Part shown: positions 1 through 64,000 of the stretch, piece after piece
Layout: each line of letters opens with the position of its first letter
Numbering within the stretch: the stretch's first letter is position 1
NCBI GenBank assembly: GCA_035695065.1
Contig: DASSEW010000007.1
Span: 8,525-72,524 of the forward strand
Direction: 5' to 3'
DNA: 64,000 bases
Source of the DNA: Rhodanobacteraceae bacterium
Lineage (GTDB): Bacteria > Pseudomonadota > Gammaproteobacteria > Xanthomonadales > Rhodanobacteraceae
The notes under the pieces: model-generated
Told to the model about the DNA's origin: nothing
The model's input: only the letters and a program-made list of their open reading frames with translations
Database searches by the model: none
Made by a program: the position numbers and the translations under genes

Positions 1-444
1 CGCGCCGCCGTCGCGCAAATCATCGCGGTCCACCGAGGTGATCACGACATAGCGCAGGCCCATGTCGCGGATGGTGTGCGCCAGCCGGATCGGTTCCAGC
101 GGATCGGGCGGTTTGGGCCGGCCGTGCGCGACGTCGCAGAACGAGCAACGGCGCGTGCAGACCTCGCCCAGGATCATGAAGGTCGCGGTGCCCTTGCTGA
201 AGCATTCGTGGATGTTCGGGCAGGAGGCTTCTTCGCAGACCGTGACCAGCGCGTTCGCGCGCAGCTTCGCCTTCAACTGCTGCACGGCGTTGCCCTGCGG
301 CAGTCGCACGCGAATCCACGAAGGCTTGCGCAGCGTCGGGGCGTCGGCGTCGAACTGCGCGCGGTTGCGCGCGATCTTGTCCTCGCCCGCGAGCTTCTCG
401 CCGGCAACGATGATGGGGATGCGTGTGGAAGTGGATTCGCTCAT
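1..444 (-). CDS. lipA: lipoyl synthase LipA, N-terminal part only (gene runs off the window start)
   Basis: Absent from the ORF track because it is open at the window edge. My translation of the minus strand from ATG (444-442) gives [31 protein letters not shown]...[14 protein letters not shown]...[18 protein letters not shown]...[16 protein letters not shown]. It shows the radical-SAM CxxxCxxC motif and the N-terminal Cys cluster of LipA. ATGA overlap with the lipB stop. Confidence 0.93.
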
Positions 445-1160
445 GCGCTCACGCGGCGATCCGGGCGAGGATCAGCCGATCCGGGTTGGACAATGGGAGG
501 CAACACAGGTTCAACGGCGCGCGGATCCAGGTCGAACTGGCGACACAGTTCCGTCACCAGCACATCCTCGACCTGGCGCAGCGACGATGCACCGCCCCAG
601 TCTACCAGCTGCGTGACCTGCAGGCCCTGGTAGCCACAGGGGTTGATGCGCCGGAACGGCTCCAGGTCCATGTCGATGTTGAAGGCCAGCCCGTGAAAGG
701 TGCAGCCGCGCCGCACCCTCAGTCCCAACGCGGCGATCTTGGCATCGTTGACGTACACGCCCGGCGCGCCCTGCCGGCGCACGGCTTCGATGTTCCAGTG
801 CGCCAGCGTATCGATGAGGGCCTGCTCGATCCGGCAGACGAGGTCGCGCACGCCGATCCCGAGCCGGCGCAGGTCCAGCAACGGATAGGCCACGATCTGG
901 CCGGGGCCGTGGTAGGTCACCTGGCCGCCGCGGTCCACCGGGACCACCGGGATGTCGCCCGGCGCCAGCACGTGTTCCATCCTGCCGGCCTGGCCCAGCG
1001 TGAAGACCGGATCGTGTTCCAGCAGCCACAACTCGTCCGGCGTGTCCGCATCGCGGGCATCGGTGAAGGCGCGCATGGCCTGCCAGACGGGCGCGTAGGG
1101 CTGGCGGCCCAGTTGGCGGACGAGCAGGGGGGGACAGGAGGTGGAAGGTGGGGATGACAT
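441..1160 (-). CDS. lipB: octanoyltransferase LipB
   Basis: ORF 441..1292. The body ([59 protein letters not shown]) is LipB-like. Start set at ATG 1160 (MSSPPSTS). The longer ORF start lies inside a repeat element. Confidence 0.92.
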
Positions 1161-1173
1161 CGTCAATGCTGTT

Positions 1174-1286
1174 CCCTTCCACCGCTTGCGGGGGAAGGTG
1201 CCGAAGGCGGATGGGGGAAATACTCGCGATATTTTCGCACGGTTCCCCTCACCCCAATCCCCTCTCCCGCAAGCGGGAGAGGGGTT
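1174..1286. repeat. bipartite GC-rich palindromic repeat element, intergenic copy
   Basis: Layout: CCTTCCACCGCTTGCGGGGGAAGG hairpin + GTGCCGAAGGCGGATGGGGG, then a spacer, then CCCCTCACCCCAATCCCCTCTCCCGC-AA-GCGGGAGAGGGG hairpin. Same module order (reverse orientation) and about 80 percent similar by eye to the copies at 14517-14647 and 15874-15980. Confidence 0.7.
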
Positions 1287-1288
1287 CA

Positions 1289-1576
1289 TCACAACGTATA
1301 CCGGATATCGGGATCGGCCCGCAGCGCGGCGTGCGCGGCTTCGTACTTTTCGCGCGAGGGGCAGGTGAAACCCGCGGTGACCGAAACGTAATTGCCTTCG
1401 CGCGACGGCCGCTCGCGCAGGCTGGCGTCCAGCACGCTCAGGCCGAGGCCGCGCAGGATTTCCGGCACGCGCTCGCGCAGGTTGGCGCCCGCATTGCCCA
1501 TCGCGGTGATTTCGAAGCTGCCGGGAAACTGGAAGCCCTGGCCCTCTTGGGGCGTGATGTTGTCTAGATCGCGCAT
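1289..1576 (-). CDS. ybeD: YbeD/DUF493 family protein
   Basis: ORF 1289..1582. [27 protein letters not shown]...[12 protein letters not shown] matches the YbeD size and pattern, in the conserved position between dacC and lipB. ATG at 1576 preferred over the TTG at 1582. Confidence 0.85.
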
Positions 1577-1635
1577 GGACAATAAATCGTGGCGCTCACC
1601 CGGGATTTAAAGGCGGGCGCCACTGCGGAAGCAAT

Positions 1636-1664
1636 GCCGTTCGTGCCGCGACGGCACGAACGGC
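1636..1664 (-). terminator. 13-bp perfect hairpin downstream of dacC (possible terminator; no U-tract)
   Basis: GCCGTTCGTGCCG-cga-CGGCACGAACGGC lies 7 nt after the dacC stop. It lacks a clear T-run, so its function is uncertain. Confidence 0.35.
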
Positions 1665-1670
1665 TTCACG

Positions 1671-2966
1671 TCACTGCGTATTCGGCGTGACCGCGGTCGG
1701 CTGCGCCACCGTCACGCTCGGCGCGTTGGTGGTGGTGGTGCCGGTGTCCTTGCCGTGGAACCACAGCAGGATCGCATCCCACAGGCGCTTGAAGAAGCCG
1801 CCCTGCGGCGCGTCCTGCAAGGTGACGAGTGGCGCGTCCAGCACGCTCTTGCCGTCCAGCGTGACGTGCAGCATGCCGACCTGCTGGCCCTGCTTGAACG
1901 GCGCGACCAGCCGCGCCGGCATGTCCAGCGTGGCCTTCAGCTGGTCGTACTTACCGCGCGGAATGGTCAGCACCGCGTCGTGGGCGAGGCCGAGCGGCAG
2001 CGTGTTGCTCTCGCCCTTCCACAGTTTCGGCGCGGCCAGCGGCTTGCCGGCGGCATAGAGATCATGGGTTTCGTAGAAGCGAAAGCCGTATTCGAGCAGC
2101 GCTTCGGCATCATCCGCGCGCGCCCGGTCGGTCGGCGCACCCATCACCACCGCGATCATGCGCGCATCGCCGCGCCTGGCCGAAGCGGCGAGGCAGAAGC
2201 CCGCCTCCGCGGTGTGGCCGGTCTTGATGCCGTCCACGCTGGCATCGCGCCACAGCAGCGTGTTGCGGTTGTGCTGGGTGATGCCGTTCCACTGGAACTC
2301 CTTCACCGCCGAGATCTTGTAGTCATCCGGAAAATCGTGGATCAGCGCGCGCGAAAGCACGGCGATGTCGCGCGCGGTGCTGTAGTGGTCGGCAACCGGG
2401 TAACCGGACGCATTGACAAAATGCGTGTTGGTCATGCCCAGCCGCTGCGCGTAGGCGTTCATCAGCCCGGCGAAAGTGTCCTCGGAGCCGGCCACGTGTT
2501 CGGCCAGCGCGATCGCGGCGTCGTTGCCGGACTGGATGATCATGCCGTACAGCAGGTCCTTCAGCGGCACCTTCGAGTTCACCGCGAGGAAGCTGGTGGA
2601 GCCGTCGGTGCCCGCGCCGCCCGCTTTCCAGGCGTGCTCGCTGATGAACACCGGATCGTCCATGTGCACCTTGCCGCCGGCGATCTCGGCCGACACCACG
2701 TAGTCGGTCATGATCTTGGTGAGCGAGGCCGGCTGCTCGCGCTGGTCGGCATTGTGCGAAGCCAGGATCTGCCCGCTGGTGTAGTCCATCAGCACCCAGC
2801 TGTGCGCGTCGAAGCTCGGCGGCGGCGGAATCGGCGCCTGCGGGATCGGGATCGCGGTCGGCTTGGGCGGCAGCTGCGTCGCCGGTTTCGGCGGCAGCGC
2901 CTGGGCGAGGACGACGCCCGAGAAGGCGAATGCGGAAAGGATCAACAGCTGACGCAAAAGTTTCAT
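1671..2966 (-). CDS. dacC: D-alanyl-D-alanine carboxypeptidase (PBP5/6 class)
   Basis: ORF 1671..3101. Signal peptide MKLLRQLLILSAFAFSGVVLA from ATG 2966. SxxK (ASLTKIM), SGN (QSGNDAA) and KTG (IKTGHT) motifs present. Confidence 0.92.
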   Translation of the reverse strand: MKLLRQLLILSAFAFSGVVLAQALPPKPATQLPPKPTAIPIPQAPIPPPPSFDAHSWVLMDYTSGQILASHNADQREQPASLTKIMTDYVVSAEIAGGKVHMDDPVFISEHAWKAGGAGTDGSTSFLAVNSKVPLKDLLYGMIIQSGNDAAIALAEHVAGSEDTFAGLMNAYAQRLGMTNTHFVNASGYPVADHYSTARDIAVLSRALIHDFPDDYKISAVKEFQWNGITQHNRNTLLWRDASVDGIKTGHTAEAGFCLAASARRGDARMIAVVMGAPTDRARADDAEALLEYGFRFYETHDLYAAGKPLAAPKLWKGESNTLPLGLAHDAVLTIPRGKYDQLKATLDMPARLVAPFKQGQQVGMLHVTLDGKSVLDAPLVTLQDAPQGGFFKRLWDAILLWFHGKDTGTTTTNAPSVTVAQPTAVTPNTQ

Positions 2967-3002
2967 TCGTGGTTCCCGGTGAAGTGGGAGTTGGTGGTCC
3001 GG

Positions 3003-3074
3003 CCGTTCGTGGTGAGGTATCGAACCACGAACGACGTTCTTGCCATTCGTCCTTCGATACCTCAGGACGAACGG
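3003..3074. repeat. twin inverted hairpin repeat (REP-like)
   Basis: CCGTTCGTGGTgaggtatcgaACCACGAACG (3003-3033) and CCATTCGTCCTtcgatacctcAGGACGAACGG (3043-3074). The two loops are reverse complements of each other. Located in the rlpA/dacC spacer. Confidence 0.5.
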
Positions 3075-3107
3075 CTGCTGATCCTTCAGAGGCGGGCGCA
3101 AAAGCCG

Positions 3108-4031
3108 CTACTGTACTGCGACCTGCGCGTGCGGCAAACCGAGTGCCTCGATTTTTTCCGTGACGCGATCGGCCGTGTCCACATCGGCCAGCGGGCCGAT
3201 CTGCACGCGCTTGAGGTTCCTTCCGCCGACCTGCGCATCCACCACGCGCACGCTGCCGACATCCTGCCCGCGCAATCGTTGCGCCAACCTTTCGGCATTG
3301 GCCGGATCGCCGAACGCGCCCACCTGCAGGTACAGCTTCGGCGGACCGCCTGCCTGTGCTGTGACCGTGGCCGGCAGCTCGGGTTCCCGATTCCAGCGCG
3401 CGGGATCGATGCCCTGCACTTCGACCAGGCCCGTGCCCTTGGGCCAGATGCCGATCCGCACCGCAGCGGCATAGGACAGGTCGATGATGCGATTCTCCGC
3501 GAACGGGCCGCGATCGTTGATGCGCACGATCACGCTTTTGCCGTTCTCAAGGTTGGTGACGCGCGCATAGCTCGGCAGCGGCAGCACCTTGCTGGCCGCG
3601 CTGAAGGCGTACATGTCGTACTTCTCGAAATCGCTCGTCATGTAGCCATGGAACTTGGTGCCGTAGTAGGACGCGATGCCGCGCTCGTCGTAACCGGCCG
3701 CGGTCGGCAGCACGTAATAGGTGCGACCACGCACGCTGTAGGGCGACTTGTTGCCGTAGCGCGCGCGCGGCTCGGCCTTCGGCACCGGCTCCGGCAAGGA
3801 GGCGATGTCGATGCCCGCGCCGTCGGGGGTGGAATCGTCCTGTTGCCGGTAGCGGCGCGATTGCGGCAATTCCACGTCGTCGCGGATTTCGTCCGGCGAG
3901 GATTGCGTGCCGTTCGAGGTTCCAGGCGAGATGCCGCGGCGCGCCTGCTCGCGCGTCGGCGAAGTACCGCAGGCGGCGAGCATTCCGCAAACGACCGCGA
4001 CCAGCGCGAGCCGCGCGTCGCGCGAGCTCAT
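3108..4031 (-). CDS. rlpA: septal ring lytic transglycosylase RlpA (DPBB + SPOR domains), lipoprotein
   Basis: ORF 3108..4367; start at ATG 4031 (MSSRDARLALVAVVCGMLAACG lipobox). DPBB core YYGTKFHGYMTSDFEKYD...ARVTNLENGKSVIVRINDRGPF. C-terminal SPOR-like LYLQVGAFGDPANAERLAQRL. Confidence 0.9.
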   Translation of the reverse strand: MSSRDARLALVAVVCGMLAACGTSPTREQARRGISPGTSNGTQSSPDEIRDDVELPQSRRYRQQDDSTPDGAGIDIASLPEPVPKAEPRARYGNKSPYSVRGRTYYVLPTAAGYDERGIASYYGTKFHGYMTSDFEKYDMYAFSAASKVLPLPSYARVTNLENGKSVIVRINDRGPFAENRIIDLSYAAAVRIGIWPKGTGLVEVQGIDPARWNREPELPATVTAQAGGPPKLYLQVGAFGDPANAERLAQRLRGQDVGSVRVVDAQVGGRNLKRVQIGPLADVDTADRVTEKIEALGLPHAQVAVQ

Positions 4032-5059
4032 CGCCGCACGTCCGCCGCCGCCGTCTCCATCGGCTGCGCCGCACCTTGTTCGATTTCCTGCGCCAGCTGC
4101 ATCACGGCCATCGCGTAACGCGGGCTCTTGTTGTAGCGGGTGATCACGTAGAAGTTCTGGAAGGTGAGCCAGTATTCCGCGCCGGCCTCGCCCTGCAAGG
4201 TCAGCAGGCTGGCGGGCAGACCCGGATTCACCGCCGTGCTCGGTGCATAGCCCGCGGCCGTGAACTGCTCCACGGATGCGGTCGGCGGCGTGCCCGCGAA
4301 CTCGGGCACCGGATCCGGCGCCGCGCCCTGCAATGCGCGCAGCGCGACCGGCGCGTCCTTTTCCCAACCGTGCTGCGCAAAATAGTTCGCCACGCTCGCG
4401 ACGATGTCGGGCAGCGAATTCATCAGGTCGATGCGGCTGTCGCCATCCTCGTCCACCGCGTAATCGCGGATGCTGGAGGGCATGAACTGGCCCCAGCCCT
4501 GCGCGCCGGCATAGGAACCCTGCAGGGTGTCGATCGGGCCCGCCAGCTTGTCGGCCGGCAGCTCCAGCAGCGTCTTCAACTCGCTGCGGAAATACGCCGC
4601 GCGCGGCGGATAGTGGAAGGCCAGCGTGACCAGCGCATCCAGCACGCGGTAGTGGCCGGTGATCTTTCCGTAATTGGTTTCGACGCCGATGATGGCGATG
4701 ATGATCGGCGCCGGCACGCCGTACTGCGCGCTGACGCGATCAAGCAGCGCGCGGTGCTCGTTGTAGAACGCGATGCCGCCGTCGATCCGCGCATCGGTCA
4801 GGAAGATCGGCCGGTACTCGCTCCACGGCTTCGATTCTGCCGGCCGCGTCATCGCATCGATGATGCCCTGCTTGTATTGCGCGCCATCCAGCAATTTCGT
4901 CAGCGCGACCGGATCCTTGCCGGTATCGGCCGCGACTTCCGCGACCAGCGCGGCCTCGCCCGGATGCACTTCGGGACGCACTGTCGAAACCGGCTGCTGC
5001 GCGCAGGCGACGCAAGGCAGGAACAACAACGCGACGAGCAAAAACGAGAACCGGATCAT
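4028..5059 (-). CDS. mltB: lytic murein transglycosylase B
   Basis: C-terminal 343 aa of ORF 4028..6328, from ATG 5059 (MIRFSFLLVALLFLPCVACA). GVETNYGKITG catalytic region and GSYAGAQGWGQFMPSS motif. ATGA overlap with the rlpA start. Confidence 0.9.
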   Translation of the reverse strand: MIRFSFLLVALLFLPCVACAQQPVSTVRPEVHPGEAALVAEVAADTGKDPVALTKLLDGAQYKQGIIDAMTRPAESKPWSEYRPIFLTDARIDGGIAFYNEHRALLDRVSAQYGVPAPIIIAIIGVETNYGKITGHYRVLDALVTLAFHYPPRAAYFRSELKTLLELPADKLAGPIDTLQGSYAGAQGWGQFMPSSIRDYAVDEDGDSRIDLMNSLPDIVASVANYFAQHGWEKDAPVALRALQGAAPDPVPEFAGTPPTASVEQFTAAGYAPSTAVNPGLPASLLTLQGEAGAEYWLTFQNFYVITRYNKSPRYAMAVMQLAQEIEQGAAQPMETAAADVRR

Positions 5060-5109
5060 GCCGGCAGAGACTAGCACGCGTGCCGGATTGTTCAATGGCG
5101 AACAGCGCG

Positions 5110-6234
5110 TCAGCCGGTGAACTTCCGGTGCGCGTGGATGGACATCAGCACGCCGAATCCGCACAGCAGCGTGACGGCCGAGGTGCCGCCGTAGGAGATC
5201 AGCGGCAGCGGCACGCCGACCACGGGCAGCAGGCCGGTGATCATGCCGCCGTTGACCATCACGTAGACGAAGAAGCTCATGCCGATCGCGCCGGCGAGCA
5301 GGCGCGAATAGGTGTCGCGCGCATTCGCCGCGATCCACAGGCAGCGGCCGACGATGAACGCGTACAGTGCGAGCAGCAGCAACACGCCGACCAGGCCGAA
5401 CTCCTCCGAGAACACCGCGAATATGAAGTCGGTGGTGTGCTCGGGCAGGAACTCCAGCCGCGACTGCGTGCCGTGGTGCCAGCCCTTGCCGAACACGCCG
5501 CCGGAACCGACCGCGATCATCGACTGGATGATGTGCCAGCCATTGCCGAGCGGATCGTTTTCCGGATGCAGGAAGGTCAGCACGCGCTGGCGCTGGTAGT
5601 CGTGCAGGAAATGCCAGGCGACCGGCGCCGCGCCGGCGAGCGCGCCGAGCATCAATCCGATCCGCCACCACGCGATGCCTGACAGGAACAATACGAAGAC
5701 GCCCGCGGCGGCGACCAGCAGCGCGGTGCCGAGGTCCGGCTGTTTGGCGATCAGCGCGGAAGGAATCGCGATCAGCAGCCCGACCACCGCGATGTCCTTC
5801 CAGCCCGGCGGCAGGTGGCGCGGGTGCAGGTACCACGCGATCATCATCGGCATCGAGAGCTTCAGGAACTCCGAGGGCTGGAAGCGGATCACGCCGAGAT
5901 CCAGCCAGCGGTTGGCGCCGCGGCCTTCGCCCAGCACCGCCACGATCACCAGCAGGAACGTGCTGAACGCATAGAACCACGGCGTCCAGGTGCGCAACAC
6001 CGTGGGCGGTATGCGCGCGATCACCAGCATCAGGATCGCGCCGAGCACGAAGCGCGCGGCCTGCCCGCCGATCACCGAGAGATCGAGATCGCTGGCGCTG
6101 TACAACGTGACCAGGCCCGTGCAGGCCAGCACGAACAGCGCGCCGGCCAGCGGCAGGTCGATCCGCGCGTGGGTCCACAGGTGGCGGCCGAAGCGCAGCG
6201 CGCGTGCGCGCAAGGTGGCGACGATCGCGTTCAT
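5110..6234 (-). CDS. rodA: rod shape-determining protein RodA (SEDS family)
   Basis: ORF 5110..6234, polytopic membrane protein with FtsW/RodA/SpoVE pattern (PSEFLKL, LLPVVGVPLPLISYGGTS). ATGA overlap with the mrdA stop. Confidence 0.95.
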   Translation of the reverse strand: MNAIVATLRARALRFGRHLWTHARIDLPLAGALFVLACTGLVTLYSASDLDLSVIGGQAARFVLGAILMLVIARIPPTVLRTWTPWFYAFSTFLLVIVAVLGEGRGANRWLDLGVIRFQPSEFLKLSMPMMIAWYLHPRHLPPGWKDIAVVGLLIAIPSALIAKQPDLGTALLVAAAGVFVLFLSGIAWWRIGLMLGALAGAAPVAWHFLHDYQRQRVLTFLHPENDPLGNGWHIIQSMIAVGSGGVFGKGWHHGTQSRLEFLPEHTTDFIFAVFSEEFGLVGVLLLLALYAFIVGRCLWIAANARDTYSRLLAGAIGMSFFVYVMVNGGMITGLLPVVGVPLPLISYGGTSAVTLLCGFGVLMSIHAHRKFTG

Positions 6235-8159
6235 TGCGCAGCCTTCGTTTCAGTTGCAGGCGTGTTGGCACTCGCGGTGACCGTGGTCGGTGGCAGCGCG
6301 GAAGCCGGCTGCTCCGCGAGCCACGCATCCAGCATCTTGCGCGCGATCGGCGCGGCGTCGGAGCCGCCCCAGGCGCCGGCTTCCAGCACCACGGCGATCG
6401 CGATGCGCGGCGAGTCCGCCGGCGTGAAGCAGATGAACCACGCGCGATGACGCGCGGCGAGGATGGCCTTGTCCTTGGTGTCGGTCCACTCGTCGGTCTT
6501 GCGCGAAAAGCGTTCGGCGGTGCCGGTCTTGCCTGCGATCACGTAAGGGAAGCCCTTGCCGATGCCCGCGGAGTACGCGGTGCCCTTCGGATCATTGACC
6601 ACGCCGATCATGCCCTGCAGCACCGCATCGTAATCGGCCGGGTTCCTGATCGCGCCCGGCGCGGAAGGCGGATCGGCCACCAGCTCGAGCGGTGCGTGCA
6701 GGCCGGCGCTGGTGCCGCGCAGCAGGTGCGGCGTGTGCGGCACGCCGCGGTCGGCCAGCATCGCCACCGCGTGCGCGAGCTGCATCGGCGTCACCATCCA
6801 GTAGCCCTGGCCGATGCCGGCGATCACGGTTTCGCCCGCGTACCAGGGCTGGTTGTAGGTCGCGCGCTTCCAGCCCGGCGAAGGCAGCACGCCATTGCTC
6901 TCGGACGGGAGATCCACGCCTGTCACGCTGCCGAAACCGAACTTGGACAGGTAGGCGTCCATCTTGTCGATGCCCATGTCCAGCGCCAGCGAATAGAAAT
7001 ACGTGTTCACCGACTGGATGATCGCCTTGCGCAAATCGGTGACGCCGACGCCGCCCTTGACGTCGTCGCGATAGCCGCGCGAAACGCCCGGGATGTACCA
7101 CGTGCCGGTGGACACCACGGTATCGCTGGGTTTGCGGAAGCCCAGCTCCAGGCCGGCCAGGCCCATGAACGGCTTCACCGTCGAGCCCGGCGGATAGCCG
7201 CCGCGCATCGCGCGATTCAGCAACGGCTTGTCCGGATCGTGGATCAGGTCGGAATAATCGGCCTGGCTGATGCCGTTGACGAACAGGTTGGGATCGAAGC
7301 TCGGCACCGTCACCATCGCCAGCACTTCGCCATTGCGCGGATCGATCGCCACCGCAGCGCCGGGGCGCCCGTCGAACGCGTCGATCGCCGCCTTCTGGAT
7401 GCGCGCGTCGATCGAGAGATACAGGTTCTCGCCCGGCTTCGGCGCCACGCGTTCCAGCACGCGCTGCGGACGCTGGTCGGCGTTCACTTCCACCAGCTCG
7501 TAACCGGGCGTGCCGTGCAGCTTGTCTTCGTAATACTTCTCGATGCCGGACTTGCCGATGTGGGTGGTGCCGGCATAACGATCGGGATCGAGCTTCTCCT
7601 GCTCCTTCTCGTCGATGCGCGCGACGTAGCCGATCACGTGCGCGAACTCGTCGCCGAGCGGATAGTTGCGGGTGAGGTAAGGCACGACGTCCACGCCCGG
7701 GAACTTCCAGGCATTGACCGCGAAGCGATCCATCTCGTCTTCGCTCAGGTGGAATTTCAGCGGCACGCCTTCGAACGGGCGATGTTGTTTCAGGGATTGC
7801 CTGAAACGCTGGATGTCATCATCGGTCAGCGGCACCACCGCCGCCAGCCGCTGCAGCAGCGCATCCATGTGCTTGATCTTGTCCGGCGTCACTTCCAGCC
7901 GGAACGCCGGCACGTTGTCGGCCAGCAGCACGCCGTTGCGGTCGTAGATCAGGCCGCGCGGCGGCGGCAGGTGCCGCAGGTGCACGCGGTTGGCCTGCGA
8001 GCGCGTCGAGAATTCCGCGTGCCGGGTCACCTGCAGATAGAAGAACCGCCCGCCCAGCACGGTCAGCGCAAGCACGATCAGCGCGAAGCCGGCCAGCGCG
8101 CGCCGACCGAAATGTGCAGCTTCGCGGTGGTTGTCCTTGAGGGTGCGGCGGGCTTTCAT
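6231..8159 (-). CDS. mrdA: penicillin-binding protein 2 (elongasome transpeptidase)
   Basis: ORF 6231..8159. N-terminal TM, SxxK (GSTVKPF), SxN (QSVNTYF) and KTG (GKTGTAE) motifs. Conserved mreBCD-mrdA-rodA order. Confidence 0.95.
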   Translation of the reverse strand: MKARRTLKDNHREAAHFGRRALAGFALIVLALTVLGGRFFYLQVTRHAEFSTRSQANRVHLRHLPPPRGLIYDRNGVLLADNVPAFRLEVTPDKIKHMDALLQRLAAVVPLTDDDIQRFRQSLKQHRPFEGVPLKFHLSEDEMDRFAVNAWKFPGVDVVPYLTRNYPLGDEFAHVIGYVARIDEKEQEKLDPDRYAGTTHIGKSGIEKYYEDKLHGTPGYELVEVNADQRPQRVLERVAPKPGENLYLSIDARIQKAAIDAFDGRPGAAVAIDPRNGEVLAMVTVPSFDPNLFVNGISQADYSDLIHDPDKPLLNRAMRGGYPPGSTVKPFMGLAGLELGFRKPSDTVVSTGTWYIPGVSRGYRDDVKGGVGVTDLRKAIIQSVNTYFYSLALDMGIDKMDAYLSKFGFGSVTGVDLPSESNGVLPSPGWKRATYNQPWYAGETVIAGIGQGYWMVTPMQLAHAVAMLADRGVPHTPHLLRGTSAGLHAPLELVADPPSAPGAIRNPADYDAVLQGMIGVVNDPKGTAYSAGIGKGFPYVIAGKTGTAERFSRKTDEWTDTKDKAILAARHRAWFICFTPADSPRIAIAVVLEAGAWGGSDAAPIARKMLDAWLAEQPASALPPTTVTASANTPATETKAAQ

Positions 8160-8170
8160 TGTTCAAGTTC

Positions 8171-8239
8171 CGTAGGGCGGACACTGTCCGCCTTCGCGCA
8201 TCGCCTTTCGGCGACCGGCGGGCACTGCCCGCCCTACGC
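8171..8239. repeat. REP pair of the GTAGGGCGG type
   Basis: CGTAGGGCGGACACTGTCCGCC (8171-8192) and GGCGGGCACTGCCCGCCCTACG (8218-8239) form an inverted pair, each with an internal palindrome. Same family as 37951-38001. Overlaps the mreD stop codon. Confidence 0.6.
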
Positions 8240-8725
8240 TTCTTTCGCGCGCAAGCGCGCTCTCACATCGTCGATCAGCAGGAACACGAACGGCCACGCG
8301 ATCGTGCCGGTGAGCGGCGCCAGCCAGAAACTCGCCGGCGGCCGCGGATCGCCCGCGAACAACCGCACCAGCAACAGCAGGATGCGATCGTTCAACAACA
8401 GCACCAGCACCGCCAGCGCCTGCTGCCACATCGGGAAGAACCGCAGCCGCGCGCGGAAGCGCAACACGATGAAGGTGAGCGCGGCGAGCCGCAGCGCCTG
8501 CTCGCCGAGCAGCGCACCGTCGAGCAGATCCGCGGCGAGGCCGACCAGGAATGCAAGGCCGATGCTGGCGCGATCGGGTGCTTCCAGCGACCAGTAGATC
8601 AGCACCAGCGCCGGCCAGTACGGCTTCAGCGGTGCCAGTGCCTGCGGCAGCGGCATCAGCATGAGCAACAACGCGCTGATGAGACTGCCGGCGAAAATCC
8701 AGAACTGGGTGCGTTGCTTGTTCAT
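8234..8725 (-). CDS. mreD: rod shape-determining protein MreD
   Basis: ORF 8234..8725, 163 aa, multi-TM, immediately downstream of mreC with a 4-nt overlap. Size and position are typical of MreD. Confidence 0.88.
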   Translation of the reverse strand: MNKQRTQFWIFAGSLISALLLMLMPLPQALAPLKPYWPALVLIYWSLEAPDRASIGLAFLVGLAADLLDGALLGEQALRLAALTFIVLRFRARLRFFPMWQQALAVLVLLLNDRILLLLVRLFAGDPRPPASFWLAPLTGTIAWPFVFLLIDDVRARLRAKEA

Positions 8726-9690
8726 CGCTGCGACACCGCATTCGGTGCAGCCGCGGCGGGACGCGCGTCCTTTTGTTGCACCGGCTGCGCGGAAGCCAGC
8801 GTCGCCGGCGGCCCGACTTCCGGCGCAACTTTCGGCGGCCCGACCGGCTCGGGCTGGTCCCGCAGCAGCAGGACTTCGCCGCTGCGCGCCAGGTCGGCGG
8901 CAGGTTTGGCGCTGGCCTGCGCGAACATGCCGGAAGGATCCGGGCCGACTTTCGTGATCGTGCCGACCGGGAAGCCGGCCGGGAAACGCCCACCCAGGCC
9001 GGACGTGGAGATTCGATCACCGACTTTCACGTCCGCCGACAGCGGGATGTCGGAAACGATCAGCCGGTCCGGCGCACCGCTGCCGTGCGCGACGCCGCGC
9101 AGGCCGGAGCGCTCGTCCACCACCGGGATCGAATGATTGCCGTCGGTGACCAGCAGCGCGACCGACGTATGCGGCAGCACCTCGACGATCTGGCCCATCA
9201 CGCCGTGCGCATCGATCACGACCTGGCCGGCATGCACGCCTTCCTTCGCGCCCGCATCGATCATCACGCGGTTGCGCGCGGGGCCGAGATCCACGTCGAT
9301 CAGCCGCGCCAGTTGCACGTCCATGCCGAGCATGTGGCGCGTGTCCAGCAACTGCTTCAGCCGCTTGTTCTGCTCGGCGACGGCATTCATGCGGTTGAGC
9401 CGTGCCTGCGCCAGCAGCAGCGCCTCGCGCAGATGCTGGTTGTCGTCGACCAGGTCGCGATGGCTGGTGAATGCGACACGCAGGTTCTGCGCGGCCTCGC
9501 CCGGCCACGCGGCCACGCGGTAGATCGGCTCGATGGCCACCGACGCCGCATAGCGCGCGCGCAGCAGCCAGCCGTTGCGGTGATCCAGCACCATCAGCAC
9601 GCAGGCCAGCGCGAGATAGAAGATCAGGCGCAACGTGCCCGCCGCCGCGTCGGCGAAGATCGGGGAGGATTCCTTGTGCGGGAGCGCCAT
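8722..9690 (-). CDS. mreC: rod shape-determining protein MreC
   Basis: ORF 8722..9726; ATG 9690 (MALPHKESSPIF). N-terminal TM, coiled coil (LREALLLAQARLNRMNAVAEQNKRLKQLL), beta-rich core and Pro-rich tail. Confidence 0.92.
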   Translation of the reverse strand: MALPHKESSPIFADAAAGTLRLIFYLALACVLMVLDHRNGWLLRARYAASVAIEPIYRVAAWPGEAAQNLRVAFTSHRDLVDDNQHLREALLLAQARLNRMNAVAEQNKRLKQLLDTRHMLGMDVQLARLIDVDLGPARNRVMIDAGAKEGVHAGQVVIDAHGVMGQIVEVLPHTSVALLVTDGNHSIPVVDERSGLRGVAHGSGAPDRLIVSDIPLSADVKVGDRISTSGLGGRFPAGFPVGTITKVGPDPSGMFAQASAKPAADLARSGEVLLLRDQPEPVGPPKVAPEVGPPATLASAQPVQQKDARPAAAAPNAVSQR

Positions 9691-9745
9691 GTCCGGAGAG
9701 TGAAGTCGGCGGCCGGGCCGCCCCATGAAGAGTCAAGAGCAAAGA

Positions 9746-9772
9746 GGGGAAGCCATGTCGGGCGGCTTCTCC
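9746..9772 (-). terminator. possible attenuator hairpin between mreB and mreC
   Basis: On the minus strand GGAGAAGCC-9 nt-GGCTTCCCC (one mismatch) is followed by TCTTTGCTCTTGACTCTTC. Weak intrinsic-terminator-like structure in the 178-nt mreB-mreC spacer. Confidence 0.3.
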
Positions 9773-9868
9773 TCTACAACGGGCACGGCGAGCGACTTTA
9801 CTCTTTACAGCGGACCCGGTGGGCGACTTTCCCCACAGGCGGCGATGACGTGCATGACCTGCTTCACA

Positions 9869-11005
<1,137 letters not shown>

Positions 11006-11065
11006 TTAAAAAAGCCTTGTTGCATGCGGGTTCCGGCGGGGTCGTGATGGTGGTCACGCAAACAA

Positions 11066-11150
11066 TCCCTTCCCCCGCTTGCAAGAGCGCCATCCATGGC
11101 CGAGAGCTCCGTGGTGCCCGTAGGGCGGATGGGGGGAATACTTGCGAAAT
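11066..11150. repeat. degenerate partial copy of the bipartite repeat
   Basis: ATCCCTTCCCCCGCTTGCAAGAGCGCC ... GGTGCCCGTAGGGCGGATGGGGGGAATACTTGCGAAATCGC parallels 1176-1240 (GGTGCCGAAGGCGGATGGGGGAAATACTCGCGATATTTTCGC). Confidence 0.4.
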
Positions 11151-11194
11151 CGCTGCTGCTACGATCGCGGATCGCTCTACCGGGGAACCACGCA

Positions 11195-12133
11195 ATGCCT
11201 GCTGCCCTGATCTGCGGCTCGATGGCTTACGACACCATCATGGTGTTCGGCGACCGCTTCAAGAACCACATCCTGCCGGACAAGGTGCACATGTTGAACG
11301 TGTCGTTCCTGGTCCCGCAGATGCGCCGGGAATTCGGCGGCTGCGCCGGCAACATCGCCTACAACCTCAAGCTGCTCGGCGGCGATCCCTTGCCGCTGGC
11401 CACCGTCGGGCAGGACTTCGATCCCTACCGCAAGCACCTCGCCGCCTGCGGCATCCGCATGGACGGCCTGCGCGAGCTGCCGGACACCTTTACCGCGCAG
11501 GCGTTCATCACCACCGACCTCGACGACAACCAGATCACCGCCTTCCATCCGGGCGCAATGATGCGCAGCCACGAGAACCACGTGCGCGACATCGCCGATA
11601 TCGCCTTCGGCATCGTCGCCCCGGACGGGCGCGACGGGATGTTGCAGCACGCGCGCGATTTCGCCGAACGCGGCGTGCCTTTCATCTTCGATCCCGGCCA
11701 GGCGATGCCGCTGTTCGACGGCGAGGAATTCCGCGCCTTCATCGAGCAGGCCGATTACGTCACCGTCAACAGCTACGAAGCGAGCCTGCTGCAGGAACGC
11801 ACCGGCTGGTCGGAAGCCGAGATCGCGCAGCGCGTGAAGGCCTATATCGTGACGCACGGCGGCGAAGGCTCGGCGATACACACACGCGACGAGGTTTTCG
11901 AGATTCCAACGGCAACGCCGCGCGCCGTCACCGATCCGACCGGCTGCGGCGACGCCTATCGCGCAGGACTGATTTTCGGCTTGATGAAAAATTGCGATCT
12001 GCCGACCGCAGGCCGCATGGCCTCACTGATGGGCGCGCTGAAAATCGCGCATCCCGGCACGCAGAACCAGCGGTTCACGTACGCGGAATTCGCGGAGGAA
12101 TTCCGCAAGCAGTTCGGGTATTCGCTGGCCTAA
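11195..12133 (+). CDS. PfkB-family carbohydrate/nucleoside kinase
   Basis: ORF 11096..12133; start ATG 11195 (MPAALICGSMAYD). GGCAGNIAYNL near the N-terminus and DPTGCGDAYRAGLIFG near the C-terminus are the PfkB signatures. Confidence 0.85.
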   Translation: MPAALICGSMAYDTIMVFGDRFKNHILPDKVHMLNVSFLVPQMRREFGGCAGNIAYNLKLLGGDPLPLATVGQDFDPYRKHLAACGIRMDGLRELPDTFTAQAFITTDLDDNQITAFHPGAMMRSHENHVRDIADIAFGIVAPDGRDGMLQHARDFAERGVPFIFDPGQAMPLFDGEEFRAFIEQADYVTVNSYEASLLQERTGWSEAEIAQRVKAYIVTHGGEGSAIHTRDEVFEIPTATPRAVTDPTGCGDAYRAGLIFGLMKNCDLPTAGRMASLMGALKIAHPGTQNQRFTYAEFAEEFRKQFGYSLA

Positions 12134-12186
12134 ATCTCCCTTCTCCCGCTTGCGGGAGAAGGTGCCCGAAGGGCGGATGAGGGTGT
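12134..12186. repeat. half copy of the bipartite repeat
   Basis: ATCTCCCTTCTCCCGCTTGCGGGAGAAGGTGCCCGAAGGGCGGATGAGGGTG: hairpin TTCTCCCGC-TT-GCGGGAGAA plus the GTGCC.GAAGG.CGGATG.GGG tail shared with the 1176-1215 module. Confidence 0.45.
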
Positions 12187-12500
12187 CGCGCACAAAGTGC
12201 GCGGCTTTCGTATTTGCTAGTACGACATCCATGTCTTTTTTCCGCGCCGTCCCACGGCGCGGGTTACTTTCCTTTCGGGAAAGTAACCAAAGCCACGGCG
12301 CCGGCATGACGGTCTCGCCAACGTCCGGTTGGCTCGACTCCCCTGCGCTTCTCGCCGGGCGCGCGCCGGCGCGAACTCGCACATCCTTGTGCTCAGACAG
12401 TCGCGCCTTTCCCGCGCGCCCGGCTGCGATGCTCGGCGTCATGCGACGGCGCCGGAGCTCACTTCGACACGGCCATCCATGGCCTGCAATGGTTTGCATC
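12187..12500. repeat. structured non-coding region (probable family-specific intergenic repeat)
   Basis: About 310 nt without a credible ORF. Contains the perfect 11-bp hairpin GGTTACTTTCC-tttcg-GGAAAGTAACC (12262-12288) and several GC-rich dyads (CGCGCCGTCCCACGGCGCG, GCGCGCGCCGGCGCG). Only one copy in the window, so repeat status is an inference. Confidence 0.3.
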
Positions 12501-12552
12501 CCCCGCCTGATACTGCTTGCGATAATATCGAAAGCGTCGAGGGGAGACTCTT

Positions 12553-13059
12553 ATGCAAACCTTCTTTATAGCTCTGGCCACAGTCATAGGACCCATTGCC
12601 GCAGTCGTAATTACGCGCCTCATGGATGATCGCAAAGCACGAGAGATGAGGCGCTACTCTGTGTTCTCTACCCTCATGGCTCTGCGCGGGCTAAGCATCC
12701 ATGCTGAGCATGTGCGCGCACTCAATTTGGTCCAGTTAGAGTTCGCAAAAAACTCTCAGGTCATCAATTCATGGCGGAATTTCGTTAACCATGTGGAGAC
12801 CGATGCAACTGTAGACCCGACCTCTTGGAACATGAAATACCGGGATCTACTGAATCAACTGTTGGTTGATATTGCGAAAGATCTAAAAATTCAAAGTAAC
12901 GAGATCGACTTGGCGCGCGGCGGCTATTACCCAAGAGGCTGGGCATTCCAAGAAGAGCGAATTCAAGCCGCCCAAGAGTTCGTGCAGGGGCTTTCCAGCG
13001 GCACGAAAGCAGTGCCGGTCAAACTAGTTGAGGCGGGAGCAACGATCCTGACTCAGTAG
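12553..13059 (+). CDS. hypothetical protein, N-terminal TM anchor, low-GC orphan
   Basis: ORF 12553..13059, 168 aa. MQTFFIALATVIGPIAAVVITRL TM segment then a helical soluble domain. Visibly AT-richer than its flanks. RBS GAGGGGA 7 nt upstream and TAATAT -10-like hexamer at about 12524. I vaguely associate the pattern with a DUF family (possibly DUF6680) but cannot verify this. Confidence 0.7.
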   Translation: MQTFFIALATVIGPIAAVVITRLMDDRKAREMRRYSVFSTLMALRGLSIHAEHVRALNLVQLEFAKNSQVINSWRNFVNHVETDATVDPTSWNMKYRDLLNQLLVDIAKDLKIQSNEIDLARGGYYPRGWAFQEERIQAAQEFVQGLSSGTKAVPVKLVEAGATILTQ

Positions 13060-13089
13060 GCAATCGGCTCGAAATGAAGACCCGAAGAA

Positions 13090-14904
13090 TTACTTCTTCG
13101 GCACGTACAAATCCGTGATCGTGCCTTCGAACACTTCCGCCGCCATGCCGACGGATTCGGAAAGCGTCGGGTGCGGGTGGATGGTGAGGCCGATGTCGGC
13201 CGCTTCCGCGCCCATCTCGATCGCGAGCGCGATTTCGGAAATCAGGTCGCCCGCGTGCACACCGACGATGCCGCCGCCGAGCACGCGTTGCGTCGCATTG
13301 TCGAAGATCAGCTTGGTGAAGCCTTCGCTGCGATCCATGCCCAAGGCGCGGCCTGAGGCCGCCCACGGGAATTTCGCCACGCCGACGTCGAACTTCTTTT
13401 CCTTCGCCTCGCGCTCGGTCACGCCCACCCAGGCCACTTCCGGATCGGTGTAGGCCACGCTCGGGATCACGCGCGCGTCGAAGGCGCTCTTGTGGCCGGC
13501 GCAGACTTCGGCCGCCACTTTTGCTTCGTGCGTCGCCTTGTGCGCCAGCATCGGCGGGCCGACGATGTCGCCGATGGCGAAGATGTGCGGCACGTTGGTG
13601 CGCAGTTGTTTGTCGGCGGGAATGTAACCGCGCTCGGTGACATTCACGCCGGCCTTGTCCGCACCGATCTTCCTGCCGTTCGGCACGCGGCCGACCGCGC
13701 ACAGCACGCGATCGAATACCTGCGGTTTCGGCGCGTTGTCACCTTCGAATACCACTTCGATGCCGTTCTTCTGTGCTTTCGCCGAAGCCACTTTCGTCTT
13801 GAGATGGATGCCGGCGTAGCGCTTGGAAATGCGTTGTTGCAGCGGTCGCACCAGGTCGGGATCGGTACCGGGCATCAGCTGGTCGAACAATTCGACCACA
13901 GTCACTTCCGCACCGAGCGCGTCGTACACGCAGGCCATCTCCAGGCCAATGATGCCGCCGCCGATCACCAGTAGCTTCTTCGGAATTTCGCCGAGCATCA
14001 GCGCATCGGTCGAATCCATCACGCGCGGATCGCCCCACGGCAGGCCGGGCAGTTTCACTGCCTGCGAACCCGCGGCGATGATGCATTGTTCGAAACGAAC
14101 GAGCTTCCTGCCTTCGCTCGTCTCCACTTCGATCTCGTGCGGCGACACGAAGGTGCCCGTGCCGCGCACGCCGCGCACCTTGCGCTGCTTCACCATCGCG
14201 GCGAGCCCGCCGGTGAGCTTGGCGACCACGCCGTCCTTGAACGCGCGCAGCTTGTCGAGTTCGATCTTCGGCTTGCCGAACACGATGCCGTGTTCGGCCA
14301 TCAGTTCGGCATCGTTGATCAAATCGGCCGCGTGCAGCAGCGCCTTGGACGGAATGCAGCCGACGTTGAGGCACACGCCGCCGAGCCGCTCGTAGCGTTC
14401 GATCAGGATGGTGTCGAGGCCGAGATCGGCGGCGCGGAACGCGGCGGTGTAACCGCCGGGGCCGGAGCCGAGCACGCAGACCTGGCAATCGAAGTCGGGC
14501 TTGCGACCGGTGGATGGACTCCCTCCCCCGCTCGCGGGGGAGGGTTGGGGTGGGGGTGTCGCTTGCCGCGCATTTTCCGCTGCGGCGATTTTGGAACCGC
14601 CCCCCTCTGCCTTCGGCATCTCCCCCCGCTGCGCGGGGGGAGAATTCTTTTCATTGGATGATTCGGCGCCGGACTCCACCACCGCAATCACGCTGCCCTC
14701 GGAAACGTTGTCGCCTTCCTTGACGCGCAGTTCCTTGATCGTGCCCGCGGCGGAGGCCGGGACTTCCATGGTCGCTTTCGCCGATTCCAGCGTCAGCAGG
14801 CTCTGGTCCTTTTCGACCTTGTCGCCGACCTTCACCAGCACCTCGATCACCGGCACGTCGGAGAAATCGCCGATCGCGGGGACTTTCAGTTCGATCGTGG
14901 CCAT
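13090..14904 (-). CDS. lpdA: dihydrolipoyl dehydrogenase (E3) with N-terminal lipoyl domain
   Basis: ORF 13090..14985; ATG 14904 (MATIELKVPAIGDF). Lipoyl domain (LESAKATMEVPA), GSGPGGYTAAF FAD fold, redox disulfide CLNVGCIPSK and C-terminal HPHPTLSE. Confidence 0.95.
   Translation of the reverse strand: MATIELKVPAIGDFSDVPVIEVLVKVGDKVEKDQSLLTLESAKATMEVPASAAGTIKELRVKEGDNVSEGSVIAVVESGAESSNEKNSPPAQRGEMPKAEGGGSKIAAAENARQATPPPQPSPASGGGSPSTGRKPDFDCQVCVLGSGPGGYTAAFRAADLGLDTILIERYERLGGVCLNVGCIPSKALLHAADLINDAELMAEHGIVFGKPKIELDKLRAFKDGVVAKLTGGLAAMVKQRKVRGVRGTGTFVSPHEIEVETSEGRKLVRFEQCIIAAGSQAVKLPGLPWGDPRVMDSTDALMLGEIPKKLLVIGGGIIGLEMACVYDALGAEVTVVELFDQLMPGTDPDLVRPLQQRISKRYAGIHLKTKVASAKAQKNGIEVVFEGDNAPKPQVFDRVLCAVGRVPNGRKIGADKAGVNVTERGYIPADKQLRTNVPHIFAIGDIVGPPMLAHKATHEAKVAAEVCAGHKSAFDARVIPSVAYTDPEVAWVGVTEREAKEKKFDVGVAKFPWAASGRALGMDRSEGFTKLIFDNATQRVLGGGIVGVHAGDLISEIALAIEMGAEAADIGLTIHPHPTLSESVGMAAEVFEGTITDLYVPKK
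14517..14647. repeat. bipartite palindromic repeat, in-frame inside the lpdA linker
   Basis: Module L: GACTCCCTCCCCCGCTCGCGGGGGAGGGTTGGGGTGGGGG. A 42-nt spacer follows. Module R: CCCCCCTCTGCCTTCGGCATCTCCCCCCGCTGCGCGGGGGGAGAATTC. Translated on the minus strand as PPAQRGEMPKAEGG...TPPPQPSPASGGGS. Confidence 0.75.
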
Positions 14905-14908
14905 CGCG

Positions 14909-16276
14909 TTACACCAGCAGCCGGCGCAGGTCGCCGAGCACGCGTGACAGATACGCGGCGAAGCGCGCGGCATCGGCGCCATCAATCACGCGATGGTCAT
15001 AGGACAGCGACAGGGGCAGCATCAGCCGCGGCTCGAACGCGCTGCCGTTCCACACCGGCTGCATGCTTGAGCGCGACACGCCCAGGATCGCCACTTCCGG
15101 CGCGTTGATGATCGGCGTGAACGACGTGCCGCCGATGCCGCCCAGCGAAGAAATCGAGAAGCAGCCGCCGGACATGTCATTGGGCGAGAGCTTCCTGTCG
15201 CGCGCCTTCTTCGAGATCTCGCCGAGTTCGCTCGCCAATTCCAGCAGGCCCTTGCGATCGGCGTCGCGGATCACGGGCACGACAAGGCCATCGAGCGTGT
15301 CCACGGCGATCCCGATGTGGAAATATTTTTTCAGCACGAGTTTTTCGCCGGAAGCATCCAGCGAAGCATTGAACTGCGGGTACTGCTTCAGCGCCGCGAC
15401 CGCCGCCTTGATCAGGAACACCAGCGGCGTGATCTTCACTTCCTTGTTTTCCGCACCGAGCTGCTTGCGGAACGCTTCCATGTCGGTGATGTCGGCGGAT
15501 TCGTGCTGGGTGACGTGCGGGATCATCGCCCAGTTGCGCGCGAGGTTGGCGCCGGAAAGTTTCTTGATGCGCGAGAGCGGCTTCTCCTCGATCGCGCCGA
15601 ATTTCGAAAAATCCACCTGCGGCCAGGGCAGCAGATTGAGTCCGCCACCGCCCGATGCCACGTGCGAGGTCGCGCCGCCGGCGAGCGCCGACTTCACGAA
15701 CGCCTGCACGTCCTCTTTCGTGATGCGACCACCGCGCGCCGAACCGTGCACGCGCGCGATGTCCACGCCCAGCTCGCGCGCGAACGCGCGCACCGCGGGA
15801 CTGGCGTAGGGCACCTTGTCCGGCGCCACCGTGTCGGCGTCGAAGGGAACCGGCGGCGAGCGCGGGGCCTCCTGACTCCCTCCCCCGCTCGCGGGGGAGG
15901 GTCGGGGTGGGGGCGATGATTGCGATGAACTGCCCCCCTCCGCCTTCGGCACCTCCCCCCGCTGCGCGGGGGGAGGATTCACAGCTGGAGCCGCTGCGGA
16001 AGCAGAAGCTTTCGACGCAGCGGGTGAAGCAGCACCATCGCTCTCGATCACCGCGATCACGCTGCCGCGCGAAACGGTGTCGTTCTCCCTCACCTTGACT
16101 TCGCGCACCGTGCCGGCGAAAGGCGCGGGCACTTCCATCGTGGCCTTGGCCGACTCCAGCGTGACCAGCCCCTGGTCCTTCTCGACCCGGTCGCCGGGTT
16201 TCACCAGCACTTCGATCACCGGCACGTCGGTAAAATCGCCGATGTCCGGTACGGTGGCTTCTCGCGTGTCGGTCAT
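14909..16276 (-). CDS. aceF: dihydrolipoamide acetyltransferase (E2 of pyruvate dehydrogenase), single lipoyl domain
   Basis: ORF 14909..16327; ATG 16276 (MTDTREATVPDIGDF). Lipoyl LESAKATMEVPA, PSBD ASPAVRAFARELGVD, catalytic LSLSYDHRVIDGA. Confidence 0.95.
   Translation of the reverse strand: MTDTREATVPDIGDFTDVPVIEVLVKPGDRVEKDQGLVTLESAKATMEVPAPFAGTVREVKVRENDTVSRGSVIAVIESDGAASPAASKASASAAAPAVNPPPAQRGEVPKAEGGSSSQSSPPPRPSPASGGGSQEAPRSPPVPFDADTVAPDKVPYASPAVRAFARELGVDIARVHGSARGGRITKEDVQAFVKSALAGGATSHVASGGGGLNLLPWPQVDFSKFGAIEEKPLSRIKKLSGANLARNWAMIPHVTQHESADITDMEAFRKQLGAENKEVKITPLVFLIKAAVAALKQYPQFNASLDASGEKLVLKKYFHIGIAVDTLDGLVVPVIRDADRKGLLELASELGEISKKARDRKLSPNDMSGGCFSISSLGGIGGTSFTPIINAPEVAILGVSRSSMQPVWNGSAFEPRLMLPLSLSYDHRVIDGADAARFAAYLSRVLGDLRRLLV
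15874..15980. repeat. bipartite palindromic repeat, in-frame inside the aceF lipoyl-PSBD linker
   Basis: Module L is identical to the lpdA copy except for 1 nt (GGGTCGGGG). Module R differs at 3 nt. The spacer is shorter. Translated as PPAQRGEVPKAEGG...PPPRPSPASGGGS. Confidence 0.75.
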
Positions 16277-16343
16277 GCTCGTCCCTTGGCTCGATGCAGC
16301 AGGCGCAGACCGCAGAGTTTCGCGCATTCGCGCAGCCGCGTCA

Positions 16344-17201
16344 TCACGGACGCAATTCCGCCTGCGTCGGACTGATCACCTGCTTGACGGTGATTTCGTG
16401 CTGCGAAGAGGGTGCGCTGACGCCTTCGGCTTCGAACTTCTCCTTCACGGCGCGCATGAGACCGGTCTCCGCTTCCCACAGATCGGCCACGTGCGCCCAG
16501 GCGCGGATCATCAACTGGATGGTTTTCGTACCCGCGTCCAGCGAGCACACCCACACCCCGGGCGCGGGCTCCTTCAGGATGCGCGGGTCGTTCGCGCACA
16601 GGTCCCGCACCAGCCGGATCGCGCGGCCGATGTCTTCGGTGTAGGCGATGCCGATGGTGATCTCGAAGCGGCGCTGGCCGAGCCGGTTGTAGTTGATGAT
16701 CGCGTCGCCACCGACCTTCGCGTTGGGCACGATCGCCTGGCGGTTGTCCGGCATCGTGAGATACGTCTGCATCAAATCGACGCGCTCGACCGTGCCCATG
16801 ATCGCGCCGAACTGCACGAAGTCGCCGACCCGGAACGGCCGGAACAGGATCAACAGCACGCCCCAGGCGAGGTTCGACAGCGAGCTCTGCAGGGCGAGCC
16901 CGATCGCAAGGCCCGCCGCGCCGACCGCGGCGATCAACGAAGCGCTCGGCAATCCGACCAGTTGCAACAGGCTGACCACGAGCAGCACGATCAGCACGCC
17001 GTAAATGCCGTTGCGCAGGAAGCCGATCAGGGTGGGATCGAGGTGTCCGCGTTGCAGGCCGCGCCGCAGCAGGTTGGCGAGCTGGCCGATGACCCAGATG
17101 CCCACCACCAGCAGCACGATCGCGCCGGCGAGGCGCAAGCTGAAATGGGCGATGCGCTCGGGCAACTTGGGCAGGTTCAGGCGGAGCAACAGGTCGTGCA
17201 T
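16344..17201 (-). CDS. mechanosensitive ion channel family protein (MscS-like)
   Basis: ORF 16344..17213. Three TM helices followed by LILFRPFRVGDFVQFGAIMGTVERVDLMQTYLTMPDNRQAIVPNAKV, typical of the MscS beta domain. ATG 17201 preferred; GTG 17213 possible. Confidence 0.88.
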   Translation of the reverse strand: MHDLLLRLNLPKLPERIAHFSLRLAGAIVLLVVGIWVIGQLANLLRRGLQRGHLDPTLIGFLRNGIYGVLIVLLVVSLLQLVGLPSASLIAAVGAAGLAIGLALQSSLSNLAWGVLLILFRPFRVGDFVQFGAIMGTVERVDLMQTYLTMPDNRQAIVPNAKVGGDAIINYNRLGQRRFEITIGIAYTEDIGRAIRLVRDLCANDPRILKEPAPGVWVCSLDAGTKTIQLMIRAWAHVADLWEAETGLMRAVKEKFEAEGVSAPSSQHEITVKQVISPTQAELRP

Positions 17202-17458
17202 GCGGATCTCCACGCGCGGTCCATAAGCCTAGCATCCATGCCGAATCCTCCCGCCGCCGCGATCTTTGCCACAGCCGGCGTACGCATGACGTGCACATCA
17301 CACTTGATACAAATTGTGAACTGAACGGGTGATTGCCGCGAAACGTGAACGCGTGCGCCCTATCGCGGCAGCACGAGCCTAGAATGAAGAATTCGCGCGA
17401 GTGATCCCGCGCAGTGGAACGGAAACCACACGAGCTCTGAAGGAACAGGCACTCCCGC

Positions 17459-18505
17459 ATGACCAGCGCGGAATTCGCGGCGGTACCTTCGCCGCCGCTC
17501 CTCCCACCAGCCGCCGTCAATGACGCGCGGGCAACGCTGAAGCCGTTCGAGAATTTCGACCAGGCCTGCCGCGCCGTGCTCGCGCGCCTGCGCGCCGACA
17601 CCGGCGTGGCGATGTGGGCGTTCACGCGCACCGACGGCAATGACTGGCTGCTGCTCTCCACCGATGGCGAGCACGAGGGCTTGGCGCCGGGCGGGCGCTT
17701 GCCGTGGCGCGACAGCCTGTGCGCACGCATGGTCGCCGGCGAAGCGCCCGAGGCTGCGCCGGACGTGCTGGCCGAACCGCGCTATCGCGATGCGCCGCTG
17801 CTGGAGCGCGCGCCGATCCGCGCTTACATCGGCGTACCGCTGACGCGCGCAGACGGCAGCTTGTACGGAACCCTGTGCGGCTTCGATCCTTCGCCGCACG
17901 GCTCGGAACTGCCGCTGCACCTGCCGCAGGTGCACTTGCATGCACGCCTGCTCGGCACGCTGCTGGAGCACGACTTGGAGCTGGCGGAAATCGTGCGCCG
18001 CGCCGAACGCGCCGAACTGGATTCGCTCGCCGATCCGTTGACCGGCTGCTACAACCGGCGCGGCTGGACGCGATTGCTGAAAGCCGAAGAAGCCCGCTGC
18101 CGCCGTTACGGCCACGGCGCCGGCGTGATCATGGCCGACCTCGACAACCTCAAGGTGATCAACGACAGCCTCGGACATGACGCGGGCGACGCGCTGCTGG
18201 CGCGCGCGGCGCGCGCACTCGCAAGCGTCGTCCGGCACGGCGATGCAGTCGCGCGTATCGGCGGCGATGAATTCGCGGTGCTGGCGATCGACGTTGGTGC
18301 CGCGGAGCTGGATCAGCTATGCATGCGCGCGGACCAGGCCCTGCGCGATGCCGAAGTGGAGGCCACGCTCGGCACCGGTTTGCGCGATCGCGAGCAGTCG
18401 CTCGCGCAAGCCTACCGGCAGGCGGATCTTGCGATGCTGCAACTCAAGCACGGCAAGCGCGCGCGCTTGCGGGCCATCGCATCGGGCGAGCCGAAGCCGC
18501 GCTGA
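17459..18505 (+). CDS. GAF-domain diguanylate cyclase (GGDEF)
   Basis: ORF 17459..18505. N-terminal GAF-like region (AYIGVPLTRADGSLYGTLCGFD). DPLTGCYNRRGW, DLDNLKVINDSLGHDAGD, RHGDAVARIGGDEFAVL (RxxD I-site plus GGDEF). Confidence 0.88.
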   Translation: MTSAEFAAVPSPPLLPPAAVNDARATLKPFENFDQACRAVLARLRADTGVAMWAFTRTDGNDWLLLSTDGEHEGLAPGGRLPWRDSLCARMVAGEAPEAAPDVLAEPRYRDAPLLERAPIRAYIGVPLTRADGSLYGTLCGFDPSPHGSELPLHLPQVHLHARLLGTLLEHDLELAEIVRRAERAELDSLADPLTGCYNRRGWTRLLKAEEARCRRYGHGAGVIMADLDNLKVINDSLGHDAGDALLARAARALASVVRHGDAVARIGGDEFAVLAIDVGAAELDQLCMRADQALRDAEVEATLGTGLRDREQSLAQAYRQADLAMLQLKHGKRARLRAIASGEPKPR

Positions 18506-18531
18506 GGGCAGCCCCGGCTCGCCCGGGATGA

Positions 18532-19047
18532 TTACTTCTTGTGGTGGTGCGTGCGCACGTGGCCCGCGCGGCTGATGGTGAACTTGGCGCCCGACAAGCC
18601 GAGATCCACGCCCTGGCCCACGCCGGCCAGCGCCAGCGAGACCTCGCCTTTCGTCAGCACCTGCGCGGTGCCCGCTTTCACGGCCGCGATGTTGGCTTCG
18701 CCCTGCGCGTAATCGCCCAGCACATCGCGAATGTTGTGCACGTCGGTGAAGGTGCCGGTGCCGTCGTTGATCTGCCACTTGCCGGCCGTCAAACCGCCGC
18801 CGACCACCTTCAGGTCCACCGGCATCGATTCGCCGTTCTCGCAGGTGACGGTGCCGTGGCCTTCGGCCTTCTTGACGATCGCCGACCAGCCTTTCATCGT
18901 GAACGAAAGCTTGCAATCCAGGTCGGCTTGCGCGGCGTACACGTGCGGTGCAACGGCCAGCGCGGCGGCGCCCAGCAGCGCTGCGCCGATCAGCGCGGTG
19001 GCACGGCGGTGCGTGTAGAGGGTTCGAGCGGTGACATTGCCTTGCAT
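18532..19047 (-). CDS. secreted hypothetical protein
   Basis: ORF 18532..19293; start ATG 19047 preceded by GAAGGAGAA. Signal peptide ...ALIGAALLGAAALAVAPHVYAAQA. Beta-rich, Gly-rich, two Cys, ends HHHKK. Confidence 0.7.
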   Translation of the reverse strand: MQGNVTARTLYTHRRATALIGAALLGAAALAVAPHVYAAQADLDCKLSFTMKGWSAIVKKAEGHGTVTCENGESMPVDLKVVGGGLTAGKWQINDGTGTFTDVHNIRDVLGDYAQGEANIAAVKAGTAQVLTKGEVSLALAGVGQGVDLGLSGAKFTISRAGHVRTHHHKK

Positions 19048-19231
19048 GGCGGATTCTCCTTCTTTGATTGCAAGCCGCGGCGACGGGCGACAGGCCCGAC
19101 TGCCACGGCTACAGTTTCCGCGCGGCGACCTGAACAAGACGGCGCCTCGAACCGACTGCACGCTGAACCGGAGATTTGACAGCGCGATCGGTCGGCCGCA
19201 TGGTCCATTCGGCCATGCAGGAGCAACGATC

Positions 19232-19564
19232 ATGAAGTCCATGCAGATTGCCGGCGCCGCGTTCGCGCTCGCCGCAGCCTTCGCTTTCAACACGGCACCC
19301 GCGCAGGCGCGGGTGGTCTGCCGCGACGTGCAAGTGGTTCACCAGGTGCCGCACAAGGACAAGCACCGCGTCGCCGGCACCGCGATCGGCGCCGTAGCCG
19401 GCGGCCTGCTCGGGCACCAGGTCGGCAAGGGCAAGGGCAAGACGCTCGCCACGGTGGGCGGCGCGGTCGCGGGCGGCGCGATCGGCCATCACGTCCAGAC
19501 CGAACACCAGAAGCACGATACCTACACGACGGTCGAACGCCGCTGCGACGAAGTGCAGGATTGA
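19232..19564 (+). CDS. glycine-zipper 2TM domain protein (small outer-membrane/surface-antigen-like)
   Basis: In ORF 19031..19564, ATG 19232 preceded by CAGGAGCAA. Signal peptide MKSMQIAGAAFALAAAFAFNTAPAQA and Gly-zipper GTAIGAVAGGLLGHQVGKGKGKTLATVGGAVAGGAIG. Confidence 0.75.
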   Translation: MKSMQIAGAAFALAAAFAFNTAPAQARVVCRDVQVVHQVPHKDKHRVAGTAIGAVAGGLLGHQVGKGKGKTLATVGGAVAGGAIGHHVQTEHQKHDTYTTVERRCDEVQD

Positions 19565-19570
19565 CGCGGC

Positions 19571-21715
19571 TCAGTGCCGCGGCAGGTTCACCTTCTGCAT
19601 AAGCATCGCGAAACGCGGATCGGAACACCAGTCGGCGTCGCTGAAACCGGTCACCATCATCAGCAGATGATCGTGATCGGCTGCCGCACGCAGCAGGTTG
19701 TCGAACGCGCGATCCTTGTCGCCGAGTTCCCACTCTGGAAACGCCAGCGCCACGCCCGAAACGTATTGGCGGGCCGAGCGCTTCTCCAGCGCGGCGAGCT
19801 GCTCGCGCGCGAGCGCGTGGTGGCCCGCTTCCCATTGCAGCGTCGCCAGGAACCCGAGATAACTGGACGGATGCGGCGCCGGCGTCAAAGCGACGGCCAT
19901 CCGCGCCTCGGCGATCGCATCCTCGGAGCGGCCCTTGGCCCGCAGCGCGCCGGCCAGGAATGCGTGCGCCAGCGCGAACCGCGGTTCCAGCGCGATCGTG
20001 GCGCGGGCCTGCTCGATCGCGGCGTCCACATCGCCCGCGTACAGCAGCGCCCGCCCGAGGTCGGCGTTGATGATGGGCGAAAGCGGATCCAGGTCGCGCG
20101 CGCGCCGCATTTCCACCAGCGCGCCCGCCATGTCGCCCACGAACCACAGGTACATTGCCCGCCACTGGCGGGCGGTGGCATCGCTCGGATCGAGCTCCAG
20201 CGCGCGCCGCAATTCGCGATCCGCATCCGCCCATCGCCAATGCATTTCATTCAACAGACCCAGCACCGCATGACCGCGCGATTGCTGCGGGTCCAGCGCG
20301 ACCGCCCGCTCGGCCGCGGCGAGCGCGTCTTCGTAATGCGCGTCGGGCGGCGCGTCGCTGTTGTAGTCGCGCAGCACCGTGTAGGCCTCCGCGACCGCGC
20401 TCCAGGCCGGCGCGTAATCCGGGTCGGCCTGGATCGCGCGGCGGAAGTAGGCGATCGCCTGCGCGATGTCGGCGCTGGTGCGGCGATTGAGGTACTGCAA
20501 GCCGACGAAGTAGTAATCGTGCGCGGCCGGATCCAGCCCGGCGCGGGTGTGGAGGTCCGACAACGTCGAGGCGCTGAGCTTGGGTTGCAGCTCGCGCAGC
20601 ACCGCCTCGGCGATTTCATCTTCCACGGTGAGCAGGTCGCGCGCGGCGGGCTCGTATTCGGTCGCCCACAGTTCATAACCGTCCTGCGCGCTGATCAGCG
20701 CCACGCGCACGCGCAGCCGCTCGCCGGAACGTTGCACGCTGCCTTCGAGCACGTTGGCCACGCCGAGCGCATGCGCAGCCTGGCGCACGTCGACCGGCTT
20801 GTCGCGGAACACGAATGCCGAGGTACGCGCGGCCACCCGCAGGTGCGAGAAGCGGCCGAGCCGGTTGATCAGTTCCTCGGTGATGCCGTCGCTCAGGTAC
20901 TGCTGCGAGGCATCGGCATCCATGTCGATGAACGGCAGCACCGCCAGGGTGACGGCGCCGGGCGCGGGTGCGGACGCCGGCTTCGCGGCGACGGCTGCAT
21001 GGTCCCCCGGCGCGGATGCATTGCTGCGCGCCCATCCGAAGTAAACACCTGCCGCGAGCATGACGATCGCGGCAAACCCGGCGGCAACGATCCACATGCG
21101 CCGGCGGCCGGGCGGCGGAACGGGGGCCTGCGCAGGCGATTCCGGAGCGCGCTCGGGCATCGCCACGGCGACTTCGCCTGCAGCCGTCGGGACAGGAAGC
21201 GCCGGTGCATCGACATCGCCGGCGCGGCGGCGCGGCGGCTCCGCCGGCTCGACCGGATGCAGCAATGCGCATTCGGCTTCCCACAATTGCGCGGTCAGCA
21301 ACTGCATCGCGTCGGCGAGGCGGCGGCGATAGGTACTCCAGCTCAGGTGCAGGCTTTCGGCCACCACCTGCTGGCTGCGCATCGGCGACAGCCAGGTCAG
21401 CTCCAGCACGCGCCGCAGCGCGGCGAGCTTCGGCGCATCGCCGATGCGCTCGCACTGTTCGCGCAGGAGGTCCTTCAGCGCCTGCACCGGCGCGATGGGC
21501 TCCGCCGCCTCGCGCACCGCGGCCGCGACCAGTCGCGAATGCAGCAATGCGTTCTCGCGCAGCAGGTCGGTGCGCAGGTAATGCCGCAAGGCCGAACGCA
21601 CGGCGTCGGCGAATTCGGCTTCGGTCAATGCGGCAGCGGGCTGCTCGGCGGCTTCGCTGGAAGCGGACGCAGGACGATGCTGCCCGGCTGGTTCGGACCC
21701 GATCGGCTCTGCCAT
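19571..21715 (-). CDS. membrane-anchored putative transcription regulator: N-terminal sigma70-region-4-like HTH, TM helix, TolB-N-like module, TPR repeats
   Basis: ORF 19571..21844; ATG 21715. HTH-like SQQVVAESLHLSWSTYRRRLADAMQLL. TM WIVAAGFAAIVMLAAGVYFGW. Then LAVLPFIDMDADASQQYLSDGITEELINRLGRFSHLRVAARTS. Then multiple TPR-like units (AIAYFRRAIQADPDYAPAW, ERAVALDPQQSRGH, RRALELDPSDA). Confidence 0.8.
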   Translation of the reverse strand: MAEPIGSEPAGQHRPASASSEAAEQPAAALTEAEFADAVRSALRHYLRTDLLRENALLHSRLVAAAVREAAEPIAPVQALKDLLREQCERIGDAPKLAALRRVLELTWLSPMRSQQVVAESLHLSWSTYRRRLADAMQLLTAQLWEAECALLHPVEPAEPPRRRAGDVDAPALPVPTAAGEVAVAMPERAPESPAQAPVPPPGRRRMWIVAAGFAAIVMLAAGVYFGWARSNASAPGDHAAVAAKPASAPAPGAVTLAVLPFIDMDADASQQYLSDGITEELINRLGRFSHLRVAARTSAFVFRDKPVDVRQAAHALGVANVLEGSVQRSGERLRVRVALISAQDGYELWATEYEPAARDLLTVEDEIAEAVLRELQPKLSASTLSDLHTRAGLDPAAHDYYFVGLQYLNRRTSADIAQAIAYFRRAIQADPDYAPAWSAVAEAYTVLRDYNSDAPPDAHYEDALAAAERAVALDPQQSRGHAVLGLLNEMHWRWADADRELRRALELDPSDATARQWRAMYLWFVGDMAGALVEMRRARDLDPLSPIINADLGRALLYAGDVDAAIEQARATIALEPRFALAHAFLAGALRAKGRSEDAIAEARMAVALTPAPHPSSYLGFLATLQWEAGHHALAREQLAALEKRSARQYVSGVALAFPEWELGDKDRAFDNLLRAAADHDHLLMMVTGFSDADWCSDPRFAMLMQKVNLPRH

Positions 21716-21877
21716 GCTGCCCCGCGCACCCCTCGCTGGCCAGGGCTTGCAGTCTAACCCGTGCGCGCCGGGATGGTAAACGCACGCCTGAGCCGGAAAT
21801 GAGCAGCATCTGGCATAGAAAGCGGACAGCGGCATGCCATGCAATGCACGGCACCGGTCATCCCCGAGCCCCGACCC

Positions 21878-22459
21878 ATGCCACGCTTCTGCTTACGCCT
21901 GCTGCCGCAGATCTTCTCGTGCGCGATCGCACTCTGCGCCTGCGGCGGCGAGAGCGGACCGGTGCCGGGCGGCCCGCACGCGCAGCCGCCGATTGCGACG
22001 CCCGGTCGCGCCGGCCCGCTGGCCGAATCCGATATCGCGCTGTACCTGCAAGTGATGCGCGAAGCCGCGCAGCGGGTGCAGCATCCGACCGCCGCGGAGA
22101 AGCAGATGCTGGCCCGGGCCGATGCGGTCACCGCCGCCGCGAACCGCGGCGAGGTCTCGCTCGCGCCCGCCGACAACCAGGCCCTGCAGGACGCGCTGGC
22201 GTTCCACATGCAGATGGACCTGCAGGTCGCCAAGGCGCGCAGCCTCGACGTGTTGCATTACCAGGCGCTCAGCGAACGCATCGAGGAAGAAGCAGGCGAA
22301 CTGTATTGCCGGCCTTCCGCCGCCGTGCCGGACACCACGTTGAAACCGCGGGTGGCTGAAATCGAGCACCTGGTCGGCATCGTGCGGAACCCGGGACCGA
22401 CCGGTTCGGCGCCGGTTCCGCCTGTCTGCGCCGATGGCGACGCGGGCGCGCAATATTGA
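21878..22459 (+). CDS. hypothetical lipoprotein
   Basis: In ORF 21839..22459; ATG 21878. MPRFCLRLLPQIFSCAIALCACGG lipobox. Helical, no recognisable family. Confidence 0.7.
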   Translation: MPRFCLRLLPQIFSCAIALCACGGESGPVPGGPHAQPPIATPGRAGPLAESDIALYLQVMREAAQRVQHPTAAEKQMLARADAVTAAANRGEVSLAPADNQALQDALAFHMQMDLQVAKARSLDVLHYQALSERIEEEAGELYCRPSAAVPDTTLKPRVAEIEHLVGIVRNPGPTGSAPVPPVCADGDAGAQY

Positions 22460-22502
22460 TCCACCTTCGTCCCACGCAACACCGTTTCCACCAGGAGAGA
22501 TC

Positions 22503-22937
22503 ATGAAGACCACGTTGCTGCCCGGCCTGCTCGCCCTCGCCGCCCTGCCCGCGCTTGCCGCCGACAATCCGATGAAGCCGGGCATGTGGGAAATCACCGC
22601 CCGGACCGAAATGGCCGGCATGCCTTACAAGATGCCGCCGATGACGTCGAAGATCTGCATCACGCCGGAGATGCTGGCGAAGAATCACGGCCTGGGTGAA
22701 CAGAAGTCGCCGCCTGGCACGCATTGCGAGCGCACCGACTACAAGATTTCCGGCAACCACGCCGAATGGGGCGTGAGCTGCACCGGCAAGAACGCGATGA
22801 GCGGCCACGGCACCCTGACCTGGGATTCCCCGGATTCGTATCACGGCGAAACCCATCTCACGATGCAAATGGATGGCCATACCAACAACGTGGACCAGAC
22901 GATGAGCGCGAAGCGCCTCGGCGAGTGCACCAAGTGA
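22503..22937 (+). CDS. DUF3617-like secreted protein
   Basis: In ORF 22434..22937; ATG 22503 preceded by CAGGAGAGA. Signal peptide MKTTLLPGLLALAALPALAA then MKPGMWEITARTEMAGMP... with four conserved-looking Cys. This is the pattern I recall for DUF3617. Confidence 0.75.
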   Translation: MKTTLLPGLLALAALPALAADNPMKPGMWEITARTEMAGMPYKMPPMTSKICITPEMLAKNHGLGEQKSPPGTHCERTDYKISGNHAEWGVSCTGKNAMSGHGTLTWDSPDSYHGETHLTMQMDGHTNNVDQTMSAKRLGECTK

Positions 22938-22948
22938 GCGAGCGAGGA

Positions 22949-23467
22949 ATGACCATGTTCGAGATCTCCCACACCCGCCTGCGCGGGCTGCTGATGGCGG
23001 TCGCCATCGGCCTGCTGGTTTGCTTCGGTGCCCACGCCGCCGCGCCTGCGGCCGACGATCCTGATCTGCAACGGGTCGCGAATTTCCGCATGGATGACCA
23101 GGTCATGGCGAAGTACATCAAGGCCCAGGAGGCGTTGATGCAGGCCGCCAAGTCGCATCCGGAGCTGGAAAACCAGGAAGACCCGAGCGATGCGAAGACG
23201 CTGGACGAAACCATCGCCCGCCTGGACAAGCAGCCTGTGCTGCGCGCGGCGCTCGCCTCCGCGGGCATGAGCACGCGCGATTACGTGTTGTGCAGCTTCG
23301 CCCTGATGCAGAGCAGCATCTACGCGTGGGGCGTGCAGATGCAGGGCCAGAAGATGTGGGCGAAGATTCCGCCCGGTATCCCGACGGCGAACACCAAATG
23401 GGTGATCGCGCACAAGGCGGAACTGGAAAAGCTGAAGTCGGCGTCCGGGGGCGATGACGGCAACTGA
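22949..23467 (+). CDS. hypothetical secreted/TM-anchored protein
   Basis: In ORF 22724..23467; ATG 22949 preceded by GAGCGAGGA. Hydrophobic LRGLLMAVAIGLLVCFGAHAAA then a helical domain. No family recognised. Confidence 0.7.
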   Translation: MTMFEISHTRLRGLLMAVAIGLLVCFGAHAAAPAADDPDLQRVANFRMDDQVMAKYIKAQEALMQAAKSHPELENQEDPSDAKTLDETIARLDKQPVLRAALASAGMSTRDYVLCSFALMQSSIYAWGVQMQGQKMWAKIPPGIPTANTKWVIAHKAELEKLKSASGGDDGN

Positions 23468-23493
23468 GTGCAGCACGAGGCTCGGGGAGGGGC

Positions 23494-23524
23494 ACGGCCG
23501 CCGCAAGGCGGCCGTTGTTTTTAT
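23494..23524 (+). terminator. intrinsic terminator
   Basis: ACGGCCGCC-gcaa-GGCGGCCGT followed by TGTTTTTATT, 27 nt after the stop at 23467. Sits between convergent genes. Confidence 0.6.
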
Positions 23525-23532
23525 TGGCGCTG

Positions 23533-24333
23533 CTACTTCGAGAGCTTGTCGATCAGCTTGACCATGATCGTGCCGCCCGGCAGCACCATCCCGGCGAAAT
23601 CCGCGCCAAGGTCGAACAGCGCATCGCGCGAGCCGAGCTTGCGCACGGCATTGCCGAGCATGCTGCCTTCCTTGTTGACGCGGCCCGACAGGCCATCGAT
23701 CTCGATCACGCCGAGTTTGTCCTTCCACGCGAACTGGAACGCATACACGGGGCGATACAAAAGATCGAGTGCATGCAGGTCGATCTCGTCGGAATCGATC
23801 TGGTCGGCCTCGACCGGCGCCGCAAGCCGCGACTTCACCTGCTGCAACACCGAGGCGGCCGTGACGGTCGGCGCGATGAAATGCGGTTCGCTGCTGTCGG
23901 TGACCTCGCGGAAGGCGTAATTGCCTGCGAAGTCGGCCAGCAGCTTTTCGGAATTCGGGCGGTGCAGCCCGTCGAAATATTCCGACAAAGGCGTGACGCG
24001 TTCGCAATGCTCCAGCGCCGGCAGGTGCAATTCGCGGCGCGCGTCCACGTCCAGTTTCTGTCCCAGCAATTCCACGGCAGCCGCGTCGGCGTGCTCGATG
24101 CGCAGCTTGTAATTGGCCTTGCGCTTGTACACCGTGCGCCGCTCGGCCTTGGCCAGCCAGAACGGCTCGTAGCGCTTCTCGGATTTGGCGAGCGTGATGT
24201 CGGTGTCCTTGGGCCGATCCCACAGCTTCATGCGCGCCAGCATGCCGAATGCGCCAACCTTCTCGTGCTCCGCCTGCGCGCGCGCCGACACGTCGTTGTA
24301 GACATCGTCGAAGACGCAAATCTTTTCTTCCAT
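23533..24333 (-). CDS. hypothetical protein (266 aa, cytoplasmic, no family recognised)
   Basis: ORF 23533..24333, ATG start. Native-like GC and codon bias. No TM or signal peptide. C-terminal hydrophobic/amphipathic tail DLGADFAGMVLPGGTIMVKLIDKLSK. Confidence 0.75.
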   Translation of the reverse strand: MEEKICVFDDVYNDVSARAQAEHEKVGAFGMLARMKLWDRPKDTDITLAKSEKRYEPFWLAKAERRTVYKRKANYKLRIEHADAAAVELLGQKLDVDARRELHLPALEHCERVTPLSEYFDGLHRPNSEKLLADFAGNYAFREVTDSSEPHFIAPTVTAASVLQQVKSRLAAPVEADQIDSDEIDLHALDLLYRPVYAFQFAWKDKLGVIEIDGLSGRVNKEGSMLGNAVRKLGSRDALFDLGADFAGMVLPGGTIMVKLIDKLSK

Positions 24334-24411
24334 GCATTCCCCAATGCGTGCCGCCCGTGAGCGGCATCATGCGCGCGCGCAGCGGCGCTTTTCAACAGTC
24401 CGGAACGGGGA

Positions 24412-25152
24412 TCACTTCTTCGACAGCTCCGGGAATTTCGCGGGGTCGAAGCCGGCGACCTCGAAGGTCAGCGTTTCCTTGCCGTGGTCTTTGGTGACCA
24501 CGTCCATCTCGATCACCTTGGCTTTCTCCATCGCCTTGATGAAGCGCGAATCGTCCTTGATGAACAGCGCGGGTTCGCCGGTCTTGGGCAGGTAGGCTTT
24601 CCACTTTTCCGGCTTGCCGTCGAAGCGCATCGGCAACTCGCATTGGTCCTTGCAGACGAAGCCGTGGCCGCTGCCGAACAGGTAAACACTTTGGCCCCAC
24701 TTCGAATGCCGGCGCAGGATCAGGCGCACCGCTGCCTCGCCCGTGGGCTTGCTGCTGCTGATGCTGGCGCTGATCTGCTTGCCGCCGGATTGCATGCCGG
24801 TCTGGTACAGCCACAGCGCGGCAAGGCGATCGCTTTCGGCCCTGGCTTTGGCCTTGGCCTGGATGCCCGGCAGCGTCTTCTGCACTTCCGCCGCACCCGG
24901 CGTGTTCGGGTAATCGGTGACGATCTCTTCGCCGATCGGCGCGGCCAGGTCGTCGCGATGGTCATTGAGCATCTGCTGGTAGAGCTTCAGCTTCTGCGCC
25001 GCCTGCTGGACATCCGCGTTCTGCGGGTTGGCCGGCACCGCGTTGGACGTGTTCGCCTGGTTGCCGCCCGGGCTGCATGCCGCAAGCGAGAACGCCAGCA
25101 ACGCGCCGGCGAGCGGCGCTCCGTATTGCTTCACTGCGCGGGAGAGTTCCAT
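24412..25152 (-). CDS. hypothetical lipoprotein
   Basis: ORF 24412..25179; ATG 25152 (MELSRAVKQYGAPLAGALLAFSLAACS lipobox). Confidence 0.75.
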   Translation of the reverse strand: MELSRAVKQYGAPLAGALLAFSLAACSPGGNQANTSNAVPANPQNADVQQAAQKLKLYQQMLNDHRDDLAAPIGEEIVTDYPNTPGAAEVQKTLPGIQAKAKARAESDRLAALWLYQTGMQSGGKQISASISSSKPTGEAAVRLILRRHSKWGQSVYLFGSGHGFVCKDQCELPMRFDGKPEKWKAYLPKTGEPALFIKDDSRFIKAMEKAKVIEMDVVTKDHGKETLTFEVAGFDPAKFPELSKK

Positions 25153-25212
25153 CGCCCGATTATGCGTCATCCCGCGCATGGCGGCAGCCGTCCCTGGCCG
25201 CCTCGGCTCCCG

Positions 25213-26274
25213 TCACCCGCACTCACTGCAGGCGTGCGGATGTCCGTGCCGGATCACGGCCGGGCGCACCTGCGGCTTGGCATCGCGCTGGCCGAAAACC
25301 ATCCCTCCGAGGATCAACGCGCCACCCGCGGCCATGCTGAGCGTCAGCGGTTCGCCGAGGAACAGCCAGCCCCACGCCACGCCGAACGCCGGCACCAGCC
25401 AGGTCACCATCGCCGCGCGCGCCGCGCCGATGCGCTGGATCAACTTGAAATACAGCGCGTAGGCGGTGCCGGTGCAGAACACGCCCAGTGCGACCACGCT
25501 CGCCCACGAGTGCGAAGGAATCGACGTCGCCGGCCAGCTCGCGAACGCCAGCGGCGCCAGTTCGATCGCTCCGCACAGCAACGCCGCGGCAGCCAGGGCG
25601 GCGGGCGGCAGGTCGGAAAGATAACGCTTCAACAGATTGGCCGAGATGCCATACATCAGCGCCGCCAGCGTGCCGGCCGCGACCGCCGCGCCGATATTGG
25701 AACCGGCGACGTGCCCGCTCGCCAGCACGGCCACGCCGACCAGGCCCGCGAACAGCGCGATCGCGCGGCGCGCACCGATGCGTTCCCCGAACACGAAGAA
25801 CGCAGCCAGCGCAGCGAACGGCACCGCCATGCTGTTGGAAATCGCACTGACGCCCGCCGGTGCACGTTCCGCGCCCCACGCGAACAGCAGGAACGGCAAG
25901 GTGGTGTTGAGCGCGCCGATGCCGATCACCGCCAACCAGCGCGAGCGCGTGAAACGCGCGCGCTCACGCAACAGGAACGGCAGCAGCACCAGCGCACCCA
26001 GGGCGAGCCGCACTTCCACCATCGGGAACGGGCCGAAGTCCTTAGCGGCCACGCGCTGGAACAAGAACGAGCCGCCCCAGATCGCCGCCAGCACAATCAG
26101 CATTGCGTAGACGCCCATCTCGCCATTGCCCGGCTGGCGAATGCGTTTCCCGCCGCGCGGCTTGCGCTTCCGCGGCCGGCCCACCTGCGCCAGCCGCCGC
26201 GCGGTTTCCGGGTTCGTGATGTGGCCCTGCAGGAACAGCATGCCGCCGGCGATCTTTGCAAATTCGTTCAACAT
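25213..26274 (-). CDS. DMT/EamA-family transporter, possibly with a 52-aa basic N-terminal extension
   Basis: ORF 25213..26472. Ten-TM EamA-like body from MGVYAMLIVLAAIWGGSFLF (ATG 26118). The in-frame upstream ATG 26274 has the strong RBS GGAGAAGGAAGCC and coding-like GC3, so the longer form is listed. The alternative start is 26118. Confidence 0.8.
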   Translation of the reverse strand: MLNEFAKIAGGMLFLQGHITNPETARRLAQVGRPRKRKPRGGKRIRQPGNGEMGVYAMLIVLAAIWGGSFLFQRVAAKDFGPFPMVEVRLALGALVLLPFLLRERARFTRSRWLAVIGIGALNTTLPFLLFAWGAERAPAGVSAISNSMAVPFAALAAFFVFGERIGARRAIALFAGLVGVAVLASGHVAGSNIGAAVAAGTLAALMYGISANLLKRYLSDLPPAALAAAALLCGAIELAPLAFASWPATSIPSHSWASVVALGVFCTGTAYALYFKLIQRIGAARAAMVTWLVPAFGVAWGWLFLGEPLTLSMAAGGALILGGMVFGQRDAKPQVRPAVIRHGHPHACSECG

Positions 26275-26380
26275 GGCTTCCTTCTCCAATGTTGCGAGAT
26301 TGACCCTGGAAGCGCAGCATATGGTCGCCCCGTGGCTTGCGGTAGTGATGATTTTTCCAATCTGACTTGAGAAATATCGA

Positions 26381-27316
26381 ATGGCACGCGCGCCCTTGAA
26401 CGCCCTGCAGGACTTCGTCGCGGTCGCGCGGGTGCAGAACCTGACCCGCGCCGCCGAACGCCAGCACATCACCGTGAGCGCACTCAGCCATCAGATGCGC
26501 ACGCTGGAGCAGCGCGTCGGCTGTCCACTGTTCGTGCGCGGTTCGCGCGGGCTGACCCTCACCGCCGAAGGGCGGATGCTTCTCGACAACGTGGCGCCGC
26601 ACATCGAGGCGATCGAGCAGGCGTTGCGGCCGCTGTGCGGCCGCCGCTCCAACGTGCTGAATCTTTCCGCGACGCCGTCGATGGGATCGAGCTGGCTGCT
26701 GCCGCGGTTGCCGCACTTCGTGAAGCGGCATCCGGAAATGGAATTGAACCTGGACTCCTCGATCGAGCTGGTGGATTTCGCGGACGGACGCTTCGATGCG
26801 GCGCTGCGCTACGGGCCCGGGCAGTGGCCCGGCGTGGTCTCCGAACCATTGTTCGAGGAATGGCTGACGCCGGTGGCGAGTCCCGCGCTTTTGAAGGGAC
26901 GCAAGCCGCCGCGGTTGGACCAGCTCGGCGAGTGGCCCCTTTTGTGTCCAGAAGATCCATGGGTGGACTGGTTCAACACCTTCGGCGGCAAGCCGCCCAA
27001 GCGTTACGCCGCGTCGTTCAATGATTCGGAAACTCGCCAGCGCGCGGCGGTGGAAGGCATCGGCATCGCGCTCGGCCGCACCACCATGGTCAAGCCGCTG
27101 ATCGAGGCCGGCATGCTGGTCGCGTTGTTCCCGCAGGTCTTGAAGGCGCGCTACGGACATTACCTCGTCTACCCGCAGCGCTCGCGCGAGCACACCGGGT
27201 TCATCGCGTTCCGCGAATGGTTGCTGGAGGAAGCCGCGCAGGTGCACCGGTCATTGCCGGGAGCGGTCGCGAAGCCGACGCGCACGCGGGTCAAACGCCA
27301 GCCGGTGCCGGCATGA
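26381..27316 (+). CDS. LysR-family transcriptional regulator (GcvA-like)
   Basis: ORF 26381..27316. HTH LQDFVAVARVQNLTRAAERQHITVSALSHQMRTLEQRVGCPLFVR. Divergent from the EamA gene, the classic LysR arrangement. Confidence 0.92.
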   Translation: MARAPLNALQDFVAVARVQNLTRAAERQHITVSALSHQMRTLEQRVGCPLFVRGSRGLTLTAEGRMLLDNVAPHIEAIEQALRPLCGRRSNVLNLSATPSMGSSWLLPRLPHFVKRHPEMELNLDSSIELVDFADGRFDAALRYGPGQWPGVVSEPLFEEWLTPVASPALLKGRKPPRLDQLGEWPLLCPEDPWVDWFNTFGGKPPKRYAASFNDSETRQRAAVEGIGIALGRTTMVKPLIEAGMLVALFPQVLKARYGHYLVYPQRSREHTGFIAFREWLLEEAAQVHRSLPGAVAKPTRTRVKRQPVPA

Positions 27317-27364
27317 CGTGCAGCCTCCGGGCATCTGCAATGGCGCGAACGGATCCCGGAATGC

Positions 27365-28018
27365 TCAATAACCGCTGCACGGATCGCGGCCCACGTTGTG
27401 TTCGTAGGCCGAGACGCGCTCATCGCGCGCACTGCCGTCGCGCTCCACCGCCGCGACCGCGTTGATCTGCTTGCAGGCTTCGCCACGCGGCACCTTGCGC
27501 GCATGCACGGTCAATGGTGACCAGGCGTTGTGCCTGGCGCGCCCTTTCCCCTTTCCGCCACCGACGACATAAACACCCGCGCTTCGCATCACGCCATCGC
27601 CCGCCACCGAATGCGGACAGCGCGCGTGGCGATAAAACACTTCGCCATCGCTGGCGCGGCATTCCCATGAAGTGGGCTCCTTGCGCGCCCGCGCCTTGAC
27701 GGATGCGCCATGCGGATAATGGCGTGCGCGCTCACGACGAAGCGCGCCGCGTTCGTGTTGCACAGGCATCGGTTCCGCGGCCGGCGCATCCGTATCGATC
27801 AGCGGCTGTTCGCGAAGCTCCAGCGCCGTTTGCCGCGCCTGCGCCGGGCACGCATTCGCCTGGAACGCGACCTGCCCGCTGGCATCAACGCACTTGTAGA
27901 TCGCGCCCGCGTGCACGCCGCCGGCGATGAGCAACAACAAGGGACCGACCCAGCGGCCGAGGCGGCCCGCATACCTGGAATGCCGGTCCGCGCAAGGGTC
28001 CGCCTTCTCGATGAACAT
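27365..28018 (-). CDS. DUF4124 domain-containing protein
   Basis: ORF 27365..28168; ATG 28018. TM/signal WVGPLLLLIAGGVHAGA then IYKCVDASGQVAFQANACP (DUF4124 signature as I recall it). Confidence 0.7.
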   Translation of the reverse strand: MFIEKADPCADRHSRYAGRLGRWVGPLLLLIAGGVHAGAIYKCVDASGQVAFQANACPAQARQTALELREQPLIDTDAPAAEPMPVQHERGALRRERARHYPHGASVKARARKEPTSWECRASDGEVFYRHARCPHSVAGDGVMRSAGVYVVGGGKGKGRARHNAWSPLTVHARKVPRGEACKQINAVAAVERDGSARDERVSAYEHNVGRDPCSGY

Positions 28019-28179
28019 GATCGACTCCGCAAGTTTTCTGCATGCTCCGTCGGTCGGCATGCCGCAACCAGCGGCGCACGGCTCGAATCTGCGTAGGAAT
28101 AATCCGATCCGGCCGTTGTTGCGCGGCGTCGATGCGCGGGCGTATAACGATCCGGTACAAGCGAGCAAGGAGAGCGGTC

Positions 28180-29127
28180 ATGGCACGTGTCTTTTCCGTT
28201 TCCCTGTTGTCGGGCATCGTGGCACTCGCATTCGTCACCACCGCCATCGCGCAACCGCCCGGGAGTTCCGCACCTGGCACCGCGAGCGGCACGGCACCTG
28301 CCAGCGCACCTCCCGCTTACGATTCCTACGGCCAGCCCGGTCCTTCCACCGGCAACTACAACACGCCGGAGGCGGACGGCCGGCCAGGCGAGTACTACTT
28401 CCAGCTCGGGGTGAATGCGTTCTACAAGAAGGACTACGCGCACGCGATCGCGATGTACAAGGTCGCTGCCTCGTGGGCGTATAAACCGGCGGAGTTCAAT
28501 CTCGGGTTGATCTATTTCCAGGGCCTGGGCGTGCCGGCGGACAAGCCGCTCGGCGCGGCATGGATGTCGCTGGCCGCCGAGCGCGGCGACAGCCGGAGAA
28601 CCAATCAGACGCGCGACCTGATGCTGAGCAAATTGAGCAAGAGCGAATTCGCCAAGACCTTCGCGATCTGGCAAAAGCTCAAGCCGACTTATGGCGACGA
28701 GGTGGCGCTGGCCCGTGCCAAGGCGCGCTGGGCGCAGGTCAAGGCCAGCAAGACCGGCACGCGGGTGGGCGACGGCGCCGAGCACCTGCTGGTGGGCGGC
28801 GGCGCCCAGAACACCGCCTCACCCGGCGGCCCCAGCGCGATGAAGGGAGTGACCACTTCGGTTGGCGCGCCTCAAGTGACTTCCGGCGCGCAGCTCTTCA
28901 CGTCCGGGCAGGCGACGGACGGTTCGATCGCTTATGCGCAGTTCCGGCGCAGCGACAATCCATACGACACCAAGTTCCGCACGGATCTTACCGGCACGAC
29001 CAGCGTGGGCGCCCTCGAAACAGTGAAGCCCCAGGCCAGCAATGCCAAGGATTCCGGTAAGACGAACGCCAAGAAGGACGGCGACAAGCAACAGCTACTG
29101 TGGTGCACGAAGGACGGTTGCTCCTGA
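28180..29127 (+). CDS. secreted Sel1-like repeat protein, paralogue 1
   Basis: In ORF 28042..29127; ATG 28180 after AAGGAGAG. Signal peptide MARVFSVSLLSGIVALAFVTTAIAQ. SLR units YKVAASWAYKPAEFNLGLIYFQGLGVPADKPLGAAWMSLAAERGD. Confidence 0.8.
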   Translation: MARVFSVSLLSGIVALAFVTTAIAQPPGSSAPGTASGTAPASAPPAYDSYGQPGPSTGNYNTPEADGRPGEYYFQLGVNAFYKKDYAHAIAMYKVAASWAYKPAEFNLGLIYFQGLGVPADKPLGAAWMSLAAERGDSRRTNQTRDLMLSKLSKSEFAKTFAIWQKLKPTYGDEVALARAKARWAQVKASKTGTRVGDGAEHLLVGGGAQNTASPGGPSAMKGVTTSVGAPQVTSGAQLFTSGQATDGSIAYAQFRRSDNPYDTKFRTDLTGTTSVGALETVKPQASNAKDSGKTNAKKDGDKQQLLWCTKDGCS

Positions 29128-29195
29128 TGCCCTGCCCGACGCCGGTTCCGAGCTGACGAGCAGTTCCGCAGCATCACCCGACAAGGAGAAGCACG

Positions 29196-30080
29196 ATGAC
29201 GCGCACGATTTCCGCTTCGTTGCTGGCCGGTGCACTGGTCCTCGCATTCGGCGCCCCTGCATTGGCGCAGACGGGAGTGGCTGAAACCGGGTCCCGACAG
29301 ACGATCGCGGCCCCGGACTACGGCTCAGACCCACTCCACGACAGTGCGCTGATCAGCGGCAATTTCGCCACGCCCCAGGCAGACGGCCGCCCGGGCGTGT
29401 ATTACTTCGCACTGGCGGAGCAGGCTTATCGCAAGGGCGATTACCGCCACGCCGTGGACATGTACCAGGTGTCCGCCTCCTGGGCGTACAAGCCGGCGGA
29501 ATACAACCTGGCGCTGATGTATTTTCGCGGCCAGGGCGTGGCGACGGATCGCGCCCGCGGCGCCGCATGGATGGTCCTCGCTGCCGAGCGCGGCACCCCA
29601 CAATACGCGCATGCACGCGACCTGATGGTCACCGCGTTGAACAACGCCGAGTTCGCTCGCACTGACCGGATCTGGAATGAGCTGAAGCCGACGTACGCCG
29701 ACGAAGTGGCGCTGCACCGCGCGAAAGCGCGCTGGGCGCAGGTGAAAGCCAGCATGACCGGCTCTCGCGTGGGCGACGGTGCGGTGCATCTGCTGGTGGG
29801 AGGCGGTGGGGAGAACACGGCTTCGCCGGGCGGGCCGGGTTCCAGCGCGGTCATTGGCGCGATCGGCACGCCCGCAATCGTCAACGGCGGCGGATTTTTC
29901 AAGTCGGGCCAGGCGCGCGACGCCTCCGTTGCGTACCAGCAATTCCGCGAAAGCGACAATCCCTACGATCCGATTTTCCGCAGCGACCTGACCGGTACGG
30001 CCACGGTGGGACCGCTGATGAAAGTCAACGACAAGGACGTTGCGCCGAAACCGAAGGACGGCGACGTCCACAATCTCTAA
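29196..30080 (+). CDS. secreted Sel1-like repeat protein, paralogue 2
   Basis: ORF 29196..30080 after AAGGAGAA. Colinear with the upstream gene (YQVSASWAYKPAEYNLALMYFRGQGVATDRARGAAWMVLAAERG; KARWAQVKASMTGSRVGDGAVHLLVGGG). Confidence 0.8.
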   Translation: MTRTISASLLAGALVLAFGAPALAQTGVAETGSRQTIAAPDYGSDPLHDSALISGNFATPQADGRPGVYYFALAEQAYRKGDYRHAVDMYQVSASWAYKPAEYNLALMYFRGQGVATDRARGAAWMVLAAERGTPQYAHARDLMVTALNNAEFARTDRIWNELKPTYADEVALHRAKARWAQVKASMTGSRVGDGAVHLLVGGGGENTASPGGPGSSAVIGAIGTPAIVNGGGFFKSGQARDASVAYQQFRESDNPYDPIFRSDLTGTATVGPLMKVNDKDVAPKPKDGDVHNL

Positions 30081-30100
30081 TCGTGCGCGATCGGAGAACG

Positions 30101-30134
30101 AAAAAAGCCGCTGCTGCTCCGCAGCGGCTTTTTC
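30101..30134. terminator. bidirectional intrinsic terminator
   Basis: AAAAAAGCCGCTGC-tgctcc-GCAGCGGCTTTTTC between convergent genes; A-run and T-run flank the stem. Confidence 0.75.
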
Positions 30135-30197
30135 ATGCACGGCGCAAACGGATGCGGCCGGCGCGTCTCCGCGCCGACCGCATTCACCGGACGCAAC

Positions 30198-30710
30198 TCA
30201 ATCCTGCTTGGACGCGATCACGCTCCCATCGGTCGGGTCGATCAGGAGATCGACATCCTGCCCGTCCGGACCGCGTGCCTCGGCACGCCAGATGCCGTCG
30301 TCGAAGTCGAGGTCATCGACGTCCTGGTAACCCTGCGCGGTCAGGCGCGATTCGATCGCATCCTTGTCCAGCCGCGAGGGTTCGTTCGCAGCATAGACAT
30401 GCCCGCTGACCGGCGCGATCAGGATCTTCATCGAATCGCCGGCGCCGTCGCGTGCCTTCGCGACCCACACGCCGTTGTGGAACTGCAGGTCCTCGACGTT
30501 GCGGTACCCGGCCGCGGCGATGTTCTGCATGATCTGATCCTGCGGCAGCGCGTCGGCCGGGCGCGTCCACGTGGTCGTGGTCGTGGTCACCGTTCGCTGC
30601 GTGCCCATCGGCGGCGGGGGTGCCGGCGGTGGAAGCTCCTGCGCGAAAGCCGCGCCGCCAGCCAACAGCGCCATCGGCGCGAGCGCGATCATTCTGCGTA
30701 GTATTTGCAT
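30198..30710 (-). CDS. PepSY-domain periplasmic protein (two PepSY-like modules)
   Basis: ORF 30198..30887; ATG 30710. Signal peptide MQILRRMIALAPMALLAGGAAFAQ. Repeated module AAGYRNVEDLQFHNGVWVAKARDG / AQGYQDVDDLDFDDGIWRAEARGPDG. Confidence 0.75.
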   Translation of the reverse strand: MQILRRMIALAPMALLAGGAAFAQELPPPAPPPPMGTQRTVTTTTTTWTRPADALPQDQIMQNIAAAGYRNVEDLQFHNGVWVAKARDGAGDSMKILIAPVSGHVYAANEPSRLDKDAIESRLTAQGYQDVDDLDFDDGIWRAEARGPDGQDVDLLIDPTDGSVIASKQD

Positions 30711-30758
30711 GGTCGGACTCCTTGTCGTAACCCGTGCACAGCTTGCGCACGCGACATT

Positions 30759-30811
30759 CAATCGGTGGTGAACCGGCAGGATGCGTGCCAAATCGCGTTC
30801 ATCACCGATTG
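30759..30811. promoter_or_regulatory. 15-bp inverted repeat in divergent PepSY/MFS promoter region (operator or leader structure)
   Basis: CAATCGGTGGTGAAC (30759-30773) and GTTCATCACCGATTG (30797-30811): 14 of 15 complementary, 23-nt spacer. Confidence 0.35.
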
Positions 30812-30870
30812 CGCAGCGTGACGATCGCGTGTGTTTGCTAAGCTGGCGTTCTCCTCGCATCGTCCATGCA

Positions 30871-32472
30871 ATGAAAGTTTCCGGCATCGCATTCCACCAC
30901 CCGTTTGCATTCTGGGCGGGCTGCCTGGCGGTGGTCGCAGGCGTGCTGTTGCACCTGCCGATGTTCGCGATGGCCGCGCCGATGCATTACCAGATGGCCG
31001 GCATGCCGATGGATGCGCAGATGCTGGTCGGAATGACGCTGATTCCCGCAGGCGTGCTGCTGGCCGGATACGGATTGATGCCGCGTGTCGAACAGATGCG
31101 CCTCGCCCCGCAAGGCAACACCGCGCACCTGCACTTCGCAGTCGCCGATGGCGTGCCGCTCAACCGCGAACACTGGAAGCTGGTGATCGTGCTCGCCGTC
31201 GCGCTCGCCGTGGATGTGATGAAGCCGGCCACGATCGGCTTCGTGATGCCCGGCATGTCGCACGAATATTCGATCGCGGATTCCACAGCCGGTTACCTGG
31301 CACTTTCCGCGCTCACGGGAACGGCGATCGGCTCGATCGTGTGGGGGCGCCTTGCCGATCTGTTTGGCAGGCGCGCCGCGATCCTGCTCTCCGCGCTGAT
31401 GTTCATGGGCACCGCGATCTGCGGCGCGATGCCGGCGTTCGGCTGGAACCTGGTGATGTGCTTCATGATGGGAGCTGCCGCGGGCGGCATGTTGCCGATC
31501 GCGTTCACGTTGATGGCCGAAGCGGTGCCCGCGGCACACCGCGGCTGGCTGCTGGTCGCGCTCGGCGGGATCGGCACGTCAGCCGGCTACCTCGCCGCCG
31601 CCGGCGCCGCGAGCGTGTTCGAACCGGCCTTCAGCTGGCGCGCGCTGTGGCTGCTGAACCTGCCGACCGGCGCGCTCATCGTGTTCCTCAACCGCTACAT
31701 TCCCGAATCGCCGCGCTTCCTTTCCAACGCCGGATTGCACGAACAGGCGCGCGCGGTGCTGGCGCGGTTCTCCGGCGACGCGCAAGTCGCGCCTATTGAC
31801 GACGACAGCGATCCGCCATTGCTGGACGAACAACATGCGGTCATCGGCATGCGCCAGTTGTTGCGTGGCCGGCACGCGCGCATTTCTCTCGGCCTGATCG
31901 TGTGTGGGCTTGCCTGGGGCCTGGTGAATTTCGGATTCCTGATGTGGCTGCCGGGCAACCTGACGCGGCTCGGCGTGGATGCGCACGGCGCGAGCACGCT
32001 GCTCGCGCAATCGGCATTGCTCGCGATGCCGGGTATTGCGGCGGTGGTGTGGCTGTACCAGCGCTGGAGCAGCATTCGCACGCTGGTGCTGTTCATCGCG
32101 CTGACAGCGCTGGCGCTGCTCGCGTTCTGCGCGATCGCGCTGCTCGACTTGCGCATGGCCTCGGCCACCATTGCGGCAACCGTGCTGCTGCTGGTCGCGA
32201 TCAGCGGCGTGATCGCGACGATGATTCCGTATGCGGCGGAAATCTATCCGGTGCACCTGCGCGGCACCGGCTCCGGCCTGATCGCGGCAAGTTCCAAGGC
32301 TGGCGGCATCCTCGGCGCGGGCCTGGGTGTGCTCGGCCTGTTCGATCACTTCGCGTTTTCGGCACTGGCGATCGCGGTACCCCTGGCAATCGCCGCGGTG
32401 CTGCTGCTGCGCGCCGGCATCGACACGCGCGGGCAGCGGCTGGAAGAAATCCAGGTGGCGCTGTCGGAATAA
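30871..32472 (+). CDS. MFS transporter
   Basis: In ORF 30781..32472; ATG 30871. About 14 predicted TM segments and the MFS loop motif GRLADLFGRR. Met-rich first loop HLPMFAMAAPMHYQMAGMPMDAQM. Confidence 0.9.
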   Translation: MKVSGIAFHHPFAFWAGCLAVVAGVLLHLPMFAMAAPMHYQMAGMPMDAQMLVGMTLIPAGVLLAGYGLMPRVEQMRLAPQGNTAHLHFAVADGVPLNREHWKLVIVLAVALAVDVMKPATIGFVMPGMSHEYSIADSTAGYLALSALTGTAIGSIVWGRLADLFGRRAAILLSALMFMGTAICGAMPAFGWNLVMCFMMGAAAGGMLPIAFTLMAEAVPAAHRGWLLVALGGIGTSAGYLAAAGAASVFEPAFSWRALWLLNLPTGALIVFLNRYIPESPRFLSNAGLHEQARAVLARFSGDAQVAPIDDDSDPPLLDEQHAVIGMRQLLRGRHARISLGLIVCGLAWGLVNFGFLMWLPGNLTRLGVDAHGASTLLAQSALLAMPGIAAVVWLYQRWSSIRTLVLFIALTALALLAFCAIALLDLRMASATIAATVLLLVAISGVIATMIPYAAEIYPVHLRGTGSGLIAASSKAGGILGAGLGVLGLFDHFAFSALAIAVPLAIAAVLLLRAGIDTRGQRLEEIQVALSE

Positions 32473-33255
32473 TCAGGAGCTGGCTCGCGCTGCGAGCACG
32501 CGCCCGGCAAATTCCGCAAACAGGTTCTGGATGCTGGTAGCGGGCGAAAGTGCCCGGTGAATATCCTTGCCGGTCGGTGTCAGCGCCATCGCTGCGGCGG
32601 TGTATAACTGCCGCTCAACGAGCCGCTCGCAGAGGATCTGATATCGCCTTGCGTAAGAGGCGTCCACGAACTCCTTGAACACGGGATAGTGCGGCTCATC
32701 ACACCGAACTGAACGCATTGAGCCATCGCACTCCTCCAGCAGCATCAACCAACCGAGAAATGGCGGCCTCGGATCGGAATGAAGCGCGGGATTCAGAACA
32801 GAGGGTGTGTGCTCCTGGACCATTTCGCGAATGCGCGGTCCGCCATATGCGCCGTGGTAGTGAGCAACCCACAGGTCGGCGGCCGAACCAATGACCTCTT
32901 CGCTGCGGTTATTGAAATTGTTGCCGAAAGATCCGACCTGCGATTTGAATTCGAAGACGCCGAGCAAACGCTCCCGGTGAATCACGAGCACATCCCAGTT
33001 CTTGGTTGCACGAAAGAATCCCGGCAAGACCACCTTCGATTTTCGAGAATGCACTGTCTCCGCAGCCAGCCCGCAATGCCGCACGACTTCTCGAACGACT
33101 TCGACGAAGCCGTCCATGTTCTTGCCTCCCACCACCGCATCGCGACTTCCGCCCTGGCTGCTCGCTACCGTTCCGCTGCTTCTGGAATGCCAGAAGGTAT
33201 AAATCGCCCCTCTTACGAGTTCTTCGAACAATGGAGGCAACAGGGAAACGGTCAT
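32473..33255 (-). CDS. type II restriction endonuclease, XhoI/PaeR7I-like family (assignment from memory of the family motif)
   Basis: ORF 32473..33264; ATG 33255 overlaps the methylase stop (ATGA). The motif EFKSQVGSFGNNFNNRSEEVIGSAADLW plus PYFPVFKEF-type C-terminal region resembles what I recall of RE_XhoI/PaeR7I. Low GC. Genetic linkage to an N6-adenine MTase. Confidence 0.7.
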   Translation of the reverse strand: MTVSLLPPLFEELVRGAIYTFWHSRSSGTVASSQGGSRDAVVGGKNMDGFVEVVREVVRHCGLAAETVHSRKSKVVLPGFFRATKNWDVLVIHRERLLGVFEFKSQVGSFGNNFNNRSEEVIGSAADLWVAHYHGAYGGPRIREMVQEHTPSVLNPALHSDPRPPFLGWLMLLEECDGSMRSVRCDEPHYPVFKEFVDASYARRYQILCERLVERQLYTAAAMALTPTGKDIHRALSPATSIQNLFAEFAGRVLAARASS

Positions 33256-35024
33256 TCCGCGCAATCCTTTCGCCCTGATTCGATGGCATGTCGCACTTGC
33301 GTAGTTTCCGCGATGGAGAGGCCGTACAGTTCGAAAACCGGAGAATCAACTTCTTCCTGTTCCCTGGAATTGGCGACCCGCACCAATTGATCGCGAAGCT
33401 CCAAGCTGACTTTGTCCCAGCATGGAAGGCGAATTCGGCGCAGGTACTGCGCTTGGAACCTCAGGAACCCTCCAGACATTTTCGTGCAGTAAGCCGCAAC
33501 CGTCATGCGCGTCAGAGAAGATCGCAATACAGCCTGCAACGCTTCCAAGTCCCACTGTTCGGAAATGATGTAGTACAGGTTGTGGTGCGGGTAATACTCC
33601 CCTCGATCAAGGACAAATACGCCTTCGCTCTTGATGTCCGGGACAAGCAATTTGGGAGTCTTGAGCAGTCCTGGCTGAACGCGGTCAATCGTTCTGTACC
33701 AAGCACTACCACTGCGCTTGGCTACGTTGCGCTGCTTGAGCAGGTCGGCGTGCGCCCGGATGTAAGCCTCGAAGCCTGGAAATTCCGAGAGTTTTATCAA
33801 TCTCCCTTGTTCATCGAAGGGATTCAACAGAGCCTTACCCCCCCAGTTGATCGTGCCTTGCGCAAGATCACGAGCCATTACCAGCGGCAACTTGCGATCC
33901 GGCTCTACCGGAAGCTCCTCGAATGTGCGGATGAAGACCCTGTCGCACCCGGTAGCTACACCGATGCCAATCTTGCAGCCTGCCTGTTCGATGGAGAGGC
34001 AAGTTTCTTCGATGCGCCGGAGCACGGAGACACTGGGCGTGTGACCCAGCAACAGTGGCTCGGAGCTGCCCGCCGCAAGAAACGTTTCACTCACCACGTC
34101 CGACGGCTGTTCTTCGCTGAGTGCGGCGACGACCTTTCGAAGTCCAATCTTGCCAGCACCAGCACCACTGGAAACCATTCGCGTCGGCAGCTTCGGCTCC
34201 TCCGCTACACGCTGAATTATCGTGACTGCTGGATACGCGAATACATCGATATGAAAGGCATCCGCGTATTCCATGTCCACAAAGTATTTCAGCCAAAACC
34301 CGCGGGAAATCTTCTCGCGTAGCGGCCCACCATATCGATTCTTGAGCCAGCGGTTTGCGCAGATAAACCCCACCGTCCCGCTATCAGAAAGAAGGTCGAG
34401 GGCTCGCTCGAAAAACGGAACGTAAAGATCGGCGCGATCGTAAAGTGTTCGATAGCGCCTGCGGTATTCAGCAAGCAGGGCGTCGGGTATGCGCTCCTGC
34501 CGCACGTACGGCGGATTACCCAGGACGAAGTCAAATCCAGAGTCGAGCTTCGTCAGCAGGAAATCGTCGTTGATCAGCCAAGCTCGACATAACTCGTCGG
34601 CATCCGCGCTCGAAAAACCTGCGTCCGACAAGGTGGCCTTCACCGCGTTGGACACCTTGGCATAAGTGTCTGGATGGAGTTCCACCGCGCGAACAGCGCC
34701 TTCGAGATCGGCAACTTTGTAGTCTTCGCGGCCGCGGCCGGCCCGGTATGCGCTCAGCAGCCGCCGCACGATCGGCAGCAAGAAATCGCCGGCTCCGAAT
34801 GAAGGCTCCAGTACGCGCAAGCGGTGCAGCGGTTTGCTCGGAACGTAGCCAGACAGATCGAGAATCGCCTCGACAACTTCCGGCCGGGTGAAGATCGCGC
34901 CGCGCTCACTTTCACCCTGAGCGGCCATGCCCGCAATGGCCGCCTCGAGTTCGGGCGGCCTCGCGGCATTCTCAAACAGGTCGAAAGCAACATTCATGCG
35001 GCAATGTTGCTGTGTGTCTTGCAC
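33252..35024 (-). CDS. N6-adenine DNA methyltransferase (gamma-class, Eco57I/TaqI-like)
   Basis: ORF 33252..35024. Motif I VLEPSFGAGDFLL and motif IV VLGNPPYVRQE. Large C-terminal target-recognition region. The start is either GTG 35024 or ATG 34997. Confidence 0.88.
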   Translation of the reverse strand: MQDTQQHCRMNVAFDLFENAARPPELEAAIAGMAAQGESERGAIFTRPEVVEAILDLSGYVPSKPLHRLRVLEPSFGAGDFLLPIVRRLLSAYRAGRGREDYKVADLEGAVRAVELHPDTYAKVSNAVKATLSDAGFSSADADELCRAWLINDDFLLTKLDSGFDFVLGNPPYVRQERIPDALLAEYRRRYRTLYDRADLYVPFFERALDLLSDSGTVGFICANRWLKNRYGGPLREKISRGFWLKYFVDMEYADAFHIDVFAYPAVTIIQRVAEEPKLPTRMVSSGAGAGKIGLRKVVAALSEEQPSDVVSETFLAAGSSEPLLLGHTPSVSVLRRIEETCLSIEQAGCKIGIGVATGCDRVFIRTFEELPVEPDRKLPLVMARDLAQGTINWGGKALLNPFDEQGRLIKLSEFPGFEAYIRAHADLLKQRNVAKRSGSAWYRTIDRVQPGLLKTPKLLVPDIKSEGVFVLDRGEYYPHHNLYYIISEQWDLEALQAVLRSSLTRMTVAAYCTKMSGGFLRFQAQYLRRIRLPCWDKVSLELRDQLVRVANSREQEEVDSPVFELYGLSIAETTQVRHAIESGRKDCAE

Positions 35025-35049
35025 CCTGTCTAGCGTCGAGTGCCAGCAC

Positions 35050-37929
35050 TCACACCGTCAGCGGATTCGGCTTCTCCGGATCGAGCTTCCACTGCTTGAT
35101 CGCGCGGGCGACGTCCTGCGGGTTCATCGCGCCTTCCGCGGCGAGCGCGCTGATCGCGGCGTGCGCGATCCAGTAGCGGTCCACCTCGAAGAAGCTGCGC
35201 AGGTGCTCGCGCGTATCGGAGCGGCCGTAGCCGTCGGTGCCGAGCACGACGTAACGCTTGCCCTGCGGCATGAACGCGCGGATCTGGTCAGCGTATTCAC
35301 GCACGTAATCGGTCGCGGCGATCGCCGGACCGTCATGTTGCGACAGACACTGCGCCACGTACGGCACGCGCGGGTCCTTCGTTTCCGGATGCAGGCGGTT
35401 CCAGCGTTCGCAGTCGAAGCCGTCGCGGCGCAATTCCGAGAAGCTCGGGCACGACCACACGTCCGCGACCACGCCGAATTCCTGTTCCAGCAATTCCGCC
35501 GCAGCGATGCATTCGCGCAGGATCGTACCCGAACCCAGCAATTGCACGCGCGGGGCTTTGCTCTTGCTCTTGCGCTTTTCCGATTCCCGATTCCCGATTC
35601 CCGATTCCCGGCTCTTGCTCACTACCGCCTTCGCACTCGCTTTCGTTTCGCGCGGATGCGGGCCATCGGTTTCCGGCACGCGGCTCTCGCCCTGCTTGTC
35701 GGGCGAAGCCTGCGGCGTGGGCGAACCCGAAGGGATCGGATTATCGCCGTCGCGGAACAGGTACATGCCGCGCACGATGCCCTCCTCGCAGCCTTCCGGC
35801 ATGTCCGGATGCACGTAGTTCTCGTTCATCACGGTGACGTAGTAATACACGTCTTCCTGCTCGTGCAGCATGCGGCGGATGCCGTCCTGCAGGATCACCG
35901 CGACTTCGTACGAGAACGTCGGATCGTAGGCGCGGCAGTTCGGGATCGCGCCGGCCATCAGGTGCGAGGAACCGTCCTCGTGCTGCAGGCCTTCACCGTT
36001 CAGCGTGGTGCGTCCGGAAGTGCCGCCGATCAGGAAACCGCGCGCGCGCGAATCGCCCGCGGCCCAGGCGAGGTCGCCCACGCGCTGGAAGCCGAACATC
36101 GAGTAGTAGATGAAGAACGGCAGCATCGGCAGGTCGGAAACCGAATAGCTGGTGCTGGCCGCGATCCACGCCGAGATGCCGCCGGCCTCGCTGATGCCTT
36201 CCTGCAGCACCTGGCCGTTCTCGGCCTCGCGGTAGTACAGCAACTGGTCGGCATCCTGCGGCCGATATTTCTGGCCTTCGGGCGTGTAGATGCCGATCTG
36301 CCGGAACATGCCTTCCATGCCGAAGGTGCGCGCCTCATCGGCGACGATCGGCACCACGCGCGGGCCGATCTGCTTGTCGCGCAGCAGCAGGTTCATGCCG
36401 CGCACCAAGGCCATGGTCGTTGAAATCTCGCGGTCGCCGGTGCCCTTGGTAATGGCGTCGAACGCTTTCAGGTCCGGCGCGGGCAGCGGGTTGCTGGCCT
36501 TGCGCCGGCGATGCGGCAGGTAGCCGCCCAGCGCCTTGCGGCGCTCGTGCATGTATTCCACTTCCGGCGAATCCTTGCCGGGGTGGTAATACGGCACCGA
36601 CTCGATCTCCTCGCCTTCCAGCTTCGAATCGGGAATCGGGATGTTGAAGCGATCGCGGAACACGCGGATCGCATCGTGGTGCATCTTCTTGGCCTGGTGC
36701 GCGATGTTCTGCGACTCGCCGGCCGTGCCCATGCCGTAACCCTTGACCGTCTTGGCGAGGATCACCGTGGGCATGCCTTGCGTGTGCACCGCCGCGTGAT
36801 AGGCCGCGTACACCTTGTGCGGATCGTGGCCGCCGCGATTGAGGCGCCACACGTCGTCGTCGGAGAGGTTCGCGACCATCGCCGCGGTTTCGGGATATTT
36901 CCCGAAGAAGTTGTCACGCGTGTACTTGCCGCCGAACGCCTTGCAAGCCTGGTATTCGCCGTCCACGGTTTCCATCATCAGCTTGCGCAACACGCCCTTG
37001 CTGTCGCGCGCGAGAAGCGGATCCCAGTACGAACCCCATATCAATTTCAAAACGTTCCAGTCGGCGCCGCGGAACACGCCTTCGAGTTCCTGGATGATCT
37101 TGCCGTTGCCACGCACGGGCCCATCGAGGCGCTGCAGGTTGCAGTTGATCACGAAGATCAGGTTGTCGAGTCCTTCGCGGCCGGCGAGCGCGATCGCGCC
37201 CAGCGACTCGGGCTCGTCGCATTCGCCGTCGCCCATGAAGCACCAGACCTTGCGATCGGACTTCGGCATCAGCCCGCGTGCTTCCAGGTACTTCAGGAAC
37301 TGCGCCTGATAGATCGCCTGGATCGGACCCAGGCCCATCGAAACCGTCGGCGTCTGCCAGTAGTCGGGCATCAGCCACGGATGCGGATACGACGACAGAC
37401 CGTGCCCGCCGACTTCCATGCGGAAGTTGTCGAGACGATCCTCGTCGAAGCGGCCTTCGAGGTACGAACGCGCGTACAGGCCGGGGCTGGAGTGGCCTTG
37501 GTAAAACAACAGGTCGCCCGGATGTTCTTCCGAAGGCGCGCGCCAGAAATGGTTGAAGCCGACATCGTAAAGCGTGGCCGAGGAACCGAAGCTCGCGATG
37601 TGGCCGCCGAGCTCGCCCGGCCGGCGGTTCGCGCGCACCACCATCGCCATCGCGTTCCAGCGGATGATCGAGCGGATGCGCCACTCCATCGCCGCGTCGC
37701 CGGGCGATTTCGCCTCCAGGTGCGGCGGGATGGTATTGATGTATTCGGTGGTCGGCGAAAACGGCAGGTGACCACCCGCGCGGCGGGTTTCGTCCACCAT
37801 CCTTTCCAGCAACTGGTGCGCGCGATCGGTGCCCTCGGCGTTGATAACCGCATCGATGGATTCGATCCACTCGCGGGTCTCGGTGGGATCGGGATCAACG
37901 TCGAGTATTTCGCGGGTCAGGTCGTTCAT
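35050..37929 (-). CDS. aceE: pyruvate dehydrogenase E1 component (homodimeric type) with an internal low-complexity insert
   Basis: ORF 35050..37989; ATG 37929 (MNDLTREILDVDPDPTETREWIESI). ThDP motif CFMGDGECDEPESLGAI. C-terminal VQLLGSGTILRE...VLGTDGYGRSDTRE. Confidence 0.95.
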   Translation of the reverse strand: MNDLTREILDVDPDPTETREWIESIDAVINAEGTDRAHQLLERMVDETRRAGGHLPFSPTTEYINTIPPHLEAKSPGDAAMEWRIRSIIRWNAMAMVVRANRRPGELGGHIASFGSSATLYDVGFNHFWRAPSEEHPGDLLFYQGHSSPGLYARSYLEGRFDEDRLDNFRMEVGGHGLSSYPHPWLMPDYWQTPTVSMGLGPIQAIYQAQFLKYLEARGLMPKSDRKVWCFMGDGECDEPESLGAIALAGREGLDNLIFVINCNLQRLDGPVRGNGKIIQELEGVFRGADWNVLKLIWGSYWDPLLARDSKGVLRKLMMETVDGEYQACKAFGGKYTRDNFFGKYPETAAMVANLSDDDVWRLNRGGHDPHKVYAAYHAAVHTQGMPTVILAKTVKGYGMGTAGESQNIAHQAKKMHHDAIRVFRDRFNIPIPDSKLEGEEIESVPYYHPGKDSPEVEYMHERRKALGGYLPHRRRKASNPLPAPDLKAFDAITKGTGDREISTTMALVRGMNLLLRDKQIGPRVVPIVADEARTFGMEGMFRQIGIYTPEGQKYRPQDADQLLYYREAENGQVLQEGISEAGGISAWIAASTSYSVSDLPMLPFFIYYSMFGFQRVGDLAWAAGDSRARGFLIGGTSGRTTLNGEGLQHEDGSSHLMAGAIPNCRAYDPTFSYEVAVILQDGIRRMLHEQEDVYYYVTVMNENYVHPDMPEGCEEGIVRGMYLFRDGDNPIPSGSPTPQASPDKQGESRVPETDGPHPRETKASAKAVVSKSRESGIGNRESEKRKSKSKAPRVQLLGSGTILRECIAAAELLEQEFGVVADVWSCPSFSELRRDGFDCERWNRLHPETKDPRVPYVAQCLSQHDGPAIAATDYVREYADQIRAFMPQGKRYVVLGTDGYGRSDTREHLRSFFEVDRYWIAHAAISALAAEGAMNPQDVARAIKQWKLDPEKPNPLTV
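35558..35745. repeat. repeat-like low-complexity segment translated in-frame within aceE, including 4 x CGATTCC (35581-35608)
   Basis: GCTCTTGCTCTTGCGCTTTTC(CGATTCC)x4CGGCTCTTGCTC...; encodes ...AVVSKSRESGIGNRESEKRKSKSK. The motif is shared with the intergenic element at 62270-62380 (CTCGATTCCCGACTTTCGG, CAAGAGCCG). Confidence 0.55.
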
Positions 37930-37950
37930 AAGTAAATCCTGGAGCTTGCT

Positions 37951-38001
37951 GTAGGGCGGGCATCGCCCGCCAAGGTTTGCGGCGGACAATGTCCGCCCTA
38001 C
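37951..38001. repeat. REP pair of the GTAGGGCGG type
   Basis: GTAGGGCGGGCATCGCCCGCC (37951-37971) and GGCGGACAATGTCCGCCCTAC (37981-38001), inverted, in the aceE/maeB spacer. Same family as 8171-8239. Confidence 0.6.
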
Positions 38002-38007
38002 ATTGAT

Positions 38008-40353
38008 TCATTCGCGACGCATGCGTTCCGCATCATTCGCGTTTGCCTGCGCACGATCATTTCTATTTAAATTCGCGCCTTCGGCGCGAATTTGCGCCTC
38101 CACGCACGCGATTGCGCTCATGTTCACCACGCGGCGCACGGTCGCCTGCGGGGTGAGCACGTGCGCGGGTTTCCCCACGCCCATCAGGATCGGGCCGATC
38201 ACCACGCCATCGCACATCACCCGGCTCATGTTGAAGGCCGTGTTGGCCGCTGCGAGGTTCGGGAACACGAACATGTTGGCGCGGCCTTTCAGGCGCGAAT
38301 TCGGGAACACGCGCATCCGCAGTTCGGGATTCAGCGCCAGATCCGCCTGCATTTCGCCTTCCACTTCGAGCTTCGGCAAACGCTTGCGGATCAAGGCGAG
38401 CGCAGCCTGCAGCTTGCGCGTGACGTCGTTGTCGCGGCTGCCGAAATTGGAGGCCGCAAGCAAGGCAACCTTCGGCTCGATGCCGAACAGCTTCAGGCGC
38501 AACGACGCCTGAAGCGTCGCCTCCGCAATCTCTTCGGCGCTCGGATCGTCCTGCACGTGCGTGTCGAGATAGAAATACACGCCCGACTCGTTGGCGATCG
38601 CGGTCATGGAGGACGGCGCCTCCACTCCGCGATCCAGCCCGATCACGTCAAGGATGTAGGCGAGCTTTTTCTGATAGCGCCCGACCGTGCCGCAGATCAT
38701 CGCGTCCGCATCGCCGCGCGCCACCATCAGCGCCGCGATCACGGTCGAGCGCGAGCGCACCACCGATTTCGCCAGAGCCTGGGTGAAGCCGCGCCGCTGC
38801 ATCAGGTCGTAGTAGTGCTGCCAGTAATCGTCGAAGCGCGGGTCGGAGTGGATGTTGCACAGTTCAAAATCGCGGCCTGCTTCCAGACGCAGGCCGACGC
38901 GCTCGATGCGGCGCGCAATGACCTCCGGTCGGCCGATCAGGATCGGCCGCGCGAGCTTCTCGTCCACCACCGTCTGCACCGCGCGCAGCACGGTTTCCTC
39001 TTCGCCTTCCGCATACACCACGCGCTGCGGGTTGGCCTTCGCGCGCTCGAACACCGGCTTCATCACCAGGCCCGTGCGGAACACGAACTGCATCAGCTTT
39101 TCGGTGTAGGCCGTGAGATCGTCGATCGGACGGGTAGCCACGCCCGATTCCATCGCCGCCTTCGCCACCGCCGGCGCGAGCTGCACCAGCAGGCGCGGAT
39201 CGAACGGCTGCGGGATCAGGTACTCCGATCCGAAATGCGGCGGCTTGCCACCGTAGGCGCGCGCGGCAACGTCGGAACCTTCGCGTCTTGCGAGTTCCGC
39301 GATCGCGTGCACGCAGGCGACCTTCATCGCCTCGTTGATCGTGGTCGCACCGACGTCCAGCGCGCCGCGGAAGATGTAAGGGAAGCAGAGCGCGTTGTTG
39401 ACCTGGTTGGGGAAGTCCGAGCGGCCGGTGGCGATCACGCAATCCGGGCGCAGGCGCAGCGCGATGTCCGGCATGATCTCCGGTTCCGGATTGGCGAGCG
39501 CCAGGATGATCGGCTTTTTCGCCATGCTCGCCAGCAGTTCCGGCTTCAGCACGCCGGCGGCGGAGAGGCCCAGGAACACGTCCGCGCCCTGCACGATTTC
39601 TGCGAGCGAGCGCGCCTTGGTGTCGCGCGCATAACGCGCGCGATCGGCGTCCATGCCGGCGCGACCGGTGTAGAGCACGCCTTCGCGATCGATCGCGAGA
39701 ATGTTTTCCGGCTTCACGCCCAGCGCGACCAGCATGTCGAGGCATGCGATGCCCGCTGCGCCCGCGCCTGCATGCGCGATCCGCACGTCTTCGATGTTCT
39801 TGCCGACCACGCGCAGCGCGTTGATCAGCGCCGCACCGACGATGATCGCGGTGCCGTGCTGGTCGTCGTGGAAAACCGGGATCTTCATCCGCTCGCGCAA
39901 TTTGCGTTCGACGATGAAGCATTCCGGCGCCTTGATGTCTTCGAGATTGATGCCGCCGAAGGTCGGCTCCAGCGCGGCGATGATGTCCACCAACTTGTCC
40001 GGGTCCTTCTGCGCGACCTCGATGTCGAAGACATCGATGCCGGCGAACTTGCGGAACAGCACGCCCTTGCCTTCCATCACCGGCTTGCCGGCGAGCGGGC
40101 CGATGTCGCCGAGGCCCAGCACGGCGGTGCCGTTGGTGATCACCGCGACCAGGTTGCCGCGCGCGGTGAGTTCGGAAGCCTGCTGCGGATCCTCGACGAT
40201 CGCCTCGCACGCGGCGGCCACGCCGGGCGAATACGCCAGCGACAGTTCGCGCGCATTCAACAGCGACTTGGTGGGAGTGACGCGGATCTTTCCGGCCGGC
40301 GCATGGCGGTGGTATTCCAGCGCGGCCTGCTTGAGTTCTTCGGGGAGACTCAT
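38008..40353 (-). CDS. maeB: NADP-dependent malic enzyme (malic enzyme + phosphate-acetyltransferase-like C-terminal domain)
   Basis: ORF 38008..40464; ATG 40353 ([23 protein letters not shown]). [43 protein letters not shown]. About 330-aa PTA-like tail. Confidence 0.95.
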
Positions 40354-40433
40354 GATGGCGTGAACGCGAGCGTGACCGCTGAATATATCACGCGGCCTGC
40401 ACGCTTCCGCGGGACAGGATCGCACCCGAAGGA

Positions 40434-40458
40434 GCGGAGCGGCATCGCGCCGCTCCGC
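40434..40458 (-). terminator. hairpin downstream of the autotransporter gene
   Basis: GCGGAGCGGC-atcgc-GCCGCTCCGC 19 nt after the stop. On the minus strand it is followed by TCCTTCGGGTG (poor U-tract). Confidence 0.4.
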
Positions 40459-40476
40459 CGGCATTGCATCAGAACA

Positions 40477-43400
40477 TCAGAACGACACGTCGAGGCTCAG
40501 CTTCGCCGCCTGATCCTTGGCGCTGTTCGCCCACTGGCCGTTGTAGCTCGCATCCAGCTTCATGTTCGGCGTGAGCTTCCAGTTCGCGCCGAAATTCACC
40601 ACCGCCGCGTTCTGCGCCACCGGCACGCCGTAAATGGTGAAGGCATCGCCGCCGCTGAGGAACTGCATCGTGCGCTGCGGCGTGGTATCACCGAACGCAT
40701 GCTGCCAGCCCAGACCGCCGTGCAGTTCCGTACCGCCGAACTGCCACGAGCCACGCGCGCCGAGGGTGCTGAAGGAAACATTCTCGCGCTCGCCGAACGC
40801 ATGCAGCGCCGCATCGCCGCCGACCTCGGTGGTCGCGTCGGTGCTGAGACGGACATGCGCAAGGTTGAGGTAGGGCTCGTAGTCGCCCGAGGTGGTGTGG
40901 ATCTTCCACGCGCCTTCGATGAAGCCGGTCAGCGTGTTTCCGATGGCGTTCGAGGACAGCCGTTCGCTCACGCCGGAGAATTCGACGTCACGATTGACCG
41001 GGATCCGGTCCCACGCGTATGCCACGCCTGCGCGCAACGCGAACGGCCCGTTGCCGACCCCGCCGTACACGCCCAGCCAGTCCGACGTGGTGCGTCCCCA
41101 GGAATTACGGTCCTGCACGCTGAGCGAATTGCGCGCGCTGCCGCCGGTGAAACCGACGCGCGCCTGCGTGCCGACCGGCAGGTCCGCGCCGACCAGCAAG
41201 CCGTCGCCGTTGTTGCTCAGCTTCGCGGCATTGCCGTCGCCATCCACCGAGCCCCAGTGTCCCCACACGTGCGCCCAAGCATCCAGGGCACCGGTGCCGC
41301 CTTCACGCAAGCGTTGATCCATCGCCTCGCGCACGAACCGGCTGTCGTCCACGCGCGCGGTTTGCTGGCTGGCGTGCAATTCGCCGGAGAGCTGGTCGAA
41401 GGCGGCATTTCGCGTGGCCGCGTCCATCGGCAACAGCGACAGGAACAGCGGACTGTTGAAGCCCACGCCCACGGCAGCACTGCTGGCACCACCTGCGGTT
41501 GCGTACTGGTTGGGCGTCTGACCCGACGCGGCGAAGCTGATGTCGTTGCGCACCAGCCACAACACCACCGCATTGCTCTGGTACGTGAGCACCGCATCGA
41601 GGTAAGGCAGGTTGTCGCTCGCGCCCGCGAATTGTCCGCTGACCCCACCCGCCGCGTTGACGAGCGTGTAGGTGATGTAGGTCGGGTAAGTGCCGGCTTG
41701 CGCCTGCACCTGCACGGTGCCGCCCTTGATGCTGACGTTGCCGCCGACGTCGAGCAGATCCGCGCTGCCGTCCGGCGCGGCCTCGGCGCTCAAGGTCGAG
41801 CCCGATTCGAACGTCGCGTCACCGGCGACATGCAAGGTGCCGATCGAGCCGCCCGGGCTCACCGTACCGAAGGCATCGAGCCCGCCGATTGTGCCATGGC
41901 CGCCCAGAGTGGCGCCGCTGTCCACCGTGACCGTGCCGCCGAGCGTCGTGTCCGGATGGCTGGCATCGCCAACCAGCAAGGTACCGGCCTGCACTTCGGT
42001 ACCACCGGCGAAATTCGCACTGCCGGACAAGGTCCAGGTGCTGGTGCCGCTCTTGCCGAAGCGGTTGAACCCGGCGAACTGCGTCGTCCCTGCGTATGGC
42101 GCGGCCGTGGACACGACATTCGCGAGGTCGAAGCTGTCGTTGGCGGAGCCGCCGAGCGCCAGCTTGTCGCCGCCATTGGTGGCACCACTGGTGCTCACCA
42201 CATTGCCGACGAATTTGTAGCCGGACTCGAGGGTCAGCGTGTTGCCGCCGCCGGAGAAGTCCACGGCATCCGCTTGCGTGCTGCCGTCGGCCGACATCCC
42301 GCCGGCGATGGTGCCGCTGTTGAACACGTTTGCGCCTCCGGTGCCAACCACGCCCGCACCGCCGAGGCCCGAAGCGCCGGCCGCATAGCCGCTGCTGGCA
42401 GAGCCGCCGTTACCGCCATTGCCGCCGTAAATCTGGCCGCTGTTGGTAAGCGTCGCGTTTCCGACGATGGCGCCGGCGCCACCGGCACCGCCGGCACCGC
42501 CATTACCGCCGTTGCCGTATCCGCCCCCGCCACCCCAGCCGCCATAAATGTGGCCGGTGTTGGTCAGCGTCGCGTTGCCGCCGAGCACGGCTCCGGCGCC
42601 GCCTGCGCCCGCGGCGCCGCCGTTGGCATAGCGACCGAAGCCCCCCTCGCCGCCATCACCGCCATACAGCGAGCCGCTGTTCGTCAGCGAGGAAGCGCCC
42701 CCGAGCACGGCGCCGCTGCCGCCCATGCCGCCGGTGCCGCCCGTGCCGTAGTAGCCCTTGCCGCCCGAGCCGCCAGAGCCGCCGTAGATCGAGCCGCTGC
42801 TGGTCAGCGTGGACGCGCCGGTCAGCGCGACGCCGTTGCCGCCCGCGCCGCCTGCACCGCCGGCTCCTTGGTAACCATATTTGCCATCCCCACCCCTGCC
42901 GCCGAAGATTCCGGCGCTATTGGTCAGGCTGGAAGCGCCGTCGAGCGTTGCGCCATTGCCACCGATGCCACCCGCGCCACCGGCGCCGTGGTAGCCATAT
43001 CCACCGATACCGCCTTCGCCGCCGGCCAGGACATTGTTGTTGACCAGGCTGGACCCCGTGCCGAGCACCGCGCCCGCTCCGCCCGCGCCACCCACGCCAC
43101 CAGTGCCGTAATAGCCTTCACCACCCCAGCCACCCGCACCGCCGATGAAATAGCCATTGTTGGTCGCCGTGCTGGAGTGACTCAGCATGACGCCTACACC
43201 GCCCGCGCCACCCGAGCCACCCGCGGCGTAATAGCCCTCGCCGCCGCTGCCGCCATAGCCGCCTCTCACAAGAGCCTCGGCGCCGTTGTTCACCTGACTG
43301 GAATGATCCAGCACCATGCCTGTGCCGCCGGCGCCGCCTGTGCCGCCCGCGGCGTAGTAGCCCTTGCCGCCGATGCCGCCCGAGCCACCGCCGATGAAGC

Positions 43401-45078
43401 CGGTGTTGTTCACTTGGCTGGAGTTGTCCAGCGACATGCCCGAGCCGCCGGCGCCGCCGGTGCCGCCCGCGTAGCCGCTGGTGTATGCGCTGGTGCTGAT
43501 TGCAGTGGTCAAAAGAGGCTGACCAAGGTACTTGGCGTAACCGCCGCTCCCCCCCGAGCCTCCCTGAATCTCGCCACTGTTGGTAAGGGTGAATCCGGAC
43601 AGGGACGCACCGATGCCGCCCACGCCGCCTGTGCCGGCGATCCCACCCGCGCCGGCATAGGTGCCGAGCGCTGTCGTCGGATTGGTGGTGCCGGTGTACT
43701 TGCCGACGGCCAATGCGCCACCCCGACCACCTTGGCCACCGCCGATGAACCCGTTGTTGCTGCTGTTCGGATCGTTGCCGGTGCCGCCCGCGTATAGACC
43801 GACACCGCCGGCGCCGCCGGTCGAACTGCCGAAGATGAATGGGAATGGGGTGATCAGGGCGCCGTTGCCAGCATTACCGCCAACAATCGTGCCGGTGTTG
43901 CTCAGGCTCAAATGGCCCTGCGACACCAGACCGGCCCCGCCATTGCCGGGTTTGGTCCACGAACCGAAGGGACAGGAGTTGTAGCACGCCGCTTCACCAC
44001 CGGCTATCGCGCCAGCGTTGTTGACAGTGGTGTAGCCGCTGTCGATCGCCGCCACCGCGACGCCCGCGCCGCCATCGCCGCCGCCGTAGCCGCCGCGCCC
44101 CCCGTGCAATACGCCGCCGTTGGCCAGAGTACCACCCGCGCTCATCAGCACGCCGGCGCCACCACCGCCGCCGCCGGCGTATTTGCTCGCGCTGCCGCCG
44201 TAGCCACCCCCCACGTACCCCGTATTGGTGAACGTGACCGCGGAGGTCACCCGGACCGCCGCGCCGCCGCCGCCGCCACCACCACCGGCTACCGCCGCAT
44301 ACTTCTGCGGAGAGTAACCCCTTCCGCCATATCCACCATGTCCACCCAGGATCTCGCCCGAGTTGGTGGTATCGGTGCTGATGCCGATGCCCAGGGCGCC
44401 GCCGCCGCCACCACCGCCGCCACCAGCCGCACTGGATCCGTAGCCGCCGCCACCACCGCCGCCCACTCCGTTGTTGGCGAGACCACCACCGGCTCCGCCG
44501 CCACCGCCACCGCCGGTTATGTAACTACCAGCCCCGCCGACCACACCGGCACCGCCGGCACCGCCACCGGTGCTGCCGCTGCCGCCAAGGCCGGCCGCGT
44601 TGGCCGTGCCTCCGCTGCCTCCGCTGCCCAGGCCTGAACCGCCGGTCCCGCCGTAGCCGCCCACGCCACCATCGTTGGTGCCGGGCATACCGCCTGTCCC
44701 GCCCACGCCGCCGGCGGTGGAATATCCGTCACCGCCCGGGCCGCCATTCGTGCCGAACACGCCACCGCTGAGGGTCACCAGCGTGCTGACGCTGCCCGCG
44801 CCCAGCGCAATGCTGTTGCTCGCATACAGGCTCACCCCGCTGCCGCCGACGCAGGAAGTCGCATCGGCCGGACAAACCGCCGCTGCCGCCGGCAAAGCCG
44901 CACCCGCCACCATCAGCGCCAGACCCACCGCGCAGGCGCGCGCCAGAGGGCGCTGCGCAGGCAGTTGCGAACAACCTTCTCCGGTCGCGCCGCCGCCACC
45001 GGGCGCGCGGGTCAATTCCGAAGCGACCTGCAACACGCGCAGCGCGCGATTCCAGACCAGCCGATAGGTGCGGTTCAC
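40477..45078 (-). CDS. type Va autotransporter with ESPR signal peptide and glycine-rich repetitive passenger
   Basis: ORF 40477..45411. GTG 45078 gives (M)NRTYRLVWNRALRVLQVASELTR, the extended-signal-peptide-region motif, with AGAGGGG 6 nt upstream. The passenger has PATR-like units (TWTLSGSANFAGGTEVQAGTLLVGD). The C-terminal beta-barrel domain ends ...KLSLDVSF. Alternative ATG at 45159. Confidence 0.9.
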   Translation of the reverse strand: MNRTYRLVWNRALRVLQVASELTRAPGGGGATGEGCSQLPAQRPLARACAVGLALMVAGAALPAAAAVCPADATSCVGGSGVSLYASNSIALGAGSVSTLVTLSGGVFGTNGGPGGDGYSTAGGVGGTGGMPGTNDGGVGGYGGTGGSGLGSGGSGGTANAAGLGGSGSTGGGAGGAGVVGGAGSYITGGGGGGGAGGGLANNGVGGGGGGGYGSSAAGGGGGGGGGALGIGISTDTTNSGEILGGHGGYGGRGYSPQKYAAVAGGGGGGGGAAVRVTSAVTFTNTGYVGGGYGGSASKYAGGGGGGAGVLMSAGGTLANGGVLHGGRGGYGGGDGGAGVAVAAIDSGYTTVNNAGAIAGGEAACYNSCPFGSWTKPGNGGAGLVSQGHLSLSNTGTIVGGNAGNGALITPFPFIFGSSTGGAGGVGLYAGGTGNDPNSSNNGFIGGGQGGRGGALAVGKYTGTTNPTTALGTYAGAGGIAGTGGVGGIGASLSGFTLTNSGEIQGGSGGSGGYAKYLGQPLLTTAISTSAYTSGYAGGTGGAGGSGMSLDNSSQVNNTGFIGGGSGGIGGKGYYAAGGTGGAGGTGMVLDHSSQVNNGAEALVRGGYGGSGGEGYYAAGGSGGAGGVGVMLSHSSTATNNGYFIGGAGGWGGEGYYGTGGVGGAGGAGAVLGTGSSLVNNNVLAGGEGGIGGYGYHGAGGAGGIGGNGATLDGASSLTNSAGIFGGRGGDGKYGYQGAGGAGGAGGNGVALTGASTLTSSGSIYGGSGGSGGKGYYGTGGTGGMGGSGAVLGGASSLTNSGSLYGGDGGEGGFGRYANGGAAGAGGAGAVLGGNATLTNTGHIYGGWGGGGGYGNGGNGGAGGAGGAGAIVGNATLTNSGQIYGGNGGNGGSASSGYAAGASGLGGAGVVGTGGANVFNSGTIAGGMSADGSTQADAVDFSGGGNTLTLESGYKFVGNVVSTSGATNGGDKLALGGSANDSFDLANVVSTAAPYAGTTQFAGFNRFGKSGTSTWTLSGSANFAGGTEVQAGTLLVGDASHPDTTLGGTVTVDSGATLGGHGTIGGLDAFGTVSPGGSIGTLHVAGDATFESGSTLSAEAAPDGSADLLDVGGNVSIKGGTVQVQAQAGTYPTYITYTLVNAAGGVSGQFAGASDNLPYLDAVLTYQSNAVVLWLVRNDISFAASGQTPNQYATAGGASSAAVGVGFNSPLFLSLLPMDAATRNAAFDQLSGELHASQQTARVDDSRFVREAMDQRLREGGTGALDAWAHVWGHWGSVDGDGNAAKLSNNGDGLLVGADLPVGTQARVGFTGGSARNSLSVQDRNSWGRTTSDWLGVYGGVGNGPFALRAGVAYAWDRIPVNRDVEFSGVSERLSSNAIGNTLTGFIEGAWKIHTTSGDYEPYLNLAHVRLSTDATTEVGGDAALHAFGERENVSFSTLGARGSWQFGGTELHGGLGWQHAFGDTTPQRTMQFLSGGDAFTIYGVPVAQNAAVVNFGANWKLTPNMKLDASYNGQWANSAKDQAAKLSLDVSF
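42300..43620 (-). repeat. about ten tandem 120-nt (40-aa) coding repeats in the autotransporter passenger
   Basis: Units such as GATLDGASSLTNSAGIFGGRGGDGKYGYQGAGGAGGAGGN, GVALTGASTLTSSGSIYGGSGGSGGKGYYGTGGTGGMGGS and GAVLGGASSLTNSGSLYGGDGGEGGFGRYANGGAAGAGGA. Boundaries are approximate. Confidence 0.7.
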
Positions 45079-45147
45079 GGGGATCCCCTCTATGTGTTGT
45101 GGTTCGATGAGTTCACGTGCCGGCCATGAAAGAGTCGAAGGCCTACA

Positions 45148-45163
45148 CGTGAAATTCATCACA
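45148..45163 (-). promoter_or_regulatory. CRP/Clp-type binding site candidate upstream of the autotransporter
   Basis: The minus strand reads AAAATGTGATGAATTTCACGTG, i.e. TGTGA-N6-TCACG, against the CRP-family consensus TGTGA-N6-TCACA. It is centred about 77 nt upstream of GTG 45078 in an AT-richer spacer. Confidence 0.45.
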
Positions 45164-45272
45164 TTTTCACGGGAAATATACATGCAGGAATCGAGCCCGC
45201 CTAGGCCCATACGCTGGCGCCTGTCTTCCGGGTCGACTTTCCGCAAGCGGCGCGCTTGAAGAGAGGACGGCG

Positions 45273-46532
45273 CTAGTCCCAATCCCCGATCCGACCCATG
45301 CGGATGCGGTTGGCGAACAGAGAGAATGCGAGCTTGCCGGCCAGTCCGTGCGCGCTTTGCACCCAAGGCGGCAGGTACTTCGGCGGGATGATCGAGCCTT
45401 CGGCGAAACACGGCGCCAGCCCGATCACGTCTTCCAGTGCAAACTTGCCGGCGAACAGGTTGTGCAGCAGGTCCAGCCGGCGGCGTTTGAACGCCCAGCG
45501 GAAGAACGTGTGCACGGTCAGCAGCCCTGCCAGGTACACATTGTCCTTGGTGAAGGCCGCCCCGCCGGAAAGCGGCACGCCGCGGAAGACGCGCTGCGCC
45601 GAGGTAAAGCTGTCGCGCTCGTTCTGTCCGTGCTCGCGGAAGAAGCCGAACACCTCGATGAAGTCGGCGCCTTTCAGGGCTCGTTCGATGGCGAGGATGC
45701 GCAAGCTGATCCGCTTCAGCCGCGCGATGTCTATGGAGCCGGACATCAGTTCGGCGAACACCGCCAGGCCTTCCTGGGTTGCGGTCGCGCGCGGCGACGT
45801 CCGCGACAGTGATTTCAGCACGGGCTGCGCGCGGCCATTCAGCGCGGTGAGCGTGTGCACGAAGGCTTCGTGCGCCAACAGCTGGCAGCGGTCATAGGCG
45901 CTGAACGCCGTCGACGAACGCAGTCGGATGCGGGTCGCCCCCGCCGCGGCCTTGGCGGTGAGATCGTCGTCGAGCTCCACTTTCACGACGCCGGCCCCGA
46001 AGAAGCCATCCACCTCGCGTTGCACTTCCTCGCGCAATTCGTGCGCGGGAATGACCTCGTCATCATCGGTATCCGCAGCGAGGCCGTCGCCGAGCTTTTC
46101 GGCAATGGAGAGGAAATAGCGGGCGGCGTCCAGGTTGGATTGGCTTCCGCCGGGCAATGCGCCATCGGGCTTGCCATACAACGCAATCGAATGCGCGGTC
46201 ACCTGCGGCGTGCCCAGCGACTCCAGCATCTGCGCGGCAACCGACCACGAACACGCGCTGCGCTTCAGGTAATCACCCAGCGGGTGCGCGACATCGGCTT
46301 CGCGTGCGATCGCGTCGAGTTCGGCACGCTGCGCGGAAAGATCGCGCCTGGCGTATTCGATCTTCGGCATGACCCTGCGGCCATGCGCCAGCGCGTCGAC
46401 GAACTTGCGCTCCTTCGAAGCCGGCCACGACACCGCCGACAACACCCGGATGCCGCGCACCGCTTCCAGCAGGCGATCGTCCAGCGCGGCGAAGCGCGCG
46501 AGATCGGCAGCCGGGGCGGCGAGCCCGCTCAT
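45273..46532 (-). CDS. QEGLA-motif protein (DUF1704, flavohemoglobin expression-modulating family)
   Basis: ORF 45273..46736; ATG 46532 (MSGLAAPAADLARF). Contains HEAFVHTLT and ATQEGLAVFAE. Confidence 0.85.
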   Translation of the reverse strand: MSGLAAPAADLARFAALDDRLLEAVRGIRVLSAVSWPASKERKFVDALAHGRRVMPKIEYARRDLSAQRAELDAIAREADVAHPLGDYLKRSACSWSVAAQMLESLGTPQVTAHSIALYGKPDGALPGGSQSNLDAARYFLSIAEKLGDGLAADTDDDEVIPAHELREEVQREVDGFFGAGVVKVELDDDLTAKAAAGATRIRLRSSTAFSAYDRCQLLAHEAFVHTLTALNGRAQPVLKSLSRTSPRATATQEGLAVFAELMSGSIDIARLKRISLRILAIERALKGADFIEVFGFFREHGQNERDSFTSAQRVFRGVPLSGGAAFTKDNVYLAGLLTVHTFFRWAFKRRRLDLLHNLFAGKFALEDVIGLAPCFAEGSIIPPKYLPPWVQSAHGLAGKLAFSLFANRIRMGRIGDWD

Positions 46533-47590
46533 TTGCGCTCGCGATCGCGATAGAGCTGGCGCTGCTTGTGCAGCGGCGTGCGGCCTTCCTCGCGGCGCAT
46601 GCGGTCCTCGATCTGGGCCGATTGCGCTTCCTGCTCGTCGCGCAATTTCAGGTAATGCCGGTAGCGATCTGCGTCGAGTTCGCCCGATTGCAGCGCCGCG
46701 CGCACCGCGCAGCCGGGCTCGTTGCCATGCGCGCAATCAGCAAAACGGCACTGCGTTGCGAGTTCATCGATGTCGGCGAAGACTTCCAGGTTCTCGTCGC
46801 CGGTGAGCTTCAACTCGCGCATGCCGGGTGTGTCGATCAGGCAGGCGCCTGAGGGCAGCATCAGCAACGCGCGATGGGTGGTGGTGTGGCGACCGCGACC
46901 ATCGCTCGCGCGTGTCGCCGCGGTCGCCATCCGTGCTTCGCCCAGCAGGGTGTTGGTGAGCGTGGATTTGCCTGCGCCGGAAGATCCGACCAGCACGGCG
47001 GTAATGCCCGGCTGCAGATAGGCCCCCAGCGCCGCAACGCTGTCCGCATCCTTGCCGTTGATTGCATGCAGGAGCGTGGCTTCCGGAAGACGCGCGGCGA
47101 GTTCACACAGCGCTTCGTCCACGCGCCCGGGTTCGACCTTGTCGACCTTGGTCAGCACGATCACCGGCTGCGCACCGCTGCCTTCGATCAGCGCGAGATA
47201 ACGCTCCGCGCGCGCGGGATTGAAATCCTCGTCCAGCCCCATCAGCAGCAGCGCGGCATCGATGTTGGTGGCGATGAGTTGCCGCGCGTAGCGCTCGCCC
47301 GCCGCCGCGCGGGTCAGCGCGCCACGTCGCGGCAGCACTTCCAGGATGTGCGGCGGCGTGCCCGCCTGCACGATCACGAAGTCGCCCACCGCCGGACGCT
47401 GTTCCGGATCCAGGCTGCGCTTCAGGAAATGCGGCGCCGGTTGCGCATTGAATTCGCGCGCGCCGTCGTGCAACTCGTAGCCCGCGCGATGTTGCGCGCT
47501 GACGCGTGCCAGACAGCGTCCCGCGGCCAGCGGCGGCAATGCGCCACGCCAGCCGATGCGGGTTGGGTCGGGTGTGGGGGCGCTCGTCAT
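46529..47590 (-). CDS. rsgA: ribosome small-subunit-dependent GTPase A
   Basis: ORF 46529..47650; ATG 47590. VLTKVDK, P-loop GSSGAGKSTLTN, DTPGMRE, zinc knuckle CRFADCAHGNEPGCAV. Confidence 0.92.
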   Translation of the reverse strand: MTSAPTPDPTRIGWRGALPPLAAGRCLARVSAQHRAGYELHDGAREFNAQPAPHFLKRSLDPEQRPAVGDFVIVQAGTPPHILEVLPRRGALTRAAAGERYARQLIATNIDAALLLMGLDEDFNPARAERYLALIEGSGAQPVIVLTKVDKVEPGRVDEALCELAARLPEATLLHAINGKDADSVAALGAYLQPGITAVLVGSSGAGKSTLTNTLLGEARMATAATRASDGRGRHTTTHRALLMLPSGACLIDTPGMRELKLTGDENLEVFADIDELATQCRFADCAHGNEPGCAVRAALQSGELDADRYRHYLKLRDEQEAQSAQIEDRMRREEGRTPLHKQRQLYRDRERK

Positions 47591-47790
47591 CGCGCGATGA
47601 TAATTGAAGGCCCGGAACAAGTCCGTCCAGGACTTGCCGGAGCACGCCACCTAGCGCATGCAGAGCGGGCTGCTTGATCGAGGGCAACCTCCACGCGCTG
47701 CGGCTGGCCACACTTCGTCATCGCCGCGCCATGTGGCGGCCCCGAAGCGGCTGCTAGGATGCGCGGCCACACGAATGAGAAGCTGGATCC

Positions 47791-49035
47791 ATGCAAGCCC
47801 CGATTCCCACCTCTTCCCGGCTCGCCCAGGTGCGTTACGAAATCCGCGGCGCGCTGGCGCGACGCGCGCGCGAGATCGAGGCGGCCGGCCACGAAGTGCT
47901 GAAGCTCAACATCGGCAATCCCGGGCGGTTCGGCTTCCGCGCGCCGCCCGCACTGGTCGAGGCGTTCACTGCACATCTTCCGCAAAGCGATGGTTATTGC
48001 CATGAACAGGGGCTCGACGAAGCGCGCGAAGCGATTGCGTCGCAACAGCGTGCCCGCGGCGCGCATGGTATCGACGCCGAGCGCATCTTCATCGGCAACG
48101 GCGTCAGCGAACTGATCGATCTTTCACTGCGCGCGCTGCTGGAACCCGGCGACGAGGTGCTGCTGCCTTCGCCCGATTACCCGCTGTGGAGCGCGGCAAC
48201 GATCCTGAACGGTGGCGTGCCGCGCTATTACGCTTGCCCCGCGGCGCGCGCGCACCTGCCGGATGCGGACGAGATGGATGCGCTGTGCGGGCCACGCACG
48301 CGCGCGATCGTGCTGATCAATCCCAATAATCCGACCGGCGCGGTGTACCCGCGCGAGCTGCTGACGCGCATCGTCGCGCTGGCCGAACGCCGCAATCTGT
48401 TGCTGCTTTCCGACGAGATCTACGACGGCATTCTTTACGACGGCGCGGCCTTCACGCCGCTGGCCTCGCTTAGCGGCGAGCTGCCGTGCCTGTCGTTCTC
48501 GGGTTTGTCGAAGGTGCATCGCGCCTGCGGCTGGCGCGCCGGCTGGCTCTCGCTCTCGGGCGCGGCGTCGCGCATCCATGCATTGCGCGATGCGCTGCAG
48601 CTGCTCGCCGCCCTGCGGCTGTGCGCCAACGTGCCGGCGCAGTGGGCGATCGCGCCGGCGCTGCAGGCCGATCGCAGCATCGAGGCACTGACCGCGCCGG
48701 GCGGACGTCTGCACGAGTCGCGACGCGCGGTGATCGACGGCGTCGCGCGCAGCAAGTTTCTCGAATGCGTGTCGCCGCAGGGCGCGCTATACGCTTTCCC
48801 GGCGATCCGCTCCGGCGTGCTGCCGGACTTCGACGATGAAACTTTTGCGTTGCGCTTGCTGGAGGAGGAACACGCACTGGTGGTGCCAGGCACCAGCTTC
48901 AATCTGCCGGACAGCCGCCACTTCCGGATGACGCTGCTGCCCGAGGCGCCACAGATGACCGAAGTGCTGGCGCGGATCGAACGCACCCTGGCGCGCCTCG
49001 GCGAAGGCGCCATGCCGCGTCGGCATGTCGCCTGA
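47791..49035 (+). CDS. class I/II PLP-dependent aminotransferase (AlaA/YfbQ-like)
   Basis: ORF 47791..49035. LNIGNPGRFGF, INPNNPTGAVY, SFSGLSKVHRACGWRAGW (PLP lysine). Confidence 0.9.
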   Translation: MQAPIPTSSRLAQVRYEIRGALARRAREIEAAGHEVLKLNIGNPGRFGFRAPPALVEAFTAHLPQSDGYCHEQGLDEAREAIASQQRARGAHGIDAERIFIGNGVSELIDLSLRALLEPGDEVLLPSPDYPLWSAATILNGGVPRYYACPAARAHLPDADEMDALCGPRTRAIVLINPNNPTGAVYPRELLTRIVALAERRNLLLLSDEIYDGILYDGAAFTPLASLSGELPCLSFSGLSKVHRACGWRAGWLSLSGAASRIHALRDALQLLAALRLCANVPAQWAIAPALQADRSIEALTAPGGRLHESRRAVIDGVARSKFLECVSPQGALYAFPAIRSGVLPDFDDETFALRLLEEEHALVVPGTSFNLPDSRHFRMTLLPEAPQMTEVLARIERTLARLGEGAMPRRHVA

Positions 49036-49056
49036 CGTGCGCTGCGGAGACCGGCG

Positions 49057-49728
49057 ATGAGCGCGCACTCACCCGAATCGCGGAACGCGGCATTCCTCGC
49101 GCTGGGCGACTCCTACACGATCGGCGAAGGCGTGGCGGAAAACGAGCGCTGGCCGATGCAGCTCGCCGCTCGCCTGCGCGCGCAAGGCGTCGCGATCGAA
49201 CAGGCGCAGATCATCGCGCGGACCGGCTGGACCACCGACGAACTCTCGGCCGCGATGGACGAGGCGAACCTGCATCCCCCGTACGCACTCGTCACGCTGC
49301 TGATCGGCGTCAACAACCAGTATCGCGGGCGCCCGCCGGACGAATACCGCGTGCAATTCGGTGCGCTGCTCGCCCGCGCGATCGCGCTGGCCGGCGACGA
49401 GGCGCGGCGCGTGGTGGTGGTTTCGATTCCGGATTGGGGCGTCACCCCGTTCGCGCGCAGCGAAGGTCGCGACGCGCGGCAGATCGCGACGCAGATCGAT
49501 GCATTCAACGTGATCGCGCATGGGGAAGCGGATGCGCAGCGGGCGCGCTTCGTGGACATCACCGGCTTCTCGCGCGCAGCGGATCTGCGCGGACTGCTCA
49601 CCGCCGATGGCCTGCATCCTTCAGGGGCGCAGTACGCACGCTGGGTGGAGGCGATTGCGCCGGCCGCGCGCGAAGCATTGACGTGCGAGCCATTGGCGGG
49701 TCAAGACCCGCCCTACCTCACCCCTTGA
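49057..49728 (+). CDS. SGNH/GDSL hydrolase-family protein
   Basis: ORF 49057..49728. Block I FLALGDSYTIGEG, block III IGVNNQ, block V DGLHPS. Confidence 0.85.
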   Translation: MSAHSPESRNAAFLALGDSYTIGEGVAENERWPMQLAARLRAQGVAIEQAQIIARTGWTTDELSAAMDEANLHPPYALVTLLIGVNNQYRGRPPDEYRVQFGALLARAIALAGDEARRVVVVSIPDWGVTPFARSEGRDARQIATQIDAFNVIAHGEADAQRARFVDITGFSRAADLRGLLTADGLHPSGAQYARWVEAIAPAAREALTCEPLAGQDPPYLTP

Positions 49729-50260
49729 ATCCGCCCGCATCGAGGAACGCCTGTTCCTCCGGAGTGCTGCGCCGCCCCAGCGCGGCATTGCGGTGCGGGA
49801 AACGACCGAAGCGGCGGATGATGTCGTGGTGGATGCGCGCCCAGTGGTCGGCGTTCTCGCCCGGCAGCGCACGATGCAGGAACAACGAACGCTCCTGGTC
49901 GGCGAGGTCTTCCGAATGCTCGAACGGCAGGTAGAAGAACATCCGCAGCTCCGGCTCGACCTGGGAATCGAAGCCGGCATCGAGTGACCGTTGCGCATAT
50001 TCGCGCGCAAGTCCATCCGTCGCATAGGCGTGCGCGCTGCCGCGGAACACGTTGCGCGGAATCTGGTCGAGCAGGATCAGCAACGCCAGCGCGCCCTGCG
50101 CCTCGGCCATCCAGCCCTCGAACTCGCGACGCGCCGCGGCATGGTGCGCGTCCAGGAAACGCGCCGCGCATTCGGCGTCGAACGCCTCGTCTCGCGTGAA
50201 CCAGCGCTGCGTACCGGCAGCGCGCCAGAATTCCACCACCTGCTGCGGTTGCGGATGCAT
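49718..50260 (-). CDS. DUF924 family protein
   Basis: ORF 49718..50449; ATG 50260. WF..D...D, LLILLDQIPRNVFRGSAHAYATD, RFGRFPHRNAALGRRSTPEE. Confidence 0.85.
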   Translation of the reverse strand: MHPQPQQVVEFWRAAGTQRWFTRDEAFDAECAARFLDAHHAAARREFEGWMAEAQGALALLILLDQIPRNVFRGSAHAYATDGLAREYAQRSLDAGFDSQVEPELRMFFYLPFEHSEDLADQERSLFLHRALPGENADHWARIHHDIIRRFGRFPHRNAALGRRSTPEEQAFLDAGGFKG

Positions 50261-50309
50261 GCGTTTAGTCCGTGGCTGGATGCAGAGGTGCCGCTGCCGC
50301 GCGCGCTTT

Positions 50310-52031
50310 TCAAGCGGGCGGCGTGGCCAGCGTCTGCGCGACTTCCTCGCGCCGGTACAGCACCACGCGATTGCGGCCCAAGGCCTTGGCGCGATACTGA
50401 GCGGTGTCGGCGCATTCGACCAAGGTTTCCGCGCTGGGCGTGTCGGCATCCATCACCGCCACGCCGATGCTCACGGTCAACGAAACGGGTTCACCGCCCA
50501 CTTCCACGCGCAAGGCCGCCGCGCGCGCGCAGAGGCGCTGCGCGATCTGCAGCGCCACCCTTGCGCTCACCCAGCGCAGCACGATCAGGAATTCCTCGCC
50601 GCCGTAACGGCCCAGGTGATCGCTGGCGGCGAGCTGTTCCTGGATCGCGCCGACCACTGCGCGCAGGCAGGCGTCGCCGGCAGAATGTCCGCGGGTGTCA
50701 TTGACGCGCTTGAAGTGATCGAGATCCAGGAACAACACCGCCAGCGACTGGTTCTTGCCGCGCGCGGACTGCCAAGCTTCGTGCAGGCGATCCAGGATCG
50801 CGCGCCGGTTGAGCACGCCGGTGAGCGGATCGTTTTCGGCCAGGCGATTCGCGCGGTCGCGCTCGTGGCGTACCTGCAGCGTGCGATCGGCCAGGCCCAC
50901 GGTGATCACCACCGCGGCGTACGCCATGCTGGCCGGGAAGCCGTACTCCAGCCACGCCGGCAGGTGCAGGCCCACGATCAGCTGGGTCACGCGCAACAGC
51001 GTGAGCGCCAGCAGCGGCAGCCACGCGATCAGGAAAAAGCCGGCCTGACGGCTGCCGCGCCGCCACGCGCGCCAGCCGGCGAACAACGCGGTCAGCGTGC
51101 TGACGATCAGCAGCAGGTTCACGGTGTTGGGCAGCCACGCATCCGGGTCCAGCAGCGGAATCCACACCAGCACCGCAAACAGGAAATACGGCCAGCGCAT
51201 CCACGCCAGCACGCGCGCAAGTTGCGGCACCACCTCGCGCAGCGCGGCGAATTCCAGGATGAAGCTGATGGAGAGCGCCGCCGCCAGCGTGGCGGCGAAC
51301 TGGCCCGGGTGATAGCCGAGCGGCGCGAGCCACTGCGCGCCCGGCAGCACGTACAGCTCGCCCGAGACCGACATCTGGTAGGCAAGCTGTGCGCCCATGT
51401 AGGCGAGGAAGTACAGGAACATGCGGTCGCGCAGCACCAGCCAGAAGCACAGGATCACCAGCAGCATCGACGCTTCCACGCTGGCGAAGGCCGTGCTCAG
51501 GCGCACATGGCGCAGGTCGCCGGCCTGGTAGCTCGCGTAGTCGGAGATCCGCACGCGCAGCGGCTGGCTCTGGCCGGGCGCGCCCACGCTCACGTAGACC
51601 GGCTGGTCGGCACGCAGGTCGCGCGGCAACACCAGCACCAGCGCGTGCCGCGAAAAGCGCGGATCGAGGTCGGCGTCGTAAGTGCTGAGCGTGCGCGGCG
51701 CATAACCCGGCGGCAGGTACGCCGTGACGCGCGCGCGGATGTCGCCGCTGATCGCGAGCAGCGGCCGCGAGGCACCGTTCCAGTCGTGCGCCAGCCGCAC
51801 GCGATACCACGCGTCGCGATCATCCGGCGCGCGCAGCAACGGCCTGGGCAACACCTGGAACTGCGAGCCAAGCTTGCCCTGCACGATCATCTGCGTCGGC
51901 GGGGCCGCGTCGGCCGGCAGTTGCAGCCGGCTGACCTGCACGGGCGCGTCCGCCGCGTGCGCACAAGCCAGGCAGGCCAGCACCACAAGCAAGCCCGCCA
52001 GCCATGCACCCGCGAACCCTCGACCGCGCAT
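50310..52031 (-). CDS. 7TM-DISM-type receptor diguanylate cyclase (GGEEF)
   Basis: ORF 50310..52031. Signal peptide, periplasmic beta-rich module, seven TM helices, then DPLTGVLNRRA, DLDHFKRVNDTRGHSAGD, GRYGGEEFLIVL. Confidence 0.88.
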   Translation of the reverse strand: MRGRGFAGAWLAGLLVVLACLACAHAADAPVQVSRLQLPADAAPPTQMIVQGKLGSQFQVLPRPLLRAPDDRDAWYRVRLAHDWNGASRPLLAISGDIRARVTAYLPPGYAPRTLSTYDADLDPRFSRHALVLVLPRDLRADQPVYVSVGAPGQSQPLRVRISDYASYQAGDLRHVRLSTAFASVEASMLLVILCFWLVLRDRMFLYFLAYMGAQLAYQMSVSGELYVLPGAQWLAPLGYHPGQFAATLAAALSISFILEFAALREVVPQLARVLAWMRWPYFLFAVLVWIPLLDPDAWLPNTVNLLLIVSTLTALFAGWRAWRRGSRQAGFFLIAWLPLLALTLLRVTQLIVGLHLPAWLEYGFPASMAYAAVVITVGLADRTLQVRHERDRANRLAENDPLTGVLNRRAILDRLHEAWQSARGKNQSLAVLFLDLDHFKRVNDTRGHSAGDACLRAVVGAIQEQLAASDHLGRYGGEEFLIVLRWVSARVALQIAQRLCARAAALRVEVGGEPVSLTVSIGVAVMDADTPSAETLVECADTAQYRAKALGRNRVVLYRREEVAQTLATPPA

Positions 52032-52129
52032 GCCGTCACCTCGGCTGGAAGTCTATTGCGTTCACGCGCGCACGGCACCTGCCGGAAGTTCACGCAGGGC
52101 GCCCCCGACGCGCGTAGGATTCCGGGTTC

Positions 52130-52789
52130 ATGAATCGTCCCCTGCGCGCGCTCGCCGGTGCCTCGCTGCTGATCGTGTTCGGCTGCGCGCCCCGCGTCGC
52201 GGCGGCGGCGACCATCTACAAATGCACCGCGGGGGATGGCGCGGTGACCTACCAGGACAAACCGTGTCCGGCCCACCAGCGCCAGGACACGATGGAATTT
52301 TCGGATGCGCCGATCGTCACGCCGGCGCCGCCTCCGATCGTCGCCGCGAGCGCGCCGGCAGCGGCCGCGACCGTTGCACCCGCGCCGGTCGCTTCACCGT
52401 CGCCGTTGCCGACGATGTACGCCTGCACGACTTACGATGGCGAGAAGAAATACCTGAGCGACACCTTGCCCGCGCCGTATCCGGTGCCGCTGGGCGCGCT
52501 GGGCTATCCCGGGCAAAGCCTCGACCAGGCGTATGGCGGACGCAATCGCATCGGCCTGTCCGCGCCGGAAGAAGCGCGCAAGCCGACGATCGGTCGCGGG
52601 CCGCTGATCGCCAACGCGCAGGTCATGGTCCGCGATCACTGCGTGCCGGCGCCGCGCTCGCAGGTGTGCGACGAGTTGCGCCGACGCTTCGACGCGAACC
52701 ACGAAAAATTGCGCATGGCCTTCCCGAGCGAGAAGGCGCCGTTCCAGCAGCGCGAAGACCAATTGAACGCGCAGCTGAAAGGCTGCTGA
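52130..52789 (+). CDS. DUF4124 domain-containing protein
   Basis: ORF 52130..52789. Signal peptide then TIYKCTAGDGAVTYQDKPCP, as in 27365-28018. Confidence 0.75.
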   Translation: MNRPLRALAGASLLIVFGCAPRVAAAATIYKCTAGDGAVTYQDKPCPAHQRQDTMEFSDAPIVTPAPPPIVAASAPAAAATVAPAPVASPSPLPTMYACTTYDGEKKYLSDTLPAPYPVPLGALGYPGQSLDQAYGGRNRIGLSAPEEARKPTIGRGPLIANAQVMVRDHCVPAPRSQVCDELRRRFDANHEKLRMAFPSEKAPFQQREDQLNAQLKGC

Positions 52790-52804
52790 TCAAACTCGCC
52801 TGGA

Positions 52805-53308
52805 TCAGGGCTCCAGCACCAGCGTCGTGCGCGGCGCGTGCGTGCGTTCGTGCGCGAGCAGCCAACGCTTGGCGGGCAGGCCGCCACCGTAGCCGGTGAG
52901 ATCGCCATCCGAGCCGATCACGCGATGGCAGGGAACGATGATCGACAACGGATTGGCGCCGTTCGCCGCTCCCACCGCGCGCACCGCATTCGGCCGGTCG
53001 ATGCGCTGCGCGATCGCCGCGTAGCTGGCGGTCTCGCCGTAGGGAATCGCCAGCAGTGCGCCCCACACTTCCAACTGGAACGGCGTGCCGTGCGGATGCA
53101 GCGGCAGATCGAACGTATACCGAGTCCCTGAAAAATATTCTTCGAACTGATGGCGCGCCGCGCGAAGTTTCGACGGCGCGTGCTGCGCATCGTCCGGAGC
53201 GGCCTGCGCGGCGCCGCGCTTCGGCAAACCGATATAGGTCAGGCCGCCTTCGTCGGCGACCAGCAGCAGCGGACCGATCGGCGAATCTGTGTGATCGAAG
53301 AAAGTCAT
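52805..53308 (-). CDS. ogt: methylated-DNA--protein-cysteine methyltransferase
   Basis: ORF 52805..53464; ATG 53308. TPFQLEVWGALLAIPYGETASY, NPLSIIVPCHRVIGSDG. Confidence 0.92.
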   Translation of the reverse strand: MTFFDHTDSPIGPLLLVADEGGLTYIGLPKRGAAQAAPDDAQHAPSKLRAARHQFEEYFSGTRYTFDLPLHPHGTPFQLEVWGALLAIPYGETASYAAIAQRIDRPNAVRAVGAANGANPLSIIVPCHRVIGSDGDLTGYGGGLPAKRWLLAHERTHAPRTTLVLEP

Positions 53309-53388
53309 GTTCGAGAACGCAGGGCGGACATCGTCCGCCACCCCTGCGCCGCCATTATCGGCGCGCAGCGCCCACCCTCCATGGCCGC

Positions 53389-54174
53389 CTAAAAACCATA
53401 ATGCAAAAACCCGCCATCCACCGCGATCACGCTGGCGGTGATGTAACTCGACGCCGGCATGCACAGGAACGCCACCGCGTCGGCGACTTCCTCGGGTTCA
53501 CCGATGCGGCCCATCGGCGTGCGCTGCAGCACTTCGTCCAGGTAATCCGGATCGGACAGCGCGGGCCCGGTGCGCTGGGTGCGGATGTACCACGGCGCCA
53601 CCGCGTTGACGCGGATGCCGTCATCGGCCCATTCGCAGGCGAGATTGGTGGTGAGCTGGTGCAGCGCGGCCTTGGTCAATCCATACGGCGCGCCGGTGCG
53701 CACGTGCGTCGCGCCCGACACCGAACCGACGTTCACGATCGCCGCGTTCGCGTGCTGCGCCAGTTGCGGGTGCGCCAGCCGGCACAACTCGAACGCCGCG
53801 ACCAGGTTCAACTCGAACAGCTTGTGCAGATCCTCGCCGCTGTATTCGAGCGTCGCCTTCTTGATGTTGCCGCCGGCGTTGTTGACCAGCAGCGACAGCG
53901 GCGCGCCGAGGTCGGCGATCCAGTCGAACACCGCGAGGCGGTCTTCGGCTTCGGCAAGATCGGCGGCAAACGAACGCGGCTGGCTGTCCGGAAAATCCTC
54001 GGCGATCTCCTCGCACGCGGCCTGCAACTGCGTTTCATCGCGCGCGACCAGCAACGGTTGCGCGCCGAGCGACGCCAGCTCGCGCGCGCAGGCCAGGCCG
54101 ATGCCGCGGCTCGCGCCGGTGACCAGCGCGGCCTGTCCGTCCAGCCGCCAGCGGGAAAGGTGCGCGTTGTTCAT
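53389..54174 (-). CDS. SDR-family oxidoreductase
   Basis: ORF 53389..54174. [16 protein letters not shown]...YGLTKAAL (YxxxK). Confidence 0.92.
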
Positions 54175-54249
54175 GCGCCGAGCTTACCCCAAGCTTGCGC
54201 GGGCGTGCGCCGCGCGCGAGACTGCCGCGCATCGCAGGAGGTCGTCGCC

Positions 54250-54498
54250 ATGTTGCGATCCATTGCTGTCCTGATTTCCGCCGCCGCCTTGTGCGTGGGA
54301 TTCAGCGCGTGCTCGCCGCACAACCCGCAGGCGCCGCAGCCGAAAGACGCGCCGCAGCCGCAATCCGAATCGAGCGTGGTGCTCAACTCGCCGCTCGGCA
54401 CGCTGGTGAAGGACCGCGACAAGGCGAAGGCGGTGCAGAAGATCGTCAATGATCAGGCGGCCAAGCAAAACCAGGCGATCGACGACCAGTCGCATTGA
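54250..54498 (+). CDS. small lipoprotein (82 aa)
   Basis: Tail of ORF 53056..54498 from ATG 54250. MLRSIAVLISAAALCVGFSACS lipobox, then a Pro/Gln-rich and charged tail. Confidence 0.6.
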   Translation: MLRSIAVLISAAALCVGFSACSPHNPQAPQPKDAPQPQSESSVVLNSPLGTLVKDRDKAKAVQKIVNDQAAKQNQAIDDQSH

Positions 54499-54516
54499 TG
54501 GGACAAGTTTGCCGGC

Positions 54517-54903
54517 CTAATCGTTTAACTGCCACGATTCCAGCCCGCTGCTTCCCTTCAACCGGATGTATCTGCGTTCGACTTCATTGATGTTCTCGTC
54601 CCGTCGCACGTTGCAGAGAAACGATAGCGTGATCTTGTGGCCTTGCAGTGCAGCTTGGGCCAAGGCTTTGTGTACCGTGCGATATTGATCGGGCTTGTTC
54701 TTCCGATAGGGTTTGTCGGCCAGTAGGCGATTCACGTTGCGTGCGTAATGCGTACGCGGCCTTTTTGCTCCGGACTTGGCTTTGCCAACGTAACGGCCAA
54801 CTCGGTTTCCGTCCTGATCCGTGATTTCCCACATATAGATGAGAGGCAAGCTCTCATCGAGCTCGTGTGGTTCGACTTCCGGAGTCTTCCAGCGAAAACT
54901 CAC
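54517..54903 (-). CDS. stand-alone GIY-YIG nuclease-domain protein, low-GC orphan
   Basis: ORF 54517..55023; GTG 54903 chosen because sppA ends at 54906. PLIYMWEITDQDGNRVGRYVGKAKSGAKRPRTHY gives the GIY-(N10)-YVG spacing and downstream Arg. NEVERRYIRL supplies the conserved Glu. Visibly AT-richer than its flanks. Confidence 0.6.
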   Translation of the reverse strand: MSFRWKTPEVEPHELDESLPLIYMWEITDQDGNRVGRYVGKAKSGAKRPRTHYARNVNRLLADKPYRKNKPDQYRTVHKALAQAALQGHKITLSFLCNVRRDENINEVERRYIRLKGSSGLESWQLND

Positions 54904-54905
54904 GA

Positions 54906-56759
54906 TCAATGCACCGCGCAGAAGCAATAGGAATAAATCTCCGGCTTCCCCGCCTGCGCGTGCTGCAGCAATTTCAGTTCCGGCGCGGTCTGCAGGACTT
55001 CGCCCGGCACCTGCGCCAGCCATGAAGGCAGGCGCACGCCGAGCGAGGCGAGGACGTGCGCGCCATTGCTCTCGCCGAAGTTCATCAGGAATTTCTGGAA
55101 GGCGCCGAGCGGCTTCTCGACGTAGCGCAACGTGTAGTCGTTGCCGAGGTGCGCATCCTGCGCGGCCAGCGCGATCGCATCGTGCAGGCCGCCGAGCTGG
55201 TCCACCAGCCCGCGCTGCAGCGCCTGCGCGCCGGTCCAGACACGACCCTGCGCGATCGCGTTGATGTCGGCGAAACTCTTGCCGCGCGCCTGCGCCACGC
55301 CACCGACGAAATCACGGTAGCCCTTGTCGATCGTGGCCTGGATCATCAGGCCGAGATTCGGATCCAGCGGCCGGCGGACATCGAACGCGCCGGCGATCGG
55401 GGTCGTGCCGACACCGCCGGTGTGGATGCCGAGCTTGTCCAGCCCATTGGGGACGGTGAAGAACAGGCCGAAGATGCCGATCGAGCCGGTGATGGTGTCG
55501 GGCTCGGCGAAGATGCGATCGGCATCCATCGAGATCCAGTAGCCGCCACTCGCCGCCATGTCGCCCATCGAGACGATCACCGGTTTGCCGGCTTCGCGCG
55601 CGAGCTGCACTTCGCGGCGGATTTCCTCGGCCGCGTAGACTTCGCCGCCGGGCGAATCCACCCGCAGCACGATCGCGCGCACGTTGCGGTCTGCGCGCGC
55701 AGCGCGGATCAGCGCAGCGGTGGATTCGCCGCCGATGGTGCCGGGCGGCTGCTTGCCGCCGACGATCTCGCCTTCGGCCACGATCACCGCGACGGTCGGT
55801 TTGCCGAAGCCATCCGGGTGGATCTGCGCAAGATAGCCATCCATGTCCACGCCGCGAAAACCCGTGCCATGCTCGGCCGGCGCGCCCAGCTTCTGCATCA
55901 GCTTGACCACCTGTTCGCGCGTCGCAAGTCCATCCACCAGGTGCAGTTTCAGCGCGAGCTGCGCGCTGTCGCCGTTCGCCGCCTGCGTTTCCTGCGGAAG
56001 ATTGTCGATGTCCGCGCGCAGCACGTTAGGATCGATGCCGCGCAGCTTGCCGACTTCGGCGAGCCACGTGTCCCACATTCCGCCCAGCCAGTACTTGTCG
56101 GCTTCCAGTGACGCGGGCGACGGCGCATCCAGGATGAAAGGCTCGGCGGCGGACTTGAATTCGCCGACGCGGAACAGGTGCGCATCCACGCCGAGCTTGT
56201 CGAGCAGATCCTTGTAGTAGCTGCGGTAGTTGGACAGGCCGGTGATCATCAGCGCGCCCTGCGGATCGAGCAGGATTTTGTCGGCGTGCGCGGCCAGCAG
56301 GTACTGGCCCTGGTCCATGCCGGCGCTCCACACGAACACCTGCTTGCCGGCGGCGCGGAAACGATCCAGCGCCGCGCCGACTTCCTCGAGCGCACCGAAG
56401 CCGCCCGGCTGCAGGCGATCCGGCTGCAGCAGTATGCGCTGGATGCGGTTGTCCTTCGCCGCTGCATTGATCGCGCGCACCAGATCGCGCACCTGCACCT
56501 GCCCGGTCTGCTCGCCGGACATGCGCGCCAGCGCGCGGCTCGCGGGATCAATGCTGTACTGCTCGACCAGTTGTCCGTCGGGCTTCAGCAACAACGCGCT
56601 GTTGGATTCCACGTTCGGCAGGTGCGGATTCAGCGCGATCAGGATCAACGCGAGGATGAAGAAGAAGATCACGTTGATGATCACCAGCCGCACGATGTTG
56701 ATCGCGCGGCCGATGGTGCGCAGGCCGTGCCAGAATCCGCCGGTGGTTTGCGTGGCCAT
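54906..56759 (-). CDS. sppA: signal peptide peptidase SppA, 67K type
   Basis: ORF 54906..56759, 617 aa. N-terminal TM and tandem S49 peptidase domains (VSMGDMAASGGYWIS, GSIGIFG). Confidence 0.93.
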   Translation of the reverse strand: MATQTTGGFWHGLRTIGRAINIVRLVIINVIFFFILALILIALNPHLPNVESNSALLLKPDGQLVEQYSIDPASRALARMSGEQTGQVQVRDLVRAINAAAKDNRIQRILLQPDRLQPGGFGALEEVGAALDRFRAAGKQVFVWSAGMDQGQYLLAAHADKILLDPQGALMITGLSNYRSYYKDLLDKLGVDAHLFRVGEFKSAAEPFILDAPSPASLEADKYWLGGMWDTWLAEVGKLRGIDPNVLRADIDNLPQETQAANGDSAQLALKLHLVDGLATREQVVKLMQKLGAPAEHGTGFRGVDMDGYLAQIHPDGFGKPTVAVIVAEGEIVGGKQPPGTIGGESTAALIRAARADRNVRAIVLRVDSPGGEVYAAEEIRREVQLAREAGKPVIVSMGDMAASGGYWISMDADRIFAEPDTITGSIGIFGLFFTVPNGLDKLGIHTGGVGTTPIAGAFDVRRPLDPNLGLMIQATIDKGYRDFVGGVAQARGKSFADINAIAQGRVWTGAQALQRGLVDQLGGLHDAIALAAQDAHLGNDYTLRYVEKPLGAFQKFLMNFGESNGAHVLASLGVRLPSWLAQVPGEVLQTAPELKLLQHAQAGKPEIYSYCFCAVH

Positions 56760-56809
56760 GCTTCAGATCCTTTTGCCGACGATCAGCGTAGCGGAGCGCG
56801 CGGATTACG

Positions 56810-58195
56810 TCACGGAGCCGGCGCGGGCGCCGACGTACGTTTCCAGGTTCCGTTCCGCGCCAGGCGCGTGAAGCGCGCCGACAGCAGCAGCGCCGCGGCG
56901 TACAGGCCCGCGCTCAAGCCGATCCACATGCCGGGCGTGCGCCAGCCGGCGTGGAACGCGAGCACGTAGCCGACCGGCATGCCGATGCCCCAGTAGGCGA
57001 GCACCGTGATGAACATCGGCAGGCGCGTGTCCTTCAGGCCGCGCAATGCGCCGTTCGACGCCACCTGGATGCCGTCGGCGAACTGGAATGCACCGGCCAG
57101 CATCAGCAGGTGCGCGGCCAGCGCCGTCACCGCGGGCGCCCCGGTGTAGAGCCGCGCGATCCAGTACGGAATGCCGAGCATCAGGGCGGAGGCGATCGCC
57201 TGCGTGATGAAAGTCAGCGCGATGCCGCTGAAGCCTGCGTAGCGAACGCCGGCCGGATCGTTGCGGCCCGCGGCATTGCCGACGCGCACCGTGATCGCGA
57301 GCGCAAGTCCCAGCGGCACCATGAAGGTGATCGAGGCGAAATTGATCGCGATCTGGTGCGCCGCCGCCGCGGTGGTGCCGAAGCGGCTGATCAGCAGCGC
57401 GGCGATCGAGAACATGCCCGCTTCCATCAGCAGGGTCACGCCCATCGGCACGCCGATGTGCAGCAGCCCGAAAATCGCGCGCAGGTCAGGACGTTCGAAG
57501 CGCGCAAACAGGTGCAGCTCGCGATAGCGCGGCGACAGGCGCACATAAGTTGCGAACGCGAACACCTGCAACCACAGCACGATCGCGTTGGCGATGCCGC
57601 TGCCCTGCGCGCCCAGCGCGGGCAATCCGAACTTGCCGTAAATCAGCACGTAACCGAGCGGAGCCAGCGCGCACAGGCCGGTGAAGCCGAAGAACATGGT
57701 CGGCCGCGTCCAGCTCATGCCTTCGGACAATCCACGCAAGCTGTAGTAGAAGCACACCGCCGGCGCGCCCCAGCTCAAGGCGTGCAGGAACTTCTGCACG
57801 TCCGGCAACAATTCCGGGTCTACACCGAGCAGGTTCAGCAGCGGACCGGCATGGCGCACGCCGAACCACAACAGCACGCCGAGCGTGGCGGCCAGTATCA
57901 GTGCCTGCCGGAACAGCGGCCCGATTTCGTGCCTGGCCGCGGCACCATCGAGATGCGCGACCGAAGGCGGCAGCGCCATCATCACGCCGATCGCGCACAC
58001 CAGCGCCAGCAGCCACACGTTGGCGCCGACCGCGACGGACGCGAGCGTGTGCGCGTTGTAGTGGCCGGCCAGCACCACGTCCACTGCGTTCATGCCGATC
58101 GAGGACAACTGTCCTGCGATCAGTGGCAGCGCGAGCTTCAAGGTGGCACGGGTTTCGCGCGCGTAGCGCGCGCGGTCAATGGCTAGAATGCGCAT
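56810..58195 (-). CDS. MATE-family efflux transporter (NorM-like)
   Basis: ORF 56810..58195, 461 aa, 12 TM. N-terminal LKLALPLIAGQLSSIGMNAVDVVLAGH is typical of MATE. Confidence 0.9.
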   Translation of the reverse strand: MRILAIDRARYARETRATLKLALPLIAGQLSSIGMNAVDVVLAGHYNAHTLASVAVGANVWLLALVCAIGVMMALPPSVAHLDGAAARHEIGPLFRQALILAATLGVLLWFGVRHAGPLLNLLGVDPELLPDVQKFLHALSWGAPAVCFYYSLRGLSEGMSWTRPTMFFGFTGLCALAPLGYVLIYGKFGLPALGAQGSGIANAIVLWLQVFAFATYVRLSPRYRELHLFARFERPDLRAIFGLLHIGVPMGVTLLMEAGMFSIAALLISRFGTTAAAAHQIAINFASITFMVPLGLALAITVRVGNAAGRNDPAGVRYAGFSGIALTFITQAIASALMLGIPYWIARLYTGAPAVTALAAHLLMLAGAFQFADGIQVASNGALRGLKDTRLPMFITVLAYWGIGMPVGYVLAFHAGWRTPGMWIGLSAGLYAAALLLSARFTRLARNGTWKRTSAPAPAP

Positions 58196-58219
58196 CGGAA
58201 TCCATCAGGTCAGGCCGGC

Positions 58220-59428
58220 ATGGTAACCAAACCGCAATCCCTTACGCCGCCCGTGCAGGGCCCGGTGTGCGCCAATTGCGGCGCGCCGCTGTATGGCGAG
58301 TACTGCTACGCCTGCGGCCAGCCGGTGAAGGGATTGATCCGGCATCTCTCCGGCGTGCTGGGCGACGTGTTCGACACCGTGCTGAACATCGATTCGCGCG
58401 TGATCCGCACCCTGCCCGCGTTGTACCTGAAGCCCGGATTCCTTTCGCGCGAATACTTCGCCGGCCGGCGCATGCGCTACGTCACGCCGTTCCGGCTGAT
58501 GTTCTTCCTCGCCCTGATCGCGTTCTTCGTGATGCAGGTGGCGTTCGACAGCAGCACGAACTTCGGTCATTTCGGCAACGACAAACCTTCGGCGAACAGC
58601 TTCCAGCAGGCCCACACGCAGGCCGAGGTGGCCGCACAGGAGAAACAGGCGCTGGACAAGATCAATGCGGATCTCGAAAACCCGCACCTGCCCTCGATCG
58701 CGCGCGAAAGCCTGGTGATGGCGCGCGACAAGGTGAAGCGTGACGCGGGACAGCGCATGGCCGATCTGCAACGCACGACCGCAGTGGCGGCCGGCGCAAC
58801 CGCCACGCCCGCGCCGGCGGGAACCGTGGTCAGGCCCGCCGGCAAGGGCGACCTGAACCTGTTCGACGACACCTGGGATCAAAAGCGCGATCAGGTGCAC
58901 GTGACTTGGTTGCCCGGGTTTGCCAACGACTGGATCAACCGTGCCGGCCAGCGCATGCACGACAACGTGACCGCGATGCGGCACGGCACGCCGGAGGCGC
59001 GGCGCGCGGCCGTGCAGCGGCTGGTCGGCGGCGCACTCTCGGTGCTGCCGCAGACCATGTTCGTGCTGCTGCCGTTGTTCGCACTGATCCTGAAGGTGTT
59101 CTACATCTTCAGGCGGCGCCTCTACATGGAACACCTGATCGTGGCGCTGCACAGCCACGCGTTCATTTTCCTCTCGATCCTGGTGTTGTTCGCATTGGGT
59201 GCGCTCGGAAGCCTCTCGCAAAGCGCGTGGCTGAATGTCCCGGTGGGCCTCGCCACCGCCGCGGCGTGGATCTGGCTGTTCGTGTACCTGTGGCTGATGC
59301 AGAAGCGCATCTACGGCCAAGGCTGGTTCTTCACGACCGTCAAGTACTGGTGCGTCGGCATCTGCTACAGCGTGCTGCTCTCGTTTTCCATCGGCATGGC
59401 CTTCCTGCTGAGCCTGGCGCAGGCATGA
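58220..59428 (+). CDS. DUF3667 domain-containing membrane protein
   Basis: ORF 58220..59428. N-terminal zinc ribbon CANCGAPLYGEYCYACGQ, then LYLKPGFLSREYFAGRRMRYVTPFRL and multiple TM helices. Confidence 0.85.
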   Translation: MVTKPQSLTPPVQGPVCANCGAPLYGEYCYACGQPVKGLIRHLSGVLGDVFDTVLNIDSRVIRTLPALYLKPGFLSREYFAGRRMRYVTPFRLMFFLALIAFFVMQVAFDSSTNFGHFGNDKPSANSFQQAHTQAEVAAQEKQALDKINADLENPHLPSIARESLVMARDKVKRDAGQRMADLQRTTAVAAGATATPAPAGTVVRPAGKGDLNLFDDTWDQKRDQVHVTWLPGFANDWINRAGQRMHDNVTAMRHGTPEARRAAVQRLVGGALSVLPQTMFVLLPLFALILKVFYIFRRRLYMEHLIVALHSHAFIFLSILVLFALGALGSLSQSAWLNVPVGLATAAAWIWLFVYLWLMQKRIYGQGWFFTTVKYWCVGICYSVLLSFSIGMAFLLSLAQA

Positions 59429-59730
59429 TCGTTTACGTCGTCAACCTGGAGGTCGAGATCGCGATCGCGGGCGAGTACCTGGCCTGGCTGCGCGCGCACG
59501 CCGAAGAGATTTTGGGCCTGCCCGGATTCCTCGGCGCGGAAATTTTCGAGCGGCTGGAGCCGGTGCCCGAATCCGGGCGCGCGGGCTTCTCGGTGCATTA
59601 CCGGCTGCGCGATCGCGCCGCATTCGACGCCTACCTGCGCGACCACGCGCCGCGCCTGCGCGAGGCCGGTCTGCGCGCTTTCGGCGAGCGCGTACGCGCC
59701 AGCCGCGGCCTGCTGAAAGCGGCCGGATGA
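59425..59730 (+). CDS. DUF4286 family protein
   Basis: Tail of ORF 58906..59730 from ATG 59425 (ATGA overlap with the upstream stop). MIVYVVNLEVEIAIAGEYLAWLRAHAEEIL pattern. Confidence 0.72.
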   Translation: MIVYVVNLEVEIAIAGEYLAWLRAHAEEILGLPGFLGAEIFERLEPVPESGRAGFSVHYRLRDRAAFDAYLRDHAPRLREAGLRAFGERVRASRGLLKAAG

Positions 59731-59866
59731 AATTTTTTCAGCACGCGCCTGGGTTTTGTGCACAGCATCAACGCAGCGTGACGACCGCGCGCCTGAATTC
59801 CTCCATGCCCGCCGCGGCGGCGCCGCGTCGGATTTCCAAGTGGCTGATGCGCGGCCCAAAATTTTT

Positions 59867-59875
59867 TGTGGTTAA
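59867..59875. promoter_or_regulatory. near-consensus DnaA box (8 of 9)
   Basis: TGTGGTTAA versus TGTGGATAA, inside the AT-rich run CCCAAAATTTTTTGTGGTTAAAGTTT. Confidence 0.35.
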
Positions 59876-59948
59876 AGTTTCGCCAAGGCGTCGTCGGGCG
59901 TGCCGGCATGCGCGTTCGCACGCACTCTGTCTCCAGCCTTCCACAACG

Positions 59949-59971
59949 TTATCCACACGCATTGTGGATAA
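59949..59971. promoter_or_regulatory. head-to-head pair of perfect DnaA boxes
   Basis: TTATCCACA-cgcat-TGTGGATAA. Both 9-mers equal the E. coli-type DnaA box consensus. Located 100 nt upstream of the priA GTG. Confidence 0.5.
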
Positions 59972-60070
59972 GGGTGAAATCCTTACGCTGCCCGCAACTT
60001 GCACAGCGTTGTTTCACGGTCAGGCAACAATCGCGCGCAACTCACGCGCGCGAAGTCGGGAGGCGTGCAC

Positions 60071-62251
60071 GTGAATACGTTGGCGCGCATCGCGCTGCCC
60101 GCACCCCTGCCGCGGCTGTTCGATTACATGCCGATGCACGATCGCGTGTTGCCGCCGACCGGTTCGCGCGTCGAAATTCCATTCGGTCGCGCACGGCGCG
60201 TCGGCATCGTGGTCGCGCACGTCGAATCTTCCGACGTGCCGCGGGAACAACTGAAACCCGTGTTGCGCGTGTTGGATGAGGCGCCGCTGTTCACTTCCGA
60301 ACTGCTGGCCAGCCTGTCGCGCGCGAGCGACTACTGGTGCGGTTCCATCGGCGAAGTGCTGTTCGGTGCATTGCCCTCGTGGTTGCGCGAAGACAAGCCG
60401 CTGCCGCGCGCCGACGACGAGGCCTGGCAGCTCACGCAGGCGGGGCACAGCGCGCGCGATGCACGCAGCCGGCGTGGTTCGTCCGCGCAGTTGCTGCAGT
60501 TTCTTGCCGAAGCGCCACAGCGCAGCGGCGATCTGGATGCACTGCTGCCGGGCTGGCGCGCCGCGGCGCGGCGGTTGCGCGATGCCGGGTTGATCGAATG
60601 CGTGTCGCTGCCGGTTTCGAACGCGTGGAAGGCCAGGCCGCACGTTCATGCCCTGACCGACGACCAACGTGATGCCGCCGAATCCATGCTTGCAGCGAAG
60701 CCGGGCTTTCGCACATGGCTGCTGGAAGGCGTGACCGGCAGCGGCAAGACCGAGGTGTACCTCGAACTGATCGAACGCGCGCTGCGCGAAGGCAAGCAAA
60801 GCCTGGTGCTGGTGCCGGAAATCGGGCTGGTGCCGCAGATGCTGCGTCGCCTGCGCGCGCGCTTCGATGCGCCGATTGCTTTGCTGCACTCCAATCTCGC
60901 CGAGGGCGACCGCGCGCGGGCCTGGCTCGCCGCATTGAATGGTGAAGCCGCGATCGTGCTCGGCACGCGCTCGGCCGCGTTCGCGCCGCTGGCGAAGCCG
61001 GGCCTGATCGTGGTGGACGAGGAGCACGACAGTTCCTACAAGCAACAGGAAGGCAGCTTCCGTTACCACGCGCGCGATTTCGCGCTGATGCGCGCGCAGG
61101 CGCTGGACATCCCGATCGTGCTCGGCAGCGCCACGCCTTCGCTGGAATCGCTGGCGAACGTGGAAGCCGGCCGTTACACGCGTGTTGCGCTTCGCGCACG
61201 CGTGCACGCGCGACCGGCATCGCCGGTGCACGTGCTCGATCTGCGCGGCCTGAAAATGCAGCACGGCCTGTCGCCCGCGCTGCTGCAAGCGCTGGACGCG
61301 TGCATCGCACGCGGCGGGCAGGCGCTGGTTTTCAAGAACCGGCGCGGCTATGCGCCGGTACTGCTGTGCCACGCCTGTGGCTGGCACGCGGGGTGTCCGC
61401 GCTGCGAACGACCACTCACCGTGCATCGCGGGCGCGCGCGGCTGATCTGCCATCACTGCGGCTACGCGCAGGCATCGCCGCAGCAATGCCCGAACTGCGG
61501 GACCCAGGCCCTCACGCCGCAAGGCCAAGGCACCGAGCGACTGGAAGAAGCCTTGCAGGCGCGCTATCCGAACGTTCCGGTATTGCGCGTGGATCGCGAG
61601 AGCACGCGCCGGCGCGATGCGTTCGAGAAGCTGCTGGATCAACTCGCCGACGGCAAGCCGGCGATCGTGGTCGGCACGCAGATGCTGGCCAAGGGCCATG
61701 ATCTTCCCAACCTCACCACCGTCGCGATCGTCGGCGTGGACGAGGGGCTGCACAGCGTGGATTTCCATGCCGGTGAGAAGCTCGCGCAACTGATCGTGCA
61801 GGTCGCCGGGCGCGCCGGGCGCGCGGACAAGCCGGGCGAAGTCTGGCTGCAGACCCACGAGCCCGAACATCCGCTGCTTACCACGTTGTTGCGCGGCGGC
61901 TATCCGGCCGCGGCCACGCAGCAGCTCGGCGAGCGCCGCGCCTCCGGCCTGCCGCCGTATGCGCACATGGCGCTGCTGCGCGCGGAAGCAAACGATCGCG
62001 CCACGCTGGATCGATTCCTCGAAGCTGCGCTCGCTGCATTTCCGGCCAACGAGCACGTGCAGATCAACGGCCCGCTGCCCGCGCCGATGCCGCTGCGCGC
62101 CGGCCGCCATCGCGCGCAGCTGCTGGTGGAATCCACGCAGCGCGCGCCGCTGCGGCACGCGCTCTCAACCTGGTGGATGCAGCTCCACGAACTGCCGCAG
62201 GCGCGAACTCTGCGCTGGTCGCTGGATGCGGATCCGGTGGATGTTTATTGA
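60071..62251 (+). CDS. priA: primosomal replication-restart helicase PriA
   Basis: ORF 59999..62251; GTG 60071 follows GGGAGG by 8 nt. (M)NTLARIALPAPLPRLFDY, Walker A GVTGSGKTEVY, DEEHD, Cys-rich zinc region CHACGWHAGCPRCERPLTVH...CHHCGY...CPNCG. Confidence 0.93.
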   Translation: MNTLARIALPAPLPRLFDYMPMHDRVLPPTGSRVEIPFGRARRVGIVVAHVESSDVPREQLKPVLRVLDEAPLFTSELLASLSRASDYWCGSIGEVLFGALPSWLREDKPLPRADDEAWQLTQAGHSARDARSRRGSSAQLLQFLAEAPQRSGDLDALLPGWRAAARRLRDAGLIECVSLPVSNAWKARPHVHALTDDQRDAAESMLAAKPGFRTWLLEGVTGSGKTEVYLELIERALREGKQSLVLVPEIGLVPQMLRRLRARFDAPIALLHSNLAEGDRARAWLAALNGEAAIVLGTRSAAFAPLAKPGLIVVDEEHDSSYKQQEGSFRYHARDFALMRAQALDIPIVLGSATPSLESLANVEAGRYTRVALRARVHARPASPVHVLDLRGLKMQHGLSPALLQALDACIARGGQALVFKNRRGYAPVLLCHACGWHAGCPRCERPLTVHRGRARLICHHCGYAQASPQQCPNCGTQALTPQGQGTERLEEALQARYPNVPVLRVDRESTRRRDAFEKLLDQLADGKPAIVVGTQMLAKGHDLPNLTTVAIVGVDEGLHSVDFHAGEKLAQLIVQVAGRAGRADKPGEVWLQTHEPEHPLLTTLLRGGYPAAATQQLGERRASGLPPYAHMALLRAEANDRATLDRFLEAALAAFPANEHVQINGPLPAPMPLRAGRHRAQLLVESTQRAPLRHALSTWWMQLHELPQARTLRWSLDADPVDVY

Positions 62252-62269
62252 CGAGCGACAGTCATGAGT

Positions 62270-62380
62270 GGAAAGTTGAAACTCACGAAAGTCGAAAGTC
62301 GAAAATCGAAAGCCGGAAAAACAAGAGCCGCGTTCCGCGGCTCTTCGACTTTCAACTCTCGATTCCCGACTTTCGGCTTC
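62270..62380. repeat. palindromic repeat element serving as a bidirectional terminator between priA and rpoH
   Basis: The central hairpin AAGAGCCGCG-ttc-CGCGGCTCTT (62323-62345) is flanked by GAAAGTCG/CGACTTTC-type repeats (GAAAGTCGAAAGTCGAAAATCGAAAGCCGG ... CGACTTTCAACTCTCGATTCCCGACTTTCGGCTTC). Confidence 0.6.
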
Positions 62381-63240
62381 TACGCTTCGAAAACCATCCG
62401 CATCTTCTTCATCGCATTCGATTCGAGTTGGCGGATGCGCTCGGCGGAGACGCCGTAGTCGTCTGCAAGTTCCTGCAGCGTCGCCTTGTCTTCGGCCAGC
62501 CAGCGTCGGCGGATGATGTCCTGGGTCCGCTCGTCGAGCTTGCCCATCGCGCGTTCCAGCGTGCCGAGCTGGTCGGCTTCCTCGTCCGCGTCCGCCACGG
62601 ACAGATACGGGTCCGCGCCGTGATCTTCCAGATACGCCACCGGCGCGGGCGGCGCGTGCTCGTCGTCCTCGTCGGCCGGCGCGTCGAAGCCGACGTCGCG
62701 GCCGGACAGGCGCGATTCCATTTCGCGCACGGTGGTTTCCGGCACGCCCAGATCCTTGGCGACGGCGCGCACTTCCTCCGCGTTCAACCAGCCCAGCCGC
62801 TTCTTGGACTTGCGCAGGTTGAAGAAGAGTTTGCGCTGCGCCTTGGTGGTGGCGACTTTCACGATGCGCCAGTTGCGCAGGATGAATTCGTGCATCTCGG
62901 CACGAATCCAGTGCACCGCGAAGCTGACCAGGCGCACGCCCTGGTCCGGGTCGAAACGCTTCACCGCCTTCATCAGGCCGATGTTGCCTTCCTGGATCAG
63001 GTCGCCCAGTTGCAGGCCGTAACCGTTGTAGCCGCGCGCGACGTGCACCACGAAACGCAGGTGCGACATCACCAGCTCGCGCGCCGCGTCGAGGTCTTCC
63101 TCATCGCGATAGCGCACGGCCAGTTCGTGTTCCTGCTCGGCCGTGAGCACCGGAATGCGATGCACCGCACCGATATACGAGTCGAGACTGCCGGCCGCGG
63201 TGGGGATCGGCAGATTGCTGGTCACCAAGGCTTCGGACAT
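62380..63240 (-). CDS. rpoH: RNA polymerase heat-shock sigma factor sigma-32
   Basis: ORF 62380..63282; ATG 63240 after GGAGGGA. RpoH box [12 protein letters not shown] and regions 2 and 4 ([18 protein letters not shown]; [19 protein letters not shown]). Confidence 0.95.
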
Positions 63241-63339
63241 CAGGTATTCCCTCCGGAACTCATTAGTTTGGCATTCCGTCATTGGAGTGCCAAACCGGCC
63301 GGCGGTTCATCAGTTCACCGCCTGCCGTTCAGGCGAATA

Positions 63340-63367
63340 ATTATACTGATTCGTACAGGAATTGCAA
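63340..63367 (-). promoter_or_regulatory. sigma70-type promoter candidate for rpoH
   Basis: The minus strand reads TTGCAA (63367-63362), a 16-nt spacer, then TATAAT (63345-63340). This gives a leader of about 90 nt containing the hairpin TTTGGCACTCC-aatgac-GGAATGCCAAA (63267-63294). Confidence 0.5.
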
Positions 63368-63441
63368 CGGTACTTCTAACCCAGGCCGAGAGCGGCCTTG
63401 GGCGGAAGCGACCACGGAGCTCTTCGCCATGGATGGCAGCT

Positions 63442-64000
63442 TCAACCTCCTTCGAACAGCTCCCTACGGGGCGGAAGCGACCAGTCCACCGGCGCCTGTC
63501 CTTGCCTCTCCAGCCACGCATTGGCTGCCGAAAAGTGCCCGCAGCCCATGAATCCCCGGTGCGCCGACAAGGGTGACGGGTGCGGCGCCTGCAAAACGTG
63601 ATGACGCCGCCGGTCGATCAGCCGGCCCTTGGCCTGTGCATAGGATCCCCAGAGCAGGAATACAAGGCCCTCGCGTTCGCGGTTCAACACGTCGATGATG
63701 CGGTCGGTGAACCCTTCCCACCCCTTGCCCTGGTGCGACCCCGGCCGACTTTCTTCGACCGTCAGCACGGAGTTGAGCAGCAGCACGCCACGCTGCGCCC
63801 ACGGGATCAGGCAGCCGTGGTCCGGGCGCGGGATCCCGAGATCGCGTTCGATCTCGCTGAAGATGTTGAGTAGCGACGGCGGCGGCGGCACGCCCGGCAG
63901 CACCGAAAAGCACAGCCCGTGCGCCTGGCCGGGACCGTGGTAGGGATCCTGGCCCAGGATCACGACCTTGACCTGATCGAAAGGCGTGCTGTCGAGCGCG
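63442..64000 (-). CDS. ung: uracil-DNA glycosylase, C-terminal part (N-terminus beyond window end)
   Basis: ORF 63442..63963 and its open continuation to 64000 (..[27 protein letters not shown]). [24 protein letters not shown] motifs. Confidence 0.93.

Follow-up and report, generated by a model that had tools for sequence, protein, structure and literature searches.

An in-frame REP-like palindromic repeat in the lipoyl linkers of E3 and E2 in a Rhodanobacteraceae pyruvate dehydrogenase operon

The window, as we call the whole 64-kb stretch of DNA analysed here, carries on its minus strand the genes for the pyruvate dehydrogenase (PDH) subunits E2 and E3. Five copies of a palindromic element were found in it, of which two are read in-frame within the E3 and E2 genes and three are extragenic. 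The genes and features concerned are the following.

13090..14904, minus strand: lpdA, encoding E3 (dihydrolipoamide dehydrogenase with an N-terminal lipoyl domain), 604 aa from ORF and translation; Pfam domains Biotin_lipoyl 5-75, Pyr_redox_2 141-461 and Pyr_redox_dim 480-588
14517..14646, minus strand: in-frame B-A doublet (two-module palindromic element) of E3, residues 87-129, NSPPAQRGEMPKAEGGGSKIAAAENARQATPPPQPSPASGGGS
14619..14643, minus strand: 5' hairpin of the E3 element, B module, followed in the mRNA by UGCCGAAGGCAGAGGGGGG with a small GCC-GAA-GGC hairpin (RNA fold)
14521..14544, minus strand: 3' hairpin of the E3 element, A module, preceded in the mRNA by CCCCCACCCCAA (RNA fold)
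14909..16327, minus strand: E2 (dihydrolipoamide acetyltransferase), its stop 4 nt ahead of the lpdA start; Pfam domains Biotin_lipoyl 25-94, E3_binding 173-208 and 2-oxoacid_dh 246-471
15874..15979, minus strand: E2 copy of the element in the lipoyl-to-PSBD linker, residues 117-151, NPPPAQRGEVPKAEGGSSSQSSPPPRPSPASGGGS
1167..1291, plus strand: full intergenic B-A doublet, between the 3' end of a DUF493 gene and the start of the next minus-strand gene
1289-1606, minus strand: the DUF493 gene
12137..12183, plus strand: single B module (hairpin and GGTGCCCGAAGGGCGGATGAGGG), 4 nt past the stop of a pfkB-family kinase gene
11064..11140, plus strand: degenerate B module (left arm CCCTTCCCCCGCTTGC, an interruption, then GGTGCCCGTAGGGCGGATGGGGGG)

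The lpdA frame is open over all 604 codons with a GC3 of 0.82, and it runs unbroken through the element from the lipoyl to the FAD domain, as an earlier note on this DNA had stated; the E3 peptide quoted there agrees with the translation. By the Pfam boundaries, the element lies outside the folded domains, between the lipoyl and FAD domains. Its own limits were set by aligning the E3 and E2 copies, whose similarity extends from AAT(T/C)CTCCCC to GGGAGGGAGTC, and the resulting 130 nt contain no stop codon in any of the six frames. With 5' and 3' taken in mRNA sense, the 5' hairpin is a perfect 11-bp stem, TCTCCCCCCGC-tgc-GCGGGGGGAGA, as is the 3' hairpin, CCCTCCCCCGC-tc-GCGGGGGAGGG, and the RNA fold of the segment reaches −76.7 kcal/mol with z = −4.85. 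In the frame used, the element encodes a predicted peptide rich in Pro, Ser, Gly, Ala and Glu that supplies 43 of the ~52 linker residues (~80 %). The swinging-arm linker is of low complexity (G9 A9 P9 S8 E5 of 57 residues), and the lipoyl lysine is 103 residues away from the GxGxxG motif, compared with 79-107 in element-free relatives. An internal translation start after the element, suggested by a GGAGG-like tract, was rejected because no start codon lies in range.

A second in-frame copy, overlooked by the earlier note, lies 1.3 kb upstream in the E2 gene in identical orientation and reading frame, with its hairpins at 15952-15976 and 15878-15901. Its peptide makes up ~60 % of the first linker of E2, an enzyme whose function requires the lipoyl domain to be covalently attached to the core. 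The two copies agree in 49/52 and 39/40 positions at their ends (94-97 %), the centre is 24 nt shorter in E2, and the sequences flanking them are unrelated. The idea that lipoyl domain and linker of E3 are a recent duplicate of those of E2 was dropped, as the lipoyl-domain DNA is only ~72 % identical; such a duplication is also countered by near-identical element ends standing beside unrelated flanks.

In the intergenic doublet at 1167-1291, which adjoins a minus-strand gene that looks like lipB, the plus strand corresponds to the mRNA-sense strand of both in-frame copies. Similarity to the in-frame copies persists on realignment, amounting to 65 % over 124 nt between the E3 copy and 1176-1283 on the opposite strand (E = 9e-7 within the window) and to 72 % over 111 nt for the E2 copy (E = 1e-11). 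The proposal that a palindromic repeat with the modules of this intergenic copy sits in the lpdA linker is thereby borne out. The two-hairpin architecture is indeed shared, although the stems that the earlier note had ascribed to the intergenic copy are those of E3, the intergenic ones being CCTTCCACCGC/GCGGGGGAAGG and CCCCTCTCCCGC/GCGGGAGAGGGG. This doublet can alternatively fold into a single long hairpin (−66.1 kcal/mol, z = −4.9), its 32-nt arms being 75 % complementary. The single B module past the kinase gene shares 87 % identity with the intergenic copy across 47 nt (E = 5e-8), and the degenerate one lies upstream of the likely start of the same gene (11216).

Common to the E3, E2 and intergenic copies is a hairpin followed by TGCCGAAGGCrGAkGGGGG, a variable centre, and CCCCyCACCCCAA followed by a hairpin. 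The unit module is a 10-11-bp hairpin of a C/T-rich against a G/A-rich arm plus a G-rich tail, with loops of 2-5 nt and RNA fold z values from −2.2 to −4.9. Two module types were distinguished, B (hairpin and TGCCGAAGGCGGATGGGGG) and A (hairpin and TTGGGGTGAGGG), which occur as singlets, inverted B-B doublets and B-A doublets. Being short GC-rich palindromes with dispersed, mainly extragenic copies in singlets and inverted dimers, they correspond to REPs in the broad sense, and the inverted ends of the doublets correspond to the terminal inverted repeats of MITEs. No hairpin of the window copies, or of the inspected metagenome copies, is bordered by a GTAG or CGTC tag, and Rfam returned no family at gathering thresholds, only chance miRNA-like matches at E ~1. 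No transposase turned up when all ORFs of 90 aa or longer from the window and from ~1.5 Mb of loci were searched, at low sensitivity, by phmmer with an approximate IS200 TnpA query and by a motif scan.

Beyond the window, the exact 28-nt B core recurs in more than 120 metagenome records, and the same module sequences are found in alpha-, beta- and gamma-proteobacteria. Among 119 classifiable copies, 93 are apparent singlets and at least 26 are doublets; inverted doublets account for at least 20 %. About 95 % of 129 copies are extragenic and about 5 % intragenic. The other in-frame hosts, with domains on both sides of the element, are HrpA, a class-I aminoacyl-tRNA synthetase, DnaE and three more E2 genes. 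In these metagenome copies, the module is read in three different frames, and translation of the B module varies by host, giving GGDAEGRGG or other peptide sequence (20 letters, not shown). A profile of the element-encoded peptides gave no significant match among 5.8 billion proteins, probably because the query is short and of low complexity. The literature searched yielded neither the module sequences nor a description of the element family, nor a sequence of the RIME/Sinorhizobium repeats for comparison.

Orthologues were compared with regard to the claim that the linker segment is an insertion, and this comparison supports it, since the peptide is not shared and many linkers are element-free with colinear flanks. 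Related elements occupy the same linker in ~13 of 32 Rhodanobacteraceae orthologues, while many other E3 proteins of the family have ordinary Ala/Pro or Lys/Glu linkers. The close relative L202 has an unrelated linker free of the element at 93 % amino acid identity in the catalytic part and a four-fold-site identity of 0.76; the element is present in L001, which is as distant as L202, and in P0003, which is 94 % identical. Lipoyl-E3 proteins with an element in the linker are also encoded by the isolates Dokdonella ginsengisoli and Rhodanobacter ginsengiterrae and by many independent assemblies. The relative L089 carries the element in both E2 and E3. Within one genome, the E2 and E3 copies are of the same subtype (the window, L005, L089, L002), unlike copies compared between clades, and one and the same linker holds different subtypes in three clades. 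L001 and L002 have a decayed 5' hairpin, L003 and L024 retain only half, and L017 has a nested insertion inside the element. As a separate observation, L007 contains an Ala-codon palindrome that is not of this element family.

Nucleotides and peptide behave differently within the element. In a Rhodanobacter trio, the modules are 78-88 % identical, compared with 47-59 % for the centre and 56-61 % for four-fold sites; the centre diverges at the neutral rate, and the hairpin modules are conserved beyond what this rate would leave. Across 28 in-frame hairpins, C-G, T-A, G-C and A-T alternate at stem pairs 1, 3, 4 and 6 with few mismatches, and orthologous in-frame copies differ by compensatory changes in their stems. 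Internal frame shifts separate the E2 copies of L002 and the window, as well as the copies of P0017 and L089. Because the reading frame differs between orthologous copies, and sister lineages show decay of one hairpin, the peptide itself is not under selection. The suggestion of exaptation consequently survives in a passive sense only: the element supplies most of a linker of normal total length by means of an unselected peptide.

We consider it quite probable, at roughly 0.75, that the element is a non-autonomous REP/REPIN-like palindromic repeat tolerated in the presumably disordered swinging-arm linker that it now largely replaces. Its insertion would have been read through with enzyme function kept because it lacks stop codons and because practically any length and sequence is acceptable in the linker. 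The ancestral Ala/Pro-type linker would have been replaced, not merely extended. The hairpin modules would be maintained at the level of nucleotides and not of the peptide, likely through gene conversion between copies, including those of E2 and E3, and/or self-correction of the palindromes, while the centre would drift neutrally and whole elements may be gained and lost between close relatives. By analogy with REPINs, insertion was probably single-stranded and hairpin-directed, carried out by a tyrosine transposase of the RAYT/TIRYT type. As neither a transposase nor a target-site duplication was identified, we infer mobility from the distribution of copies only.

Simple tolerance does not fully cover two of the observations, namely the above-neutral conservation of the modules and the enrichment in lipoyl linkers. 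In the loci of relatives, hairpins of this type number 22 in the two linkers vs 3 in ~250 kb elsewhere, intergenic DNA included, and perfect hairpins of all kinds reach 0.66 vs 0.13 per kb, counts that are phylogenetically non-independent, as the members of each clade share their junctions and ~3 to 5 events suffice to explain them. This enrichment is not obviously predicted by pure tolerance and suggests that insertion is preferential, persistence longer or selection at work. Preferential insertion would mean that the machinery favours the GC-rich, hairpin-prone Ala/Pro-coding DNA of lipoyl linkers or copies already present in them, and that repeated insertion drove the colonisation of both E2 and E3. 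This would fit the higher density in linkers than in intergenic DNA of the same loci, the different subtypes in the same linker of three clades, the presence of unrelated REP families in PDH/OGDH linkers of Opitutus and Sphingopyxis, and the known attraction of further insertions by REPs (Delihas 2011, PMC3184786), of which the nested insertion in L017 may be an example. However, few independent events are needed, longer persistence in a length-constrained linker than in deletion-prone intergenic DNA would yield the same pattern, and neither an insertion-site motif nor a duplication was identified, which together leave targeting a possible but unlikely explanation.

Selection might alternatively keep the hairpin modules as cis-acting RNA or DNA structures in PDH linkers. 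Candidate roles are an inter-domain translational pause, caused by the hairpins and GGAGG-like tracts, that aids domain folding or lipoylation; stabilisation of the mRNA; a site for a conserved factor coordinating E2 and E3; and a block to antisense transcription. Module conservation past saturated synonymous divergence could indeed reflect function instead of conversion, and the compensatory stem changes, the presence in E2 as well as E3 in four or more genomes, the strong enrichment in linkers over the rest of the loci and the identity of modules across three proteobacterial classes all fit such a role. Furthermore, on the plus strand the 5' hairpin of E3 precedes a T-run and scores terminator-like for antisense transcripts; this feature is missing from the E2 copy. 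Against a selected structure stand the many relatives, both close and distant, that do without any element, the decay of the 5' hairpin in L001 and L002, the retention of only half in L003 and L024, and the missing Rfam match. Intergenic copies, moreover, keep their stems equally, showing that the upkeep is not specific to coding DNA, and gene conversion from other copies accounts for the module conservation and the seemingly compensatory changes with no need for a function. We regard cis-acting structures as rather improbable on balance, and give equally little credence to the modules being a selected feature of Rhodanobacteraceae PDH operons, with compensatory evolution and a sequence shared from E. 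coli to Sinorhizobium.

That no insertion took place and the palindromes arose by chance or local duplication in Pro/Gly-rich coding DNA (CCN and GGN codons) might be suspected from the low-complexity, GC-rich linkers and the Ala-codon palindrome of L007, yet this is effectively refuted by the non-palindromic tails that recur in intergenic copies, in over 120 metagenome copies and in copies within unrelated genes, by four CCCCGC-N1-6-GCGGGG motifs in the window vs 0.28 expected (four being reached in 0/100 shuffles), and by the element-free orthologues. Hardly more credible is an assembly chimera formed via the E2/E3 repeats or an lpdA pseudogene with an accidentally open frame: the window is possibly metagenome-assembled and the exact E3 protein has no record, but the same architecture recurs in the two isolates and many independent assemblies, the flanks of each copy are unique, and the frame and GC3 are those of an intact gene.

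A repeat tolerated in the linker has precedents. The case is real, and repeats within tolerant protein linkers have already been described, as Rickettsia palindromic elements (RPEs) and as intragenic REPs. Di Nocera, De Gregorio & Rocco (2013, BMC Genomics 14:522, PMC3733652) found GTAG/CGTC REPs to be mostly extragenic, with a minority in-frame that encodes 20-40 residues in hosts including DnaE/DnaE2, tRNA synthetases and RNA helicases, and proposed that position in a flexible linker makes the insertions neutral. The supplement of that paper lists PDH E2 and OGDH E2 of Opitutus terrae as well as PDH E1-beta and E2 of Sphingopyxis alaskensis among the hosts, and thus provides a precedent in PDH genes of which the earlier note was not aware. 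Like these REPs, the present repeats are short GC-rich palindromes, often 3' of genes, in singlets and head-to-head dimers. Unlike them, they have neither tag, their stems are strictly partitioned into pyrimidines and purines, the modules end in a conserved G-rich tail with a second mini-hairpin, and the element is found in E2 and E3 of one operon, where it forms most of the linker.

REPINs (Bertels & Rainey 2011, PMC3116915) likewise consist of two inverted REP modules with a short spacer, foldable as two hairpins or one long hairpin, with singlets as remnants. The present family differs in that it lacks the GTAG tag, no RAYT was found in the sequence scanned, many doublets are B-A heterodimers of two module types, and the module sequences recur in different proteobacterial classes, unlike REPIN families, which tend to be lineage-specific. 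A lead at the level of a motif only is provided by the tail of the A module, GGGGTGAG, which fits the GGGGWSAS of the TIRs flanking TIRYT genes; these TIR repeats, which occur singly or as dimers, are numerous in the related Stenotrophomonas maltophilia (PMC3733652). In the sequence scanned, unlike in that system, no TIRYT gene was seen with A or B modules on its flanks. With the MITEs ERIC, BOX, Nezha and Correia (PMC10969869, PMC3184786), the family shares small size, non-autonomy, inverted ends and occasional location in host ORFs. It differs from MITEs in that most copies are single modules not bounded by TIRs, and no parent insertion sequence or target-site duplication was identified.

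RPEs (Ogata et al. 2000, Science 290:347; Ogata et al. 2002, Genome Res 12:808) are likewise reported to be palindromic repeats of ~100-150 bp that are open in the frame used and lie in-frame at permissive sites of functional housekeeping genes as well as between genes, with a large share of RPE-1 copies being intragenic compared with ~5 % here. The present host is a free-living member of the Xanthomonadales with 66 % GC, unlike the AT-rich obligate intracellular alpha-proteobacteria that carry RPEs. Judged from host taxon and base composition, homology to RPE-1 to RPE-10 is unlikely, and we describe the element as working like an RPE without classing it as one.

The locus thus provides a clean example from outside Rickettsia of selfish-type repeat DNA serving as coding sequence for the swinging-arm tether of an essential enzyme, with two subunits of one complex affected simultaneously. 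Disordered linkers would accordingly be renewable from non-coding repeats, with the DNA palindromes retained as the peptide varies or even changes frame. A warning for annotators is that 'extragenic' repeats and odd PSPxxGEG-type peptides within PDH genes are genuine. Intragenic status was rejected for the metagenome copies L197, L105, L154, L090, L163, L131, L145, L087, L119, L115, L195, L111, L117, L096 and L122, where the long ORF is spurious or the element lies upstream of the real start. In the AT-rich contigs L097 and L198, the B module is located within a long perfect terminal inverted repeat.

The earlier note described a palindromic repeat translated in-frame in the linker between the lipoyl and FAD domains of E3 (lpdA), and both the observation and its core reading proved correct, with the quoted peptide exactly matching the translation of the lpdA region. 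According to Pfam, the gene product joins a Biotin_lipoyl domain (residues 5-75) to a complete disulphide oxidoreductase (Pyr_redox_2, 141-461; Pyr_redox_dim, 480-588), and both hairpins of the element copy lie between the DNA of these two parts. A second copy, unreported in the earlier note, occupies the E2 gene in the same frame and orientation, between Biotin_lipoyl (25-94) and E3_binding (173-208; PSBD), the catalytic domain following at 246-471. Each full copy consists of a B module (hairpin plus G-rich tail) and an inverted A module.

13090-14904, minus: lpdA, E3 with N-terminal lipoyl domain (translation and Pfam)
14521-14544, in the minus-strand gene: perfect 11-bp hairpin in the E3 linker DNA, CCCTCCCCCGC tc GCGGGGGAGGG
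14619-14643, in the minus-strand gene: perfect 11-bp hairpin in the E3 linker DNA, TCTCCCCCCGC tgc GCGGGGGGAGA
14909-16327, minus: E2 acetyltransferase gene, directly upstream of lpdA (Pfam)
15874-15979, minus: E2 element copy in the lipoyl-to-PSBD linker, residues 117-151, NPPPAQRGEVPKAEGGSSSQSSPPPRPSPASGGGS
1167-1291, strand opposite to the E3 copy: full intergenic copy, same architecture by alignment
12137-12183: single intact B module, 4 nt past the stop codon of a pfkB-family kinase gene
11064-11140: degenerate B module, upstream of the pfkB-family kinase gene

The window contains four occurrences of the motif CCCCGC-N1-6-GCGGGG, where 0.28 would be expected; the two besides those of the E3 copy are located within the E2 copy. 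Folded as RNA, the E3 element is predicted to form its two hairpins and a small GCC-GAA-GGC hairpin (-76.7 kcal/mol, z = -4.85). On the plus strand, antisense to lpdA, 14619-14653 reads as a hairpin followed by ATTCTTTTCA and scores as intrinsic-terminator-like; this tail is missing from the E2 copy.

Alignment confirmed the two-hairpin architecture that the lpdA segment had been said to share with the intergenic element, which runs hairpin, TGCCGAAGGCGGATGGGGG (B module), variable centre, CCCCTCACCCCAA, hairpin (A module). Nor does the nucleotide similarity vanish on proper alignment, as BLAST within the window returned 65 % identity over 124 nt for the E3 copy (E = 9e-7) and 72 % over 111 nt for the E2 copy (E = 1e-11). 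The kinase gene has repeat modules on both sides. Between it and the lpdA 3' end, the segment 12184-13089 has a GC content of 55.6 % vs ~66 % and may be an acquired insert; it contains a DUF6680 ORF (12553-13059, plus) and unrelated perfect hairpins (12242-12262, 12262-12288).

The end modules of the E2 and E3 copies are 94-97 % identical (49/52 and 39/40), the centres differ in length by 24 nt (8 codons), and the directly flanking sequences are unrelated. Since the paralogous lipoyl-domain DNA is only ~72 % identical, the two copies either arose long after the domain duplication or are being homogenised. In four genomes, the E2 copy is of the same subtype as the E3 copy of that genome. The two genes lie 4 nt apart in the window (14905-14908) and are adjacent or overlapping in the relative L001 too; an MscS-family channel gene separates them in L202 (2784-3953), and several other relatives have more than 1 kb between them. 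The E1 component aceE (985 aa) is found ~20 kb from E2-E3 (window 35050-40476), neighboured by a malic enzyme/phosphotransacetylase-domain fusion (38008-40476).

The genomes nearest to the window belong to Rhodanobacteraceae (Xanthomonadales/Lysobacterales). Across 32 aligned E3 orthologues, lipoyl and FAD domains are colinear and linkers divergent: ~13 show an element-type linker (the window and L001-L005, L008-L010, L012, L016, L017 and L024), the others ordinary Ala/Pro or Lys/Glu linkers. The segment is thus absent from many orthologues with colinear flanks, and the outcome that the earlier note had named as contrary to its reading, a peptide common to the orthologues with ordinary synonymous divergence, was not observed. 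L202 (GCA_036503375.1), found by protein search, is 93 % identical in the catalytic part (four-fold-site identity 0.76) and has an unrelated, element-free E3 linker; the element is present in L001, as distant as L202, and in the fragment P0003 (94 % identical). Element-type E2 linkers occur in the window, L001, L002, L005, L018 and the metagenomic L089, L106 and L194, with L089 carrying the element in E2 and E3 alike. The E3 tree splits the carriers into three clades that differ in subtype, with junctions common to the members of each, which argues for several gains and losses rather than a single event. In the Rhodanobacter FW106 E3 linker (L017, 5254-5440), the resident element bears apparent nested insertions, its 5' module being broken by ~45 nt with their own palindrome (CTGCATGGATGCAG) and its 3' hairpin loop enlarged.

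Stop codons are absent from the E3 copy in all six frames; the lpdA frame yields the peptide closest in character to a linker, with abundant Pro/Ser/Gly/Ala/Glu, and the frames not in use are Arg-, Cys- or Trp-rich. In E3 the element accounts for 43 of the ~52 residues of the linker, in E2 for 35 of ~58. From lipoyl Lys to GxGxxG the window counts 103 residues, compared to 79-107 in element-free relatives (means 112 for carriers, 96 for element-free). As most linker residues are element-encoded, yet the total distance stays within the normal range, the ancestral tether appears largely replaced. The suggested exaptation stands in the passive sense that the element forms most of the tether, and in no stronger one. 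The same element nucleotides yield different peptides by host, GGDAEGRGG among them, and orthologous copies show internal frame shifts restored downstream (L002 E2 vs window E2; P0017 vs L089). Judging from these sequences, the conserved feature of the element is not the peptide.

In a Rhodanobacter trio (L008, L012, L016) with saturated synonymous sites (56-61 % identity), the element centre is level with these sites (47-59 %) and the modules are 78-88 % identical, differing mainly in loops. The simplest account is concerted evolution, in which gene conversion among copies, E2 with E3 included, and palindrome self-correction would maintain the modules. In the stems of 28 in-frame hairpins, pairs 1, 3, 4 and 6 show covariation and mismatches are few. 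On the other hand, L001 and L002 have a degraded 5' hairpin, and one module only is left in L003 and L024. Maintenance by selection on hairpin structure we regard as unlikely. In relatives' loci, the E2/E3 linkers hold 22 of the 25 family-type hairpins, and the density of perfect hairpins, whatever their type, is five-fold that elsewhere (0.66 vs 0.13 per kb). This excess probably reflects in large part common descent of the copies within each clade and the shielding of a length-constrained linker from deletions; preferential insertion may explain some of it.

The Rickettsia RPEs are a well-documented case of palindromic repeats read in-frame (Ogata 2000, 2002), and Di Nocera et al. (2013, PMC3733652) catalogued GTAG/CGTC REPs within the genes of DnaE/DnaE2, tRNA synthetases and helicases. 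The supplementary table of the latter lists REPs for Opitutus terrae in both PDH E2 and OGDH E2, and for Sphingopyxis alaskensis in PDH E2 and PDH E1-beta (residues 86-93, directly after the lipoyl domain), a precedent for PDH linkers of which the earlier note was not aware. Its discussion suggests such inserts to be neutral, being in flexible linkers, and a neutral mechanism likely underlies linker occupancy here. The window element behaves as an in-frame palindromic repeat like both groups, but differs from GTAG/CGTC REPs as a separate sequence family without the GTAG or CGTC tag of the described superfamilies; an Rfam search returned no matching family. Compared to known cases, it is unusual that both E2 and E3 are occupied, that most of the tether is supplied and that the modules persist. 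The phenomenon itself thus has published precedent, to which the window adds a separate family; what stands out is the recurrent occupation of lipoyl linkers with preserved structure and how widely the module sequences are distributed.

Metagenome contigs were scanned for the 28-nt B core, giving more than 120 records among the matches listed. Most of these listed copies are single intergenic modules and at least one fifth are paired in inverted orientation, as B-B homodimers or, like the window element, as B-A heterodimers; REP/REPIN repeats show this same pattern. Some 5 % of the listed copies do lie inside genes, with a Pfam domain to either side; the hosts are one HrpA helicase (the element falling between HA2 and OB fold), one class-I aminoacyl-tRNA synthetase, DnaE and three PDH E2 linkers. 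The other long ORFs inspected over metagenome copies were rejected as spurious or had the element before the real start. The module sequences also occur outside Rhodanobacteraceae: replicons of Azospirillum, Cupriavidus, Pantoea and Enterobacter bear multi-copy intergenic sequences with 90-95 % identity to the A module over ~40 nt, with many copies per replicon in the first two; Sinorhizobium matches the B module and Allorhizobium the full B-A unit. Of 5426 complete E. coli genomes, 1645 have one A module in the spacer between nrdA and nrdB, as in strain A11 (L201, 1198-1245, unannotated; ACCCCTCACCCTAACCCTCTCTCCCGCAAGGGGAGAGGGGAC), where it is 90 % identical to the window's. A low-sensitivity search of the window and about 1.5 Mb of loci found no tyrosine transposase; as a motif-level lead only, the A-module tail GGGGTGAG fits GGGGWSAS, reported for repeats flanking TIRYT transposases (PMC3733652). 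On the AT-rich contigs L097 (~6480-6560) and L198 (7615-7790), a GC-rich B module sits within a long, nearly perfect terminal inverted repeat (TTAAGCTCATTAAGGAAGCC...), a unit that looks MITE-like in a very different host. On L101 (~5190-5260), L102 (~6040-6140), L159 and L186, a single B module precedes a microsatellite with a heptanucleotide unit, (CCCTTCT)n or (CTCTCGT)n.

What the first reader, a model, noticed from the sequence alone, without database searches (positions are those of the whole stretch)
15874..15980. Second in-frame copy of the same repeat in the lipoyl-to-PSBD linker of E2 (aceF)
Module L (40 nt) differs from the lpdA copy at 1 position and module R (49 nt) at 3 positions. 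The internal spacer differs in length (about 20 versus 42 nt). The aceF frame is preserved and reads ...AVNPPPAQRGEVPKAEGGSSSQSSPPPRPSPASGGGSQEAPRS..., immediately before the peripheral-subunit-binding domain (PYASPAVRAFARELGVD).

Two neighbouring genes each carry an independent copy in the same reading frame and at functionally equivalent positions (flexible linkers). This implies either selection for tolerated insertion sites or gene conversion between the linkers.
Basis: partly seen in the sequence, partly recalled or inferred. Interest (0 to 1): 0.7.

Follow-up and report, generated by a model that had tools for sequence, protein, structure and literature searches.

The report
Palindromic repeat translated inside PDH linker
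A 107-base GC-rich palindromic repeat of a dispersed, probably mobile, family sits in frame in the flexible linker of the pyruvate dehydrogenase E2 gene, next to a sister copy in E3. This is a further example of the known phenomenon of selfish palindromic DNA tolerated inside protein linkers.

Summary
Window 15874-15980 (minus-strand aceF) holds a 107-nt bipartite palindromic element. Its 40-nt and 54-nt modules are 97.5% and 92.6% identical to the lpdA copy at 14517-14647. It reads in the same frame and lies between the lipoyl domain and the E3-binding domain.

It is not a native linker. A third, extragenic copy lies at 1174-1287. One 21-mer of the element recurs in many Lysobacterales genomes and, unexpectedly, in Chloroflexota, mostly between genes. 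Extragenic copies fold as one long hairpin, an inverted doublet like a REPIN.

In-frame copies always sit in interdomain linkers: E2, E3, fused CoA-transferases and an S9 peptidase.

- **lpdA copy:** old, and shared by many Rhodanobacteraceae.
- **aceF copy:** one relative shares its spacer and one module, another keeps a decayed remnant, and others lack it. Its other module has been replaced between relatives.

Stop codons do not force the shared frame, since 5-6 of 6 frames are open. Independent insertion and gene conversion cannot be separated with the data held. The mobilising enzyme is unknown.

Translated REPs and Rickettsia palindromic elements are precedents, so this is a new member of a known kind. 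Interest is moderate.

The parts
15874..15980 (-). aceF copy of the bipartite palindromic element. It is 107 nt, translated in frame as residues 100-134 of E2 (NPPPAQRGEVPKAEGGSSSQSSPPPRPSPASGGGS).
15927..15980 (-). Module R, the 5' side in the mRNA. It holds an 11-bp G/C hairpin (15952-15976), the mini-hairpin GCCTTCGGC (15942-15950) and a C-run on the + strand (15933-41), which is a G-run in the mRNA.
   Evidence: The 46-nt core is 43/46 identical to the lpdA copy and 46/46 to the E2-linker copy of L126.
15914..15926 (-). Internal spacer. It is variable between copies but shared with the aceF copy of L001.
15874..15913 (-). Module L, the 3' side in the mRNA. It holds a 10-bp G/C hairpin (15878-15901) and the run GGGGTGGGGG on the + strand (15904-15913).
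14517..14647 (-). Sister copy in the lipoyl-to-FAD-domain linker of lpdA. It is 131 nt, with hairpins at 14521-14544 and 14619-14643.
1174..1287 (+). Third, diverged, extragenic copy. It lies between the stop of a DUF493/ybeD-like ORF (my reading of the ORF product, not tested against Pfam) and the likely start of lipB. It folds as one long hairpin.
14909..16276 (-). aceF, the dihydrolipoamide acetyltransferase E2. It has a single lipoyl domain, an E3-binding domain and a catalytic domain.
13090..14904 (-). lpdA, the dihydrolipoyl dehydrogenase E3 with an N-terminal lipoyl domain. It is 100% identical to P0121 from a Rhodanobacteraceae MAG.

Best explanation
The segment is one copy of a dispersed family of GC-rich palindromic doublets. 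Each doublet has two inverted hairpin modules around a variable spacer, like a REPIN or BIME. This copy came to lie inside the disordered lipoyl-to-PSBD linker of E2 and is translated.

It persists for three reasons (inferred):
- The element has no stop codons in almost any frame.
- Its CCN, GGN and GCN codons yield a Pro/Gly/Ser/Ala-rich peptide that can serve as linker.
- Total linker length stays in the normal range.

The neighbouring lpdA linker holds an older resident copy of the same family.

**Shown:** family membership, position, frame, hairpin potential, presence or absence in relatives, and replacement of the R module between relatives.

**Inferred:**
- The copy arrived by transposition or recombination of a repeat rather than arising in situ.
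- Later exchange with other copies (gene conversion or re-insertion at the resident element) keeps the palindromes intact.
- The mobilising enzyme is a single-strand, hairpin-recognising transposase of the RAYT/IS200 type. This was not tested.
For: **The repeat**
- It is statistically real.

**Spread of the family**
- There is an extragenic copy in the same window.
Several copies came from single genomes of Luteimonas, Pseudoxanthomonas and Dehalococcoidia. The hairpin and mini-hairpin architecture is the same throughout.
- Most of these copies have no coding-like ORF running through them.
- Pairs of copies flank ordinary genes.

**Structure**
- Extragenic copies fold as one long hairpin (z -5.6 to -6.9). 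The aceF and lpdA copies fold as two terminal hairpins plus a central stem (z -4.5 and -4.9).
- The two main stem variants, TCTCCCCCCGC/GCGGGGGGAGA and CCTTCCCCCG/CGGGGGAAGG, differ by changes on both arms.

**In-frame copies**
- All lie between domains: E2 of L024, L126 and L128; E3 of many orthologues; CoA_transf_3 fusions; and a PD40 + S9 peptidase.

**History in aceF**
- L001 shares 48 nt of spacer plus L module.
- L003 keeps a decayed L module (p = 0.0065).
- L002 and L124 show nothing (p = 0.56 and 0.81).
- The R module differs between the window, L001 and L003.

**Other**
- The element is open in 5-6 of 6 frames.
- Linker length is similar with or without the element.
Against: - No transposase, target-site duplication or clean empty site was found, so mobility is inferred only from dispersion.
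- The family lacks the GTAG or CGTC tag of classical REPs (sequence read against PMC3733652).
- Only three copies are visible in the 64 kb held, so the copy number in this genome is unknown.
- The lpdA copy is more conserved than neutral sites. Third codon positions are 41/43 identical against about 81% in the flanks (Fisher p = 0.007). The R core is 46/46 identical between aceF genes that are only 69% identical as protein. A merely tolerated passenger does not predict either result; they point to constraint or to concerted evolution.
Confidence: 0.75

Rival explanations
1. The aceF copy, or at least its R module, was made or refreshed by gene conversion or unequal recombination from the lpdA copy 1.35 kb downstream. 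The two copies then share frame, orientation and near-identity by common origin, not by independent insertion.
For: - The two copies share orientation and frame, although 5-6 frames are open.
- Identity is 39/40 and 50/54.
- Both window copies share the loop variant GCGAGC, whereas lpdA of L001 and L002 has GCAAGC.
- The window aceF R module is closer to its own lpdA copy (43/46) than to the R module of its orthologue in L001.
- None of the 115 nearest E2 homologues carries the ..VPKAEGG peptide, whereas 23 of 109 E3 homologues do.
Against: - The spacers differ in length and sequence.
- The spacer and L module of aceF are orthologous to those of L001 aceF, so the element was already there.
- The aceF R core carries GGTGCC...GGCGGAG, as do the E2 copies of L126, L128 and L024. 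The lpdA copies carry GATGCC...GGCAGAG.
- The flanking lipoyl domains are only 75% identical, so no long conversion tract exists.
Confidence: 0.3
2. The element is kept because its nucleic-acid structure works within these genes. It could act as an RNA hairpin that pauses ribosomes between domains, stabilises the mRNA or binds a protein, or as a DNA structure. On this view the in-frame copies are exapted rather than merely tolerated.
For: - No substitution falls in the hairpin stems of lpdA across the window, L001 and L002, while flanking third positions differ by about 19%.
- The 46-nt core is nearly identical across phyla. The lpdA copy is 45/46 to Chloroflexota copies.
- The predicted structures are very stable.
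- All three window copies lie at lipoate-related genes: aceF, lpdA and upstream of lipB.
Against: - The E3 copy has decayed in L125 and L128, with a 3-nt deletion in the stem.
- It is absent from many orthologues.
- The aceF copy is missing in close relatives with normal A/P-rich linkers.
- No Rfam family matches.
- Most family members are intergenic next to unrelated genes.
Confidence: 0.2
3. The segment is ordinary low-complexity linker coding sequence (Pro/Gly/Ala codons in a 66% GC genome) that looks palindromic by chance or by convergence. It is not a repeat-family member.
For: PDH linkers are normally Ala/Pro/Glu/Lys-rich. MAFFT aligns PAQRGEVPKAE with PAEKVEAPKAE of other orthologues.
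Against: - Perfect 10- and 11-bp palindromes have zero expectation in shuffles.
- Nucleotide-level homologues exist outside genes and in other phyla.
- Codon-shuffle tests show that A/P-rich linkers of L002 and L124 have no similarity to the element beyond chance.
Confidence: 0.02

Closest known systems
Intragenic (translated) REP elements, as catalogued among GTAG- and CGTC-tagged palindromic repeats (Di Nocera et al. 2013, PMC3733652)
   Same: Both are short GC-rich palindromes, often as dimers, that are normally extragenic. Occasionally they lie in frame within ORFs and add 20-30 or more residues. The same gene can carry two inserts.
   Different: No GTAG or CGTC tag is visible at the foot of the hairpins. 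Each hairpin is joined to a conserved mini-hairpin (TGCCGAAGGCA) and a G-run. The hosts here are PDH E2 and E3 linkers rather than the DNA-repair genes emphasised in that paper.
REPINs mobilised by RAYT transposases (Bertels & Rainey 2011, PMC3116915)
   Same: Both consist of two inverted REP-like modules around a short spacer that fold into one long hairpin. Both are dispersed, mostly intergenic and persist within lineages (abstracts).
   Different: No RAYT gene was found or could be searched for genome-wide. The core is shared between Gammaproteobacteria and Chloroflexota, wider than the lineage-restricted vertical inheritance described for REPIN-RAYT systems. The aceF and lpdA copies are asymmetric, since only one module carries the mini-hairpin.
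Rickettsia palindromic elements (RPE; Ogata et al. 2000 and 2002, as summarised in PMC10969869)
   Same: Both are palindromic repeats inserted in frame into unrelated, functional protein-coding genes, at positions compatible with the protein fold.
   Different: The lineage and base composition differ, and no sequence relationship is expected. RPEs are about 150 bp and encode a conserved peptide in one frame. This family is read in at least four frames in different hosts.
Bacterial MITEs (Correia/NEMIS, ERIC, Coxiella QMITE; PMC10969869, PMC5896051)
   Same: Both are small non-autonomous repeats with inverted termini that sometimes form in-frame fusions with host ORFs.
   Different: No target-site duplication and no parent insertion sequence were seen. 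The termini are themselves hairpins, as in REPs, rather than simple terminal inverted repeats.

Membership tests
REP / BIME (repetitive extragenic palindromes) | Short (20-40 nt) GC-rich imperfect palindrome able to form a stem-loop | tested here: met
   Stems of 10 and 11 bp lie at 15878-15901 and 15952-15976. 93 of 132 family members have a perfect stem of at least 6 bp.
REP / BIME (repetitive extragenic palindromes) | Many dispersed, mainly extragenic copies per genome | tested here: inconclusive
   The 64-kb window holds 3 copies, 1 of them extragenic. The source genome as a whole was not available.
REP / BIME (repetitive extragenic palindromes) | Conserved GTAG or CGTC tetranucleotide tag at one end of the stem (Di Nocera 2013) | tested here: not met
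   The hairpin flanks read GACT/GGGT and GCAC/GATT on the + strand. No GTAG or CGTC appears in the 119 unique R modules listed.
REPIN-RAYT system | Two REP modules in inverted orientation around a short spacer, folding as one long hairpin | tested here: met
   The extragenic copies (window 1174-1287, L023, L019) fold as a single long hairpin. The aceF and lpdA copies are imperfect doublets.
REPIN-RAYT system | A cognate single-copy RAYT (Y1 transposase) gene flanked by the repeats in the same genome | not testable with these tools
   The whole genome is not held. A crude motif scan (NPVRAGL...WxxSS, motifs from memory) of the window and 203 loci found none. Genes between inverted copies in L006 and L072 are metF-like and SDR-like by my reading of the translations.
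MITE | Terminal inverted repeats plus target-site duplication | tested here: inconclusive
   The termini GAATCCTCCCC... and ...GGGGAGGGAGTC are inverted. No direct repeat flanks the aceF, lpdA or lipB-upstream copies. No clean empty site is available.
Rickettsia palindromic elements | Membership of one of the RPE sequence families | not tested
   RPE serves only as a functional analogue. No sequence comparison was made.
Rfam structured RNA families | Match to a curated covariance model | tested here: not met
   Nothing matched at the element in window 1-20000. Five loci holding copies gave only sub-threshold miRNA-hairpin noise.

The most novel reading that the evidence does not exclude
The 46-nt core consists of an 11-bp C/G hairpin, a GAA-loop mini-hairpin and a G-run. 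On this reading it is a functional nucleic-acid module conserved across phyla (Gammaproteobacteria, Chloroflexota, and single copies in Bacteroidota, Fibrobacterota and Bacillota). A still unidentified conserved protein or transposase recognises it, and selection on its nucleotide sequence continues even where it is translated. The PDH E2 and E3 linkers of Rhodanobacteraceae would then be dual-constraint sequences, repeatedly rebuilt from this module. The family would be an untagged class of REPIN-like elements with an unknown mobilisation system.
Probability: 0.2. Interest if true: 0.7.

Novelty: new member of a known kind. Interest (0 to 1): 0.45.

Why it matters
It gives a clean bacterial example, outside Rickettsia, of selfish palindromic DNA supplying interdomain linker sequence in a central metabolic enzyme complex. 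Relatives show retention, decay and module replacement side by side.

Practical consequences:
- Annotation pipelines and homology-based linker analyses should expect such inserts.
- The two direct repeats 1.35 kb apart are potential recombination substrates inside the aceF-lpdA operon.

The near-identity of the core between distant phyla is unexplained and could lead to a new repeat-mobilisation system.

Tried and rejected
**Searches that found nothing useful**
1. Peptide search of the protein collection. A 40-aa query found no candidate sharing words.
2. phmmer of the 40-aa peptide against 1.84 billion representatives gave one irrelevant tandem-repeat protein, P0241. The query is too short and of too low complexity.
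3. The AlphaFold2 model of E2 from a 27-sequence alignment had mean pLDDT 35.5 and could not show linker disorder.
4. Rfam gave no family.
5. Full-text searches for the DNA motif and the peptides gave no papers.
6. A crude RAYT motif scan of all held DNA gave no hit. Genes between inverted copies are ordinary.

**Hypotheses tested and rejected**
7. The A/P-rich aceF linkers of relatives are not decayed elements. Codon-shuffle tests were not significant for L002 and L124.
8. Stop codons do not force the shared frame.

**Limitations of other steps**
9. The metagenome scan for aceF relatives returned mostly relatives at 60-70% identity. One of its search patterns was the element peptide itself, so presence in L126 and L128 is ascertainment-biased.
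10. A formal pair count on alignment A3 was abandoned, because stems with 3-nt and 4-nt loops fall in different registers of the MAFFT alignment. Stems were counted per sequence instead.

Full report
**1. What is in the sequence**

The region lies on the minus strand in a 66% GC window. ORF 14909-16276 encodes a 455-aa E2 acetyltransferase. Its Pfam domains are Biotin_lipoyl 8-77, E3_binding 156-191 and 2-oxoacid_dh 229-454.

Four bases downstream, ORF 13090-14904 encodes an E3 dihydrolipoyl dehydrogenase with an N-terminal lipoyl domain. This E3 is 100% identical to a protein from an NCBI Rhodanobacteraceae MAG (P0121). The nearest E2 proteins are 81-88% identical and also come from Rhodanobacteraceae MAGs.

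**2.

- 15874-15913 matches 14517-14556 at 39/40.
- 15927-15980 matches 14594-14647 at 50/54.
- The spacers measure about 13-18 nt and 37-42 nt.
- Each module contains a perfect palindrome, at 15878-15901 and 15952-15976.
- Shuffled windows give essentially no such matches.
- The segment is translated in frame as residues 100-134 of E2, 22 residues before the PSBD motif PYASPAV.

**3. Anatomy of the element**

In mRNA orientation the element reads, in order:
- an 11-bp C/G hairpin;
- a mini-hairpin, UGCC-GAA-GGCG;
- the run GAGGGGGG;
- a spacer;
- the run CCCCCACCCC;
- a 10-bp C/G hairpin.

The G-run and the C-run pair across the spacer. Predicted free energies are -67.9 kcal/mol (z -4.5) for the aceF copy and -76.6 kcal/mol (z -4.9) for the lpdA copy. 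The two halves are imperfect inverted copies of one another; the mini-hairpin is present only in the mRNA-5' half.

**4. It belongs to a dispersed repeat family**

A third, more diverged copy lies at 1174-1287 on the other strand. It sits between the stop of a DUF493-like ORF and the probable start of lipB, and it folds as one long hairpin. No other hairpin of this C-run/G-run type occurs in the window.

The hits fall into three groups:
- several Lysobacterales: Luteimonas huabeiensis (at least 7 stretches), Pseudoxanthomonas, Rhodanobacter ginsenosidimutans, Rudaea, Dokdonella and Chiayiivirga;
- many Dehalococcoidia and other Chloroflexota, with up to 17 stretches from one chromosome;
- single hits in Aquimarina, a Chitinispirillaceae MAG, Dialister, Thermoanaerobaculia and Reyranellaceae.

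In nearly all hits the 21-mer is preceded by the same kind of C/G hairpin. In many, an inverted partner module follows after a spacer.

Two stem variants dominate, TCTCCCCCCGC/GCGGGGGGAGA and CCTTCCCCCG/CGGGGGAAGG. They differ by paired changes on both arms, as expected if the hairpin itself is what is conserved.

Most copies have no ORF with coding-like codon-position GC running through them. Inverted pairs flank ordinary genes. Rfam has no matching family, and the literature library does not hold the motif or its peptides.

**5. In-frame copies sit in interdomain linkers**

Besides the two window genes, Pfam-confirmed cases are:
- an E2 from a Proteobacteria MAG, with the full element between lipoyl and E3_binding (L024);
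- three Chloroflexota ORFs with two CoA_transf_3 domains and the element at the junction (L038, L095, L120);
- a PD40 + Peptidase_S9 protein with the element between the domains (L066).

Two further E2 genes, about 69% identical to the window's, carry it in the same linker, and their E3 genes carry decayed copies (L126, L128). These two loci were partly found through the element peptide, so they are an ascertainment-biased sample.

Different hosts read the element in different frames and orientations: [39 protein letters not shown] and PPLPSASPP.

The modules contain no stop codon in any of the six frames, and only the aceF spacer has stops, in one frame. The common frame of the aceF and lpdA copies is therefore not imposed by stop codons.

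**6. History in lpdA**

The lpdA copy is orthologous and almost nucleotide-identical in L001 and L002. Third codon positions are 41/43 identical within the element, against 0.80-0.81 in the rest of the gene (Fisher p = 0.007). No substitution falls in a hairpin stem.

Among 109 parsable E3 linkers from the 120 nearest homologues (65-100% identity; Rudaea, Dokdonella and Mizugakiibacter included):
- 23 carry ..VPKAEGG-type peptides;
- 42 carry SPASGGS-type peptides;
- 21 carry both;
- further linkers carry variant modules read in other frames.

Other lineages have plain A/P/K-rich linkers. L125 and L128 show stem-breaking deletions. The lpdA copy is therefore an old resident that is kept intact in some lineages and decays in others.

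**7. History in aceF**

None of the 115 nearest E2 homologues has the ..VPKAEGG peptide. Even so, the copy is not private to this genome:
- L001 (88% E2 identity) shares 48 nt of spacer plus L module.
- L003 retains a decayed L module (codon-shuffle p = 0.0065). The peptide ..PASG.GSQ(D/E).PRSPP recurs in P0004, P0006, P0007 and P0014.
- L002 and L124 show no similarity above chance.

At the R-module position the three genomes differ. The window has the GAGGGGGG type. L001 has a GATGGGG type with a different mini-hairpin, read in another frame. L003 has a hairpin followed by GGGGTGAGGGGG. The R side has therefore been replaced at an already occupied site.

Other E2 lineages carry unrelated REP-like peptides at various linker positions (P0008/11/17, P0023, P0045, P0107/113, P0117). 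Total linker length stays at about 56-72 residues with or without an element.

**8. Independent insertion or conversion?**

For conversion from lpdA:
- same orientation and frame;
- 39/40 and 50/54 identity;
- a loop variant shared only by the two window copies;
- an R module closer to the window's lpdA copy than to the orthologous aceF copy of L001.

Against conversion:
- different spacers;
- a spacer and L module inherited with aceF;
- three diagnostic R positions that the window aceF shares with E2 copies of L126 (46/46), L128 and L024, but not with lpdA copies.

Those three positions are a compensatory stem pair and a wobble-compatible change, so parallel change is possible. I cannot decide between the two with the data held. 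Partial conversion or re-insertion at the R side is the most economical reading.

**9. What it most likely is and how it works**

The best-supported account is that a REPIN- or BIME-like palindromic doublet of a dispersed family resides in a disordered linker. It is tolerated there because it is stop-free and encodes Pro/Gly/Ser/Ala-rich peptide.

Mobility is inferred only from dispersion and from turnover at orthologous sites. No transposase, target-site duplication or empty site was seen.

Two results do not fit a purely passive passenger: the excess nucleotide conservation in lpdA, and the near-identity of the 46-nt core between phyla (the lpdA copy is 45/46 to Chloroflexota copies). They suggest either selection on the hairpin module itself or concerted evolution with a conserved master sequence.

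**10. Comparison with what is known**

Translated REPs and REP dimers inside genes have been catalogued, including genes with two inserts (PMC3733652). Rickettsia palindromic elements are the classic case of in-frame palindromic repeats (PMC10969869). REPINs are inverted REP doublets that form long hairpins (PMC3116915).

This element works like these. It lacks the GTAG/CGTC tag, and its link to a RAYT could not be tested, so I do not file it as a REP or REPIN sensu stricto.

**11. Verdict**

This is a new member of a known kind, and interest is moderate (0.45). What is new is that PDH E2 and E3 linkers are recurrent hosts, that module turnover is visible at an orthologous site, and that the core is unexpectedly conserved across phyla.

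Noticed in passing
window 1174-1287, 14517-14647, 15874-15980: All three copies in the 64-kb window lie at lipoate-related genes: the E2 and E3 lipoyl-domain linkers, and the gap just upstream of lipB (octanoyltransferase). This may be coincidence; whether relatives also have a copy upstream of lipB was not checked.
   Followed up: no
L004-L123 (genome-contig hits): The 21-mer GATGCCGAAGGCAGAGGGGGG, with its preceding C/G hairpin, is a high-copy repeat in Dehalococcoidia/Chloroflexota chromosomes. It is 45/46 identical to the lpdA copy of this gammaproteobacterium. Single copies occur in low-GC genomes (Aquimarina L086, Chitinispirillaceae L105/L115, Dialister L011). This cross-phylum identity is unexplained.
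   Followed up: partly
window 14619-14643 (+ strand): On the strand antisense to lpdA, the R-module hairpin is followed by ATTCTTTTCA and scores as an intrinsic-terminator-like site. The coding-strand AAAAGAATTC (residues EKNS) is conserved in L001 and L002. The aceF copy has no such T-run.
   Followed up: partly
window 15893-15913 and 14536-14556 (+ strand): GGGGGAGGGTCGGGGTGGGGG (GGGGGAGGGTTGGGGTGGGGG in the lpdA copy) fits the canonical four-tract G-quadruplex motif. It lies on the template strand of both genes. It was read by eye and not tested.
   Followed up: no
L001:2765-4156 (aceF of GCA_035694895): The orthologous aceF element has a different R module (CCCTTCCCCCGCTTGCGGGTGAAGGTGCCCGCAGGGCGGATGGGG). 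It resembles the window's lipB-upstream copy and is read in another frame ([15 protein letters not shown]), while the spacer and L module are conserved. The module was swapped at an occupied site.
   Followed up: yes
L041, L078, L082 (Luteimonas huabeiensis HB2): Downstream of the element, tandem units such as CGCTTGCGGGAGAAGGAACAAGATGGTCC follow. This suggests composite, BIME-like arrays in that genome.
   Followed up: no
L023 and L113 (Pseudoxanthomonas): Two copies with identical left flanks lie 395 and 221 nt apart in the same orientation. Larger units containing the element are therefore tandemly duplicated.
   Followed up: no
window 14674-14883 vs 16043-16252: The lipoyl domains of lpdA and aceF form a 210-nt direct repeat at 75% identity. 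This is much lower than the 93-97% of the adjacent element modules, so the elements were not co-duplicated with the domains.
   Followed up: yes
window 16277-16327: The aceF ORF extends to an upstream ATG at 16327 (472 aa, MRETLRSAP...). One database homologue (P0015) is annotated with that extension; all others start at MTDTRE/MADxRE.
   Followed up: partly
window 16344-17213 and L001-L003: aceF-lpdA is preceded by a mechanosensitive-channel (MscS-type) gene and a GGDEF gene rather than by aceE. This E2 clade has one lipoyl domain, whereas Rhodanobacter, Dyella and Frateuria E2 have two.
   Followed up: no
L019, L080, L088, L122 (Dehalococcoidia): The Chloroflexota doublets are embedded in a longer unit with its own inverted termini (…AGACTGATGCATAAC … ATGCATCAGTCT…). 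The hairpin core may therefore be a module reused inside larger MITE-like elements.
   Followed up: no
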